A DNA stretch of 64,000 nt, from positions 768,001 through 832,000 of the forward strand of contig CAWJPJ010000006.1 in assembly GCA_963844715.1 (NCBI GenBank). The letters run 5' to 3'. Made by a program: the position numbers and the translations under genes. Under the pieces are notes generated by a model. It ran no database searches, was not told the origin of the DNA, and worked only from the letters and a program-made list of their open reading frames with translations. Shown piece by piece: positions 1-64,000 of this stretch (positions are counted from its first letter, which is position 1; every line of letters starts with the position of its first letter). Source of the DNA: an uncultured Phycisphaerales bacterium. GTDB taxonomy: Bacteria > Planctomycetota > Phycisphaerae > Tepidisphaerales > Tepidisphaeraceae.

Positions 1-45
1 GACGATGGTGCCGGCGAGGAGTCTTAGTCGAAGGGAGCGGATCAT
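1..45 (-). CDS. N-terminus of probable sensor histidine kinase (runs off window edge)
   Basis: MIRSLRLRLLAGTIV start; ATG overlaps the response regulator stop (ATGA); typical cognate kinase N-terminus. Confidence 0.7.
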   Translation of the reverse strand, partial: MIRSLRLRLLAGTIV

Positions 46-725
46 CGCGACTCCGGGACGACTCCGAGCATATAACCCTGGCCGCGCTTGGTGTGAATGA
101 GCCGCGGCTTGTCCGGGCGCTCGACCTTTTTACGCAGGAATCCGATGAAGACGTCGATGACATTGCTTTCGAGGGAGGCATTGATGTCGGCGATGTGCTG
201 CCAGAGATCGCGGCGGGTGACGGTGCGATCGGCGTTCAGAGCGAGATATTCGAGCAGCGCGTATTCGCGGGCGCTGAGGTCGATGAGGGTGGCGCCGCGT
301 TTGACGACTCGGCGCGCCGTGTCAATCTCAAGATCGTCGATGCGAATGAGGGCGGTTTTGGCGTCGTATTTGCGGCGGATGAGAGCGTTGATGCGGGCGA
401 GAAGTTCGGAAAAGTTGAAAGGTTTGACGAGATAATCATCGGCGCCGAGGTCCAGGCCGCGGACTTTGTCCTCGGTGGTGTCCCTGGCGGTGAGGACCAG
501 GACATGTGAGGGGGATTTATCCTTGCGGAGGGACTTGAGGACGGACAAGCCGTCTACTTCGGGGAGCATCAGGTCGAGGATGATGACGTCATATTCGCCG
601 GCGCGGGCGTGCCAGAGGGCGGACTTACCGTCGGCGGCTTCGTCGACGGCGTAGCCGGCCTCGCGCAGACCCTGGACGATGGATTCGCGCAGAGGCTGAA
701 AATCTTCGACAACCAAAAGTCGCAT
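42..725 (-). CDS. OmpR/PhoB-family response regulator
   Basis: REC domain (VVEDF, ILDLMLP, GADDYLVKPF) plus winged-helix (NVIDVFIGFLRKK, HTKRGQGY). Confidence 0.95.
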   Translation of the reverse strand: MRLLVVEDFQPLRESIVQGLREAGYAVDEAADGKSALWHARAGEYDVIILDLMLPEVDGLSVLKSLRKDKSPSHVLVLTARDTTEDKVRGLDLGADDYLVKPFNFSELLARINALIRRKYDAKTALIRIDDLEIDTARRVVKRGATLIDLSAREYALLEYLALNADRTVTRRDLWQHIADINASLESNVIDVFIGFLRKKVERPDKPRLIHTKRGQGYMLGVVPESR

Positions 726-750
726 AAATCCGCGGCAATTCGGCGAATTT

Positions 751-860
751 CCCCTCGCCCCGGTATTCCGGGCAGAGGGTCCGGGTCAGGGGCGATTTCC
801 GAAGTTCGAAAAGCTGCCCCTCACCCTGCCCCTCTCCCCATGAGTACATGGGGAGAGGGG
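751..860. repeat. REP-like palindromic element, family A (double hairpin)
   Basis: CCCCTCACCC..CCTCTCCCCATGAGTACATGGGGAGAGGGG; near-identical to 48596-48700. Confidence 0.85.
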
Positions 861-870
861 AAAATTATGG

Positions 871-1194
871 TTAGTCCTTGTCTGGACCTTTTTCGTCTTT
901 TTCGTCATCGAGCTTCTTGCTGAGAAGCGTGCCGTCTTCGCGGACTTTGATCTCGTAGGGGACGCCGCTGATCGTGGCGTCGGCTTCGTAGACGAGCTTG
1001 TCGTGCTTGGCTTCCTTGTCGATGTCGCCGATGGCGCCGCCTTCGGCTTCGCGGACGATGGTGTCCTTGACCGGGGGAGGCACCTGGTCCATGGTGACGC
1101 TGATTTCGTTATGTTCCGATTCCTCGTGTTCGGCGCAGGCCGCTAAACCCAGGGCAGCGGTTGCGGCGAACGCTATGGTCAATCTGGTCCTCAT
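871..1194 (-). CDS. PepSY-like small lipoprotein
   Basis: lipobox LAAC; VPPPVKDTI..IDKE..VYEAD..YEIKVREDGTLL pattern; AAGGAG RBS. Confidence 0.75.
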   Translation of the reverse strand: MRTRLTIAFAATAALGLAACAEHEESEHNEISVTMDQVPPPVKDTIVREAEGGAIGDIDKEAKHDKLVYEADATISGVPYEIKVREDGTLLSKKLDDEKDEKGPDKD

Positions 1195-1263
1195 GCTTTG
1201 TCTCCTTTTCCAATAGATTGCCCGATCACCATGATCGAGCTGAGACTCTTGTAAATTCACTGA

Positions 1264-1280
1264 ATGAAATCACCATGAAG
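1264..1280 (-). promoter_or_regulatory. Putative OmpR-family tandem box CTTCAT-N5-TTTCAT upstream of PepSY gene
   Basis: direct repeat with 11-bp period, same as 3473-3489. Confidence 0.55.
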
Positions 1281-1292
1281 CCCCTCGATGGG

Positions 1293-2367
1293 TTATTGGC
1301 GTCCGACGACCAGTATCGTGAATGAGCCGGGGACCATGGTGCCGCGACCATGATGCGCGGCGCGGCTTCCGCCTGCGTAGTGGCTTGGGCCGCGGGCTGG
1401 GTGGTCGGCGGCGCCATTTCGGCTGTCACGAGATAAACCTGATTGGTTTTGGCGTCGAGGGTGGACGTGCGTGCGCCGGCCTGGGTCGTCACGGTTTGTT
1501 CGACTTCGAAGCTTGTGGGGCTGTCCTCCTTGATGACCGTGAGCGTGCCGTCGCGCTGGGAGCTGAAGGCCTCGGAGGTGTTGGGATTGAATTCGGCGGC
1601 GTCGACGCCGTCACCGATGGGGAGGGAGGCGAGGATGTCGCCGTTGTCGGCGTTCAGAATGACGGCGGTGTGCGGATCGTGGCAGAAGGCGAAGAGAATG
1701 TGATTTTTTGCGTCCATGGCCAGACCGCCGGGGCCGCCGCCTTTGGAGCTGATGTCGTAATGGGCGGTGACCTGAAGAGTCTTGGCGTCCACGACGGCGA
1801 TGCTGTCGGCGCTTTCCAGATCGACGTAGATTTTCCTGCGCCATCACTGACGGCTTGTTCGGGCTCGCCGCCTAAATCATCGATGGTGCCAACGACGGAG
1901 CCGTCGGCGGCGTTGATGACGGTGGCGTTGGGAGAGCGATGGCTGAAGACGAAGACGTGCTCGGCGGCGGGATCGAAAAGAATGCCGTCGGGGCGGCCTT
2001 GCACGTCGATGGTCTGGATTGGCTTGAGGGTCTGGGTGTCGAACATGACGACCGGATTGGAGCTTGCAAATCCGTGGCCGGATTTGGGATCGATGGCGAC
2101 GCCGTGAACGCCGTTGGTGTTGGGGATGGAGCCGACGGGTTGGAGGGAATCGAGATCGTAAACATCGACACGTCCGGACCCCTTACCGCCGCGCGGGATA
2201 TAGAGTTTGCGGGCGTCGGAATCGGCAAAGACGTAGTCCCACCCGCCTGCGCCGCCGATCTTGTCGGTTTTGATGACCTGATAGGGCTGAGTGGTCGGCG
2301 TTTGGTCGGCGAAGGCCGGCACGCCGAGCGCCGCCGTCAGGGCCATTAAAAAATACACAAATCGCAT
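1293..2367 (-). CDS. YncE/YVTN-like beta-propeller exported protein (2 apparent frameshifts, ~1832 and ~1357)
   Basis: signal peptide, GGAGGWDY, GVHGVAID, GARTSTLD, C-terminal PGSFTILVVG; paralogue of the adjacent gene. Confidence 0.85.
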
Positions 2368-2380
2368 GCGGGGCCTCCCT

Positions 2381-3424
2381 TTATTTGGGTGGAGTGGTGA
2401 CGACGACGACTTTGAAAGTTCCGGGGATGGGTTTGGGGCGGCCGGGGCCGCCGCTGGGTAATGTGGTCGGCTGCATATCGGCGGTGGGCAAATAGATCGT
2501 TCCGGATTGGGAATCGAGGGCCATGGTGCGAGCGCCCAGGAGGGTGTCGAGTTTTTGGATGATTTCGAATTTTCCGGGAGAAGTTTCGCGAATGGCAGTG
2601 AGCGTGCCGTCGCCGCAACTGGCGAAGGCGGTGCCCGTGGTGGGGTCGAAAGCGGTGGCGTCGACGCCTTTACCGATGGGGAGATCGGCCAGGATCGAAC
2701 CATCGGCGGCATTCATGACAATCATTTTTTGGTTTCTACAGCCGATAAAGAGCCGGCCTTTTTCGCGATCCATGGAAAGGCCGGTCGGCTTGCCGCCAGG
2801 GGCGGTGGAGTATTTGGTGATGACTTTTTGGGCCTTGGAGTCCACGACGGCAATCTGGTCCTGGTCATTGATGCAGACAAAGATTTTTCCCTGGCCGTCG
2901 GAGGTGAGAAATTCGGGTTTGCCGCCTAGATCGATTGGCGGATCGGCTTTGCCGCTCGCCGGATCAACGTTGGCGGCGACGGGGAGGAGTTCGGCCGAGT
3001 CGCCGCAGGCAATGAATACATGAGCCGAGGCGGGGTCGTAGATGATTCCATCGGCGTCATCGGCGGCAGGGAGAGTGCCGAGGACGGTGTTGGATTTGAG
3101 ATCGAAGATAATGACGGCGGCGCCTTTGCCGTCGGAGATGAAGCCGCGATTTTGGTCGGAGACGATGGCGACGCCATGGAGACCCTGCCCGCCGGGGATG
3201 TCGGCGGCGAGTTTTCCGTAGGCGGTGTCGATGACGTCGGTGTGAGTGGAGCGCGTGACGTAGAGAAATTTGCTGGCGGGGTCGAGGAGCGCGTAGTCCC
3301 AGCGGCCGTCGCCGCCGATTTGGAAAGTTTTGGAGACCTGATATGGCCCGTCGGCGCGGGAGGGCGCGGTTGAAACAGCAACGGCGAAAAGGACACATAG
3401 AGCGGAAATGAGTTTGGGCTTCAT
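2381..3424 (-). CDS. YncE/YVTN-like beta-propeller exported protein
   Basis: signal peptide, GGDGRWDY, GLHGVAI, GARTMALD, PGTFKVVVV. Confidence 0.9.
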   Translation of the reverse strand: MKPKLISALCVLFAVAVSTAPSRADGPYQVSKTFQIGGDGRWDYALLDPASKFLYVTRSTHTDVIDTAYGKLAADIPGGQGLHGVAIVSDQNRGFISDGKGAAVIIFDLKSNTVLGTLPAADDADGIIYDPASAHVFIACGDSAELLPVAANVDPASGKADPPIDLGGKPEFLTSDGQGKIFVCINDQDQIAVVDSKAQKVITKYSTAPGGKPTGLSMDREKGRLFIGCRNQKMIVMNAADGSILADLPIGKGVDATAFDPTTGTAFASCGDGTLTAIRETSPGKFEIIQKLDTLLGARTMALDSQSGTIYLPTADMQPTTLPSGGPGRPKPIPGTFKVVVVTTPPK

Positions 3425-3472
3425 GAACGAATAGGCTCCCGAGTTGGAATGGGGAAATAGTAGCGTGGAAAG

Positions 3473-3489
3473 ATGAAACGAAAATGAAG
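3473..3489 (-). promoter_or_regulatory. Putative OmpR-family tandem box CTTCAT-N5-TTTCAT, 10 bp upstream of a TACTAT -10 element
   Basis: 11-bp-period direct repeat in the -35 position upstream of the YncE operon. Confidence 0.6.
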
Positions 3490-3549
3490 GTGCATATTAA
3501 ATGCGGCCCGTGGCAGCGCCGCGGACCTTTGTTTTGTGAGGATTTGTAC

Positions 3550-5373
3550 TTATACGGCGGGGGATTGGGGGAGGATGAAGCGGAATTTGCTGCCTTTGGG
3601 CTGGGAGGGGCAGAGTTCGATGGTGCCGCCGTGGGCTTCGATAATTTCCTTCGCGATGGAGAGGCCGAGTCCCGCGCCGGTTGGACCGTCTTTTTGGGGG
3701 ATTCTGAAAAACTTATCGAAGATTCTCGAGCTGAATTGATCGGGGATGCCGGGACCGGTGTCGGAGACGGAGAAGATGACGAATCGGCCGTTGGCCTCGG
3801 CGGCGAGAGAGACGGTTCCGCCAGTCGGCGTGAATTTCAGGGCGTTGGAAAGGAGATTGGTCAGAACGAGCCCGACGACGCCCGGATCGGCTCGGACGGC
3901 GGGGAGATCGGGAGGCGCGGAAACGGAGAGGCTCACGGATTTGCCGGCGAAGGACTGGCGCATGGGGTCGAGGGATTGCGAGATTATTTCGGCGGGAGCC
4001 ATGGGACGGAAATCGAATTCGACGCGGCCGGATTCGATGCGGCTGATGCCGAGGAGATTTTCGATGATGCGATAGAGGCGCTCGCAGTCTACCGCGGCGG
4101 CGGCGAGGAGGGGCTTTTGTTTATCGGTCAGGGATCCGAATTTGTCGGAAGAGAGAAGGCTGATGGCCATGCGCAGACTGGTAAGAGGAGTGCGGAGTTC
4201 GTGGGAAATGGTCGAGACGATGGAGCCCTTGGCCTCGTCGGCGGCGCGGAGGCGGGTGACATCCACGAGGATGAAGGCGACGCCGATCTGTTTTTCCTGC
4301 GGCCCGATCATGGGGACGGCGCGGGGAAGGAGGAAGCGTTCGGCGCCGTGATCGAAGAACTGGATTGCGGAGAGATAGCCGGGGGTTTCGGGCTGATGGC
4401 GGCCTTCCTGCACGGATTCGTAAAGCGGGGAAAGCCATTTGAGGCGCGGGGAGAGATCGGAAACGGTGAGGCCGGGCTCGATGCCGAAATGCTCGCGAGC
4501 GGTGCGATTGGAGATTTCGATTTTGGCGTCGGGGCCGATGATGAAGACGGCGTCGGGAAGCGAATCGATGGCGAGCTGCGTGGTTTGCTGAGTGCGGACG
4601 AGACGCTCGTGATCGATGCGGCGGAATTCGCGGAGCTGGGCGGCCATGGCGTTGAAGGCTTCGGAGAGGACGCCGATTTCGTCGCGGGAGCGGACCGGAA
4701 GGATGAGGTCGAGATTCCCGGATTCGATTTCGCGGGCGGACCTGGTCAGCGCGGCCAGGGGGCGGAGGACCGAGGCCCCGGCGGCGCCGACGACGACGGC
4801 CGCGGCGACCGTGCCGGCGATGACCAGAACGAGCAGGGCGCTGCGCACGTCAAGCAGGGTTTTCTTGATCCGGCCGTCGAGGGAAACCATGTTGGACATG
4901 TTGTTGCTCGAGATCCACTGGGTCATTTGCTTGATCTGGTCGTAAAGGGGAATGAGAGTGGAGCGGAAAATGCGGGGCTGCTGGGCTTGCGGGGCGGAAT
5001 CGAATTGGGCGTAGGAGTCGCTGAATTGGGCCCAGAAATCGGCCAGGGCGTTGGTGTGCTCGGTTTCGCCGGGGAGCGTGATGTTGTGAAGTTGATGGTA
5101 GAGGTTGATCTCGAATTGCCGGCGGGCGGCGCTGGGATCGATGCGGGTTGGGGGCGAAAGTTGCCAGGAGATGAATTGGGCGCGGATATTGAGTTGATCG
5201 AGCGCGTCGTTCATTTCGTCGCAAAAGACGGCGCTGTCGTAATTTTCGCGATAGACGCGGTCGAGGGCATGGCTGTAACGAGTGAGGACGACGAAGGTGA
5301 TGCTGCTGACGATGAAAAGGATCAGCAGCAGCCCGCCGAACCCGATCCAGAGTTTATGCCGCAGGCTGATCAT
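3550..5373 (-). CDS. KinB-like sensor histidine kinase (TM-sensor-TM-HAMP-PAS-HisKA-HATPase)
   Basis: SHELRTPL, NLLSNALKF, DTGPGI, GAGLGLSI. Confidence 0.92.
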   Translation of the reverse strand: MISLRHKLWIGFGGLLLILFIVSSITFVVLTRYSHALDRVYRENYDSAVFCDEMNDALDQLNIRAQFISWQLSPPTRIDPSAARRQFEINLYHQLHNITLPGETEHTNALADFWAQFSDSYAQFDSAPQAQQPRIFRSTLIPLYDQIKQMTQWISSNNMSNMVSLDGRIKKTLLDVRSALLVLVIAGTVAAAVVVGAAGASVLRPLAALTRSAREIESGNLDLILPVRSRDEIGVLSEAFNAMAAQLREFRRIDHERLVRTQQTTQLAIDSLPDAVFIIGPDAKIEISNRTAREHFGIEPGLTVSDLSPRLKWLSPLYESVQEGRHQPETPGYLSAIQFFDHGAERFLLPRAVPMIGPQEKQIGVAFILVDVTRLRAADEAKGSIVSTISHELRTPLTSLRMAISLLSSDKFGSLTDKQKPLLAAAAVDCERLYRIIENLLGISRIESGRVEFDFRPMAPAEIISQSLDPMRQSFAGKSVSLSVSAPPDLPAVRADPGVVGLVLTNLLSNALKFTPTGGTVSLAAEANGRFVIFSVSDTGPGIPDQFSSRIFDKFFRIPQKDGPTGAGLGLSIAKEIIEAHGGTIELCPSQPKGSKFRFILPQSPAV

Positions 5374-6730
5374 CGCCGGCCCCGTAGCGTTTCATCCAGC
5401 GACATAGGGTACTGGAATCGACGCCGAGAATCGACGCCGCGCGGCGAAGCGAGCGGGTTGCGCCGACGACTTGCAGGACGTGGCTGCGTTCGATGGTTTC
5501 AAGATCGACGAGGTCTCCGACGGCGTAGCCGTTATGGTTATTGAGGAGATTGGGGGGCAGGTGCTCGATGCCGATTTGCCCGCCGCGGCAGAGGAGGGTG
5601 GCGCGTTCGACGACGTTGCGTAGTTCGCGGACGTTTCCCGGCCAGGCGTATTTTTGCATGGCGTGCAGGGCGTCGGAGGAGAATCCGGAAACGGTGCGGT
5701 GATGCTCCCTCGCAAAAAAGGCGAGATAACGCTCGGCGAGGAGACGGACATCTTCGGTGCGATTCCGCAAGGGCGGGACGAAAATTTCGACGACGTTGAG
5801 GACGAGGGAGAGGTCGGCGCGGAAACGGCCGTCGCGGACGAAGCTTTGGAGATCGGCGCCGGTGGTGGCGATGATGCGCACGTCGACGGGACGGGCGCGC
5901 GATTCGTCCATGCGTTCGTATTCTTTATCGTGAAGCAGGCGATGAAGTTTGGATTGGAGACGCGCCGGGACCTGGCCGACTTCCTCGAGGAGAAGGCTTC
6001 CCCCGTCGCAGAAGGCGGCGGCCCCGGGTTTTTCGGCGATGGCGTGGTGGACGCCGGCGGACAGGCCGAAGAGTTCGGCCTCGAGTGCATCGGCGGGAAG
6101 CTGGCAGGAGACCGAAGCGAAGGGGCCGGCGGCGCGCGGACTCCAGGTATGGATGGCGCGGGCGAGTCGGCCGCGACCGGTGCCGGCTTCGCCCCGGATG
6201 AGAATGGGGGCCTGCGTGGGGGCGACCTGGCGAGCCATTTCGATGGCTTGCTGCATCAGGGGGGAATCGGTGGGCAGATCGGATTCCGCGTCAAGGGAAC
6301 CGAGGGCGACCTGAAGCGATTCGATGCGGCGTTCCATCTGGCGCAGCTCGGCCATCTTTTTGGTGACGAACTGGACCTGCGCGGGCTCGAACGGTTTGGG
6401 AAGATAGTCGGTGGCGCCGCGCTTCATGGCTTCGACGGCGGTTTCAATCGAGGCGTAGGCGGTGATGACGATAACCTTGGCCCAGGGGTTCTCGGATTTG
6501 AGTTTGGGGAGGAAGTCGAGGCCGTTGTCCATGCCCAGGCGGATATCGAGGAAGACGAGATCGAAGACGCGGCGGCTGATCTCGTCGAGGGCGTCTTCAA
6601 TGTTGGCGACGGCGGCGACGCGATGGCCGTCGGCTTCGAGGCACATGCTGAGAGTGAGCCGGATGTTTTCCTCATCGTCGATGACGAGGATTCGCAAGGA
6701 GAGGTTTGGCTCGGCGTTTCTATCCCTCAT
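5354..6730 (-). CDS. AlgB/NtrC-family response regulator with degenerate sigma54 AAA+ domain
   Basis: REC + AAA+ (WPGNVRELRN) + Fis-type HTH; resembles Pseudomonas AlgB throughout; GAFTGA loop absent. Confidence 0.9.
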   Translation of the reverse strand: MRDRNAEPNLSLRILVIDDEENIRLTLSMCLEADGHRVAAVANIEDALDEISRRVFDLVFLDIRLGMDNGLDFLPKLKSENPWAKVIVITAYASIETAVEAMKRGATDYLPKPFEPAQVQFVTKKMAELRQMERRIESLQVALGSLDAESDLPTDSPLMQQAIEMARQVAPTQAPILIRGEAGTGRGRLARAIHTWSPRAAGPFASVSCQLPADALEAELFGLSAGVHHAIAEKPGAAAFCDGGSLLLEEVGQVPARLQSKLHRLLHDKEYERMDESRARPVDVRIIATTGADLQSFVRDGRFRADLSLVLNVVEIFVPPLRNRTEDVRLLAERYLAFFAREHHRTVSGFSSDALHAMQKYAWPGNVRELRNVVERATLLCRGGQIGIEHLPPNLLNNHNGYAVGDLVDLETIERSHVLQVVGATRSLRRAASILGVDSSTLCRWMKRYGAGDDQPAA

Positions 6731-6760
6731 GGATGCACAGGTGTATGCAGAGTACTCGTC

Positions 6761-6776
6761 GCATTTTCTGTGCCAA
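6761..6776 (-). promoter_or_regulatory. sigma54 (-24/-12) promoter for the algB/kinB-like operon
   Basis: TTGGCACAGAAAATGC, GG-N10-GC, 30 bp upstream of the start codon. Confidence 0.6.
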
Positions 6777-7160
6777 GGGAAAGGGCGATGAGGTCAGGAA
6801 AGCAGGGGTTGTTCAGCAACAACCGCGCACAAAATAGGCATACCGCCGCCACACCGATGGTTGGCTGCACAAAAGCGCACTGCATGAATCGCGTGAATAG
6901 GGCGCATATTGTTGAATGACAAGTGTTTGTATTTTGCACCATTTCTATTTTCTTGGCAAGTTTAGCGCGCATTAGATGCTTATTTATTAATCCGCCATGG
7001 CGACATCTGTTTATTTTGTGGAAGTGCTGAGAGCGCTTAATCCCATTGCGGATAGTTGGATCGGAGAGCTTCCGTGAAGCGCGTTGAATCGGTGTGCAGC
7101 GTTCGGGTGTCGTCGCACAGGCAGTGCGCAATTTGAGTGGACTTTCGCAATGCATGGTTA

Positions 7161-7175
7161 TGGCACCTTGTTTGC
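7161..7175 (+). promoter_or_regulatory. sigma54 (-24/-12) promoter for the APC permease
   Basis: TGGCACCTTGTTTGC, near-perfect consensus. Confidence 0.75.
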
Positions 7176-7310
7176 CAAGTGGGTGAGTTGAGAGTCGACA
7201 GCAGTGCGCTGCGGACTGCCGTGTTGGCGGTCTTTGAAGCAAAGAGACTTTAGAGCGTTTGTGCGATCCATTAGTCGCTGGCCCACGGGCCGGTCGAAAG
7301 GAGAATCTCT

Positions 7311-9320
7311 GTGACAACCGAATCGACAAGCTCACCGAACCCGACCGGCGGACAGATGAAGGCCACGCTGGGGTTAACGGGTTTGACGAGCAACGCCATG
7401 GCACTAATCGCGCCGGGCGCGTTCTTGTGGCTGACGTTCGAAGAGCAGTCGGCCTACGGTGCGCCGTCGGCCGGGTCTGCCATGTGGATGGGGATGTTGC
7501 TCGCCACAGTGTTGTGTTTGGCGACGGCCATTTCATATGCGGAACTCAGCAAACTTTATCCGGGCGCCGGTTCGAGCTACTTTTTTGCCGAACAGGCGTT
7601 CCTCTCCAAGAAGCAAGCGTACAAGTGGGCACGAATTTACAAATTCATGGTCGGCTGGGCGAGCCATCTTTATTACTGGGTGTATCCGGGCGTGATGGTG
7701 TGCGTCACGTCGATCTTCATCGGCTACATGGCCGGGCAGTTGTTCCCCAACACCTTTAACATAGCGGAGGGAAGTCCGCTGTTAATGATCGTATTCTCGA
7801 TCATCTTCGCCTACGGCGTGTCGTACATCGCGTACCGGGGAGTCGTCGGCGCGACCGGCGTCAACGTCGCGATCAACATCATTCAGATCACGGCACTGCT
7901 GATCTTCTCCGTCATGGCGATCGCGCATCGCGTGCACGTCAAGGAAGGCGACGTCGACTGGACGCTCGACTCAACCGGCACGCCGACGCAGTTTCAGCAG
8001 GACAGTACTCCGAACATGATTCAGGATCCGAAGTTCCCCAACGATCCGACCAAGCAGATCGTCGATCCGAGCGGCGCGACCAGTCCGAAAGTTGACGGCA
8101 GCGGTGCGCCGATCTGGATTTACAACGCCGTGGACGCCAAGGGCAATGTGATCAACGACTCCACCGGCAATCCGATCGTTGTCGCCACGGATGCCACCGG
8201 AAAGCTGGCGGCGCTGCCCTCCGGCGCGGCCAAGGCGGTTCCGGCTCCAGTGACAATTTCGTACCTGGGCGGCATGGTCAAGGACAGCAAGGGCGTCTGG
8301 CAGTTCAACTACCACGATTCGGCCAAATCCGTGCTTCACTGGCATAGCGGTCAGTACGTACTGATTCAGGGATGTATCGCGATCTTGTGCCTGGTCGGTT
8401 TCGAATCGGTCTCCTCGATGGGTGAGGAAGCCAAGAATCCGAAGAAGCATATTCCGATCGCCATCGTCGCGTCACTGCTCATCCAGGGCGGCTTCTGCTA
8501 CCTGTTTGAATATTTCGCCGCCAACTATTTCCAGAGTTCGCTGTACACCAATCAAACCGCGGCAGGTTCGCCGGCTCCGATCGGCGACATGATGCAGCTA
8601 GCCGGCGCCTGGTGCTTCGGCACGGCCAAGGCGGGCTGGTGGTTCATGTTCCTGGAAGCCATCACCGTCTTCCTGGCGATGATCGGAACGACTCTGTCGT
8701 GCATCAACACCGGCGCTCGCGTGACCTACGCGATGGGCCGCGATGAGGAAGTCCCGACTCACTTCGGCATCCTCCACGGCAAGAACAATACCCCGCACCG
8801 CTGCATCTGGGTGTTGGCGACGTTGTCGGCAATCATCGGAATTTACGGGATTCTCTTCTACCTGTGCGGTCCGTCGGCTTCGTCCTCGCTGGATACGAAT
8901 CTGTCCACGGCTCAGCAATCGAGCATGTGGTACAAGGGCGTGTTCAGTTTTGCGACGGCGCAGAAGTTCCCGTGCAGCTTGCTGGTGATCACGCTGGTGA
9001 GCAACTTCGGAACGTTCATGCTGTACATGATGAGTTGCATCATCGCGATGGTGGCTTTCCATGAGCACCACATGTTCAATCCGATCAAGCACATCCTCGT
9101 TCCCGGTTTCGGCCTGATCGCCAACCTGGGTTGCATGTTGTTCTACTTGATCGGTCCCTTCTCGGTCCCTGGCATGAGCGCCAAGGAACCATTTATCGCC
9201 CTGGGCGTGTCCGCCGCGTGGGGCATCTTTGGCGCCATCTACTTCGTGATGAAGAGCAAGAAGATGGGCAAGGACATGATGCTGACGAACCCGGCGGCAT
9301 CGAAGGCCGTGGGCACCTGA
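7311..9320 (+). CDS. APC-superfamily amino acid permease with large extracytoplasmic insertion
   Basis: YAELSKLYPGAGSSY, GFESVSSMGEEAKNPKK, ARVTYAMGRD, about 12 TM segments; AAGGAG RBS before GTG. Confidence 0.92.
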   Translation: MTTESTSSPNPTGGQMKATLGLTGLTSNAMALIAPGAFLWLTFEEQSAYGAPSAGSAMWMGMLLATVLCLATAISYAELSKLYPGAGSSYFFAEQAFLSKKQAYKWARIYKFMVGWASHLYYWVYPGVMVCVTSIFIGYMAGQLFPNTFNIAEGSPLLMIVFSIIFAYGVSYIAYRGVVGATGVNVAINIIQITALLIFSVMAIAHRVHVKEGDVDWTLDSTGTPTQFQQDSTPNMIQDPKFPNDPTKQIVDPSGATSPKVDGSGAPIWIYNAVDAKGNVINDSTGNPIVVATDATGKLAALPSGAAKAVPAPVTISYLGGMVKDSKGVWQFNYHDSAKSVLHWHSGQYVLIQGCIAILCLVGFESVSSMGEEAKNPKKHIPIAIVASLLIQGGFCYLFEYFAANYFQSSLYTNQTAAGSPAPIGDMMQLAGAWCFGTAKAGWWFMFLEAITVFLAMIGTTLSCINTGARVTYAMGRDEEVPTHFGILHGKNNTPHRCIWVLATLSAIIGIYGILFYLCGPSASSSLDTNLSTAQQSSMWYKGVFSFATAQKFPCSLLVITLVSNFGTFMLYMMSCIIAMVAFHEHHMFNPIKHILVPGFGLIANLGCMLFYLIGPFSVPGMSAKEPFIALGVSAAWGIFGAIYFVMKSKKMGKDMMLTNPAASKAVGT

Positions 9321-9352
9321 GGCAGATACTGCTCTGATATCGGTTGTAATCC

Positions 9353-9394
9353 GGCGCACGGGCGTACTAAGAAGGGACGCCCGTGCGTCTTTTT
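9353..9394 (+). terminator. Rho-independent terminator
   Basis: GGCGCACGGGCGT / ACGCCCGTGCGTC stem followed by TTTTT. Confidence 0.8.
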
Positions 9395-9450
9395 GCGCGC
9401 GGGGGGTCCGGTGCAGCAAGCTACACCGGCTTCGCGGGAGGAGGGGGCGG

Positions 9451-10095
9451 TTACCAGTGTTCGCCCAGGATTTGGTCTACGCAGCGGTAGCTGTATTTGG
9501 CGGCGAAGCGTTCGTACATGGGGCCGTCGCCGGCCTGGGATTTGTCGTACCAGCCGCCTTCGGCGAGCCAGAGGTCTCGGCGCATCACGAGCTGCATGGC
9601 GTCGATGTTGTTAAGTACGGGCGGATTGCCGGTGAGTGTGAGGGTGTATTCCGGATGATTGGGGAAGAAGACCATGACGTCCCTGGCGCGCTGAAGTCCG
9701 CGGCAGAGGACGCTGTAGATGATGATGCCATTGGGGTCGAAGACGCGGCCGGTGCCCTCTTCGACGACGCGCGGGGGGCGGTCGATGGCTTTGGAGATTT
9801 CCTCGAGGGCGTTGGGATAAAGGACATTGTCGGAATTGAAATGGATGAGGTAGTCGCCCTTGGCGTCCCGGATACCGCGGTCGCGCTGGGAGTGGCCCCA
9901 GTCATCCGTGAATTTGTCCATGCAGATAAGCGGGACGGGCATGGGGAGGGAGGAGTCGAGGAGCGGGCCGTTGTGATAGGCGAGGAGTTCGTAATCTTTG
10001 TAGGTCTGGGCCTGGATCGATCCGATCGCGCGGACGAGTTCCGCGTGCGTGGTGGCGCCCTGGTAATGAGGCAGGATGATGGAGAATCTGGGCAT
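9451..10095 (-). CDS. GT2-family glycosyltransferase
   Basis: FSIILPHY, SIQAQTYKDYEL, RDRGIRDAKGDYLIHFNSDN. Confidence 0.85.
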   Translation of the reverse strand: MPRFSIILPHYQGATTHAELVRAIGSIQAQTYKDYELLAYHNGPLLDSSLPMPVPLICMDKFTDDWGHSQRDRGIRDAKGDYLIHFNSDNVLYPNALEEISKAIDRPPRVVEEGTGRVFDPNGIIIYSVLCRGLQRARDVMVFFPNHPEYTLTLTGNPPVLNNIDAMQLVMRRDLWLAEGGWYDKSQAGDGPMYERFAAKYSYRCVDQILGEHW

Positions 10096-10103
10096 GAGTG
10101 TCC

Positions 10104-11366
10104 TTACAGGCCGGGGGCGGGTTGCGAGGGAGGTGGCGACGCGGGTTGCTCGGCGGGTTGGGTGGCGGGTTGGATGGGGCCGAGATCTGTACCGGGGTCG
10201 ACGGATTGCTGGGGTGGATAGGACTTCAGGGTGTTGTGCTTGAAGTCGTCCTCGACTTGCTCGACGGTGAGGTCGGGATCCACGTCGAGATTCTTGGTCG
10301 CCCAGGCGGTCATGAGGGAGCCGCCTTCCTGCATGCCCTTGTCGGCGGGCGGATTGGTCTCGATGGGATCGTCGAAGGAATTGAACAGAGCGGTCAGGTC
10401 GATGGCGATCTGGACGTGCGATTTATCGGGGGCGGTGACGGCGGCGGAATTGAGGAGACGGCCGAGTTTTTTGCGCAGATCGACGACATCGGGTTTTTCG
10501 TCGGGCTGCTGCTGAAGGAGCTGGTCCTCGATGCCGGCGCGGAAGGCGTTGGCGAATTGAACGCACCCAGCGACGTCGGCGTCGGTCAGGTGAAGGGTGA
10601 GGGTGATCTGGTCGGCGCTTCGGACGATGGGGAGTTTGCCGGCCAGGAGATCGTCGCGGACCATTTGCAGGCTTTGGGGATCGAAGGGGATTTGCACCGC
10701 AGGCGTCGGAGCGGGCTGAGTGGCAGCGGCGCCTTCATCGATTCGCAGGGAAGCGATGGCCTGGGTGAGGACGGCTTGAGTAAAATCGTCCCACGAGACG
10801 GCGGATTGCTGCTGGTTGCGCTGGGCGATGAGCTGGTCGAGCAGAGCCGAGGGCATGTTTTTGCCGGGCGTAGCGATGCGGCGGCTGAGATAGGCGAGGG
10901 TGGCGTCGGCAATTTTGCCGGGGACGATCACCTGATGGTAATAGCAGAGATTGTCGGGGCCGCGGAGAAAGAATCGGCCGGGGAGGATGGTGATGTCGGC
11001 GACGGGAATGGAGTCCGGATAGGATTTCAGGCCGTTGGGGGGAGATTCGGTGAGGGGAAGATCGACCCAGCGATCAGCCGTGTAGCGAAGAATGGCGGAC
11101 TCCCCCCACTCTTCGAATGTCGCGTCCTCGGGGACGATGATCAAGTTCTGGCGGTTCTCGTAAAGGGCGGCGAGCCATTTCTGGTCGGCGTCCTGGTTCG
11201 CGACCTTATCGCCCATGATGTGCTGATAAACGGTGAGGAAGCGGAATTGGTCGGTTTGGGGTTCGTAGACGGCGGAGACGGTTTTTACGGCAGTGAGACA
11301 GCCGGGGAAGAACAGGGCGAGGAGACACGCGCCGGTTAGGAAGACGGCTCGTCTTGGGGTGGTCAT
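10104..11366 (-). CDS. Hypothetical lipoprotein
   Basis: long ORF with typical codon use, lipobox-like FPGC, ATQP-rich tail. Confidence 0.7.
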   Translation of the reverse strand: MTTPRRAVFLTGACLLALFFPGCLTAVKTVSAVYEPQTDQFRFLTVYQHIMGDKVANQDADQKWLAALYENRQNLIIVPEDATFEEWGESAILRYTADRWVDLPLTESPPNGLKSYPDSIPVADITILPGRFFLRGPDNLCYYHQVIVPGKIADATLAYLSRRIATPGKNMPSALLDQLIAQRNQQQSAVSWDDFTQAVLTQAIASLRIDEGAAATQPAPTPAVQIPFDPQSLQMVRDDLLAGKLPIVRSADQITLTLHLTDADVAGCVQFANAFRAGIEDQLLQQQPDEKPDVVDLRKKLGRLLNSAAVTAPDKSHVQIAIDLTALFNSFDDPIETNPPADKGMQEGGSLMTAWATKNLDVDPDLTVEQVEDDFKHNTLKSYPPQQSVDPGTDLGPIQPATQPAEQPASPPPSQPAPGL

Positions 11367-11383
11367 GGGGGGGAGTATAATGA

Positions 11384-11512
11384 CGAAATCCGAAACCAGA
11401 AACCCGAATGACGAATCAAGCCCGAATGCCCAAATGACCGAATGTTTCGTCATTTGAGCATTCAGTCATTTGGTCATTGATTCGTCATTCTGGTTTCGGG
11501 TTTCGGGTTTCG
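11384..11512. repeat. Long hairpin built of 7-8 nt units, family B
   Basis: CGAAATCCGAAACCAGAAACCCGAATGACGAATCAA and its inverted copy; sibling at 23649-23772. Confidence 0.85.
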
Positions 11513-11560
11513 GCCGGTGGCGGTTGCCACCGGACGAGATCGCCTATATTTAGGTAAGCG

Positions 11561-13745
11561 ATGAGCGATCAATTGGCTGGTGACGAACTTCTGGCAGGTT
11601 TGACGGAGCCGCAGAGGCGGGCGGTTACCCATGTGGATGGGCCGCTTTTGATTATTGCGGCGGCGGGGAGCGGGAAGACTCGGGTGATTACGCGGCGAGT
11701 GGCTTATTTGCTCAGCCAGGGGATTGAGCCCAGTTCGGTTCTGGCAATTACGTTTACGAATAAGGCGGCGGGTGAGATGAAGCAGAGAATCGCGGCGGCG
11801 AGCACCGTTGCGATCCGGGATTGGGGGCGGCTGGATCAGCCTTGGCCGATTATTTGCACGTTTCACTCACTGTGTTTGCGGATTTTGAAATTTTATGCGG
11901 GGGTGATCGGGCTGCCTGCGAATTTCAGCGTGTTTGACGCCGCGGACCAGAGCCGGCTCATCAAGGAGGCGATCAAGAGTTTGGAGCTGCCGGCGACGCA
12001 GTTTGTGCCAGGCGCGGTGCATGGGACGATCAGCAATGCGAAGAATAAACTGATCGACGCGAAATCTTTCGCGGAGCAGGCGGGGGACTTTTTCTCGCGG
12101 GCGGTGGCGCGAATCTATCTGAAATATCAGCAGCTTCTTCAGCAGAACGCGGCGCTGGATTTTGATGATCTTTTGATGCGGACGACGCAGGCACTGCGCG
12201 ATCATCCGCAAATTTTGAAGGAACTTCAGGAGCGATTCAGCTACATCCTGATCGACGAGTATCAGGATACCAATCATGCGCAATACATCTTGGCGCACGC
12301 GCTGGCGATGAAACACCGGAATTTGTGCGTGGTGGGCGATCCGGATCAGTCGATCTATGCGTGGCGCGGGGCGGATGTCGGGAATATTTTGGATTTTGAG
12401 AAGGATTATCCGGATGCGCTGGTGGTGCGGCTCGAGCAGAATTACCGGTCGACGAAGACGATTCTGGCGATCGCCGATGCGCTGATCGGGCACAACAAGA
12501 GGCGGAAGGAAAAGAAACTCTGGACGGATAACGCACAGGGGGAAAAGGCGCGGGTGCTGCTTTGCCAGGATGAGCATGATGAGGCAAACGCCGTCAAGGA
12601 AGAGTTGGCGGGGCTGAATCGGACGGGGGTGCCTTGGAGCAAGATGGCGATTTTTTACCGGATGAATTCGCTGTCGCGCGTGATGGAGGATGCGCTGCGG
12701 CGCGGGGGGATTCCTTATCAGATCGCGCGCGGGGTGGAGTTTTATGGTCGCAAGGAAATCAAGGATGTGCTGGCGTATTTGCGTGTGATCGCGAATCCTT
12801 CCGATCAGGTGAGTTTGGAGCGGATTGTGAATGTGCCGGCGCGCGGGATTGGGAATAATTCGTTGAAACTCGTCGAGGCGTTTGCGGTGGGCAATGGGAT
12901 TGGGATATCGGAGGCGTTTTTCGCGCGGGGGAGATCGAGGGGTTGCCTACTCGGGCGCAGGGGGCAGTGGCGAGCTTTGTGAGGATGATTGAAGGGTTGC
13001 GGGCAGCGGCGGCGCAGCCGGGCAGTGTGCAGGCGATTATGGAACAGACCGTGCGAGCCAGCGGGCTGGAACAGATGCTGCGGAAGGAAAACCCGGATGG
13101 GGAAGACCAGGCGGCAAACGTCGCGGAATTGATCTCGGCGGCGGCGGAATACGACAAAGAAAACCCGCAGGGCTCGCTGGCGGATTATCTGGCGGCGGTG
13201 AGCCTGGTCAGTGATGCGGACAAGGTCGAGGGGTCGCAGGGATCGGTGACGTTGATGACCCTGCATGCGGCCAAGGGGTTGGAGTTTCCAGTGGTGGCGA
13301 TGATTGGGCTGGAGGAGGGATGCCTGCCGCATGCGCGGGCTCAGGATAATCCGGATGATCTGGAAGAAGAGAGACGGCTTTGCTTTGTGGGGATCACTCG
13401 GCGCAAGAGAGACTCATTTTAAGCAAGGCTACTTATCGAACCATTCGGGGGAGGCGCGAACGGACGGCGACGAGTCAATTCCTGGCGCAAATGCCGGTGG
13501 AATTGTTGGAGGTCATCGAGACGGGCGGGGCCCCGGATATGGGCGGCCGGTCGTATGAAGCGGAGGAAGAAGATGAGCCTTGGACGGAATTTCGGATCGG
13601 GCAAAGAGTCAGGCATCCGGCGTTTGGGATGGGGAAGATCGTGGATCTCGCCAAGTCGGCGGCGAGCACAAAGGCAATCGTCGTGTTTGATCGGGTGGGC
13701 CAGAAGACGCTGATTTTGCAGTATGCGAATCTGTCAGCACTTTGA
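11561..13745 (+). CDS. uvrD: UvrD/PcrA ATP-dependent DNA helicase (2 apparent frameshifts, ~12923 and ~13401)
   Basis: AAAGSGKT, TFTNKAA, IDEYQDTN, VGDPDQSIY, LEQNYRS, TLHAAKGLEF, EEERRL, C-terminal RVRHPAFGMG domain. Confidence 0.95.
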
Positions 13746-13805
13746 TTTTCTTACCGCAACGGCGGGTAGACTCCGAACGCGAAGAAAAACAAGAAAAAAA
13801 CATTT

Positions 13806-13888
13806 AACCATGGATTTCGCGGATTACACGGATGAAGAAAAGAAATTTGAATTTGGTTTTATCCGCGTTATCCGCGAAATCCGTGGTT
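13806..13888. repeat. Hairpin of 9-nt CGGAT-core units, family C
   Basis: AACCATGGATTTCGCGGATTACACGGAT vs ATCCGCGTTATCCGCGAAATCCGTGGTT: 28-bp arms, 3 mismatches. Confidence 0.85.
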
Positions 13889-14566
13889 CTATTTTTTTGT
13901 TTTTTGAGTTTGTGTTGGGGACTGGCGTTGGGGGACTCAGGAGCTACGACGGAGGCCGATTCGGACGATCCGCCTGTCGCGGCGGAGATGGCGCCTTCTT
14001 ATATCGCGATTGGGCGGGATTTGTCCCTGCGGCTGAGTCTGGTTCGGCGGTCTGTCGATGAGCTTTCGCTTGATCCGCGGGTGCGGGGGCAGGCTAATGC
14101 GGTGCTGAATTCGTGTCAGCAGGAAGTGGATGATCTGGTTGGGCAGATGGAGAAGGGGGCGTTGCCTTCCAGCAGGAAGGTGCTGGGGGTGCCGGGGGAT
14201 TTGCGGGCGGGGAGGAGTGAGCTTTATGAGATCATCGGGCCGCAGGAGAGTGAGCAGTTGGATGAGATGCTGCGGTCGCTGCGCGGGGAGGCGAGGTCTA
14301 CGCTGGCACATGTTCGATTGATGTTGCAGGAGATGATCCCCCCGCCGGTGGAGATGCGGAAATGCGAGGGGATTATTTCGGCGGCGGAGGGGAAGGCGGA
14401 GAGTTTTCCGCATTTGGATTTATCGGCGGAGGAATATGACGCGCAGAGAGGGAAGCTGGATGGGATCCTCAAGTCGGTCGAGGAGCAGTTGGATGGGGTT
14501 TTGACGCCGGGGGAGTTGGAGCGATTGGGGCCGCGGTTTACGGCGTCATTCCCGGCGACGAAGTAG
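13832..14566 (+). CDS. Hypothetical exported helical protein
   Basis: signal-peptide-like N-terminus; helical body ending VLTPGELERL (LTxxQ-like). Confidence 0.65.
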   Translation: MKKRNLNLVLSALSAKSVVLFFCFLSLCWGLALGDSGATTEADSDDPPVAAEMAPSYIAIGRDLSLRLSLVRRSVDELSLDPRVRGQANAVLNSCQQEVDDLVGQMEKGALPSSRKVLGVPGDLRAGRSELYEIIGPQESEQLDEMLRSLRGEARSTLAHVRLMLQEMIPPPVEMRKCEGIISAAEGKAESFPHLDLSAEEYDAQRGKLDGILKSVEEQLDGVLTPGELERLGPRFTASFPATK

Positions 14567-14738
14567 AGTGTGTGCGCAGATAAGAATGGGCCGGTTTTTT
14601 TGAGTCTGATCTCAGTAATATCGGCCTGCTGGCGCGCGAGGTGAGATTCAACGTTGTTAGAGCTTCTTCCGGTTTCACGGATGCGGGACAGCCCAGTATC
14701 CGATTGAAGGCAATTGCGTCGAACGATAGAATCGAAGT

Positions 14739-15233
14739 ATGGGGTCGAAAAGCGAATCGCCGGCCACTATCGCAAATGCATCCTCTAACTTTCGCTTGTT
14801 CGAGGCAGGAATTTATCTTTTCCTTTTTCTTTGCATCGGCGTTGCTATTTGTTTAGATGTCGTCGGGCGTTATTCTCGGTACCAAGTGCAGGAATGGGAA
14901 AGCCATTACGCGCAAGTGGACGCGATGTTCAAAAAAGGTGCATGGCATGGAGTATTGTACGTCCGCTTTGTGAATTTTCCGCAAAACAAAAATTGGATCG
15001 CCCGGGATCTTTTTACTCGCGGTGTATATGCGCTTTATCCGCATAGCGTTCTGGCGGGGGATCCTTCGGCGCCCACTTTTTCACCTGACCAATTGATGGC
15101 TGCTAATTTCGAGCCGGACCCGCAATGGCTTTTTCAACACGACATTGGCAGTGAGGTCACCTTTACGCTCCAACCCGAAGGCTTGGTTGATACCTATCGG
15201 CGATTCGTGTTTTCGAGCACCGAGGACCGCTAA
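14739..15233 (+). CDS. Hypothetical membrane-anchored protein
   Basis: one N-terminal TM, YALYP motif; stop overlaps next start (TAATG). Confidence 0.6.
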   Translation: MGSKSESPATIANASSNFRLFEAGIYLFLFLCIGVAICLDVVGRYSRYQVQEWESHYAQVDAMFKKGAWHGVLYVRFVNFPQNKNWIARDLFTRGVYALYPHSVLAGDPSAPTFSPDQLMAANFEPDPQWLFQHDIGSEVTFTLQPEGLVDTYRRFVFSSTEDR

Positions 15234-16613
15234 TGACCGTCGCAGGGATCTGGTGCTCGATTTATCTTGCATGTTTGCTGGTGACGGGATGGGGGGGTTT
15301 GTAGCCTCATTTTGCCCAATCGACCACGCATCGACTTTGCCGGATTTGCGGCTTGTTTAGGACCGGGAATTCTCTCACTGACGTTAATCGCTTTTTCAAT
15401 GGCGGGTTGGCGGCCAAGCCGAATCCTCATATTGTTCCTCGCTTTTGTCTGGGGCATCCTCGGAATCGTCGCGCTTCGAAAGCGATGGACTCGATTCGGG
15501 ATGAATGCGCCAGCTTTCCCCGTTTCGATGCTCTCTAAGATATGGATATTTTTTTGTCTGGCCGCGCTCGGGTACGGGATTTTTATCGTCGCACGTAAGG
15601 CGCTATTTCAATCGGTCATCGAAGGAGACGCGTTTCAAATATGGCAATTGAAGGCGAAGGTTTTGGCAACCGTTCCAATGACTCCAAGGCCGGCTTATTT
15701 TTCCGACGTCAGCTTAAGTTACAGCCACCTAAAATATCCGGTCCTATTCCCCATGCTATCTGCGGGCGTTCACGCAATGACCGGCGGCCTCAATGATGAA
15801 CTTGGAAAAGCGCCGGAACTGCTTCTATATTTGGGCATGGGCGCCGTGGTTTTCGGCGCCGTACTGGAATTCAATTGTTGGAGCGCTGCATTTGCCGCAG
15901 CGGCTCTTTTATTAACGATTCCGAATTTTCTAGCTTATGCCGGCGGCGGAATGGCAGATACGGCCTTGGCGGCGTTCTATGCGTGCGCCATCGTTTCAAT
16001 ATTGCGCTGGCAGGCTGAGCGGCGCGTTGCCGATTTGGTCGCAGCGCTGGTTTCCACAATCTGCATGGCGTGGACGAAAAATGAAGGCATGGCGCTGGCG
16101 ATAATCAATGTCCTGACGATCTTCTTGCTCACGCCCCAACCCTTAAAAATTCGACAGATTCGCCTCGCGGCCCTCTTTGCCTTGGTGTTGGGCGCGGCGA
16201 TTTTGCCCTGGATCGTCTATACCCGGGATTTGCCGGCAACGGACGAGGACTACGCGGGCCGATTGAACGTTGCTCAACTGATCGCCGGCGGGAGCCGCAT
16301 ACCCACAATTGCGCAGAGCATGCTGGGCGAATTTATGGACTGGCGCCGGTGGGGTGTATTTTGGATCGCGCTCTTGGTTGTGCAGCTTATCAATTGGCGG
16401 AGTTTGCGCAATCGATCGATTGCAACGCTCTGGTTTCTATTGATTCTGCAGATATTGGCCTATTTCCCGCCGTATATGGTGACGACATGGCACTTAGAAG
16501 AATTGCTGAGGTTTTCACAAACCCGACTTTTGCTACACGCCGCACCCGCTGCCGCTCTGATTGTGGGGCTGCAGTTGCCTCGTGACAAACCGAAGCCCAC
16601 CCAAACGGGTTGA
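15233..16613 (+). CDS. Polytopic GT-C (ArnT/PMT-like) membrane glycosyltransferase (frameshift in G-run ~15291)
   Basis: about 12 TM segments, EGDAFQIWQLKAK, HLKYPVLFP, MADT, WTKNEG. Confidence 0.7.
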
Positions 16614-16683
16614 TCAGGGATTGACCAGCCGGCTGAAGTCGATTGACTCTCTCGCCCAAACATATTCGGGCGCATCGCGCCGT

Positions 16684-16716
16684 CTTCCCTTGAGTGCGCG
16701 GGGATAAGGGATAAAA
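16684..16716. repeat. Degenerate family A REP-like hairpin
   Basis: CTTCCCTTGAGTGCGCGGGGATAAGGGATAAAA resembles the family A half. Confidence 0.4.
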
Positions 16717-16721
16717 AGTGA

Positions 16722-17073
16722 TTACATGTTTTCGAGATTTTTTGCGTGTTGAGAGCCGTCGCTTAGGTGGGTGAAATCGGGCGGCGTTGGGGGTGGCTTC
16801 AATTGGGATCGCTTGGCTTCTTTGTGGAAATGTCTGGCCCATTTTGCGCATTGGATTCCCAGCAGGAGCAAGGCGATCGCGGCGGCGATGTAGAGGAATT
16901 GGGCCAACAGGGTTCGGCGGTAGGAAATAAGTTCGTGGATGATTTGGATGATGGTTACGGCGCAGCCTATTGCGGCGATGATGCAGTACGAGCGGCTGCG
17001 GTAAGCGGCGCAGCAGGGCGGCCAGTTGGCGGATGCGCAGGCCGTTGAGTTCGTCTTCGTGCGGGTCGGTCAC
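16722..17073 (-). CDS. Small 2-TM hypothetical protein (frameshift ~17008)
   Basis: joined reading: DELNGLRIRQLA..RRAAYRSRSYCII..PDFTHLSDGSQHAKNLENM. Confidence 0.6.
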
Positions 17074-17150
17074 GGGGAAAATTCTAACTTGCGTGGTCGG
17101 CTGGCGAAAAGATGGGGCGGGGCTTAATCTTCCCGGCGGAAGGAGGCCGG

Positions 17151-18011
17151 ATGACACTTCTCCAGGCTTTGATTCTTGGTGCGCTGCAAGGTATTGCGGA
17201 ATTGTTTCCGATCAGTTCGCTGGCGCAGACGATTTTGCTGCCGGCGATGCTGAAATGGAGCATGAGCAGCCGGGAGAATCCGGATTTTCTGGCGTTTGTG
17301 GTCCTGCTGCATCTGGCGACGGCGGTCGCGCTCGTGCTCGATTTTTGGAAGGACTGGAAAATCGTCGTGCTGGCCTGGATCGGGAGCGCGAAGAAGGGGC
17401 AACTGGTTTACGACGAGGCGAGCAAGTTCGCCTGGCTGCTGGTGGCGGGGACGATCATCGTCGGAGCGATCGGACTGGTGTTTGAAAAGAAACTGCGCAA
17501 GCTGTTTGAGGACCCAAAATATATATGGGTGGTGGCGGCCGTGCTGGTGCTGAACGGCGTCATTATGATTCTGGCGGACGTCGTCAAAAAAGGAGCGGAA
17601 AAAAGGGAAGGCGAGGGGGCGCAACGGAAGCGGGCGCCGGAATTAACGTTTATCGAAGGCGCGGCAGTCGGCGCGACGCAGGCGTTTGCACTAATACCGG
17701 GGATTTCGCGCAGCGGCATGACAATCGTGGCGGGACTCCTGGCGGGGTTGAGCTACGACGAGGCGGCGCGGTTTTCGTTCATGCTGGCGACGCCGGTGAT
17801 TGGATTGGCGGCACTATTGAAAGTGCCGAGCCTGCTTAAGCCAGAGGCCCGGCACATGCTGAACGTGGGGATTCCGGCGGCGGTGGTGGCGGGCATAACG
17901 GCTTACCTAAGCACGAAATTCCTGATGCGATATTTTCGGCACAACCGGCTGGCCCCGTTCGGCGCGTTTTGTATCGTGTGGGGAGCGTTCGCGCTATATT
18001 TGCTTCATTGA
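17151..18011 (+). CDS. uppP: Undecaprenyl-diphosphate phosphatase
   Basis: LQGIAELFPISS, HLAT, LIPGISRSG, AARFSF. Confidence 0.95.
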   Translation: MTLLQALILGALQGIAELFPISSLAQTILLPAMLKWSMSSRENPDFLAFVVLLHLATAVALVLDFWKDWKIVVLAWIGSAKKGQLVYDEASKFAWLLVAGTIIVGAIGLVFEKKLRKLFEDPKYIWVVAAVLVLNGVIMILADVVKKGAEKREGEGAQRKRAPELTFIEGAAVGATQAFALIPGISRSGMTIVAGLLAGLSYDEAARFSFMLATPVIGLAALLKVPSLLKPEARHMLNVGIPAAVVAGITAYLSTKFLMRYFRHNRLAPFGAFCIVWGAFALYLLH

Positions 18012-18012
18012 C

Positions 18013-18097
18013 GCCCGCGTGGCGGAACGGCAGACGCTACGGACTTAAAATCCGTTGACCAGAAATGGTCGTGTGGGTTCGACTCCCACCGTGGGCA
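18013..18097 (+). tRNA. tRNA-Leu(TAA)
   Basis: GCCCGCG/CGTGGGC acceptor stem, ACGGA-CTTAAAA-TCCGT anticodon arm, long variable arm, GGTTCGACTCC T-arm; CCA not encoded. Confidence 0.97.
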
Positions 18098-18519
18098 CTG
18101 GGATTTGCCTTTTTTGGCCGGACGAGCCGGACTCGGGCCGAGTGGGCGGGGACGTCCGGAGGGTGGCCGCAATCGAGCGTGGCGAGTTCGGCTTCGATTC
18201 TGCAATTGATCTCGACTTGAAGCGCTTCCTCAAGCCGGCGGGCGCGGACAGTGTCCATGCGGGTGTCGAAGGAAATCACCTTGGCGATCTCGACGGCACG
18301 CTCTAGCTCGTCGGGCTGGACGTCCAGGACGCAATCGGACAGAAAATCGCGCAGGTAATCCTCATTGACCTCTTTGTGAACGAGATCGGCGACGGCGCTG
18401 TAGACTTCGTCGAATTCGTGCGCGACGCGGTGGGAGATGGGATCGAGGACGGCGGGCGAATGCACCTCGCCGCGGATGCGATCGCACAATTTCCGGTAAC
18501 AATCCGAGCAGACAGTCAT
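18037..18519 (-). CDS. Hypothetical protein with N-terminal CxxC; 3' end overlaps the tRNA antisense
   Basis: MTVCSDCYRKLCD..., genome-typical codon use. Confidence 0.6.
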   Translation of the reverse strand: MTVCSDCYRKLCDRIRGEVHSPAVLDPISHRVAHEFDEVYSAVADLVHKEVNEDYLRDFLSDCVLDVQPDELERAVEIAKVISFDTRMDTVRARRLEEALQVEINCRIEAELATLDCGHPPDVPAHSARVRLVRPKKANPSAHGGSRTHTTISGQRILSP

Positions 18520-18894
18520 GTTGGCACACCCTTGCCACTTAATGAGAACTGAGGGACGTGCGGTACCGGGAATATGGGGCCGGGAGGTGCCGCCGCCAAG
18601 GGCGATCGGGGGCGGAATCGTAGTAAGTCTTTGTTGGAGAGTGGGTTTGAGCGGACAGAATGAGGTGGTAGGGTTGCAACGATTATAAGGGATGGAGCGC
18701 GATGGATGCTTCGGCGGATAATCAATTACTAGAGGAAGCGAAGGGGTTTCATCGCGCCGGGAATTTTGGGGAAGCGGAGAAGTTGTATCGGAAGTTTCTC
18801 GAGGCGCAGCCGCCTTGACGGGGCAGATATGCCAGGCGGCTGATGCCTGGAGGGAAGCGCGGGAAATTTCGAATGAGGAGTGGACGGAGACGAT

Positions 18895-19014
18895 TCGCGC
18901 GGATCGCTGCGGGGAAGGCTCGCGGCATCGCGGCTGATGGATTCGAAGCGATTTGCGAGGGATTTTGAGGCGGCGTATCGCGCGATGTGGAAGAACTGGT
19001 GCGCGGGGCGGTAG
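18895..19014 (+). pseudogene. C-terminal relic of a TPR-GT41 gene
   Basis: GSLRGRLAASRLMDSKRFARDFEAAYRAMWKNWCAGR* matches the C-termini of the four full paralogues; no upstream body. Confidence 0.75.
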
Positions 19015-19031
19015 CATGTACGATCAGAATA

Positions 19032-20771
19032 ATGATGGAGTCTTTGGATCATGCGAGGGCGTATTTGCAGGCGGGCCGATTGGCTGAGGCGGAGCGCGCT
19101 TGCCGGGGAGTTTTGGAACGGGAGAAAGGGAATGCGGATGCGCTCCATTTGCTGGGGATCGTTCTGTTTAAAACGGGGCGGGCAAAAGAGGGAGAGGGGT
19201 TCGTACGCGAGTCGCTGAGGGCGTCACCGGGGCGCGGGGATTTTTATTGCAATCTGGGGGTTTTGATCGCGGAGGAAAAACCTTTCGAGGCGGCGCAGCT
19301 TCTGCGCAAGGCGCTGGATTTGCGGCCCGGAGATGCGCAGACGGCGATCAACCTGGGCGGGATTCTGGAGAGACTTGGGAGGGTGGACGAGTCGGCGGCG
19401 GTGCTAAGGCGGGCAGTGGACATGCGTCCGGATTCGGCCGATGCGCGATTGAATCTCGGAAATGCGCTCAAAGAAATCGGGCGGATGGAGGAGGCGATCG
19501 ATCATTACCGACGCGCGGTGGAATTGGCGCCGGCGGACGCGGAGCTGCATGGAAATCTTCTGTTCATGCTGCATTTTGATTGGCGCTGCGGGCCAGGGGA
19601 ATTGCTCGCGGAGCATCGGCGGTGGGCGCAGCGGCATATGGAGAAGCTGAAGCCGACGGCGCTCTCGTTTGAGAATGATCGGAGCCCGCAGAGGCGGTTG
19701 CGCGTGGGGTATGTGTCGGCGGAGTTTCGGATTCAGCCGGTGGGCCGGTTTATTTTGCCGCTGCTGGCGGCGCATGACAAACAGGGTTTTGAGATTTTTT
19801 GTTACGACACCGGGTCTGCGCCGATGCGTTTACGGCGCGGCTGCGGGCGCACGCGGATGTCTGGCGGGAGGTGGGGAAACTCTCGGACGAGGAGATTGCC
19901 CGGCAGGTTCGCGCGGATCGGATCGATATTCTCGTCGATCTGAACATGCACCTGAGGAGCGGGCGATTGGGGGTTTTTGCGCAAGCCGGCGCCGGTGCAG
20001 GTGACTTATCTGGCTTACACCGGGACCACGGGGCTGGAGACGATCGACTATCGGATCACCGATCCATATCTCGACCCCGCCGATTCGGATGACTTTTATT
20101 CGGAGAAGTCGGCGAAGTTGACGCGAAGTTACTGGTGCTTTCAGCCGGTGATGGATTTGGAAGTCTCGGAGCTGCCGGCGGAGAAGACCGGGTATGTGAC
20201 ATTCGGGGCGCTGAACAATTTTATCAAGACAAGTCCGGCGGCGCTGGAGACGTGGGGGCGGATTTTGGCGCGGCTGCCCGGATCGCGGCTGATGATTTTT
20301 ACCGTGGAGGGCCAACATCGGAATCGGCTCCGGGAAATGTTTGGGAAAATGGGGGTCGAGGGGGAGCGCGTGGAGTTTGCGGGGAGAAATTCGATGGGAG
20401 AATACATGAAACTATTCCATCGGATTGATATCGCGCTGGATTCGTTTCCTTACGCGGGGGGAACGACGAGTTGCGACGCGCTGTGGATGGGCGTGCCGGT
20501 TGTCACCCTGGCGGGCAAGACGGCGATTGGGCGCGGCGGCGTGAGTATTTTGAGCAATATCGGGCTGGGGGATTTGATCGCCGGGACGACGGAAGAGTAT
20601 GTCGAGACCGCCGTGAAACTCGCGGGGGATCACGGGCGGCTGAAGGAATTACGACGGACCATGCGAGACCGGATGCGGGCGTCGCCGCTGATGGATGCGA
20701 AGGGATTCGCGGCGGATATGGAGAGAATTTACGCCGAGATTTGGAAAAAATGGTGCGCGGGAGGGGATTGA
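19032..20771 (+). CDS. TPR + GT41 (OGT/SPINDLY-like) glycosyltransferase (2 frameshifts)
   Basis: TPRs; RLRVGYVS, IDILVDL, KPAPVQ, LNNFIK, DSFPYAGGTTSCDALWMGVPV. Confidence 0.92.
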
Positions 20772-20812
20772 TTCGCGCATCGTCGTCTGGTCCAATTCCG
20801 GTTGAGGTGCGA

Positions 20813-21465
20813 TTGAGCGTCGTCGAAGCTACACCTGCGCGAAAGGCAACGAAACTCGGCGTGGCGGTCGTTTTAATCGGGCTGCTGGCGTGGTTCGTGG
20901 GGGCGAATTTCGGGTCATGGAAGGATCGGTTTTTTCCGCGCAAGTTTCGGGAAGTCGATCCGGGGATGGTGTATGCCAGCGGGCAGATCAATCAGCATTT
21001 AATCCGGCAGGTTCTGGTCGATCACAAAATCAAATGCGTGATTTGCCTCGATCCCGACGATCTGAACGATCCGGACGTCGCGGCGGAAGTGGCGGTTTGC
21101 CGGGAATTGGGGATCGATCGATTTGTGTTTCCGCTGCGCGGGGATGGGACCGGGGATATTCACGAATACGCGGACGCGGTGGCGCAGATCGTGGCGGCGA
21201 CAAAGGCGAATGAGCCAGTGCTGTTGCATTGCTCGAGCGGGCGCAGAGGTCGAACGGGGCGACGTTTTATTATCGCGTGCTTGTGGAGGGGAAGCCGGCG
21301 CAGGATGCGATGGAGGAAATGTTCCGCAACGGACACAACCCGGCGGAAAATACGCTGCTGATTCCTTATTTGAACGAGCATATGGGGGAGATGGCAAATT
21401 TACTGGTGGAAAAGGGAGTGATCGCTTCGGTTCCGAACCCAATTCCTGTGATTCATTATCCTTGA
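20813..21465 (+). CDS. Membrane-anchored protein-tyrosine/dual-specificity phosphatase-like protein (frameshift ~21241)
   Basis: FREVDPGMVYASGQ, PVLLHCSSG(AQ)RS CX5R loop. Confidence 0.8.
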
Positions 21466-22388
21466 ATGGCGGAGGATCCGGTGCAACAAGTTGCATCGGC
21501 TTCGCTGATCGCTTGATTTGCTATACGGCGGTTGCCAGGCCGGGTTGTGGGGGGAAAGGTGCGCATTGAGACCGGGGCTTGTTCCTGGACTTCCAGAGTG
21601 GTGACCTGGAAGGAGGCGAGATGGGCCTGGCCGAAGGAGGTTGTGATGGCGACGTCGGTGGCGTCCCGGCCTCGGGCCATGACAATGCGGCCGATGCGGG
21701 GCATGTTGTGGCGGGCGTCGAAGGAATACCACTGGCCGTTGAGGAACACTTCGGTCCAGGCGCTGAAATCCATGGGCATCGGGCAGAAGGGGACGCCGAT
21801 GTCGCCCAAATAGCCGGTAACGTAGCGCGCGGGAATATTGAGGCAGCGGAGCATGGTGATAAGCAAGTGTGAGAAATCGCGGCAGACGCCGCGGCGTTCC
21901 TGGTAAACGTCGTAGGCGGTTTTGGTGGCGCGGGCGTGCTCGTACCCGAAGGTGACGTGGTTGTGGACCCAGTCGCTGACGGCCTGGACGCGCGGCCAGC
22001 CGAGGGGCGTGTTGCCGAAGAGGTTCCAGGCGACGTCGGAGAGCCGGTCGGTTTCGCAGTAGCGGCTGCCGAGCAGGAATTGGATGGCATCCGGCGGCAG
22101 GTCGTCGATGGACCACTGGTGGGCGGTCGGATTGACGGGGTCGGGGATGCCGGAATCGCGGACCATGTTCTCCAGCCACAGGTGGAGACGGCCCGGCGGG
22201 GCGAGAATTCGGCCGCAGCGGTTGCCGAAGCTGTCGGTGAAGGTGGAAATGGGCATGAAGGGATCAGATTGGATTCGCTCGGGGGCTAAAAGGCTGTTGG
22301 CCCGGCTGGGATGCGTGTAAAGCATCAGCAGCATGGGCGTTGGGGCGAAAAGATCAAAAACGAGATCGAAGCCAGTGCGAATCAACAT
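21456..22388 (-). CDS. Transglutaminase-like protein
   Basis: SRYCETD, GVCRDFSHL, PARYVTGYL, DFSAW, GRDATDVA. Confidence 0.92.
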   Translation of the reverse strand: MLIRTGFDLVFDLFAPTPMLLMLYTHPSRANSLLAPERIQSDPFMPISTFTDSFGNRCGRILAPPGRLHLWLENMVRDSGIPDPVNPTAHQWSIDDLPPDAIQFLLGSRYCETDRLSDVAWNLFGNTPLGWPRVQAVSDWVHNHVTFGYEHARATKTAYDVYQERRGVCRDFSHLLITMLRCLNIPARYVTGYLGDIGVPFCPMPMDFSAWTEVFLNGQWYSFDARHNMPRIGRIVMARGRDATDVAITTSFGQAHLASFQVTTLEVQEQAPVSMRTFPPTTRPGNRRIANQAISEADATCCTGSSAIQG

Positions 22389-22487
22389 AAGTGCGACATC
22401 CCTTCGCTAAACAAATCTCTTGCTTAATTGGTAGCGAACAGTGTACCAACGGTGGAAAAAAGGGTCTGCGCCGCAATCCGGGTTTTT

Positions 22488-23642
22488 CTAGGAAAAAATT
22501 CGCTGGATGAGATCGGATAAGACTTTATGTGAATCAAAGTGGTGCTGGGCTATCTCGCGGGCGGCTGCGGCATGATGAGAGGGGTTTTCGGCGATTTTGT
22601 TCAGAGCCGCGGCCGCATCATCGACGCAGGTGAATGGGAAGAGCCCGTCGCCGGTGGGGAGCCATTGTTCGAAACCGCTGGCCTGGGTGACCACGGGCTT
22701 CCCGCTGGCTAAATAGGCAGCGCTGCGGTCGCTGAACCAGCCACTAGGCAAGCCCGCGTAGATTTCCTTGGCAACGGTGAATTCGCCCGCACTATCGGCG
22801 ATGAATTGCGCAAAGGAAGGACAACTGAGCGTTGCCTGGGCGGGATCGACGATTTTCCAGCCGGCGTTTGCAAATTGCAAAGCAGTGGGTTCAGGCATGG
22901 CGAGCATGCCGAGGACCATTTCCCATGGGACACGCTTAGGCAGGTCGAGGACCTTCATCCACTCGACGCCTTTGCTACTGTGAAAGCGCTTACCGTCGAA
23001 TTCGAGATTGCGATCAGAGGTGTGCTCCCATTTTCCGATGGTCGTGAATGTTTTGTTCGTGGTGGGCCGGACCGGCCAGTGATCCAGGGCGATGGGCTGG
23101 TTGGTGGGGATCCAGTCGAAGCCATGGGAAGGAAGCGGGCAGGCGGGCGTCCCGATGAGCCGGCCGAACGTGGCGATGCGATCAAACTGTTTGTAGTAGT
23201 TGAGGAAATCGGCGTCGTGGCGCATGCGAAGCTGCGTGAAGACAGGGTCGGTGTCGATAACGGCGGTGCGTTTGGGGCGCGGGCGAGATTCGCGGATCGG
23301 GGTGACGCCGCTGACGCAGAGGAGGAGATCCGCGCGGGCGAGAAGAGCGTTTAGTTCGTCGCGGGTTTGGCCGTAGTGTTTGTCTTCGAATTCGGAGTAG
23401 TAACAGTAGCGAAGAGGCAGGCCGTAGTGTTTGAAGGTGCGCTCGAGATACTCGCGGCCGTAAGTGGAATCGGCGCCGCATTGCCAGGTGAGAGGGTTGT
23501 AGGGATAGGAGTAAGAGCCGCTGTCTTCGAGAAACCAGACTTCGTGGCCGAGTTGGTGAAGGCCGAGGAGATAGTTGAGGTGGTGCCAGGTCATGCCACC
23601 GAGGGGATAGGCGATGATGTAGCCGCCGACCACAATAGTCAT
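22488..23642 (-). CDS. Uncharacterised GT-B-fold glycosyltransferase-like protein (paralogue 1)
   Basis: PLGGMTWHHLNYLLGL, IDTDPVF, SGWFSDRSAAYLASGKPVV, AAAREIA. Confidence 0.8.
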   Translation of the reverse strand: MTIVVGGYIIAYPLGGMTWHHLNYLLGLHQLGHEVWFLEDSGSYSYPYNPLTWQCGADSTYGREYLERTFKHYGLPLRYCYYSEFEDKHYGQTRDELNALLARADLLLCVSGVTPIRESRPRPKRTAVIDTDPVFTQLRMRHDADFLNYYKQFDRIATFGRLIGTPACPLPSHGFDWIPTNQPIALDHWPVRPTTNKTFTTIGKWEHTSDRNLEFDGKRFHSSKGVEWMKVLDLPKRVPWEMVLGMLAMPEPTALQFANAGWKIVDPAQATLSCPSFAQFIADSAGEFTVAKEIYAGLPSGWFSDRSAAYLASGKPVVTQASGFEQWLPTGDGLFPFTCVDDAAAALNKIAENPSHHAAAAREIAQHHFDSHKVLSDLIQRIFS

Positions 23643-23648
23643 GAGTGG

Positions 23649-23772
23649 GAAACCCGAAACCAGAAATCCGAATGACGAATCAAATCCGAATGTCCGAATG
23701 ACCGAATGAGTGCCATTCGGGCATTGGGGCATTCGGGTTTGATTCTGGTTTCTGGTTTCGTCATTCGGGATT
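23649..23772. repeat. Family B hairpin inside an operon
   Basis: about 55 nt nearly identical to the 11384 copy; fills the spacer between the two GT paralogues. Confidence 0.85.
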
Positions 23773-23775
23773 GTC

Positions 23776-24964
23776 TCAAATGTCGTCGATCATTTTAGTA
23801 AGCACTCGATCCGGCGCGAGATATTCTCGCGCAATTTCATACGCGGCGGCGCGGTGGATTTCCGGGTTTTCCGAAATTTCCTTTAGGCCTCGGACGGCTT
23901 CTTTCATTGTATTGAACGCTATGACCCCCCTGCCGCTGGGGATGAACTTGCTCCAGGCGGTGTCCTGGACTACCGCGGGTCTGCCGGCGGCCAGGTAGCA
24001 GGCGGTGCGGCAACTGAACCAGCCGGAGCGGGTGGCGACGTAGATGTTTTTCGCGACGGACCATTCGCCGGCGCTTTTTTTGATGAGGGATTGATAGGAC
24101 TCGGGGGTGAGCGTTGTTTTGTGGGCGTTGAGGAGTTTCCAGCCGTCGCGGCGGATGCGGGCGTTTGGGGTTTTGGACCCCCCTACCGCCAGCGCGAGGG
24201 GCACATCGGTGCGTCTGGGAAGATTGTGGAATTTTCCGTACTCGAAGACTTTGGTGAAATAGCGACTTCCCTTGTGAACGACGCGGCCTTTGTACCAGTC
24301 CCAGGTCATGATGGTGGTCATCGGGGCATTTTTGGGAGGCGGAGCGGCGCGGATCGCGGACCACTCGGGGAGCGTGACCACGCAGCGGGTGGTTTTCCAA
24401 TTGAAATTGCCGCGCGGAACGCGGCAGTCGCGCTTGCCGATGTTCTCGGCATACGTGAAATGCTGGTCGTGGGCGGCGACCATGTCGGCCCAGCGGTCGA
24501 CGTTGTCGTGCCATTTGAAACGCTCGACGAGCATGATCTGGTTGTAACCCGGATCGGTGTCGAGAAATATTTTGGTGCAGCGCGGGGAGAGGTCCTCGGG
24601 AATGATGCAGGCGCCGCTGACGTTCAGAAAGATGTCGGCGGTTTTGGCGAATTTTCGGAAAGCCTGGCCGGACATGCCGAAGTGTTTGTCGTGAAGAAAA
24701 TAATAGTGCCACTTTTTGGCCAGTTGCGGGGCATGAGTTTTGAAAAAGTGGGTCAGGAAATTGACGGTGTAATCGGGTTTATCGACGGGGGCGCTGGACG
24801 GGATCGTAAGGCCAGACCCAGGTGTCTTCGTGATAGACGACGTCGTGCCCGAGTTCGTGCAGGCCGAGGAGGTAGTGGAAATAATCCCAGGCGACGCCGC
24901 CCAGGGGGAATTGGCCGACCATCCCGCCGACGATGATGCGAAGTTTTTGGGATTTTTTGGTCAT
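23776..24964 (-). CDS. Uncharacterised GT-B-fold glycosyltransferase-like protein (paralogue 2; frameshift ~24790)
   Basis: PLGGVAWDYFHYLLGL, LDTDPGY, SGWFSCRTACYLAAGRPAV. Confidence 0.8.
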
Positions 24965-26767
24965 CCGGCGGCAGTGGGCTGTTGGAGCTTGAGTTGCTGC
25001 CGGGCCATGTTGAAGTAGACGCCGCCGCGCGCGACGAGCTGGTCGTGGCGCCCGGATTCGACGATGCGGCCCTCGTCCATGACGAAGATTTGATCGCAAT
25101 CGGCGACGGTGCTGAGGCGGTGGCTGACGAGAATGATGGTGCGGTGCTTTTTGAGTCGGCCAAGCGTTTCGATGATGAGGGCCTCGTGCTGGGGATCGAG
25201 GGCGCTGGTCGGTTCGTCGAGGACGAGGATGGGGGCCTCGGTGAGCAGAGCGCGGGCGATGCCGATGCGCTGGCGCTGACCCCCGGAGAGATTGCCGCCG
25301 CTTTCGTCGATCAGAGTCTCGTATTTTTGGGGGAGTTTATCGATGAAGATATCCGCGCCCGCGATTTCCGCGGCGTGGCGGATTTGCGGGAGGGTGGCCT
25401 GGGGGCGGCCGTAGGCTATGTTTTCCTTGACTGTCGTGGGAAGAATGAGACTGTCCTGAAGGACCAGCGCAACGTGGGCGCGGAGGTCGACGATTTTGAT
25501 TTTGCGGAGGTCATACTGGTCGAGGCGGATGGCGCCTGAGACGGGATCGTAGAAACGGGGGATGAGATTCAGCAGCGTTGTTTTGCCCACGCCGCTGGAG
25601 CCGACGAATGCGACGAGTTCGCCGGGTTTGATGGTGACGTCGATCTCGCGGAGCACGGATTCGCCCGGGCGGTATTCGAAGGAGACCTTGTCGAACGCGA
25701 GGGTGCGAGGCTGGCGCGGGAGGCGGACGGCATCGGGGGCGTCCTTGATGACGGGGTCGCGATCGAGCACTTCGAAAACGCGCTGAGCCCCGGCAACGCC
25801 GCTTTGGATGCTCGCGCCGCTGCCGCTGACGGCTTGGAGGGGCGCGTAAACCTGATTGACATAGGCGAGAAAGGGATAGAGCGCGCCGATCGGTAAACGC
25901 CGAGTGGAGGATGAGCCAGCCCCCGTAACCGAAGATGAGGGCGTAGCCGATGCCGAAGATGGTGCCGACGGTGAGCCAGTAGAAGGAATCCTGCCAGGCC
26001 TGGCGGATATTGGCGCGGTTGCTGTTGAGGACGGAATTTTGGAACTGAGAGAATTCATCAGCTTCGCGCCCGAAGGCCTGGACGAGTCCGATCGAGGCAA
26101 CGGAACGCTGAATGACCGTGGTGAGTTTGCTGTCCACGTCCTTGGCTTCGAGCCAGCGGCGCTTGAGGGGGCCGGCGAAGAGCTTGGTGACCCAAAGGAG
26201 AAGCGGCGCGACGGACAAAGTAATCAACGCCAACTTCCAATTGATCTGCACCATGATGACGGTCATGAACAGGAGCGTGCAAAGGCTCACGACGATACTG
26301 TTGACGAAAACGGTGAGAATGGTCTGAAAACCGGTGGCGTCGTAACTGAGACGATAAATGGCGTCGCCCTGAGGCTGGGATTTGTGATAGGCAAGGCTGA
26401 GCTGCTGGAGTTTTTCGAAGAGATCGCAGCGGACGCGCATGAGGCCGTTGTATCCGATTTGCACATTGATCAGGCGCTGCGCCATGGCCAGCAGTTCCTG
26501 GGCGATGCGCAAGCCGACGGAGAGACCGGCCAGAAGAAGGACCTGGCGCAGGGCATGGTGATCAAAGCCGAGGGCGTGGGAGAGGACGACGAAGGCGCGA
26601 GTGCCCCAGGTGTGGTCGAATTGCCCGAGGCAGATAGTGATGAGAATTCCAACCAGGAGCGGCTGGACGACGTTGGCGAGTGTGGAGAAAGCGATGAGGA
26701 CGAGCGAGAGGATGATCAACGGGAGATCATCGCGGAAATAACGGAGGGCTCGGAGGTAGAAGCGCAT
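24961..26767 (-). CDS. ABC exporter, fused permease/ATPase, MsbA-like (frameshift ~25885)
   Basis: TMD plus GSSGVGKT, LSGGQRQR, LDEPTSALD, SHRLST. Confidence 0.93.
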
Positions 26768-26785
26768 GAATTCGATAGTGATCGA

Positions 26786-29431
26786 TCAGGCAACGGAGAG
26801 TTCGCCGTCCTCGTCGAGGGCGTCGCCGGGTTGCGGGACGGCGGGCATGGGCTGAGCCGGCGCCGGTTCGGGCGGGAGGGGAATATATCCCGCCTGCTCC
26901 GCCGCATGGTCGATCAGCCCCAAAACTGGCACGGTCACGCGCCGCCGATTGACCAGGTACATGGCCCACCAGGCCAAGGGTATTAAAACAGCCGGACGAC
27001 TAAAGGGCCAGAGATGCAGGAGCAGAAGTCCGGCCAGAATGAGGGCCCCCACCATCAGGACCTGGCCAAATCGGCTTTGCAATAGCTCGACGCGCACGCG
27101 CGTAAGCATGCCTTTGCCATGGTGATGTTCCGTGGCGGTGGTGAGGCGGACTTTAACGTAGCGGGAGCCGTAGATTTCCAGGTCCCATTCGCCCCAGCCG
27201 CTGTCTTCGCGCATGCGCCAGCCGACCTGGCGGACCTCACGGGAAATTTGCTCGAGAAGAGGGAGGCGATCCTTGTAATCGCTCCAATAGCGCAGGATGC
27301 GCTGGTCGGCGGGATCAATAGGGAGGGGCGTGTTCCGGTTGTAGCCGCGGGCTTCATTTTTGAGAATTTTGTTTCGCAGCCGGACGCTGTAGCGGGCCCA
27401 GCCGCGCGTCATGGGCTGGCGGAAATGCAAAAAGGCGATGAGGAAGCACGAGAGAGGATGACGATGCCGCGGCATGGGGGCCTGCCAGGCGGCGACGAAG
27501 GAAAGAATGATCGGCGTGACGAACATCAGCGCCGCCACGATCAGAAGCGGGAACCAGGCGAGCCCCAGCAGCGTGACGAACATGCCCAGCAGGTGCCATT
27601 CGACGCTCATCATCATCATGGCCAGCATCGAAGCGGGCCGGCGATAGATGGTTTGGAAGAGGCCGGTTCCGAAAATGCCGTGGTAGATGACGTCGGTTCC
27701 GACGCGGACGCCGATGGAGTCGCTGCCGTATATTTTTCCGCGCCAGTGGCTGGCGCCGAGCGTGTTGAAGCGATCCGGATGTTTGTATTTGAGAAGGGCC
27801 TCGGCTTCGCCGTAGCCGCGCTGCTGTTTGAGATAGGCTTTGACGGTGTTGCGGCGATAGTGCCAGACCTGCGCGGCGGGCGAGAACCCGATGGACCGGC
27901 CGGCGTTTTGGATCCGCCAGATGAGATCGACGTCGTCGCCGGCTTTTCGGAACTGGGAGTCGAAGCCGTTCACCTGCTTGAGGACTTTCGGTGTAGAAGG
28001 CCATGTTGCAGCCGGGGACGTGCTCGGCGGTGCGATCGTCGATCATGACGTGAGTCGGCCCGCCGGGCGAGAGGCCGACGCAATCGGCGATCCAGGAGCC
28101 TTCGTCGGGGATGAGATTGGGCCCGCCGATGCCGGCGTGGCCGCTGCGAACCAGGGCGAGGGCGAGGTAGTAGAGCCAATCTTCGTCGGCCTCGCAGTCG
28201 CTGTCGGTGTAAACGACAACGTCGCCGCGGGCGGCATTCATTCCCACGTTGCGGGCGTAGGAGAGGCCCTTGTTTTCCTGCTGGATGTTGCGAACCCACG
28301 GGAATTCCTTGAGAATTTCCTGCGTGTTATCGGTGGAGCCGTCGTCGACGAAAATCACTTCGTAGCTTGGATACCGGAGTTTGTGCAGGGACCGCAGGCA
28401 GGAGCGCGACGGTGCTGGCGCCGTTGTAAGAGCAGACGACGATCGAGCACATCGGGCAGCTCGACCTCGGCGGTTTGCGGAACCTTGGCGAAAAGCCCGC
28501 GCAGCGCCGCGAAGGCCGGCTTGGGCTGGCGGTCGCGCGTGGTGACGCCGAAGGCCCAGTCGTCGACCTGATAGCCGTGGGTGAACCAGTCGTCGGTGAA
28601 GCTGAAGATGAAGGTGCCGGCCAGGCCCTCATCGAAAACGGCGCGCACGTGGGCGCAGAGAATTTCGGATTGCTTCTGCGGAGAGAATTCGCGGAAGGTG
28701 TCGATCCCGTATTCGCCGAGCATCAGAGGCTTTTCGCCGGCGATGTTTTGCAGGCGGGCCAGATAATTTCGGAATACCTGCTCATCGTGCAGGTAAACGT
28801 TGAAGCAGACGAAGTCGATGCCGCGGGGATTGACGTATTCGGTGGTCGGGAAATTGGCGAAGGTAGCCAGGCAGTCCGGGGCTTCTTCCTTCACGGTTTC
28901 GACCAGGTCGTCGATGAATTCCTCGATTTTGTCGCGGCCTACGAAGCGGACGATGTCCGGGGGGATTTCGTTGGCGACGCTGATCGCGAAAATGGCGGGA
29001 TGATTGCCGCAGGTTTGGGCGGCTTTGCGGACGGTGTCGTGGGCGTGCTGAGTGAGTTCGCGGTTGCCGACGAAGGTGAGGTTCTTAGCCCAGGCGACGT
29101 CGAGAAAAATCTTCAGGCCCATTTCCTGCGCGAGATCGAGGAACCAGGGGGGCGGAAGATGGTAGATGCGAAGGCAGTTGACGCCCAGATCGAGCATCTG
29201 CTGGAAATCGAGGCGGACTTGCTTTGGATCAGGCAGAGGCTCGCCGTCCTGGCCGGGTTTGAAGGGGCCGTAGGTGACGCCCTTCACATAGAATTTGTCA
29301 GCTCCGAGGCGGAAGAATTTGCCGTCGCGTCGGACGCGATTGGTGATGGGCTGGATGACGCGATGGCGGCCGCCCTTGGGACGGCGGGTTTCCGCGGGTG
29401 CGGAAGATTGAATGGTCGCGCGGGAGAACAC
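26786..29431 (-). CDS. Clan GH-A (GH2/GH5-like) TIM barrel - GT2 - TM fusion protein (frameshifts ~28405 and ~27988)
   Basis: VKGVTYGPF, VANE, LGEYG; SIVVCSYNG, VDDGSTD, TDSDC, GCNMAF, GDDVD, QQRGYG; C-terminal TMs. Confidence 0.88.
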
Positions 29432-29705
29432 GGAAAGACTTCCACTCCTGGTGGCCCGATAAATTCAGGGCATTTAGCCCGCCACCTTCATATCAAATTC
29501 GGCCGTTCCCAGCCTATTCTAGATCAGTTTCCGCGGTGGGGCTATGCAAATCATGCCGCCGACAACGGATATGATAATAGACAACCAATATGAGGGCGTG
29601 TTAGGAAAATGTTATCGACTTGGTTCCACAGGTACGTCCGATAAGTAAAGGAGCGGATCGAGGGACGACTGAGGGGTTTGAAAATCGTTTATGATCGCCG
29701 CGCGC

Positions 29706-31859
29706 ATGACCAAGGGGATCTTCGAGACCGGGCAGAGGCATCATCTCGCGGGGAGACTGGCCGAGGCGCAGCAGGCTTACAGGCAGGTCCTGGCGATCGA
29801 GCCTGGGAACGTGGATGCACTGCACATGCTGGGGGTGACGGAGCTTCAGCTCGGGAGATTTTCCTCTGCGGAAGAATTGATCGGGCGGGCAATTCGAGGG
29901 TCTCCCAATCGCGCGGATATTCACGGAAACATGGGACTGGTCTATTCCGGCTCCGGGAAGACGGAGCGCGCGATTTCGGAATTTCGGGCGGCGCTGAAGA
30001 TCCAGCCTAATTATCCGGAGGCGCGGAATAATCTGGGGTTCGAGCTGGCGAAACTGGGGCGAATCGACGAGGCGATTTCGGAGTATCGGGCGGCGCTGGG
30101 TCTTCGGCCGGATTATCTGGCAGCGATGAGAAATCTGGGAATGTGCGCTCCAGGATCGGGGAGATTACGCGGGGGCGGTGGCCCAACTGGAGCGCGTGGC
30201 GGCCGCGCTGCCCGGCGTCGCGGAAGTGCAGAACGATCTTGGGAACGCCCTGAGGAACGCCGGACGCCTGGATGATTCGGCGGCGGCGCTTTCGCAAGCC
30301 CTGCGCATCCGCCCGGATTTTCCCAAAGCGCACAACAACATGGGGCGCGTTCTGCATATTCGAGGGAATTTGCCGGCGGCGATCGCGGCGTATCGCCGGG
30401 CGATCGAGCTAAGCCCGGATTTTGCCGCGGCGTGGAGCAACTTGACGGTCGCGCTGGGGGAAACATTTGATTTCGATGGAGCGGCCGAGGCGGGCCGCAA
30501 GGCCGTCGAGATCGCGCCGGAATTTCCCTTTGGGCATATCAATCTGGCGAACGTGCTGAAAGAGACCGGGGAGATGGAGACGGCCCTGTTTCATTGGGAC
30601 CGGGCCCGCAAGCTCGATCCAAGGCTGGTTCTTGCGCACAGCAACCGGATTTTTGGAATGCATTTTCATCCCGGATTCGATTCGGCGGCAATTTTGGCGG
30701 AAAGCCGGGAATTCAATCGCATTTATGCCGAGCCGCTGCGGGGGAAGATTCAGGCCCATACCAACGTCCCCGATCCGGACCGGCGGCTGCGGATCGGCTA
30801 TGTTTCGCCGGATTTTTACCAGCAGGCGGTTTCGCATTACGTGGTGTCGCTGCTGGAATCGCATCGGCATGATGAGTTTGAGATTTTCTGTTACAGCTCG
30901 GTGGAGAGGCCGGATTGGATCACCGAACGCGAGAAACGAGTGGCGGATGTTTGGCGGGAGGTGCTGTATCAGCCGGATGAGCGCGTGGCGGAGATAATTC
31001 GGGAGGACCGGATCGACATTCTGGTGGACCTGAGCATGCACATGCGGGGGCACCGGCTGCTGATCTTTGCGCGAAAGCCGGCGCCGGTGCAGGCGACGTG
31101 GGTGGCGTATCCAAGCGGAACGGGGTTGAACGCGATCGACTATCGGATTACCGATCCGTACATGGATCCCGAGCCGGATCCGCAACCGGCGGTTTATAGC
31201 GAGAAGTCGATCCGGACGAGCGGGTATTGGGGATGTTACGATCCGCTGGAGGATACGCCGGTAAATCCCGTGCGGCCGGATGGGCCGGTTGTGTTCGGGT
31301 CGCTGAACAATCCGATGAAACTGAATGAGGGAACGCTACGGCTCTGGGCGGAAGTATTGCGGGCGGCGCCGGAGACGCGGCTGCTCATGATGGTGACCTC
31401 GGAGGGACATCGGCGAAAGGTAAAAGAAATCCTGGCCGAGAGCGGCGTGGCCGAATCGCGGGTGGAATTTGTGTGGCGGACGTCGCGGGTGGAATATCTG
31501 CGGAATTACCATCGGATCGATCTGTGCCTGGATACGCTGTCCTATAACGGGAGCACGACGGCGTGCGATTCGCTCTGGATGGGGGTGCCGATCGTGACTT
31601 TGCCGGGGAATACGGCTTGCGGCCGGGTGGGGATGAGCACAATGGTGAATGTGGGATTGCCGGCGCTGGTTGCGCGGACGCCGGCGGATTTTGTTAGGAT
31701 CGCCGTGGATTGGGCGGGAGATGCCGGGCGGCTGGCGCACTGGAGGCGCGGGCTGCGCGAGCAGATGCGGAACAGCCCGATCATGGATCGGCGCGGTTTG
31801 CGGCCGACGTTGAGGGGGCGTATCGGCAAATGTGGCGACTGTGGTGCGAGAGCCGATGA
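29706..31859 (+). CDS. TPR + GT41 glycosyltransferase A (2 frameshifts)
   Basis: multiple TPRs; RLRIGYVSPDF, RKPAPVQ, LNNPMK, NGSTTACDSLWMGVP. Confidence 0.92.
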
Positions 31860-34008
31860 GTGACGCCAGTTTCAAGCTCGGGCAGCAGCACCATTTGGCG
31901 GGACGATTGGCCGAAGCGCAGGGGATTTATCGGGAAATTTTCGCGCGGGAGCCGGGGCATCTGGATGCGCTGCATCTCTTGGGGGTCACGGAACTTCAAT
32001 TGGGGAGAGCGAGCGCAGCCGAGGAGATGATCGGGCGGGCGATCGCGGCGCAGCCGAGCCGCGCGGAGTTTCACGGGAACATGGGGCTGGTTTATGCGAC
32101 GCTGGGGAAGCGCGATCTGGCAATCGCGGAATTTCAGACGGCGCTGCGGCTGCGGCCGAGTTATCCCGAAGCGCATAACAATCTGGGAATCGAGCTGGCG
32201 CATCGCCGGGAGTTTGACAAGGCGATATCGGAATACCAGGCGGCGATCGCCCTGCGCCCGAATTTTGCCGATGCGCTCAGCAATCTGGGATCGGCGCTGA
32301 TCGACATGGGGAGGCATCAGGAAGCGGTTCAGGTGCTGCAACAGGCGGTGGCGCTGAAACCGAATTTCGCCGAGGCGTATAACAATCTCGGGAATGCATT
32401 GCGCCTGACGGGAAGGATCGACGAGGCGATCGCCTCGCTGAAGCGCGTGCTGGAGATGCGCCCCGATATGGCCGGAGCGCACAGCAACCTGGGGTGCATT
32501 CTGCACGCGCAGGGAAAACTCACGGAGGCGATGGTCGAGTTTCGGCGGGCCATCGAGCTTCAGCCGAACTATGCCGCCGCCTGGAGCAATTATTCGGCGG
32601 TGCTGACCGACGCGAACGAACACGATCAGGCATTGGCGGCGGCGGAAAAGGGAGTGGAATTCGGGCCGAATTCGCTGCCGGCGCACAATAATCTGGCGGT
32701 GGTGCTCAAAGAAGCGGGGCAGATGGATCGGGCCATGGAAGAGTTGACCGCCGCGATGAAACTCGCGCCCTGGTCGGCCGAAGCGCACAGCAATCGAATC
32801 TTCTGCATGCACTTTCATCCGGACTACGACGCGGCGGCGCTTTTGGCGGAGTGCAAGGAGTGGAATCGCGTGCATGGTGAGCCGCTGCGGCGGGAGATTC
32901 GGGCCTGGTCGAATTCGCCGGACCCGGAGCGACGGCTGAAAATCGGGTATGTCTCCCCGGATTTTTTTGCCCAGGCGGAGGCGCACTATGTGTTGCCCCT
33001 CTTGGAGTCGCACGATGCCCGGAATTTTGAAGTGCATGGCTACGCATCGGTGATTCGGCCCGACGCGGTGACGGAACGCGTGAGGCGGGCGTGTCATGTC
33101 TGGCACGATATTTTGCACCTGTCGCATCACGAGGCGGCGCGGAAAATCAGGGAAGACAAGATCGATATCCTCGTCGACCTGACCATGCATATGAGGAACA
33201 ACCGGCTGCTGATTTTCGCCGCAAGCCGGCGCCGGTGCAGGCGACCTGGCTGGCTTATCCGAGCGGGACGGGGGTCGAGGCGATTGATTATCGGTTTACC
33301 GATCCCTATCTCGATCCCGAGCCGGACCCGGAGCCGGCGGTTTACAGCGAGAGATCGATTCGGCTGGCGGCGTATTGGGGATGTTACGATCCGCTCATCG
33401 AAATTGAGCCAAGCCCGCCCCGACGCGACGGACCGATTGTTTTTGGTTCGATGAATAATCCGACCAAGCTGAACGAAAAGACGCTGCGGCTTTGGTCGGA
33501 CGTATTGCGTGCCGTTCCGGATTCGCATTTGCTCGTGCATGTATATTCGCAGCCGCATCGGGAGAGTATTACGCGATTGATGGGGGAATGCGGGGTGGAA
33601 TCCTCGCGGCTGGAATTCGTGGGGCGATCGTCGCGGCCGGATTATTTAAGGACCTTCCAGCGGATTGATCTGTGCCTGGATGCGCTGCCCTATAACGGAA
33701 GCACGACGGCTTGTGACGGGCTTTGGATGGGAGTGCCGATGGTTACGCTGGTCGGAAACACCGGCTGCGGTCGGGTCGGCATGAGCACGATGGTCAACGT
33801 CGGATTGCCGGAGCTGGTGGCGCACAGCCCGGAGGAATTTGTGAGAATCGCCACAGATTGGGCGGGCGATTTGAAGCGGCTGGGACATTGGCGGCAGAAC
33901 CTGCGGGAGACCATGCGGAACAGCCCGATCATGAATCGGAAACAATTTGTCGAAAGTATGGAGGCGGCGTATCGCCGGATGTGGCGGAAGTGGTGCGAAG
34001 GCCGATGA
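31856..34008 (+). CDS. TPR + GT41 glycosyltransferase B (frameshift ~33218)
   Basis: same motifs as A and closely similar to it; ATGA coupling. Confidence 0.92.
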
Positions 34009-35847
34009 GCGACGTGCTTTTTCAGCGCGGGGAGAGCTTATTCAAGGCGGGCAAGGTGCCGGAGGCGATCGCGGCGTATCGGGCGGCGATTGCCGCCGAC
34101 CCGAAACTCGCTCAGCGGCATAATAATCTCGCCAACGCCTTGATGGCCGCGGGACAGACGGAGGCGGCGATCGAGTCGTTCCGGAATGCGCTGAAACTGC
34201 TGCCGGGGTCGGCGGCGGTGGAGTTCAATCTGGGGAGCGTGCTGGCGAATGCGGGGAGGGTCGAAGAGGCGCTTGTGCATCTGCGGCGGGCGCTGGAGTT
34301 GAAGCCCGGGGATCCGGACATCGAAAACAACTTTGCCAATGCGCTCCTTGCGGCGGGGTATGCCGCGGAAGCGGCGATGATGCTTCGGCATACAGTGTCG
34401 GTGCGGCCGCGGGACCCGCGATATGTGATGAATCTCGCCAATACGCTGAGGGCCTTGGGCGAACTGGATGAGCCGATCCAGCTATTTCAGCGGGCGTTGG
34501 AATTGAGGCCGGGGTGGGGCGAGGCGTTCAACAATCTGGGAGTTTGCTGGGTGGAGCGCGGGGAAATGGCGCGGGGAATCGCGGCACTTCGAAAAGCGAC
34601 GGAGTTGCCGCCCGATTTCGCGGCGGCGGAGAGTAATCTGGTTTTCTATCTGCAATTTCTGCTGGAATACGACGCTGCGCGGCTGCTGGAGGAGCACCGG
34701 AAGTGGGATCGGCGGCATGCGCAGCCGCTGGCGGGACAAATCGCGCCGTTTGGGAATAACCGGAATCCCCAGAGGAGATTGCGCGTGGGGTATGTTTCGC
34801 CCGATTTTCGCAGGCATTGCCAAGCATTTTTTACCCTTCCGCTTTTTTCGAATCACGATCACGGGAACTTCGAGATTTTTTGCTATTCGAGCGTTATGCC
34901 GGCGGATGAGAATACGGCCCGGATCAAGGGGCTGGCGGATGTGTGGCGGGAGTGCCATGGGAAGAGCGATGCGCAGGTCGCGGAGATGATTCGGGCCGAT
35001 GCCATCGACATTCTGGTGGATTTGACAATGCACATGGCCAACGGGCGGCCGCTGCTGTTTGCGCGGAAGCCGGCACCAATTCAAGTGGCTTGGCTCGCGT
35101 ATCCGGGGACCACGGGGATGGGGACGATGGATTATCGGATTACTGATCCTTATCTCGATCCGCCTGGGGTGGGGAATGAGTTTTATAGCGAGACGTCTTA
35201 TCGGTTGGGCGACACGTTCTGGTGTTATGATCCGCTGGGGGGCGATCCGGGGGTGCAAGCACCCCCGGCCTCGCGGAATGGGTTCATCACATTCGGGTGT
35301 TTGAATGCGGCTCGGAAAATTAACGATCGGACGTTGGGGTTGTGGCGATTGGTGCTGGAGGCGGTACCCGGGTCGCGGATAATTGTGATGTTTCCAGAGG
35401 GGATGGGGCGCGAGGAATTGGTTGGAAAACTCGGCGTTGCGCGGCAGCGGGTGGAGTTTGTGGCGTCTCAGCCTCGGGCCAAGTATATGGAAACTTACGG
35501 GCGGATCGACATCGGACTCGACACGCTTCCATATAATGGGCACACGACGACTCTGGATTCGTTTTGGATGGGCGTGCCGGTGATTACACGAGTTGGAGAT
35601 ACAGTGGCCGGGCGGGCGGGGTGGAGCCAGTTGAGCAATCTAAAGCTGGCCGAACTGGCGGGACATTCGGACGAAGAGTTTGTGCGTCATCGCCGTGGGG
35701 CTGGCGGGTGATCTGGGGCGACTGACGGAATTGCGAAAGACGCTGCGGGAGAGGATGAAGGCGTCGCCGCTCATGGATGGGGCGAAATTCGCGCGGAATA
35801 TGGAAAGCGCGTTTCGGGAAATGTGGCGGAAGTGGTGCACTGCATGA
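34005..35847 (+). CDS. TPR + GT41 glycosyltransferase C (frameshift ~35684)
   Basis: TPRs; GYVSPDFRRH, LNAARK, PYNGHTTTLDSFWMGVP; ATGA coupling. Confidence 0.92.
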
Positions 35848-37808
35848 CTCAAGAGACGTTCAACGCGGCGCAGGAACATCATCGGGCGGGCCGATTTCCC
35901 GAGGCACAGACAAACTACCGGGCGGTTTTGGCGGAAGAGCCGAATCATGCGGCGGCGATGCATTTTCTGGGGCTGGTGGAATTTCAGGTTGGTCATAATG
36001 GGGCGGCGATCGATCTGATGGAACGGGCCATGCGGATCGAATCGGGCCGGGCGGATTTCTTCTGCAATTACGGACTGGTGCTGGCTAACTCGGGGCGCAT
36101 CGACGAAGCGATCCGGAACTTCCGCCGGGCGCTGGAACTGAATCCCGATTATGCGGAGGCACATAACAATCTGGGGATCGCGCTGGCGTCGATGGGTCAG
36201 AAAGAACAGGCGATCGAGGAATATCGGGCCGCCATCAAGCTGAAGGCGAACAATCCGGAGGCTTACAACAACATGGGCTCGGCGCTTCAATCGCTGAACC
36301 GATTCGATGAAGCGATCGCGGCGTTCGAACAGGCGATGCAACTGCGAAGCAATTTCAGCGAAGCCCAGAACAATCTGGGAAATGCTTTGATGGACGCGGG
36401 AAGGCATGAGGACGCCTTCGAGGCATATCGGCGGGCGCTGGCGATGCCGCGGAAGCTGCCGCAGAGTTATTACGGGCTGGGCAATGCGCTGCGGAAACTG
36501 GACCGGCTCGATGAGGCCATCGGAGCGTTCGGGCAGGCGATCGCCATGCGGGCGGATTATGGGGAAGCTTATACCAATCTCGGCGAGGCCCTGCTGACGG
36601 CGGGAAGAATCGAGCAGGCGGTTTCCGCGCTGGCCAAGGCGACGGAGCTGACCCCGGCGAATTATGTCGTTCTATATAACTACGCGTGCGCGCTGATGCA
36701 GGATGGGAAATACGAGCCGGCGAAGGTGATGCTGCACCGGGCCCTGGAACTCAAGCCGGATTATCCGGAAGCGCTGAGCAATCTAGGAAACACGCTTCTT
36801 TCGCAGGGGGACGTGACCGAAGCGCTGGCGACCTATGACAAGCTGCTGGCGGCGAATCCGGATTTTGCGCTGGGGCATTGGAATCGCGGCGCTGGCGCTT
36901 TTTCTGACCGGGGATTGGAAGACGGCGTGGCAGGAATATGAATGGCGGTCGAAGATCCCTTCGTTCAAATTGAAGCGGCCGACGCCACCAGAGAAGCAGT
37001 GGGACGGAAGCGAATTAAACGGGCGGCGAATATTGCTTTACGCGGAGCAAGGGTATGGGGATGCGATCCAGTTCTTTCGGTATGCGCGCTTTGGTTGCGC
37101 TGCGGGGGGAAGGTGGTTGTGCAGGCGCCGGCGCATCTTGTGCGGCTGTTTCAGCAGACGCCGGAGGTGCAGGTGGTGAGCGCGGAGGAGCCGGCGCCGG
37201 AATTTGATTTGCATTATCCGCTGATGAGCTTGCCGCTGCTATTTGGGACGTCGCGGGATTCGATTCCGACGCCGACGCGCTATGTGACGGCTGATCCGGA
37301 GTTGATCGGGTCGTGGGGGCAGAAGATGCCGAACGATCCGAAGGTGCTGAGGATTGGATTGGTTTGGCGCGGCAGGCCGACGCCCAATGCGCAACGGTCG
37401 ATTCCGTCGGATTTGCTCGCCCCGCTGGGAGGGCTGGCCCGGGTCTGGTTTATCAATTTGCAGGTGGGACAGTCGGGGACGACGCCGCCCTTTCCGGTAA
37501 CCGATTGGCGAAGCGACATGAAAGATTTCGCCGACACGGCGGCGATCATGGTGAATCTGGATTTGGTGTTGACGATCGACAGCGCATCAGCGCATCTGGC
37601 GGGCGCGCTGGGCTGCCGGACCTGGACGATGCTGAAATATATTCCGGATTGGCGCTGGCTGCGGGAGGGAACGGATGCGTCGTTTTATCCGACCATGCGG
37701 CTGTTCCGGCAAAAGACCCCCGGCGATTGGACCGGGGTCATCGAAGAAGTCGTGCGCGAGCTTCGACCGCTGATCGAGCAGCGCAATCCCACCGATCCGA
37801 ATTGTTAA
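35844..37808 (+). CDS. TPR + GT9-like glycosyltransferase (2 frameshifts)
   Basis: TPRs; EYEWR, AEQGYGDAIQF, PLMSLP, DFADTAA, LDLVLTIDS..HLAGALG, DWRW, YPTMRLFRQ. Confidence 0.9.
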
Positions 37809-37901
37809 GACGATTTTTATCTTTGCGCAGGCGGGTTGATCCGATATTTTACGGGTCGGTTTGCACAATCTTAACAATTGATCGCTCAGGGCTTGGTCAG
37901 C

Positions 37902-38913
37902 ATGTTGAATCTCGTCCCGTCTTCCATCTGGAAATCATTACCAATACGCGACTTACCGCCCGTGCGTGAGGGGGAGCGGCTGGTGGTGGCCGACACCGTC
38001 AGCGCCAGTGGGCGTTGATGCCAACGGGTGCGGGGAGGTCTTGCGGCAGATTGTTTGGAGGCCGGAAACCTTTATTGCGACCTGCCATCTCGACAGTTTG
38101 GGTGGGGATATTTCAGTGCACTTTCCATCCCCCCTGCCGCAGGGGTATCCGGTTTGGGATGAGGTGGTTTTGGATTGGCACATCGCGCGCGATCGCGGCG
38201 GGCGGTTCACCAACGGGCCCGCGGTGCTGGTGCTGGATATTTTGCTCGGGGGGAATCGGGTTGCGGGATACATCGCCAAGACGCTGGCGAAAAATGGGAT
38301 TCACGGATTCGTGATGCACATGCCGCAGAATGGGCGGCGGAAGCTGCCAAACGAGACGCATGATTGGTCCGCGTTTTTGCCCAGCCTCCGGCAGGCAACC
38401 GCGGACGCGCGCCGAAGCCGCGATGTAATCGCCGCCCTACCGCTGGTCACCGGGCCGGTCAGTTTGCAAGGGACGAGCCTGGGTGGATTCGTGGCGAGCC
38501 TGGCCGGGTCGATCGACGACGCGTTTGGCTCCGTCGTGCTGGCACTCACCGGCGGAAATCTTTTTGAGGTGATGCAAAGTGGGCGAATGGACGCCGCAAT
38601 GGTTCGGCGGCAGCTTCTCAATGTTGGGTATGACGACGAACGGCTGAAAGATTATTTGTGGAAAATCGAGCCGCTGCGGGTCGCCCATCGGCTGAATCCG
38701 CGCCGCACTTGGCTGTTCTGGGCCCGATTCGATCAAGTCGTGCGCCCGGTTCATAGCAAACAACTCGCGGATGCGATCGGATTGGATTGGCAGCACAACC
38801 GGCAAATCGCGGGATGCCATTACACTTGCTTTATCAGCGCCCCCAGACTCCTGGCGGAAATGATGCGGGCGATTCCCCGGAAATATCCTGCCTCGGTTGC
38901 GCGATCGGCTTGA
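37902..38913 (+). CDS. Alpha/beta hydrolase (probable frameshift ~38002)
   Basis: GTSLGG nucleophile elbow, DQVV, CHY. Confidence 0.8.
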
Positions 38914-38928
38914 AGACCTCGCGCACTT

Positions 38929-41485
38929 TCAAGCAATAGACGTTTCGGCAGACGCGACCGGCATGGCTCGCGGGTTTTTGGGCTGCGCGGCGTCCTGCGC
39001 GGCTGCCGCGGCGGCCTTCACGTGCTCGTTCCAGAAGGTCTCAAATGTGTGAGCCGCGGAGAAGCGCGCAATGCGCGTCGGGGCGGTCCGGCTCATGCGG
39101 TGGCGGCGGACCGTATCCGTCAGCAGCAGATCGATTGACTTGCTCCAGAGTTCGGCCGAATCCGTGGGGAGGATGTGGCCGGTAAGCTGATCATCCGTGA
39201 ATTCCTTGGGGCCGCCCTGATCGCTGACCAGGACGGGGAGGCCGGAGGCCTGCGCTTCAACGACAACCTGCCCGAGCGTGTCGGTTTTGGAGGGGAAGAC
39301 GAACAGGTCGCTCGAGGCGTAGAGGGTGGAAAGCTGCTGATCGTTTTGGAAGCCGAGGAAGTGGACGGGGAGCCCGGCCGTGGCCTTTTCCATGGCGGCG
39401 CGATAAGGCCCGTCGCCCGCGATGATCAGGGCGGCGTCCGATCGCTTGTGGCAGATTCTGGCGAAGACGTCGACGAGGAAGGGAAGATTTTTTTCCACGC
39501 TGACTCGGCCGGCGTAGAGAAGTTTGTGGGTTTCCTTTACGCCCAGGGAGGACCAAAGATTCGGGTCGCGTTTTTCGGGGCGGAACTTTTCGGTATCGAC
39601 GCCCGGGGGGGACATGGCGAGTTTTTCGTCGGGGAAGCCGAGTTCGCGCAGGCGGCCGCGGTAATCCCGGCTGCGGGCGAAGACCGTCGTCGTCTGGCCG
39701 TAGAACCATTGCATGTAGGCGGTGGTGGCGCTGGTCAGGCGGTGATCGCCGATCAGATCGTGGACGTAGCGCGGGAAATCGGTGTGATACGTTCCCAGCA
39801 CGGGGACGCGGAGCATTTTTCCGATCAGCCAGCCGCACAAGCCCATCGGTCCTGGGGTGTGGACGTGGATGGCATCGAACTGCTGGGAGTCGGCCCATTG
39901 CATGACTTCGGCCAGCGGCGGGATCGCGAAGGGCTGATCCGCGTAACCCGGGAGCGGGTAGCTCGCCAGGGCGCGAAATTTTTTCTGGACGGGCAATCGA
40001 CCCGGGGATTTTGGGTGGACGTGTGGACGACGAGAGTGCGGCCGCGCTGGGCGGCGTGGCGGCTCATGTCCTGGATGAAGCGGCCCACGCCGTTGATTTC
40101 GTCGAAGGTGTCGGTGAAGACGCCCAGCTTGAGGTCCTGCGTGGAAACTTCGGAGCGGCGGCCGACAAGTCGCGGAAGCAGGACGCGCTCGCGATTCTGG
40201 TGGAAGAGTGCGAAGTAGTACGGCATCAGCAGGAATTGCTGGGCGGCGATCGCCGAAAGGGAATCGAAGATTCCTATCATCTGCCGATTTTTGACGGATT
40301 TTTGAACCGCGGCGGCGATTCCGCCGGCGATATCGCGATTGATTTGCGAGACGAGGCGGAACATGTCCGCGTGCTGGCTGAGGGCGGCCTTGCCGCTGCG
40401 GACGGCATCGACGATTTCGGGAGACTGGGCGAGTCGCTTGCGGCAGGATTCGTCGAACAGCTCCGCCAGGAGGTCGGCGCCTTTGGGGCGGGCTGCCATA
40501 CCAAGCGGCCGCGCGATCGCGCGGCCGAGGGTGCCGAGTTTTTCCTTGACGGCGAATTTAATCCAGTCGCGCCGTTTCACCGGGCGCTGCTCGCCAAGTA
40601 ATTTTTCGATGAGAATTCCGTGGGTGGTGACCTTGGTGGTTTTTGGGGCGCACTTTTTCTGGTGGTAGCGGATGCCAACGCCGTAGAAATTGTGGGCGAG
40701 CTTAAGACTCGAGCCGGCTTCGCCGCCGGGACGGCACAGGCCCTGGCGCAGGCAGGCGAGCACATCGGCGACATCGCGAACCTGGCAGGGGAATTCAGTC
40801 CAGGTGCGGCCGACGTTGAATAGGCCGTGGTCGTCGCTGCCGCCGGTGCGGGCTTTGATGTGGGGAAGGGTCCACGCGGGGCCATGCCGTGCTTGGCGGA
40901 GAGCTGGGCGATTTTTTCGGGGGAGAGTTCGCTGAGGATCTCCTCGACCGCCTGGCGGTGCAGCGCGCTGTGGGCGCCGTTGAGCGTTTCGAAACCCTTG
41001 AACATGAGCGTGAGTCGCTCGATGTGCCAGCGCTCGAGGCGGTCGTTCTGGCGATACACGGGATGAGCCACGGCGTGGGCAAGTTTCCGGCGTTCGACCA
41101 GGGCGGCAAGCTCGTAGATGTTATTCGCGGCGGCCTGGAGGGCGTCGTGATCGTCGCCGGTGATTCCCCAGACCAGCAAGTGAATCTTGCAATGATCTTC
41201 GGGGAAGAAGCAAGTGACTTCCTCGCCGATGAGGATATCCGTCGAGCGAAGACGCGTGACGCCGGCGATGGAATCGTGGTCGGTAATGGTGACGAAATCC
41301 ATGCCGCCGCGTTTGGCCTGGCGATAGACGTCGGGGGGAGCGCTAAAGCTTTCGGGGCAGTCGAGCGCGTTGAGGACGGCTTCGTCGGCTTCGTTGCTGG
41401 CGTCACTGTGGCAGTGGAGATCGATGCGTTTGGGAGAATTCCCGAATGCGGATTCGTCGTCGAGATTGGAGAAGCGCTGGTTCAC
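38929..41485 (-). CDS. PHP metallophosphoesterase - GT4 glycosyltransferase fusion (frameshifts ~40875 and ~39972)
   Basis: DLHCHS, TITDHDS, AHP, GGSDDHG; FTDTFDEINGV, YHTDFP, GRVSVEKN, FPSKTDTLGQVVVEAQASGLPV. Confidence 0.9.
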
Positions 41486-41786
41486 GTTCCGGCTCCTTTT
41501 CCTTTGCCGAGGCGAGTTACATCTTCTCAACGCCTCCGGCGTTCCTTGGAACACGTCAACAACTGTGGAAATCCGTTCCCACAACTGGCGCCGCGTGATC
41601 AATCCATTTTTTTTCTGGTTCTCCTGGCCTCCCGTTTTTCCCTTAGTTTTGCAGAGCGCGTGCTAGCCGCGCTATTTCATTTTCACTGACATCGGTAAAG
41701 GGAATATCTGTACAATGTTAAGTTTCCGAGAAATTGCACCAGCTAATGATGACTTAATAATAAGATGCACAAGTTATAGTGGTGGA

Positions 41787-42651
41787 ATGGGAGCGACCAC
41801 GGCGGACATCTCGATTGTTCACGATGTATTAAGCGCCGGCGAGGCGCGGCTGCATCGCGTTTCGGTGACTCCTTCGCGGGCCTGGGCGCGGATCGCGTTT
41901 TTGCCGGGGTATGGCGATCACGCGATGCGGTATCTGGAGTTCTACAAGTGGATCGCGGAGCGCGGGGTCGCATGTTACGCGATCGATTTTCGGGGCAACG
42001 GGGTGTCGTCGGGGAAGCCGGGATATGTCAATTATTTTGACGAGTATGTGGAGGACCTGGGGGCGCTGTTGAAGGCTTCGTTTGCGATCGGGCCGGGGAA
42101 GCCCGCGGAGTTTGTGGTGGCGCACAGTCATGGGCGCTGGTGGCGGCGGTGGCCGCGTTGAAAGGGAAGCTGCACTGCTCCGGTTGCGTGTTTTTGTCGC
42201 CATTTTTTCGCAAGAGCGATCCGCCGAGCGCCGGTTTGCGGTTGATAGCGCAGATTACGACGCATGTTGCGCCGGCGTGGCAGTTCAAATCGGGGGTGGG
42301 GATGGAGATGCTGACTCGCGATGAAAAAATGGCCGAGGACACGCGGCGCGATCCGCTTTGTCTGGGGATTGCGACGCCGCGGTGGTATGTGAAGGCAATG
42401 AAGGCGCAGCGGCGGGCGCTGCGCGGGCCGGAGAATTTAGGTTGCCGCTCCTGGGGTTGATCGCCGGGGCCGATACGCTGGTGGATCCGGCGGCGGCAGA
42501 GGATTTTGTGTGCCGGGCGGGCTCATCGGATAAGACGATCAAGATTTATCCCGAGCATCGGCATGAATTGCTGCGGGAGATCGGACGGGAGCAAATTTAT
42601 CGGGATATCTTCGATTGGATTCGGGCGCGGTCGCCGGGCTATTCCGGGTGA
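41787..42651 (+). CDS. Lysophospholipase/monoacylglycerol lipase-like alpha/beta hydrolase (2 frameshifts)
   Basis: PGYGDH..RY, DFRGNGVS, AHSHG, DTLVD, RHELLRE. Confidence 0.88.
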
Positions 42652-42674
42652 GGGCGCCGTGATAAGTTAGGGGC

Positions 42675-43745
42675 ATGCAAGCAGCGGATTTTGTGATGAT
42701 CGGGGGCGGGTGGCGGAGTCAGTTCTTTTTGCGCGGCCAGAGAGATGCCCGAGCGATTCAATCTGCTGGGGATGATGGCGCGGAACCCGGTGAAGGCGAA
42801 GGCGTTTGAATCGGCTTGGAATATTCAGACATCCCGGACTTTGGATGAGTTGCTGAACGGGAAGAAGCCGCTGTATGCGGTGGTCAGCGTCGCCAAGGCG
42901 GCGACGGCGGAGGTGCTCGGGGAACTTTCGCGGCGCGAGATTCCATGTTTGTGCGAGACCCCGCCGGCGCCGGATGTGGCGGGGTTGGACGCTGTGAACG
43001 ATCTGGCGCGGCGCGGCGCGGATTCAGATCGCCGAGCAATATATTTTTCAGCCCATGCACGCGGCTCGGCTGGCCGTCGCGAACTCGGGTCTCCTGGGAA
43101 AGATTTCCCAGGCTCAGGTTTCGTTCACGCAAAGCTATCACGCGATGAGTTTGATCCGGCGGTATCTGGGAGTGGGATTCGAACCGGTGAAGATCACGGC
43201 ACGGAAATTTGAGTCGCCGATTTACCAGGGTCCGGACCGGCTCGGGCCGCCGCGGGAGGAGAAGATCATTCCTTGCGTGCAGACCATGGCTTGGCTGGAT
43301 TTTGGCGATCGGCTCGGCGTATTTGATTTTGCGGCACGATCAGCACCGGTCGTATGTGCGATCGGATCGGATTGTGGTCCGGGGGGAACGCGGCGAAATC
43401 AACGGGTCGGAAGTGAGATATTTGCAGGATTTTCGCACCCCCATGTATTTCGAGCTGCATCGGCAGGATGCCGGGATCGACGAGAATCTGGAGGGGTATT
43501 TTCACAAAGGGATCGTCGGACAGGGGAAGGGGTGGTATTCGAATCCGTTTGTGCCGTCGCGGCTGTATGACGACGAGATCGCCGTGGCGACCTGCATGGA
43601 AAAGATGGCGGAATATGCGCGGGGCGGCGCCGAGTTTTATTCCGTGGCCGAGGCGTCGCATGATACGTATCTGGGATTGATGATCGATCAGGCCACGGAG
43701 GAGAAGCGGACGATTGAGGTTGGGGCGCGGTTCGTTGGGGGATAG
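42675..43745 (+). CDS. Gfo/Idh/MocA-family oxidoreductase (3 frameshifts)
   Basis: IGGGWR, CETPPA, AEQY, YHAMSL. Confidence 0.82.
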
Positions 43746-43769
43746 ATCGCGTATCGACGATCGAAAATT

Positions 43770-43814
43770 GCCCTTCACCCTCGCCCTCTCCCCGTGAGTA
43801 CACCGGGCGAGGGG
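43770..43814. repeat. Family A REP-like hairpin (single)
   Basis: CCCTTCACCCTCGCCCTCTCCCCGTGAGTACACCGGGCGAGGGG between convergent genes. Confidence 0.8.
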
Positions 43815-43836
43815 AAAGTTCCAGACGCAAACCGGA

Positions 43837-44991
43837 TTAAGGCTGAGCGACTGGCTGGGTCGCCGGAACGGCGGCGGTTTCCTTGGCTTTGGCGTCGAGT
43901 CTCGGCTCGAAGCGGTCGTCGATCAGGCGGACGAGTTGGAAATCGTTCTTGTAATCCACGGGAACGAAATGCATCGCGGTTGAATCGGAGGATTCGGAAT
44001 CGGAGGAACCGGACGGCTCGGTTGTCGGCTGGAAGGAGAGGATCGCCTGGTCGATCTTGACGGCGAGGGCCGGATTGAGGTTGTAGAACCAGCCGATGGT
44101 CGTGCGCGGGACGACCTGCGATTCGAAAATCACCCGATATTGATCCGGCGTAATCGACCCGGATGCAAGCATGCGCTGGAGGCGATCGCTGGAGACCGCG
44201 GCAACCTGATAATCGTTGTGGGCGATCCCTTTTATCGACTGCTTCTGACCCATTGACCAGGTGACATAATAGTCTAACTCCGGCCGAAGCGAGGCGTTTT
44301 CATCCAGGAGTACCAGTGCCGCGCGATATCCGACAATGGACGACGGAACGGTACAAACGAGGGTGCGGCCTTTGAGATCGGCGAGGCTGGTAATCGGGGA
44401 ACTGGGCGGAACGATGACGTCCATCTTGTGGCCGGTGATGCCCCCCTGATCCGCCAGTACGCCGACGGGTTCGAAGCCGTAATTATTCACCAGGAAGGGC
44501 GCGTCCGCCGTGTGCAAAGCGACAAGCGTAATGGCGTTCTGGTTGATGCTGGCGATTTGATCGGCGCTATTGGTCCAGACTACGTCCTGAACTTTCTTGC
44601 CCGTGATCTGGGCCAGATGAGCCTCAAACTGCGGCCACGCGACCTGAGCGGCTTCGGGATCATCATCGATGTGGGCCAGAACGATCACCGGAGGATCAAC
44701 CAGTTTGGACGGATCAGCCGGGGGGTCGGCCAGGAGGCGGCCCTGGGAGTCGGTGAAACGCGGGTCGAGGATTTTGTGAGTGGGCTCAACCAGCCCGTAG
44801 CCGCGGACGTTGGCTTCTTCGGTCTTGAGCGCCAGTTCACGAGCGGCCAAGGTCCACCGTGCAAAATTCGCGACGTAGGCGATTGTGCCCAGAATACAGA
44901 CGATCATTATCGCCATGGTCCAGGTCTGAAGAGTGCCGGTTCTGCGGTGTGGGGGAAGCGGCGAGCCTTGCGGGCTGGCGGATTCTGTCAT
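43837..44991 (-). CDS. PhnD-like phosphate/phosphonate substrate-binding protein, membrane anchored
   Basis: SPITSLADLKGR, SSIVGY, QYRVIFESQVVP, YNLNPAL. Confidence 0.8.
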   Translation of the reverse strand: MTESASPQGSPLPPHRRTGTLQTWTMAIMIVCILGTIAYVANFARWTLAARELALKTEEANVRGYGLVEPTHKILDPRFTDSQGRLLADPPADPSKLVDPPVIVLAHIDDDPEAAQVAWPQFEAHLAQITGKKVQDVVWTNSADQIASINQNAITLVALHTADAPFLVNNYGFEPVGVLADQGGITGHKMDVIVPPSSPITSLADLKGRTLVCTVPSSIVGYRAALVLLDENASLRPELDYYVTWSMGQKQSIKGIAHNDYQVAAVSSDRLQRMLASGSITPDQYRVIFESQVVPRTTIGWFYNLNPALAVKIDQAILSFQPTTEPSGSSDSESSDSTAMHFVPVDYKNDFQLVRLIDDRFEPRLDAKAKETAAVPATQPVAQP

Positions 44992-45142
44992 GAGAGCGTC
45001 TCCTTCCGCCCCTCCGTGGGGACTTTCCCGGGGCGATAGATTGTGAGACGATTCTAATTTAACGCGGGAAAATGCCGATGGGTTCACGAAATCTTAATGG
45101 ACGATTGGATCGCGGGTAGTATCATGTATTTGCGGATCGCAC

Positions 45143-45781
45143 ATGTCTCAAACGCCTGTCAATGCTAAATCTCCGCGAATTCAGGATGTCGAGCTTTCGA
45201 AGCTGCGGCCGACGCAGTTGACGGTTGGGATGTTGCAGGTCAAGTCCAAACGCAAGCGGCTGAGGGAATTGGAAAGACGGCCCGGCGAACTGGTCGGATT
45301 TGTACTCGAGAACCCGATCCGGGTTGTCCTTGGGCCGGCCGACAAGACCTATGTGATCGACCATCATCACCTGGCGCTGGCGCTGGTGCGCGAGGATTTT
45401 CATACCGCGCCAATGCAAATCGAGGCGGATTTTTCGAAGTTGCCGCCGCGACGGTTCTGGACGCGCATGCAACGGAACAAATTTGTCCATCCCGTCGATG
45501 CGCGGGGAAAAAAGGAGCCAATCAAGGATCTGCCCAAGGATTTGAACGACCTGGAGGATGATCCATATCGGGCGCTGGCAGGATTCGTCCGCGAGGCGGG
45601 TGGGTATGCGAAGACAGTGGCTCCGTTCGAGGACTTCAAGTGGGCGGATTTTTTCCGCAAGCAGATTCGCAAGAAGATCGTGAAGGGGGATTTCAAGCGG
45701 GCGCTCAAGCGGGCAATGACACTGTCGCGGACCAAGGCGGCGGCGGGGTTGCCGGGGTATGTGGGGCGGAAGGCGAAATAA
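45143..45781 (+). CDS. ParB-like nuclease family protein (ParBc_2-type)
   Basis: LRPTQLTVG, YVIDHHHL, DDPYRALAG, PFEDFKWADFFR. Confidence 0.85.
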   Translation: MSQTPVNAKSPRIQDVELSKLRPTQLTVGMLQVKSKRKRLRELERRPGELVGFVLENPIRVVLGPADKTYVIDHHHLALALVREDFHTAPMQIEADFSKLPPRRFWTRMQRNKFVHPVDARGKKEPIKDLPKDLNDLEDDPYRALAGFVREAGGYAKTVAPFEDFKWADFFRKQIRKKIVKGDFKRALKRAMTLSRTKAAAGLPGYVGRKAK

Positions 45782-45812
45782 ATCGGGGGACCCACGGCAG
45801 CGCCGCGCGCGT

Positions 45813-46516
45813 TCAGGAGAGGAAGAGGCGGCGCGAGGCGGTGAGTTGGGCAACGTAAGTCTTCGCGTCTTCGTCGGGGCGGGATTCCAGAGTTTCAATT
45901 GCTTTTTCGAACGCCGCGGCGGAGGCGGTGTCGCGGGGGTTTCTGCCCAGCTTGGCGAGCGCGAAATAGCCGGTGTAACAGAGTTTCGTGGATTCGTGAG
46001 CGGGGTCGTTTGACGGAAGCGCGTCCTGGGCGGATTGAAAATCCATCATGGCCAGATCAAAGTCGCCCGCGGCGAGGTTGTGTCGCCGAGGAGCCAATGT
46101 GCCATGGCCACTCGGTCGAGCGGTTTTTGCAAATCAAGGGCGAGGCGCAGATTCAGCCGCGCGCAATCCCGCCCGGCTGCGAGATCTGCCGCGGTGGGGT
46201 CGATCCCGGGCTCTTCCCAGCCGGGCCAGGTGAACGAGCCGACGTCGTAGGCGATTGACTTTGCGGTGGAGCGGAAGAAATCGACGTCTTGCGGGGACGT
46301 GCAAATCAGGGATTGGCTGAGGCAATAGAAAATCCCGGCGCGGCCGATGGTCACGGCGGCGGGCAAATCGTGGCTTTTCCAATAAACGTCCCCCCGCAAC
46401 GAATGATACGCGGCGGCGACATCGCGCGGCGAGCCGTCGCGCTGGATGAGTTCGGCGGCGGCGAACGAATCCCCGCTATGCAGCGCATTCAGAACTTGCT
46501 GCGCCGCGACGTTCAT
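45813..46516 (-). CDS. Hypothetical helical protein (frameshift ~46084)
   Basis: YDVGSFTWPGWEE motif; translationally coupled to the aquaporin. Confidence 0.65.
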
Positions 46517-47141
46517 GAGTTGCCCAGATCGAGGATGCCGAATACGGCCGCGGAGGCGAACGCGCCCAGTATTTCACCAATGAGAAGATAGAGGAAGCTC
46601 CCCCAGTCGGAAACGTGCAGGAGCGTGATGCCGAGGGCCACGGCCGGGTTAAACGCCCCGCCGGAGATCCCCCCACCGCGAACGCGCCGACCATGACCGT
46701 GCTGCCGATGGCCAAGCCGTAATAGGAATTTCCCGCGACGCTGTCGACCGTGGCGACATTGAGAACGACAAAGGTAAGGGCGAATGTAAAGAGGAACTCG
46801 GCAAGAATCGTCGGCCCGGCATGAAGCTCGGCGGGAATCGGGGAATGGCCATTTTTGAGATAAGTGACAGCCGCGACGGCAAGAGCCGCGCCGAGAAACT
46901 CAGCGATGGTGTCGGCGATCCACTGGCGCGCCGGAAGTTTCCCTCGCAAAAAGACAGAGAGTGCGACCGCCGGATTGTAGAGACCGCCGGAAACATGTCC
47001 TCCGGCGTAGACCATGATCATGAGCGATGCGCCGATGGCGATGGGGGCGAAATTGCCCGCGCCAGGCGTGATAACGCATTGGCCGACCGTGAAGACGAGG
47101 AAGAAGGTTCCGATCGCCTCGACGATGAATTTCTTTGGCAT
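46513..47141 (-). CDS. MIP/aquaporin family channel (frameshift ~46670)
   Basis: EAIGTF, SGGLYNPAV, EFLFTF, ISGGAFNPAV. Confidence 0.92.
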
Positions 47142-47353
47142 GTTGAGTCTCCGCGCAAACCCGCCGGACCGTATTGAGCGGAGGGGACTTTACTTTTCGG
47201 CCGGGGGAATCGCAATTAATACTCGTTGGGGACGACATCGCCGGGGCTTGGGCGGCTGGTTGGAGAGCGGCGGCGGTTTTGCGGGGCGTCACGGCTTGGT
47301 TACAATCCCGCGCGGTTGTGGGTTAGGCCAATGGATTCGGCCGGGCAGTTGAG

Positions 47354-48586
47354 ATGGACCTTTACGATATCGTCGCCATCCTGGTCGCTTTGACCGCGAT
47401 CTTCAGCTATTTGAACCATCGATATATCCGCCTGCCCGCGACGGTCGGGGTGATGCTCATCTCGATGCTGCTATCGATCGTTCTGACGGCACTGGGAAAA
47501 TTCGGATATGGGATCGGGCACGACGCGCGGACGCTAGTCGGGCATATTCAGTTTGGGAATGTGCTGCTGAGCTGGATGTTGGGCTTCTTGCTCTTCGCGG
47601 GGGCCATGAGCATCGAACTGGGAGAACTGGCCCGGCAGCGCGGAATCACCGCTGGACTCTCGATCTTCGGAACCGTGGCGTCGACCTTTCTGATCGGGGC
47701 TCTGGCGTGGCTCGTGAATCTGATGCTGCGGCTGAAATTGTCGTGGCTGAATTGCCTGACGCTGGGGGCCCTGCTCTCGCCAACCGATCCAGTGGCGGTG
47801 CTGGCGCTCGTGCGGCGCGCAGGCGCGCCGAAAAGCATCGAGACGATCATCGCCGGGGAATCGCTGTTCAACGACGGCGTCGGCGTGGTGATTTTTCTCA
47901 CGCTTTTACAACTGACGCAAAGCGCCGGCGCGGTAGCCGGTGGCGACGTGGTGCGGATGTTTATTCAGCAGTCATTCGGGGGAGCCGTGCTGGGGCTTTT
48001 GGCAGGGCTGGTCACGTATCGCATGTTGCGCGACATCGTGGATTTTCAGGTCGCCGTGCTGCTGACTTTGGCGCTGGTGATGGGGATTTGCGCTCTCGCG
48101 CAGGCGCTGCAAGTTTCGGGGCCGATCGCGGTGGTGGTGGCAGGGATTTTGATCGGAAATCGCGGGGCGATGCTAACGATGCCCGCGCAGGCAGTGTCCG
48201 ATTTAACAAAGTTCTGGGAATTGATCGAAGAGATTTTAAACGGCATCCTCTTCGTCCTGATCGGCCTGGAGATCATGGTGATGCCGTATTCGCTGAGGTT
48301 TCTCTTCGCGGCGGTCCTGATGATTCCGCTGGTCTTGGGATCGCGCTGGGCAAGCGTGGCCGGAATGCTCCGCGTCCTGGCGCCCAAACGCGTGGACCGC
48401 CCGGCGATGATCAAGATTCTCACCTGGGGTGGTTTGCGCGGAGGCCTGGCGATCGCGATGGCGCTGTCGATCCCGGACCAGGCGGTCAGGCATCCAATCG
48501 TCGCGATCACTTACGGCGTGGTGGCGTTTTCCATTCTAGTGCAAGGAACGACAGTTCGCTTCGTGATCGAAAATGCGCTGAAATGA
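47354..48586 (+). CDS. CPA1 (NhaP-type) Na+/H+ antiporter
   Basis: SPTDPVAV, GESLFNDG, WGGLRG, VQGTT. Confidence 0.93.
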   Translation: MDLYDIVAILVALTAIFSYLNHRYIRLPATVGVMLISMLLSIVLTALGKFGYGIGHDARTLVGHIQFGNVLLSWMLGFLLFAGAMSIELGELARQRGITAGLSIFGTVASTFLIGALAWLVNLMLRLKLSWLNCLTLGALLSPTDPVAVLALVRRAGAPKSIETIIAGESLFNDGVGVVIFLTLLQLTQSAGAVAGGDVVRMFIQQSFGGAVLGLLAGLVTYRMLRDIVDFQVAVLLTLALVMGICALAQALQVSGPIAVVVAGILIGNRGAMLTMPAQAVSDLTKFWELIEEILNGILFVLIGLEIMVMPYSLRFLFAAVLMIPLVLGSRWASVAGMLRVLAPKRVDRPAMIKILTWGGLRGGLAIAMALSIPDQAVRHPIVAITYGVVAFSILVQGTTVRFVIENALK

Positions 48587-48595
48587 TCTCCTTCG

Positions 48596-48700
48596 CCTCT
48601 CCCCGGTATTCCGGGGAGAGGTTGGGTGAGGGGCGGCTTTCGAAACTCGAAAGACGCCCCTCACCCTTGCCCTCTCCCCATGAGTACATAGGGAGAGGGG
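48596..48700. repeat. Family A REP-like element (double hairpin)
   Basis: near-identical to 751-860. Confidence 0.85.
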
Positions 48701-48757
48701 AAAATGCGGCGTTACGAAAATCGCCGGCGGTTATTAACATGACGGCGGGAGGCTGAC

Positions 48758-50956
48758 ATGCGGCATGGGATTCTTTTTGCGGCACTTATTGGTTTCATCG
48801 GATTTACGACGATTGCGCGCACCGACGTTACCACGGCTCCGTCGTCGCGCTGGCCGATGATGACGACGGCGTCCAACGGCGCCCAGGTAACCATCTTCCA
48901 GCCGCAGCTCGATGATTTCCAAGGCGATCAGCTTTCGGCGCACGCGGCGGTGGCGGTTCAGATGCCGGGAGCGGCGCAGCCGACCTATGGGGCGATCTGG
49001 CTTCAGAGCCAGGTTTCGATCGATCGGGCGGCGCGGACGGTGCAGGTCATTCAAGTGACGATTCCGCGCTCGACTATCCCGGGATACGACGCGCCGACGA
49101 CGCAGGCGTTTACCGATGCGATCCAGCAGGCGCTGATGGCCAGCCCGGCGACGCTCTCGCTGGATCAATTGCTGGAAATGCTTCAGGCCGTGCAGACGGC
49201 ACAGCAACAGGCGACCGATTTGCAGAACAACCCGCCGCGGATCATTTTTCTTCAGCATCCGGCCGTGAAGGTGCAGTATGACGGCGCGCCCCGGCTCATG
49301 GAAGTGGCGAATTCAAATCTGCTTCGGGCCGTGAACACGCCATTTTTCGTGGTGCTCGACCCGACGACCAAGACGTATTACCTAAAAGGCGCCGGGCGCT
49401 GGTTTTCCGGGCCGGATGCGATGGGGCCGTTCGGGTTGAGCGCAGGGCGCCGCCGAACATTGTGGATCTGGCCAATCAGAGCGGATACGCCGATCCGGCG
49501 CAGCCGGTCTCGGATGTGACGGCGCAGGCGCTGGAGATTGTCGTCGCGACCGACCCGACCGAGCTGATCTGGACCGATGGCGCCGCGCAGCTTACGCCTA
49601 TTTCGGGTACCAATCTGCTTTATTATTCGAACACGGAATCGGACGTTTTCAGATCGATCAGCACGCAGCAGCTATACGTGCTGCTGTCGGGGCGATGGTA
49701 TTCCGGGCCGAATGAAAACGGGCCTTGGGCTTACGTTGCGCCGAACCAGTTGCCCGCGGATTTTGCGCAGATTCCCCCGGGAAGCCCCAAGGCGAATGTG
49801 CTGGCGTTTGTCCCGGGGACGCAGGCGGCGCAGGACGCGACGGCCGATACCTACATCCCGCAGACCGCCGCGATTGATACGAATAACTATCAGCAGCCGC
49901 CGGTGGATTACGACGGCGATCCGGATTTCGTGCCCATCCAGGGGACGGCGTTGACCTACGCGGACAATTGCCAGACTCCGGTGGTTTGTTGCGCTGGGAC
50001 CTATTACTGCTGCTCCAACGCGGTGTGGTATCAGTGCGCGACGCCGCGCGGGCGTTGGGATTTGTGCCGTCGCGTTCCCCCCGCGATTTACACGATCCCG
50101 CCATCATGCGCGATTTATCCTGTCAGATATTGTTACGTTTACGGCTACACTCCGACCGCGGTGTATTGCGGCTACACGCCGGGTTACACGGGTTGCTACG
50201 CCACCGGCGGCGTGGTGGTTTATGGAACCGGGTATTACTACAACGCGTGGGTCGGAAACACCTACATTCCGCGGCCGCTGACGTTCGGGTTTTCCGCGCG
50301 ATATGACCCATATTCGGGACACTGGGGATTTGGATTCTGCGCTGGCGACCGGAGGGGGCGGGTTGTGGGTCGGGTATTCGCCGCAGGTGGTCGTCGGAGG
50401 AGCGTGGTTTGGATACGGCGGGTATCGGCCGACGCTTTTGAGGGGCAATGCGCATCCGGATTTTCGAACCCAATCGCCGCCGCGCATTACGGCGCGAGCG
50501 GACGTTTATGCGCGCAATCTTTATCAGGATCGGCGGGATGTTCGGGCCTATGTCCCGCCGCAGCGCCCGGTTCAGCAGGTTCGTCCGGCAAATCCCGATA
50601 TCGGGCGGCAGGATATTTACGCCGATGGTAACGGGCAGATTTACCGGCACACGCAGGACGGATGGCAGTCGAGGCAGGGAGACCAGTGGCAGTCCGCGCC
50701 GGTCGCCGCGCCGGATCGATCGCAACCTCGTCAGCCGCAGGCCCAGCCCCAGGATCAACCGAGGCAACCTCAGCAGGATCAGCCTAGGCAACCCGCGCCG
50801 GCAAATCCCGATCGTGGAAGGTCGCCGGATATGGGGCAATTGGATCGGGATCGCACGGCGCGTCAGCAGGGAGATCAGCGTGGGAATTCGGGGTGGTCGC
50901 CCGGCGGGCGCGACTCCGGCGGACGCGATTCCGGCGGCGGGGGTCAGCGGAGGTAA
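48758..50956 (+). CDS. Large exported hypothetical protein with Gly/Arg/Gln-rich tail (2 frameshifts)
   Basis: signal peptide, IFQPQ, YVLLSGRWY, LPADFAQIP, IYTIPPS, VVYGTGY. Confidence 0.8.
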
Positions 50957-50965
50957 AGCCGCGGA

Positions 50966-53900
50966 CTACGAGGCCGTTCCAAAGCTAGCGCCGTGAAATA
51001 CGTCGCGGACCGCGGAGATGGCGCGTTTGCTAAGCACTCGGAATCGGTCGAGGTAAAGATAAATGATGGGCGTCGTGTAGAGCGTGAGCATCTGGCTCAC
51101 GATGAGCCCGCCGACGATGGCGATGCCGAGCGGACGGCGAAGTTCCGAGCCGGTGCCGGTCCCCAGGGCGAGGGGCAATCCGCCGAGCAGCGCGGCCATC
51201 GTGGTCATCATGATCGGGCGGAAGCGAAGAAGGCACGCCTGGTAGATCGCGTCCTTGGGATTCATGTTGTGGGTGCGCTGCTGCTGGAGGGCGAAGTCGA
51301 TCATCATAATGGCGTTTTTCTTCACGATGCCGATCAGCAGGATGATCCCGATCATTCCCATGATGTCCAACTGAACGTTGCAGATCAGCAAGGCCAGAAG
51401 CGCGCCGACGCCCGCCGAGGGGATCGTGGAAAGAATCGTGATCGGATGGACGAGGCTTTCGTAAAGCATCCCGAGAACGATGTAAACGGCCAGAATCGCC
51501 GCGATGACGAGAAGCTCCTCGCCCGAGATGGACGCCTGGAAGGCCTGGGCGGTTCCCTGGAAGCTGCCGCGCACACTGGCGGGCATATCGAGTTCGCGCT
51601 CGGCATTATTGATCGCGACGACGGCTTCGCTTAGCGCTTGACCCACCGGCATGTTGAACGAGATCGTCGTGGCGGGAAACTGGCCCTGGTGATTGACGGC
51701 AATCGAGGTCGTGCCCTCCTCGTAATGGGCGACGGCGCTAAGGGGGACGAGCGAGCCGTTTGCGCCGTGCACATAGATGTATTTGAGTCCGTCGGGGTTT
51801 TGCCAATATTGCGAATCCACATCCTCCACCACGTGATACTGATTCAGCGCGGTGTACATCGTGGAAACCTGCGCCTGTCCGAATGCGTCGTAGAGGGCGT
51901 CGTCGATGGCGGAGGCGGTGACGCCCAGGCGGCCGGCGTTTTGGCGATCGATGACGAGATTGGCGAGTAGGCCGCTCACCTGCTGGTCGCTATTCACGTC
52001 GGCCAGGGTGTGCACGGTCCGGAGTTTGGCAGTGAGTATGGGCGCCCAGTGGAGCAATTCCTGGAGATTGTCATCCTGAAGGGTGTATTGATACGTGGCC
52101 GCGGAAGAGCGGCCGCCGACGCGGAGATCCTGCACGGGACTGAGATAGAGGGTCGCGCCGGGGATGCCGGCCAGCGTGCGGCGCATGCGAGCGACGACCA
52201 GAGCAGCGGAATCCTTACGCGGGCCCAGGGGCTTGAGGCTGATGAACATCGACCCGGTGTTGTAGCCTCGCCCTCCCCCGCAGAAGGCAATGACGCCGTC
52301 GACGTCTTTATCTTTTTGGACGCCCGCCGAGAATTGCGTCAGCAAGCGCGACATCGACTGAAAGCTTGTGTCCTGGTCCGCCTGGATGGTTCCGATGATG
52401 CGGCCGGTGTCTTGATCGGGGAAGAAACCCTTGGGGAGGACGGCGGCAAGGAACAGCGTGAAAACGACGGTGAGACCCGTGGCAACGATCATCACCAGAG
52501 GGTGGCGAAGCACAACAGTCAAGGTGCGATCGTACAACCTCAGCACGGCCTGGAAAATACGCTCGTTGAGGCGGTAGATGCGGCCGTGTTTTTCCTCGGC
52601 GTGAGAACGGAGCAGCGCCGCGCACATCATGGGGGTGGTGGTGAGCGAGACGATTAGAGAAACGCCGATGGCAACGGAGAGGACCACCGCAAATTCGCGG
52701 AATAACCGCCCCAGGATCCCGCCCATAAGAAGAATCGGCAGAAAGACTGCAACGAGGGAGGTGCTCATCGACAGGACGGTGAATCCGATTTCCTGAGCGC
52801 CCAGCAACGACGCCTTGAGCGGCGCCATTCCGGCTTCGAGATGGCGGGTGATGTTTTCGATGACGACGATGGCATCGTCCACCACGAATCCCGTCGCGAT
52901 CGTCAGCGCCATCAGGGAAAGGTTGTCGATGCTGTAGTCCAGGAGATACATGACGCCGAACGTGCCAATGAGCGAGACGGGGACGGCGACGCTGGGGATA
53001 ATCGTGCTGCGGACGCTGCGCAGGAAGACAAAGACGACCAGGACGACCAGGATCATGGAGATGAGAAGAGTGAATTCGGTGTCGTGGACGCTGGCGCGGA
53101 TCGTGGTGGTTCGATCCATGACCGTGGAGAGATGGATGGCGGCGGGAATTTCCGCCTGCATTACCGGCATTCTGGCCAGGACGTTGTCCACCGTGGAAAT
53201 GATGTTGGCGCCGGGTTGGCGGAAGATGACGAGCAGAACGGCCGGGACGCCGTTGGCGGTCCCGGCGTTGCGAATATCCTCAACGGAATCGGTGACGGTG
53301 GCGATATCCGAAAGCCGAATCGGCGCGCCATTGCTGTAGGAGACGATCACCGGCTTGTATTCGTTGGCGCTGAGCAATTGATCGGTGGCTTGCAGCAGCC
53401 AGCGGTGCCTTCCGTCGGAGACGTCGCCTTTGGGGCTGTTGGCGTTGGCGTTGGCCAGGACGGTTTGCACGTCGGTGAGGGCCAGCCCGGTGTTGTTCAG
53501 GGCCGTGGGATTGACGTCAACCCGGACCGCCGGAAGCGCACCGCCGGCCACCGACACCTGCCCCACGCCGTCCAACTGGGATAATTCCTGGGCGAGCACG
53601 GAGGAGGCGACGTCGTACATCCGGCCCTTGGTGTACGTATTGGATGTCAGAGCCAGGATCAGAATCGGCGCATCGGCGGGGTTTACTTTCCGATAAGTCG
53701 GATTGCTGGGGAGATTAGTGGGGAGATTTCCGCGGGCGGCGTTGATGGCAGCCTGGACGTCGCGGGCCGCGGCATCGATGTCTCGGCTCAAGTCGAACTG
53801 GAGAACGATCGTGGTCGAGCCCAATGAACTCGAGGAGGTCATTTCGCTGACCGAGGCGATGTGCCCGAATTGGCGCTCCAAGGGCGTGGCGACGGAGGAG

Positions 53901-54079
53901 GCCATCGTTTCCGGACTGGCGCCCGGCAAACTCGCCGAGACGGCGACCGTCGGAAAATCCACCTGCGGGAGCGGAGAGACCGGAAGAAATCGATACGCCA
54001 GCGCACCGGCGAGGGCCACGGCGATGGTCAGCAGCGTCGTCCCGACGGGGCGATGAATGAACAGCGTGGAAATGTTCAC
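50966..54079 (-). CDS. mdtC: RND efflux permease MdtC
   Basis: [42 protein letters not shown]. Confidence 0.92.
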   Translation of the reverse strand: MNISTLFIHRPVGTTLLTIAVALAGALAYRFLPVSPLPQVDFPTVAVSASLPGASPETMASSVATPLERQFGHIASVSEMTSSSSLGSTTIVLQFDLSRDIDAAARDVQAAINAARGNLPTNLPSNPTYRKVNPADAPILILALTSNTYTKGRMYDVASSVLAQELSQLDGVGQVSVAGGALPAVRVDVNPTALNNTGLALTDVQTVLANANANSPKGDVSDGRHRWLLQATDQLLSANEYKPVIVSYSNGAPIRLSDIATVTDSVEDIRNAGTANGVPAVLLVIFRQPGANIISTVDNVLARMPVMQAEIPAAIHLSTVMDRTTTIRASVHDTEFTLLISMILVVLVVFVFLRSVRSTIIPSVAVPVSLIGTFGVMYLLDYSIDNLSLMALTIATGFVVDDAIVVIENITRHLEAGMAPLKASLLGAQEIGFTVLSMSTSLVAVFLPILLMGGILGRLFREFAVVLSVAIGVSLIVSLTTTPMMCAALLRSHAEEKHGRIYRLNERIFQAVLRLYDRTLTVVLRHPLVMIVATGLTVVFTLFLAAVLPKGFFPDQDTGRIIGTIQADQDTSFQSMSRLLTQFSAGVQKDKDVDGVIAFCGGGRGYNTGSMFISLKPLGPRKDSAALVVARMRRTLAGIPGATLYLSPVQDLRVGGRSSAATYQYTLQDDNLQELLHWAPILTAKLRTVHTLADVNSDQQVSGLLANLVIDRQNAGRLGVTASAIDDALYDAFGQAQVSTMYTALNQYHVVEDVDSQYWQNPDGLKYIYVHGANGSLVPLSAVAHYEEGTTSIAVNHQGQFPATTISFNMPVGQALSEAVVAINNAERELDMPASVRGSFQGTAQAFQASISGEELLVIAAILAVYIVLGMLYESLVHPITILSTIPSAGVGALLALLICNVQLDIMGMIGIILLIGIVKKNAIMMIDFALQQQRTHNMNPKDAIYQACLLRFRPIMMTTMAALLGGLPLALGTGTGSELRRPLGIAIVGGLIVSQMLTLYTTPIIYLYLDRFRVLSKRAISAVRDVFHGASFGTAS

Positions 54080-57000
54080 GTGGTTCCCTGCGCCAGCGGC
54101 GGGGTTTCGGAATCATCGTGCAATGGACCGGAATCAGCGCGAGCGCCCATGCGGCGTGCCAGGCGGTCGAACCAGAGATAAATCACCGGCGTGGTGTAGA
54201 GGGTGAGAATCTGGCTGAAAATCAGGCCGCCGACCATGGCGATGCCCAGCGGGCGGCGGAGTTCGGAGCCGACGCCGGTTCCCAGAGCCAAGGGCAACCC
54301 GGCCAAAAGCGCGGCCATGGTGGTCATCATGATCGGGCGGAAACGCAGGAGGCACGCCTGGTAGATCGCCTCTTCGGGCGATTTACCCTCGTTGCGCTGG
54401 GCATCGAGCGCGAAGTCAACCATCATGATGCCGTTTTTCTTCACGATGCCGATCAGGAGAATGATTCCAATCAGCGCGATGACGCTAAAGTCGGTGCCGC
54501 ACAGAAGCAGCGCCGCCACGGCGCCCACGCCGGCCGAAGGTAGCGTGGACAAAATCGTGATCGGATGGACGAAACTTTCGTACAGAACGCCCAGGACGAT
54601 GTAAACCGTGATCAACGCGGCGGCGATGAGCGCGCCCTCGTTGGATAAAGCGGCCTGAAAGGCTTCGGCGGTTCCCTGGAATCCAGTCTCAACGCTGGCG
54701 GGCATTTTCAGATCTTCCTTGGCTTGATTGATCGCCTGCACGGCCTGGCCCAGGGACGCGGTGGGCGCGAGGTTGAACGAGAGCGTTACGCACGGGAATT
54801 GCGATTGATGATTAACCGCCATCGGACCCTGAACCTGCTCGAAATGGGCGAAGGAACTGAGCGGGGCTTGCCCGCCGGAGGCGGTTTGAATGTAAATGTG
54901 CTGGAGATCGAACGGGTTGGAACGGAATTTCGTCGGGACCTCGAGCACGACGTGATACTGGTTGAGCTGCGTGAACATGATGGAAATCTGGCGCTGGCCG
55001 AAGGCGTCATACAGCGTGTCGTCGATGTTCTGCATGGTGATGCCCAGGCGTGAGGCGGTGTCGCGATCGATGACCAGAGTGGTCCACAGCCCTTCATTTT
55101 GAGAGTCGCTGGCGACGTCGCGCAATTCGGGCATTTGCGCCATCTTGGCCAATAAAGCCGGAGCCCAGGTGTTGAGTTCGCCCGTGTCGGGGTCTTCGAG
55201 GGTGTATTGGAACTGCGTTCGGCTCACGCGATCGTCCACCGTCAGGTCCTGAACCGGCTGCATATAGAGCGTGATTCCCTCGACTTTTTGCAGCGCCGGT
55301 TGCAGGCGAACGATAACGTCGCTGGCGCTGATCTTTCGGACTTCAAGCGGTTTGAGATTGATCTGGATTCGGCCGCTGTTGAGCGTGACGTTGGTGCCGT
55401 CGACGCCAATGAACGACGAGAGACTTTCGACGGCAGGATCCTGGAGGATGATCTTGGCCAGTTCCTGCTGGCGCTGTCCCATGGCGTCGAAGGAAATGCT
55501 GGCGGGCGCCTGGGAGATGCCAAGGATGACGCCCGTGTCCTGAACAGGGAAGAATCCTTTCGGGACGATCCAGAAGAGCCAGGCGGTGAGGACCACGGTG
55601 CCGACGGCGACCAGGAGCGTGGCGCCCTGCCGCTTGAGGACCCATTGGAGAGTCATGCCGTAGCGGGCAATCACCCATTCAAAGGCATATTCGCTGACGC
55701 GATAAAACCGGCCCTGCTGCGCAGCGGGTTTGTGCCGGAGGATCAGGGCGGCACATCATCGGCGTCAGGGTCAGGGAGACGAAGGCGGACACGACGATCG
55801 TGACGCTAAGCGTCACCGCAAATTCGCGGAAGAGCCGCCCCACCACATCGCCCATGAAAAGGAGCGGAATCAGCGCGGCAATCAGCGAGACGCTCAGGGA
55901 GATAATCGTGAACCCGATTTGCTCGGAGCCTTTAAGCGCCGCGGTCAGCGGGGATTGCCCGGCCTCGACGTAGCGGATGATGTTTTCGATCATGACGATG
56001 GCGTCGTCCACCACAAACCCCGTGGAAATCGTCAGAGCCATGAGCGTCAGGTTGTTCAGGCTGTAGCCCAGGAGGTACATGACCCCAAGCGTGCCAATGA
56101 GAGAAAGGGGCACGGCGATGCTCGGGATGCTCGTGGCGGCGGCGCTGCGGAGGAAGAGGAAGATGACCATCACCACCAGGAAGACGGTCAACGCCAGTTC
56201 CATCTGGACATCCAGGACCGACGCGCGGATGGTGGTGGTGCGATCGGTAAGAATATCGACATTCACGCCGCTGGGAAGACTTAGCTTGAGCTGCGGAAGA
56301 AGCTGCTCGATTCGATCGACGACGTCGATGATGTTGGCGCCAGGTTGCCGCTGAATGTTGAGAATGACGGCGGGCTTCTCATTCCACCAGGCGGCCTCGC
56401 GGACATCTTCCGTGGAATCGACCACGTTGGCGATATCGGAAAGGCGCACCGGCGCGCCGTTGTTGTAGGCGACGACCAGAGGGCGATAGTCGGCGCTGGA
56501 GAGAAGCTGATCGTTGGCGCCGATGGTTTGGGCCTGATCGCGTCCGTCGAAGCTCCCCTTGGCCTGATCGACGCTCATCAGCCCGACCTGCGTGCGGAGG
56601 TCTTCGAGGGTCAAGCCGACGGAGGCGAGCTGGGTCGGATTCGCCTGGATTCGGACCGCCGGCTTTTGCCCGCCGCTGATGCTGACCAGGCCGACACCGC
56701 TAAGCTGGGAGATTTTTTGCGCCAGCCGCGTGTCGGCAAGGTCCTCGACCTGCGGGAGCGGCATGGTATTGCTGGTGAGGGCCAGAGTCAGAATCGGGGT
56801 GTCGGCGGGATTGACCTTGCTATAGATCGGCGGGTTGGGAAGATTTTTTGGAAGATACGTCCCCGAGGCGTTGATCGCCGCCTGAACCTCCTGCTCGGCT
56901 ACGTCAATATCGAGATCGAGCGTAAATTGCAGAGTAATGACCGAGCACCCTTCCGAACTGGTGCTGGTCATCTGGTTTAATCCGGCGACCTGTCCGAATT

Positions 57001-57208
57001 GACGCTCCAGCGGCGCGGTGACCGCCGAGGCCATCACATCGGGGCTGGCGCCGGGGTAGAACGTGAGGATCTGAATCGTTGGATAATCGACCTCGGGAAG
57101 CGCCGAGACGGGCAACTGCTTGTATGCCACGGCCCCGACCAGAAGAATCGCGACCATCAGCAGCGACGTCGCCACTGGTCGCAGGATGAACACCCGAGAC
57201 GGACTCAT
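54076..57208 (-). CDS. mdtB: RND efflux permease MdtB (frameshift ~55750)
   Basis: [41 protein letters not shown]. Confidence 0.92.
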
Positions 57209-58569
57209 TCCCCCGTCCTCGTGGTGGCGGCGGAATCGGAATCATCTTCATCCTGATGATGATGGTGGTGCGTTGAAGCCTGGGTTGTGGCTTGCGTTGT
57301 GGGCTGCTGGCCGGGCGCGGGTTTGGGCAGGACTTTGGAGCCTTGCTGGAGCTTGTCGACGCCGTCGGTGATAACAACTTCTCCTGCAGACAGCCCGCTG
57401 CGCACGGCCTGCCAATCCCCCTGCTGGGGACCGAGCACGAGGTTGCGGACATCCGCGGTATCGTCGCTTTTTACGACGTACACAAACGTGCTGCTATTCG
57501 GGCCGCGCTGTACGGCGGCGCTGGGAATGAGCAGCGTTTTGTGCAGCGTTTTATAGAGCAACTGAATGTTGACGAACTGGTTGGGGAAAAGGGCGTTATC
57601 CTTGTTCTCGAAGACCGCCTTCAATTTGAGCTTTGCCGTTGTCGGATCGATCGAACTATCCACCGCGTAAACCGAGCCGACGGCGATCTTCTTCGTGATG
57701 TCGCTGTTGTAGGCGTCAACTTCGAGCTTCGGAACGGTGGAGTTGTCGCCCATGACCTTGGGGATATCCACGTCGGCGATGGTGAAGATGACCGTAATGG
57801 GCTGAAGCTGCGTAATGACGGCCAAACCGTTGGCGTCCGTGGGCTGAACGAAGTTGCCCGGATCGACTTGCCGCAGGCCGATGCGCCCGTCGATCGGCGA
57901 CGTGATGTAACAATAGACAAGCTGAACCTTCGCGTTGTCCAGGTTTCCCTGATCGCTTTCGATGACTGCCTTGTCCTGATCGACAGTGGCTTTCTGCGTA
58001 TCGATCTGCTGCTGAGTGAAAGTGCCGGCGGCGGCTCCCTGATAGCGAGTCAAGTTGAGCTGATCGTTTTCAAGAGTCGCCTGATCCTTGGCCAGTTGTC
58101 CCTGGGCTTGTTCGACGGCGGCCTGGAATGGACGAGGGTCGATTTCGGCGATCTGCTGGCCCTTGGTCACGAGCTGGCCTTCATCGAATCCGACGTTGAT
58201 CAATTGACCGCTGACGCGCGTCCGAACGGTGACGGTATAGAACGGCGTTGCCGTCCCGAGTTCGGGAAGATAAAGAGGCAGGGTGCCGAGATGGGCGGTG
58301 GCCACGACGACGGGCGTCGGAGGGACCGGCCGCGCGGCAGCCTTTGCGGCGGCGACGCTGGCGGCGTGCACACGCCAATAAATCACTGCCGCCAAACCGG
58401 CGGCGACGGCGATCAGGATCAGCCATACCCAAATGTGGGAGTGGCTCGATTGCGGCTGCTGCGGCTGAGGGGAATGGACGTGCGGCTGCGGAGACGGAAT
58501 TCGCTGCGCCGCCGGGTGAACACCTGTTTGATGCGGTGATTGCACGTCCATCGCGTCTGACTGAACCAT
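57205..58569 (-). CDS. mdtA: RND membrane fusion protein MdtA
   Basis: [38 protein letters not shown]. Confidence 0.92.
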
Positions 58570-58712
58570 CTATCTCCTCAGCCGCCGGTCACTTGCATGG
58601 GTTAATGATGCTCAAAAACCCAAAACGGCTAATGCTAAGATCGGCCATTATCCGTGGCAATAGCGAACGGTTAGCCAGAAAATACGCGGCAAAGGGGTCG
58701 CCAGTCCGCAAA

Positions 58713-59327
58713 TCAGGCTCTTGTCGATGCTGCCGGGGTTTTCGACGCCCTCCCGGCCCATTTACTGAGACGATAGCCCAGCAGCAGGGTGAGAACTACG
58801 GCAAAAGCCTTAGGGAGTGTCACATCAGCTTTGACCAATGAGTAGTAATGCAGAACCGCCGCGATTCCAGCGGGGTAGATGAGTGTATGGAGTCGCTTCC
58901 ATCGCGCGGCCCCCATTTTTTTGATGATGCCGTTGGTGGAGGTCGCGGCCAAGGGGGCCATGAGGAGAAGGGCCGTCATTCCGTAGAAGATGAAGGGTCG
59001 GCGGAGGATATCGGCGAAGGCGGCTGACAAACTGAACGACTGATAGATGGCGATATAAATGAAGAGATGGACGCAGCCGTAGAAGAAGGCGAAGAGCCCG
59101 AGCATGCGGCGGAAATTGCTGAGGAAATTCCAGCCGGTGATTTTGCGGACGGGCGTGACGGCGAGGCAGAGGGTCAGGAAGACGAGCGCGGTCATGCCGG
59201 TGGTGCGGATGGCGCGCTCGGACGGGTTGGTGCCGAGCTGACCGCTGTAGGCATCCCAGGAGAGGAGAGTCAGGGGAACGAGGGCGTTGACGAAGAGGAC
59301 GAGTTTGGCGAATTGGGGATCTTTCAT
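58713..59327 (-). CDS. msrQ: Methionine sulfoxide reductase heme subunit
   Basis: TG..L..TP, RRMLGLFAFFY..HL, LAATS, WKRLHTLIY. Confidence 0.93.
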   Translation of the reverse strand: MKDPQFAKLVLFVNALVPLTLLSWDAYSGQLGTNPSERAIRTTGMTALVFLTLCLAVTPVRKITGWNFLSNFRRMLGLFAFFYGCVHLFIYIAIYQSFSLSAAFADILRRPFIFYGMTALLLMAPLAATSTNGIIKKMGAARWKRLHTLIYPAGIAAVLHYYSLVKADVTLPKAFAVVLTLLLGYRLSKWAGRASKTPAASTRA

Positions 59328-59375
59328 AACTTCGAGTTGTCTCGCGCTTCGCGGGCAATATTAATTAGAAAGCTT

Positions 59376-59418
59376 GCCCCTCACCCTTTCCCTCTCCCCG
59401 GGGTACCGGGGAGAGGGG
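59376..59418. repeat. Family A REP-like hairpin between msrP and msrQ
   Basis: GCCCCTCACCCTTTCCCTCTCCCCGGGGTACCGGGGAGAGGGG. Confidence 0.8.
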
Positions 59419-59425
59419 ATAAAAC

Positions 59426-60403
59426 CTAGAAGTTCGCGCGTAGGTCCATTCCTGTGTAGAGCGAGGCGACCTGGTCGGCGTAGCCGTTGAACATCAGGGT
59501 TGGGCGGCGGCCGGAATCTCCGATGCGCTGCTCGGTGGCCTGGCTCCAGCGCGGATGATCGACGTTGGGATTCACGTTGGCGTAAAAGCCATATTCGTTT
59601 GGAGCGTAGATGTTCCACGTCGTCGGAGGCTGATCGGCAACCAGATCGATCTTGACGATCGACTTGATGCCTTTGAATCCGTATTTCCACGGAACGACCA
59701 GCCGAATCGGCGCGCCGTCCTGCGGGGGGAGTTCTTTGCCGTAGATTCCGGTCGCGAGAATGGTCAGCGGGTGCATGGCTTCGTCCATTCGCAGCCCCTC
59801 GACGTACGGCCAGGGTAGCAGATCGGTCCCCTCATTCGGCATGCGCTTCGGGTCCATCAGAGTCTGGAACGCAACGTACTTTGCGGAACTGAGCGGCTGA
59901 ACCCGCTCGAGCAATTTTGAAAGCGGAAAGCCATCCCACGGAATAACCATCGACCACCCTTCAACGCAGCGCATTCGATAAACGCGCTCCTCCGGTGGAC
60001 TGATCTTGAGCAAGTCGTCTAGATCGAACACTGTCGGTTTTTGAACCAGCCCCCCCACCTCCACCGACCAAGGGCGCGTGACGAATCCGGCGGCGGCCGC
60101 GGCGACGTCCTCCTTGGTGGTGTCGAACTCGTAAAAATTGTTGTAGTGCGTGATGTCGTCAAAAGCGGTTTCGGGATCGTTCGGCCCCAGCGGCGCCAGG
60201 ACGGTCGCCCGCGTCGCGGGGAGCAAGTCGGCCAGGTTCTTGGCGGGCTGGTCCCAGGCCGGGCGGGGATTCAACCGATTGTAAACCCAGCCCGTGGCAA
60301 CCGCGCTGGCGGCAAGAATCCCCGCACGCATAAAGTTGCGACGATTGAGATAGACGGATTGCGGCGTGACCTCGTCCATAATCCTGCCTCGATGGGGAAT
60401 CAT
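59426..60403 (-). CDS. msrP: Methionine sulfoxide reductase catalytic Mo subunit
   Basis: Tat motif [45 protein letters not shown]. Confidence 0.96.
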
Positions 60404-60465
60404 AGGTAAGGTACGAAGGCCGGGGTACTGTTGGATGTCCGGCGACGGCTGTCTATCATCTGGTA

Positions 60466-61699
60466 ATGAACCAACCGACCCGCACGCGGGTTTCCTCGCT
60501 TATTTTTCTTACTTTTTTTATCGGCATAACCGGATGCGCTTCTTCCCAACCGGCACAAAACGCCGCGCCTGCGCCGCAACCTGAGTCGACGGCGGCGTCC
60601 GCCCCTTCAACAGCGCCGACTGTATCGGATTTGACGGGGCCGAATCCTTATTTGGGGCCGGGGCCGCGATTTTTGCGGGTGATCAAGTTGGTCGATGAGC
60701 CGGACTCCTGGTTTGAGTCTGACAAGGGGCGGCAGATCGTGGACAACATCGTCGGCTGGCAGAACGCCGACGGAGGGTGGTGGAAGAATTACGATCCGCG
60801 AAGCTGCGCCCGGCGACCATGCCGATCAATCCGCACGACGGCCCGCCCGGCGATGACGATGTGGTGTGGCACGCCGTGAGCACGTTCGACAACGACGCGA
60901 CGCATACGGAATTGCGCATCGTGGCGCGGGCGTATCGGGTGCTGGGTGATCCGCGCTATCGGGATTCGTTTGAGCGCGGCCTGCAATATATTTTTCGCTC
61001 GCAATACGCCAACGGCGGATGGCCGCAGCGGTTTCCCCTGCAGGAAAATTACGGGCGCTACATCACGTTCAACGACAACGCGATGACGGACAACATGACG
61101 TTGCTCAAGGACGTCATCGATAAGAAGCCGGACTTCGCGTTTGTATCGGAAGCGGAACGCGAGCAATGCGAGGAGTCGTTCGATCGCGGCATCTCGTGCA
61201 TTTTGAAGTGTCAGGTCGTGCAGAATGGGAAGCTCACGGTGTGGTGCCAGCAGCACGATGAGGTGACGTTCGAGCCGCGCGGGCGCGGAATTTTGAACTG
61301 CCGGGACTAAGCGGCGAGGAAAGCGCGGATATCGTGCTGGTTTTGATGAGCATCGATCATCCCGACGATCGGGTTAAGCAGGCGATCGAGGCCGCCGTGG
61401 ACTGGTATCGAAGATCGGAAATTCTCGGCAAAAGATGGGTGGTGATGCGCGGGGATCAGTATTTCCATGGACGCGACCGGGCGCTGATCGACGATCCGAA
61501 CGCCCCGCCCCTTTGGGCGCGGTATTACGATGTGGCGACGAATCAGCCGTTTGTCAGTGGGCGCGACGGGCACGAGAAGCCGTCCGTGCAGATGATTTCA
61601 TGGGAACGGCGCAACGGATACGGCTGGTATGGCCGTTGGGGTGAGAAAGTTTTCTCGGCATACGCCGATTGGAAGAAACGCGCGGACGTTGTTCAGTGA
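60466..61699 (+). CDS. pelA: PL10 pectate lyase, lipoprotein (2 frameshifts)
   Basis: [51 protein letters not shown]. Confidence 0.9.
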
Positions 61700-62447
61700 G
61701 CGCTGAAAACCGAACGCTTCATGGTCTTCGCGGCGGCGAGCAATCCGAGCAATGGAAGCGCCATATAAGCCGCGGCCGGGAGGGGTACGACGCCGGGGGT
61801 TCCGCCGCCGGTTGTCGGGGAAACCGGCACGATGGACGCGGAGATCTGCCCTCCGGCGGTGCCGTCGCTGAAATCCACCAGTTCGCCCGGCGATCCGTCA
61901 AGCGGAACAACCGCGGGAGCAACCTGATCGGAGAATGAATTCACGTACGATTGCAGCGATGTCGGCAGAAGACTGAGATTCGGATCCTCAAGGAAGGCGA
62001 TCACTTCGGATTCGGGAACGAGGGCCGAGCCGGGGAAGGCCTCATCGTAGGATTCGCCTTCGATCATGGCCGATGTACTGACGTTGACGCCCACGGCCAC
62101 GCCATTGGTGGTTCCCAGCGAACTGCTCTGGCTGTAAACGCCGGCGATGGCGAAGAACTGCGGCGTGCTGCCGCCCAAATCCGCCGGGACGGTTTGTGAA
62201 CTGCCGGCCGGGGAGATGATCACATTCTGATTGGACGCTCCCGCGGGAATGTCCTGCAGGGTCGCGTAACCGTCAAAGGTAACGGCCGTGGTATTGCCGG
62301 AGAAGAGGGCCACATAATCGCTCGAGATGGGATTGATGACGTTGTCGAAGTTCAGCGATATTTCGGTTTCGGCCGCGCGAGCACCTTGAGGCGCCCGGCA
62401 ATTCCCAACATCACCAACGCCGTGCCAAGCAGAGTTTTTCCCGACAT
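61693..62447 (-). CDS. Exported protein with VPLPA-CTERM (PEP-CTERM-like) sorting signal (frameshift ~62390)
   Basis: signal peptide MSGKTLLGTALVMLG; C-terminal VPLPAAAYM + TM + basic KTMKR. Confidence 0.8.
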
Positions 62448-62562
62448 GAATCCCTCCCGATCTGATGAAAACACGAAACACCCACAGCTGATTCAGGGCC
62501 GATAATAATCAGCACTGCGATGCGCCGTCAACGATAAATTTGATGAAGAGTGCGCAAGGACT

Positions 62563-64000
62563 TTAGTTAGGCGGCTTAGCTTGATCGGTCGGCGGTTGGA
62601 GTTCCTGCCAAAGGAACGAGTAGCCGAGAGCCTCCGTGTTGGCGGTATGGGCATGATCCGCGCCGCTGCTGTGGCCGCCTTCGGTGTTTTCATAAAAGAA
62701 GACGTCGTGCCCCTGGGCTTCCATGAGAGCGGCCATCTTTCGGGCATGGCCTGGATGAACGCGGTCGTCACGCGTGGAAGTCGTGAAAAGCACAGGGGGA
62801 TACGTGCGATCCTCGCGAACATTCTGATAGGGAGAATAGCGGCTGATGAACGCCCAATCGGCGGGGTTGTCGGGGTCCCCGTATTCATCGATCCAGCTCG
62901 CCCCGGCGAGGAGCTTGGTGTAGCGGCGCATGTCCAGAAGGGGCGATTCACAGAGGACGGCGCCGAAGAGATCGGGTCGCTCCGTGAGCATGACGCCGAC
63001 GAGGAGCCCGCCGTTGGAACCCCCTTCGATGCCCAGATGTTTGGGAGAGGTGATTTTTCGATTGATGAGGTCTTCAGCCACGGCCTGGAAATCGTCATAG
63101 GCGTTTTGCCGTTTCTCGCGTTGGGCGGCTTCGTGCCAGGCGGGGCCGAATTCCCCCCCGCCGCGAATATTCGCCAGGGCGAAGACCCCCCGCGCTCGAG
63201 CCAGCCGATTCCGACGTCTTCCCGATATTCGGGTGTGATGGAGATTTCGAAACCGCCGTAGCCGTAAAGGAGAGTGGGATTGGTTCCATCGAGCTTCATG
63301 TCCTTGGGCCCGACGAGAAAGTATGGAATGTGCGTTCCGTCTTTACTGATCGCCTCATACTGGACGGCTTGAAGATTCGACGCATCAAATACGGCGGGCA
63401 TGCTTTTCAGTTGCTCGCGATTGTCCTGACCGCACGTTCCCAGGGACAGAGTGGGCGGGGAAAGCCAATCTTCTTCGATGAGAAAATAGTCGTCGGATTC
63501 ATTGTCGTCGACGCCGGAGATGTCAATTGACCCGAACGGTGGCACGGGAATGGGCGTGTGGACCCATTGCTCGCCGTTGGGCCGAACAAACTCGGCTCGG
63601 CCACAGACGTTGTTGAGTTCATTCAGAATCAGGTCGTTTTTTGTGTCGCTCCAGCCGAGGAGGGAAGTTCGCGGCTCGGGCTGGAAGAGGACTGAGAGAT
63701 GCCGATCCCCGCGCAGATAATCTTCCAAAGGCTCCGCCAGGAGTGAGCCCGCTCGATAGGTCTGGCCGGCGACCGTCCAATCGGAGCGGATATCCAGCAG
63801 GAGATATTTCCCGAACGTATCGAGCTGCGCGTCGAGCGGTTTGTCGATGCGCACCCAATCGTCGCCGCGGCGGAGAAACATTTCGTCCTGAAAATCCGCG
63901 ATGGAGCGATCGATGAATTCATAGACGTACCCGTGATCGTGCTCGACTTCGGCGCTCACGCCGACATCATCCGCGTTGGCGACGAATTCGGTTTTGGCGT
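62563..64000 (-). CDS. Prolyl oligopeptidase (S9A); 5' end outside window; frameshift ~63190
   Basis: [45 protein letters not shown]. Confidence 0.95.

Follow-up and report, generated by a model that had tools for sequence, protein, structure and literature searches.

A glycosidase-glycosyltransferase fusion protein and its co-occurring ABC exporter, a candidate system for making and exporting a short beta-glucan

In the window, a stretch of 64,000 nucleotides from an uncultured Phycisphaerales bacterium of the Tepidisphaeraceae, we analyzed a gene cluster whose first gene fuses a clan GH-A glycoside hydrolase (GH) domain to a GT2 glycosyltransferase domain and a membrane part. Based on sequence profiles, structure models and gene co-occurrence, we propose that a short beta-glucan is built, cut to size and exported by this fusion together with its own ABC exporter and, in some genomes, GT-B partners, a reading to which we give a probability of about 0.5. 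The product is likely a short glucose chain of undescribed kind, made by a system likely present in many soil and freshwater bacteria. Thousands of proteins labelled merely "GT2" or "O-antigen biosynthesis protein" represent one conserved system, pointing to an envelope or secreted glycan so far isolated by nobody in abundant, mostly uncultured bacteria. The compact two-gene core is open to expression and testing.

Organization of the gene cluster

Four genes lie on the - strand within 22488..29431, in the order fusion, ABC exporter, GT-B1 and GT-B2. Their place, shared direction and motifs, described in an earlier sequence-only reading of this DNA, were all recovered.

29431-26786, - strand: GH-A/GT2/membrane fusion gene, 880 aa with the frame restored; +1 breaks at three places (near 28455, 28404 and 27990)
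26767-24961, - strand: type IV ABC exporter (TMD+NBD), of the family tracking the fusion; +1 break near 25890
24964-23776, - strand: GT-B fold protein 1 (GT-B1); -2 break near 24790
23642-22488, - strand: GT-B fold protein 2 (GT-B2), intact, 384 aa, 32% identity to GT-B1
23650..23772, no strand: REP-like palindromic repeat with 59-nt arms between both GT-B genes; no part of the system

The motifs map to VANE (28978-28967), LGEYG (28720-28706), DDGS (28346), TDSDC (28208), GDDVD (27940) and QQRGYG (27826) in the fusion, Walker A (25602) and LSGGQ (25290) in the exporter, and SGWFSCR (24027) and SGWFSDR (22745) in GT-B1 and GT-B2, respectively. The tight spacing of the sequence-only reading holds for the gap between fusion and exporter (18 nt) and for GT-B1, which overlaps the exporter stop by 4 nt, but not for the two GT-B genes, which are 133 nt apart here and 3 nt apart in the same-genus genome G001. 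This 133-nt spacing is occupied by the palindromic repeat, which has 82 similar sites across this genome; the GT-B2 start was placed at 23642, and a longer ORF from 23732 reads through the repeat. A promoter scan returned 0 sites, terminators were no commoner than in shuffled sequences, and a plasmid collection gave no match at E<=1e-40. A transglutaminase-like gene downstream (22388-about 21540) was excluded from the system because, among 20 loci, it adjoins the cluster only in two same-genus genomes.

Five frameshifts interrupt three genes in this assembly: the fusion (3), the exporter (1) and GT-B1 (1). Three of the five are corrected by short-read contigs, in which the extra base is absent at 27990 (run X2) and 25890 (runs X1 and X2) and the two missing bases at 24790 are present (run X2); these contigs otherwise match the window near-exactly, and all four runs belong to one study, possibly of the source sample. 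For the breaks near 28404 and 28455 no corrected version appeared in these contigs, but relatives are in frame. One of these, the intact relative P0001 (880 aa), shares 86-93% identity over the three fusion pieces.

The GH domain appears nearest to GH157

28475..29350, - strand: TIM barrel of clan GH-A, most similar to GH157; catalytic Glu residues at 28969-28967 (acid/base) and 28714-28712 (nucleophile)

In the structure model and alignment, this domain is a barrel with its acid/base Glu after beta-4 (NE) and its nucleophile Glu on beta-7, as in clan GH-A. Conservation of these glutamates in homologues had been proposed as a test of the system; both are kept in 152/152 sequences, in 66/66 of another set and in 137/141 spanning representatives, where the sets were picked by similarity to the query, which favors conserved residues, and include kin that are not independent. 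The nucleophile aligns with the Glu mutated to Ala in the LaGH157 E224A structure 9G4N. Against PDB sequences, the GH profile matched LaGH157 best (78.7 bits; best GH2, 58.3 bits). GH157 led one fold search (Z 31.1 vs 29.5) and tied with a GH2 beta-galacturonidase in a wide one (Z 29.3 vs 29.4), and the NE, NxY, E(F/Y)G and DxW motifs of GH157 beta-1,3-glucanases (LaGH157, PDB 9FZ9/9G4N/9G5G; BcellWH2_01931) align with the domain. Pfam analysis of 41 GH domains found PF02836 in 39 and PF03198 (GH72 glucanosyltransferase) in 36, and PF00332 (GH17) in none at E<=0.01. By these comparisons, the domain appears nearest to the beta-1,3-glucanase family GH157, rather than to GH17. LaGH157 structures contain laminari-oligosaccharides; the case for beta-1,3-glucan specificity is nevertheless weak, because LaGH157 is just 18-20% identical to the domain and the fold search tied with a GH2 beta-galacturonidase.

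A GH2 beta-glucuronidase identity was rejected: the barrel begins at about residue 30, without an N-terminal beta-sandwich, and the N-K motif, a glucuronidase mark in the available part of PMC10535898, is missing, with the glucuronidase NKKG aligning to WaFG (W-x-F at the N-K residues). In its accessible text, PMC5145203 says no more than that hybrids joining GH2 to glycosyl transferase modules had been excluded.

A bioRxiv preprint, in the portion available, describes GH157 "laminarinases" as typical of Tepidisphaerales. The sole domain of this genome matching the GH profile is that of the biosynthetic fusion, and we infer that the GH157 counts of the preprint correspond to this fusion; the ecological reading of such "laminarinases" may therefore need correction.

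GT2 domain and membrane topology

27750..28455, - strand: catalytic domain of GT2 (GT-A) type, most like MftF; motifs DDGS, DSD, GDDVD, QQxGYG
27640..27750, - strand: conserved aromatic loop from GT2 to first hairpin; W562, Y567, Y582, G584, F591, Y595 (P0001 numbering)
27484..27604, - strand: first hydrophobic hairpin, two predicted TM helices, mapped from P0001
27079..27298, - strand: small alpha/beta domain with conserved W-D-x-E, no named family
26896..27073, - strand: second hydrophobic hairpin, two predicted TM helices, from hydropathy and the P0001 model

The best NCBIfam match of the GT2 domain is MftF (TIGR03965), with 150.9 bits over residues 312-567, below the cut-off of 280; matches to GT21 (PF13506) are weak, and PDB matches of the GT2 profile are restricted to the nucleotide-binding half. 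The position of the QxxRW motif, with its register inferred from position, reads QQxGYG (G in 62/66, Y in 64/66), with no tryptophan. Tyrosines of the aromatic loop are conserved to different degrees (Y567 in 62/66, Y595 in 57/66, Y582 in 47/66), and this loop may be a candidate primer or acceptor site. The small alpha/beta domain gave no PDB sequence match below E 8.5, and its Atlas matches, below 0.9, were hypothetical proteins.

The topology of the fusion was predicted from hydropathy and the structure model of P0001 (pLDDT 90.3, pTM 0.85), which bear out the domain anatomy and missing signal peptide of the sequence-only reading. Across 66 sequences, no leader attains an 11-residue hydropathy of 2.0, and the only two hydrophobic regions are both C-terminal to GT2, with none between GH and GT2. 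Since there is neither a signal peptide nor an intervening helix, both catalytic domains are predicted to be cytoplasmic. A membrane anchor is present in nearly all fusion members.

Exporter and GT-B proteins

A close intact orthologue of the exporter scores 385 bits on MsbA (TIGR02203), 328 on the glucan exporter PRK13657 and 259 on TIGR01192 (ChvA/NdvA). Across three exporters, the ranges were 385-455 bits for MsbA, at most 403 for PRK13657 and at most 319 for TIGR01192, all short of the respective cut-offs (602, 733 and 585). PDB matches were generic. One protein, P0148, is a natural GH-GT2-ABC triple fusion.

The GT-B proteins have two Rossmann domains matching GT-B structures. Foldseek relates a GT-B protein to mannosyl- and alpha-glucosyltransferases (E about 1e-10), and the GT-B profile reached a best E of 0.059 against PDB sequences. 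The fold is shared with GT4-type retaining enzymes and CgeB-like PF13524 proteins at 10-16% identity; PF13524 itself scored 23.8 and 17.1 bits on the pair, under its gathering cut-off of 25, and no NCBIfam family matched. The pair lacks a Glu at the site expected for the EX7E motif of GT4-type enzymes.

Distribution and co-occurrence

Among 7995 scored candidates of 572-2000 aa, 6474 match the fusion family. GT2 follows the GH domain in 110/150 representatives, the other 40 being, by eye, fragments or frameshifted, and the fusion is the standard form of the family. Record labels include Planctomycetota, Verrucomicrobiota, one cyanobacterium, Alphaproteobacteria and Acidimicrobiia, and Singulisphaera acidiphila DSM 18658 and Scytonema sp. 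HK-05 are among the named isolates in which the cluster occurs.

The four-gene neighborhood, whose conservation the sequence-only reading proposed to test, keeps the same order in both same-genus genomes and in 5/20 relative loci, which speaks against chance, but it is not general: when 54 GTDB loci extending 6 kb or more downstream are considered, the exporter is the next gene in only 13 and a GT-B is present in 11, and the layout is missing from most Verrucomicrobiota loci. When unlinked, exporter and GT-B are usually found elsewhere in the same genomes. The exporter family is present in 21/22 fusion-bearing relatives and 0/19 others, and exporter plus GT-B in 8/10 Verrucomicrobiota genomes with the fusion (the exporter being unlinked to it in 4 of the 8) and 0/141 without, counts obtained with an exporter profile built partly from the relatives and from three of the Verrucomicrobiota genomes counted. 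The four-gene layout is thus not universal, and the three families co-occur tightly even when unlinked. These data support the idea of a dedicated exporter, while the GT-B pair, correctly recognized by fold, is an optional, accessory partner: with the GT-B query used, it is missing in 6/22 fusion-bearing relatives, including one 95%-complete genome of 4 contigs. Among 35 genomes with a stand-alone fusion, of which completeness is not given, 6 lack a family exporter and 1 is intermediate.

Acetyltransferases and APH-type kinases are present in some loci. The neighborhoods surveyed held no recurring initiating phosphoglycosyl transferase, ligase, lipid enzyme, aglycone biosynthesis gene or mft gene, and no MdoG was found in 41 genomes. 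Elsewhere in this genome there is a Cgs-type synthase gene (PF10091+GH94), likewise split, with its own ABC neighbor. A role of the fusion as a replacement for Cgs was rejected because of this gene and because several relatives carry both.

Proposed function and alternatives

We propose an assembly line at the inner membrane face, formed by the fusion, the exporter and optional GT-B partners. The MftF-like GT2 would attach hexose in beta linkage, most probably glucose donated by UDP-glucose, unit by unit to a chain whose acceptor would be held by protein or membrane; with no more than two hairpins, and without the tryptophan of QxxRW, GT2 itself would not thread the chain across the membrane. 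The domain resembling GH157, for which a retaining endo-beta-glucanase activity is predicted, would sever the chain from its acceptor and thereby set its length, hydrolysis giving linear and transglycosylation cyclic chains. Where present, one to three GT4-like GT-Bs may decorate the chain with side sugars in alpha linkage, and extra product variety could come from acetyltransferases, kinases or a YdjC deacetylase found in particular lineages. The ABC protein would move the product out, into the periplasm or onto the cell surface. This proposal keeps the polymerizing GT2 of the sequence-only reading, in a form closer to MftF than to a processive synthase with a channel of its own, and its GH domain, intact and predicted to be cytoplasmic, that sizes or cyclises the product, although no tested feature favors cyclisation over hydrolysis.

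Some observations run against the beta-glucan reading. MftF chains are beta-1,4-linked and the cutter is of a beta-1,3 type, a conflict unless either assignment is loose. One homologue is labelled Acidimicrobiia, a group not known to have an outer membrane, in which a soluble glucan of the periplasm would not be retained. The MftF match is below cut-off, as are all exporter scores, which are higher for MsbA than for the glucan exporter PRK13657, and 6/35 genomes with a stand-alone fusion are without the family exporter.

The main rival, possible but on balance doubtful, is a lipid-linked product: GT2 would oligoglycosylate a membrane lipid or polyprenyl carrier, the GH domain would trim or proofread the head group, the GT-Bs would add a cap to it, and flipping of the glycolipid would fall to the MsbA-like ABC protein. 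The MsbA ranking, the QxxRW position without tryptophan (Y in 64/66), hairpins that form no channel, the weak GT21 matches, the Acidimicrobiia-labelled homologue and the Cgs-type synthase with its own ABC neighbor already in the genome are consistent with this; but ABC model ranks do not identify a substrate, the neighbors include no recurrent lipid enzyme, ligase or initiating phosphoglycosyl transferase, and a release step accounts more simply for the constant fusion and intactness of the glycosidase. A cyclic periplasmic glucan, with the GH domain as cyclising transglycosylase, is a sub-case of the beta-glucan reading that we consider unlikely. Retaining clan GH-A chemistry permits transglycosylation, PF03198 is found in 36/41 GH domains and cytoplasmic cyclisation is known for Cgs; however, no tested sequence feature tells cyclase from hydrolase, the nearest characterized family (GH157) is hydrolytic, homology to a Cgs-type protein is lacking (hhalign probability 2.3%), and the Cgs-type gene coexists in this genome and several relatives. 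A more speculative version, of low probability, is an independently assembled second cyclic-glucan machine that would copy how Cgs operates but with entirely different components, in which GT2 would self-prime on a conserved loop tyrosine, Y567 or Y595 (27730 or 27646), and extend a beta-1,3-glucan that the GH157-like barrel cyclises and releases in the cytoplasm for its own ABC protein. Available excerpts report Tyr694 as the glucan primer in Cgs (PMC10901819) and glucosylation of a tyrosine hydroxyl by MftF.

It is also improbable that the system glycosylates a small metabolite in the manner of MftF, with the GH domain reversing or trimming the reaction and the ABC protein exporting the conjugate: MftF, the best match of GT2, acts on a small tyrosine-derived cofactor, and some loci have APH-type kinases and acetyltransferases, but no aglycone biosynthesis gene recurs and nearly every member of the fusion family has a membrane anchor. 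Finally, the idea that the locus consists of decaying pseudogenes, or of glycan genes brought together by chance, as the five frameshifts across three genes and the absence of the layout from most Verrucomicrobiota loci might suggest, is largely refuted, since three breaks are missing from matching short-read contigs, the unrelated Cgs-type gene is also split in the assembly, the genes of relatives are unbroken and the families keep co-occurring tightly when unlinked.

Comparison with known systems

No study of the fusion or operon was found in the literature, the accessible parts of PMC5352709 and PMC12243196 make no mention of them, and no close match to a characterized pathway emerged, in agreement with the sequence-only reading. 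In the GH157 family, the Bacteroides enzyme hydrolyses beta-1,3-glucan in linear form and, according to the part of the article available, is predicted to be surface-located and catabolic (PMC10229575), whereas the GH domain here is predicted to be cytoplasmic and is fused to a synthase. MftF, which adds up to nine beta-1,4-glucoses in the available text of PMC7491314, resembles the GT2 domain in a whole-length profile match and as a membrane-anchored GT2 making short beta-glucose chains; the fusion differs by its GH domain and extra membrane part, and by the lack of recurrent mft genes.

The pseudomonad NdvB/"Orphan" GH17-GT2 cyclic beta-1,3-glucan synthase (PMC10237404), an analogy drawn earlier for this cluster, is likewise a single polypeptide in which a clan GH-A domain precedes GT2. 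The analogy fails in topology and family: NdvB combines a signal peptide and a GH17 located in the periplasm with three TM helices separating the two domains, a QRFRW motif and a channel of BcsA-like kind (PMC10237404), whereas the fusion has no signal, no intervening helix, no PF00332, QQxGY in place of the Q(Q/R)xRW of NdvB and processive BcsA-type GT2 enzymes, and an ABC exporter.

Cgs/Cgt is the better analogue. The available part of PMC10901819 describes Cgs as having all soluble domains in the cytoplasm, a compact TM domain and no export channel, with Cgt as ABC exporter; here too, by predicted topology, one membrane protein without a channel combines cytoplasmic transferase and glycan-cutting domains with a separate ABC exporter. 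Cgs is a protein of about 2900 aa (about 300 kDa) with GT84, a PF10091-type cyclising domain and GH94, whereas the 880-aa fusion has an MftF-type GT2 and a clan GH-A barrel, and Pfam found no GT84, PF10091-type or GH94 domain in it. With no detectable homology of the fusion to Cgs by hhalign, an exporter under the ChvA cut-offs and GT-B partners of its own, the system appears to work like Cgs/Cgt while not being a member of it.

Gene cluster and reading frames

Our analysis located four genes on the - strand, from 29431 down to 22488, and on re-checking in the window every motif named in the sequence-only reading lay where it had been claimed. The first gene, the fusion, carries PF02836/PF03198 followed by PF00535; the second encodes the ABC exporter (PF00664 and PF00005); and the last two encode the paralogues GT-B1 and GT-B2, in both of which PF13524 is sub-threshold. 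Comparison with intact relatives mapped five frame breaks in the cluster.

Features of the cluster and its surroundings (window positions unless a contig is named)
near 28455, 28404 and 27990, fusion: +1 frame breaks
near 25890, exporter: +1 frame break
near 24790, GT-B1: -2 frame break
23650-23772, between the GT-B genes: REP-like palindrome with 59-nt arms, 82 similar sites in the genome
21456-22388 (-), directly after the cluster: transglutaminase-like gene, position kept in two same-genus genomes only (20 loci)
18987-20771 and 29691-36941 (+): tandem TPR + GT41 (OGT/SPINDLY-like) genes, several frameshifted
15312-18011 (+), opposite strand, about 4.5 kb past the cluster: GT-C-like membrane protein (weak PMT_2) and BacA undecaprenyl-diphosphatase
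contig G000:C7, about 962700-974700 (L146): Cgs-type (cyclic glucan synthase) gene, PF10091 + GH94, split in the source assembly and 2915 aa in genome G002; its own ABC exporter gene adjoins

Without its three extra bases the fusion has 880 codons, the same length as its nearest intact relative (P0001), and the frame is restored at 27990, 25890 and 24790 in short-read contigs from four runs of a single soil study, possibly of the source sample. Since the Cgs-type gene, unrelated to the cluster, is likewise split, assembly error is the likely cause of the breaks. The palindromic repeat fills the 133 nt that separate GT-B1 from GT-B2. GT41-like sites number about 62 in the genome, a large expansion, and a GT41 array also flanks the cluster in the same-genus genome G001. 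Elsewhere, a GT2-YdjC fusion adjoins a GT87 gene (L148:5841-7574, contig G000:C3).

Conservation and topology of the fusion

Restricted to lengths of 572-2000 aa, a protein search scored 7995 candidates, of which 6474 matched the fusion, PF00535 being present in all 120 matches listed; among named homologues, the closest carry Tepidisphaeraceae/Phycisphaerae labels. GT2 follows the GH domain in 110 of the best 150 representatives (clustered at 50% identity), 15 stop within the GH domain and 25 resemble truncations or frameshifts, as judged by eye. Longer variants (P0166, P0168, P0149 and P0148) carry NHL repeats at the C-terminus, a further GT2 at the N-terminus or an ABC exporter in the same chain. 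Conservation of both GH glutamates, on which the sequence-only reading depended, extends to the homologues: they are invariant in 66 aligned full-length fusions (identity down to 31%), in 152/152 locus-derived sequences and in 137 of the 141 representatives spanning both sites, all sets picked by similarity and so biased towards conservation.

Among the 66 aligned fusions, no leader attains an 11-residue hydropathy of 2.0, the stretch from GH to GT2 is free of helices by this measure, and 609-642 and 789-822 are the sole hydrophobic regions. The predicted structure (pLDDT 90.3, pTM 0.85) starts with the barrel and the GT-A domain, after which come two helical hairpins with a small alpha/beta domain between them. 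From the absent leader and helix, the hydrophobic-region positions and the model, both catalytic domains are therefore predicted to be cytoplasmic; the helices appear too few for a BcsA-type channel. Two tyrosines in the loop ahead of the first hairpin are conserved (Y567 in 62/66, Y595 in 57/66); self-priming on them would be a testable model, for which their conservation does not count as evidence.

Neighbourhood and genome-wide co-occurrence

The exporter lies downstream of the fusion in 17 of 20 relatives' loci (L033 and L034 among the 20 scored identically), separated from it in two by a prepilin-type gene; GT-B occurs in 9/20 and both paralogues in 5/20. The four-gene neighbourhood did not prove general. 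Of 80 GTDB loci, 54 had at least 6 kb downstream, where the exporter came next in 13 and a GT-B was present in 11, besides acetyltransferases (3), YdjC (2) and APH kinases (1), and Verrucomicrobiota copies mostly stand alone amid housekeeping genes. The metagenome set (80 loci, 79 scored) held the exporter family in 18 of 48 loci with at least 2.5 kb downstream, as next gene in 16. In a midpoint-rooted tree of 152 fusion sequences, with linkage labelled by hand, stand-alone copies fall mostly within three clades and exporter-linked copies spread over several deep branches. Prepilin-type (N-methyl/DUF1559-like) genes repeatedly adjoin the fusion (L033, L056, L079, L099, L102, L110), and the unlinked Verrucomicrobiota GT-B gene often adjoins a CbiX-like chelatase gene (L131:10005-10838 and nine similar loci).

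The exporter family is present in 28 of the 35 genomes whose fusion stands alone (matches of at least 259 bits, other ABC proteins at most 181; three of the 28 contributed to the profile); one genome is intermediate and six have none, while GT-B occurs in 23 of the 35. Of 151 evenly sampled Verrucomicrobiota genomes, centred on G051 and including the profile contributor G069, 10 have the fusion; exporter and GT-B occur in the same 8 of these and neither occurs in any of the other 141, with exporter and fusion unlinked in 4 of the 8. Among 41 relatives' genomes, which are kin and not independent (one, G004, is unpublished), 22 carry the fusion (one partial, at a contig edge), 21 of them with the exporter and 16 with GT-B; neither partner was found in the 19 fusion-negative ones. 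A single record, P0148, joins GH, GT2 and ABC exporter in one 1421-aa protein; the exporter-family profile gives 206 bits for its membrane part. Neighbourhood, co-occurrence and P0148 therefore identify fusion and exporter as the core, with GT-B accessory in zero to three copies.

Sequence and fold matches of the domains

The GH domain, sole match to its profile in the source genome, finds its best PDB sequence match in the beta-1,3-glucanase LaGH157 (profile score 78.7 bits; the best GH2 reached 58.3). The LGEYG glutamate aligns with the residue mutated in the LaGH157 E224A structure, which contains laminaritriose. Fold comparison gave Z 31.1 for 9G4N (rmsd 3.0, 308 aligned) vs 29.5 for GH2, and a wide fold search tied GH2 6NCW (Z 29.4, rmsd 2.9, 285) with GH157 9FZ9 (Z 29.3, rmsd 2.8, 303). 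The glucuronidase NKKG, whose N-K motif is described in PMC10535898, aligns to WaFG; the GH17 profile matched none of 41 GH domains. A Bacteroides GH157 is described as cutting linear beta-1,3-glucan (PMC10229575), and a preprint on Planctomycetota reports GH157 enrichment for Tepidisphaerales.

The best NCBIfam match of GT2 is MftF (150.9 bits, under its cut-off of 280), ahead of EpsD (114.9, two stretches) and PgaC/IcaA (85.4); QQxGY occupies the QxxRW position in the 66-member alignment. MftF is described as placing up to nine beta-1,4-glucoses on a tyrosine hydroxyl (PMC7491314). The GT-B2 model (pLDDT 95.9) resembles retaining enzymes of GT4 type, with 10-16% identity, and inspection by eye found no Glu at the position expected from the EX7E motif. 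The exporter scores 385 on MsbA and 328 on PRK13657, and in three proteins tested fell under all NCBIfam cut-offs listed save the broad CydC model.

Proposed mechanism and comparison with known systems

Anatomy, conserved active sites and co-occurrence are direct observations. We propose that GT2 would lengthen a beta-glucose chain whose acceptor is retained, that the GH domain would release it by cutting and thereby fix its size, that GT-B may supply side sugars and that the ABC protein would export the product. The GH157 likeness suggests a beta-1,3 linkage, and the MftF likeness of GT2 suggests beta-1,4.

A released short beta-glucan is our leading candidate product, with a probability of about 0.5; a cyclic form of it is rather unlikely. 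A lipid-linked glycan flipped across the membrane is a tentative second candidate. A small-molecule conjugate is improbable. Decay or a chance gathering of genes we consider very improbable.

The system itself is real, widespread and uncharacterised, of a proposed cytoplasmic build-cut-export kind; no study of the fusion or cluster was found in the literature searched, whose coverage leaves out most subscription journals. Because comparison with one Cgs-type protein found no homology to the fusion, and because the genome has a separate Cgs-type gene with its own ABC neighbour, the system's product probably differs from that gene's glycan.

The cyclic-glucan-synthase analogy drawn from the sequence stands in part. 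Cgs is described (PMC10901819, PMC11842490) as having all its soluble domains in the cytoplasm and a TM domain that makes no export channel, as using a Tyr694 primer and as relying on the exporter Cgt; the proposed scheme follows this logic of cytoplasmic domains and ABC exporter, and not that of NdvB, which is described in PMC10237404 as having a channel and a GH17 domain in the periplasm.
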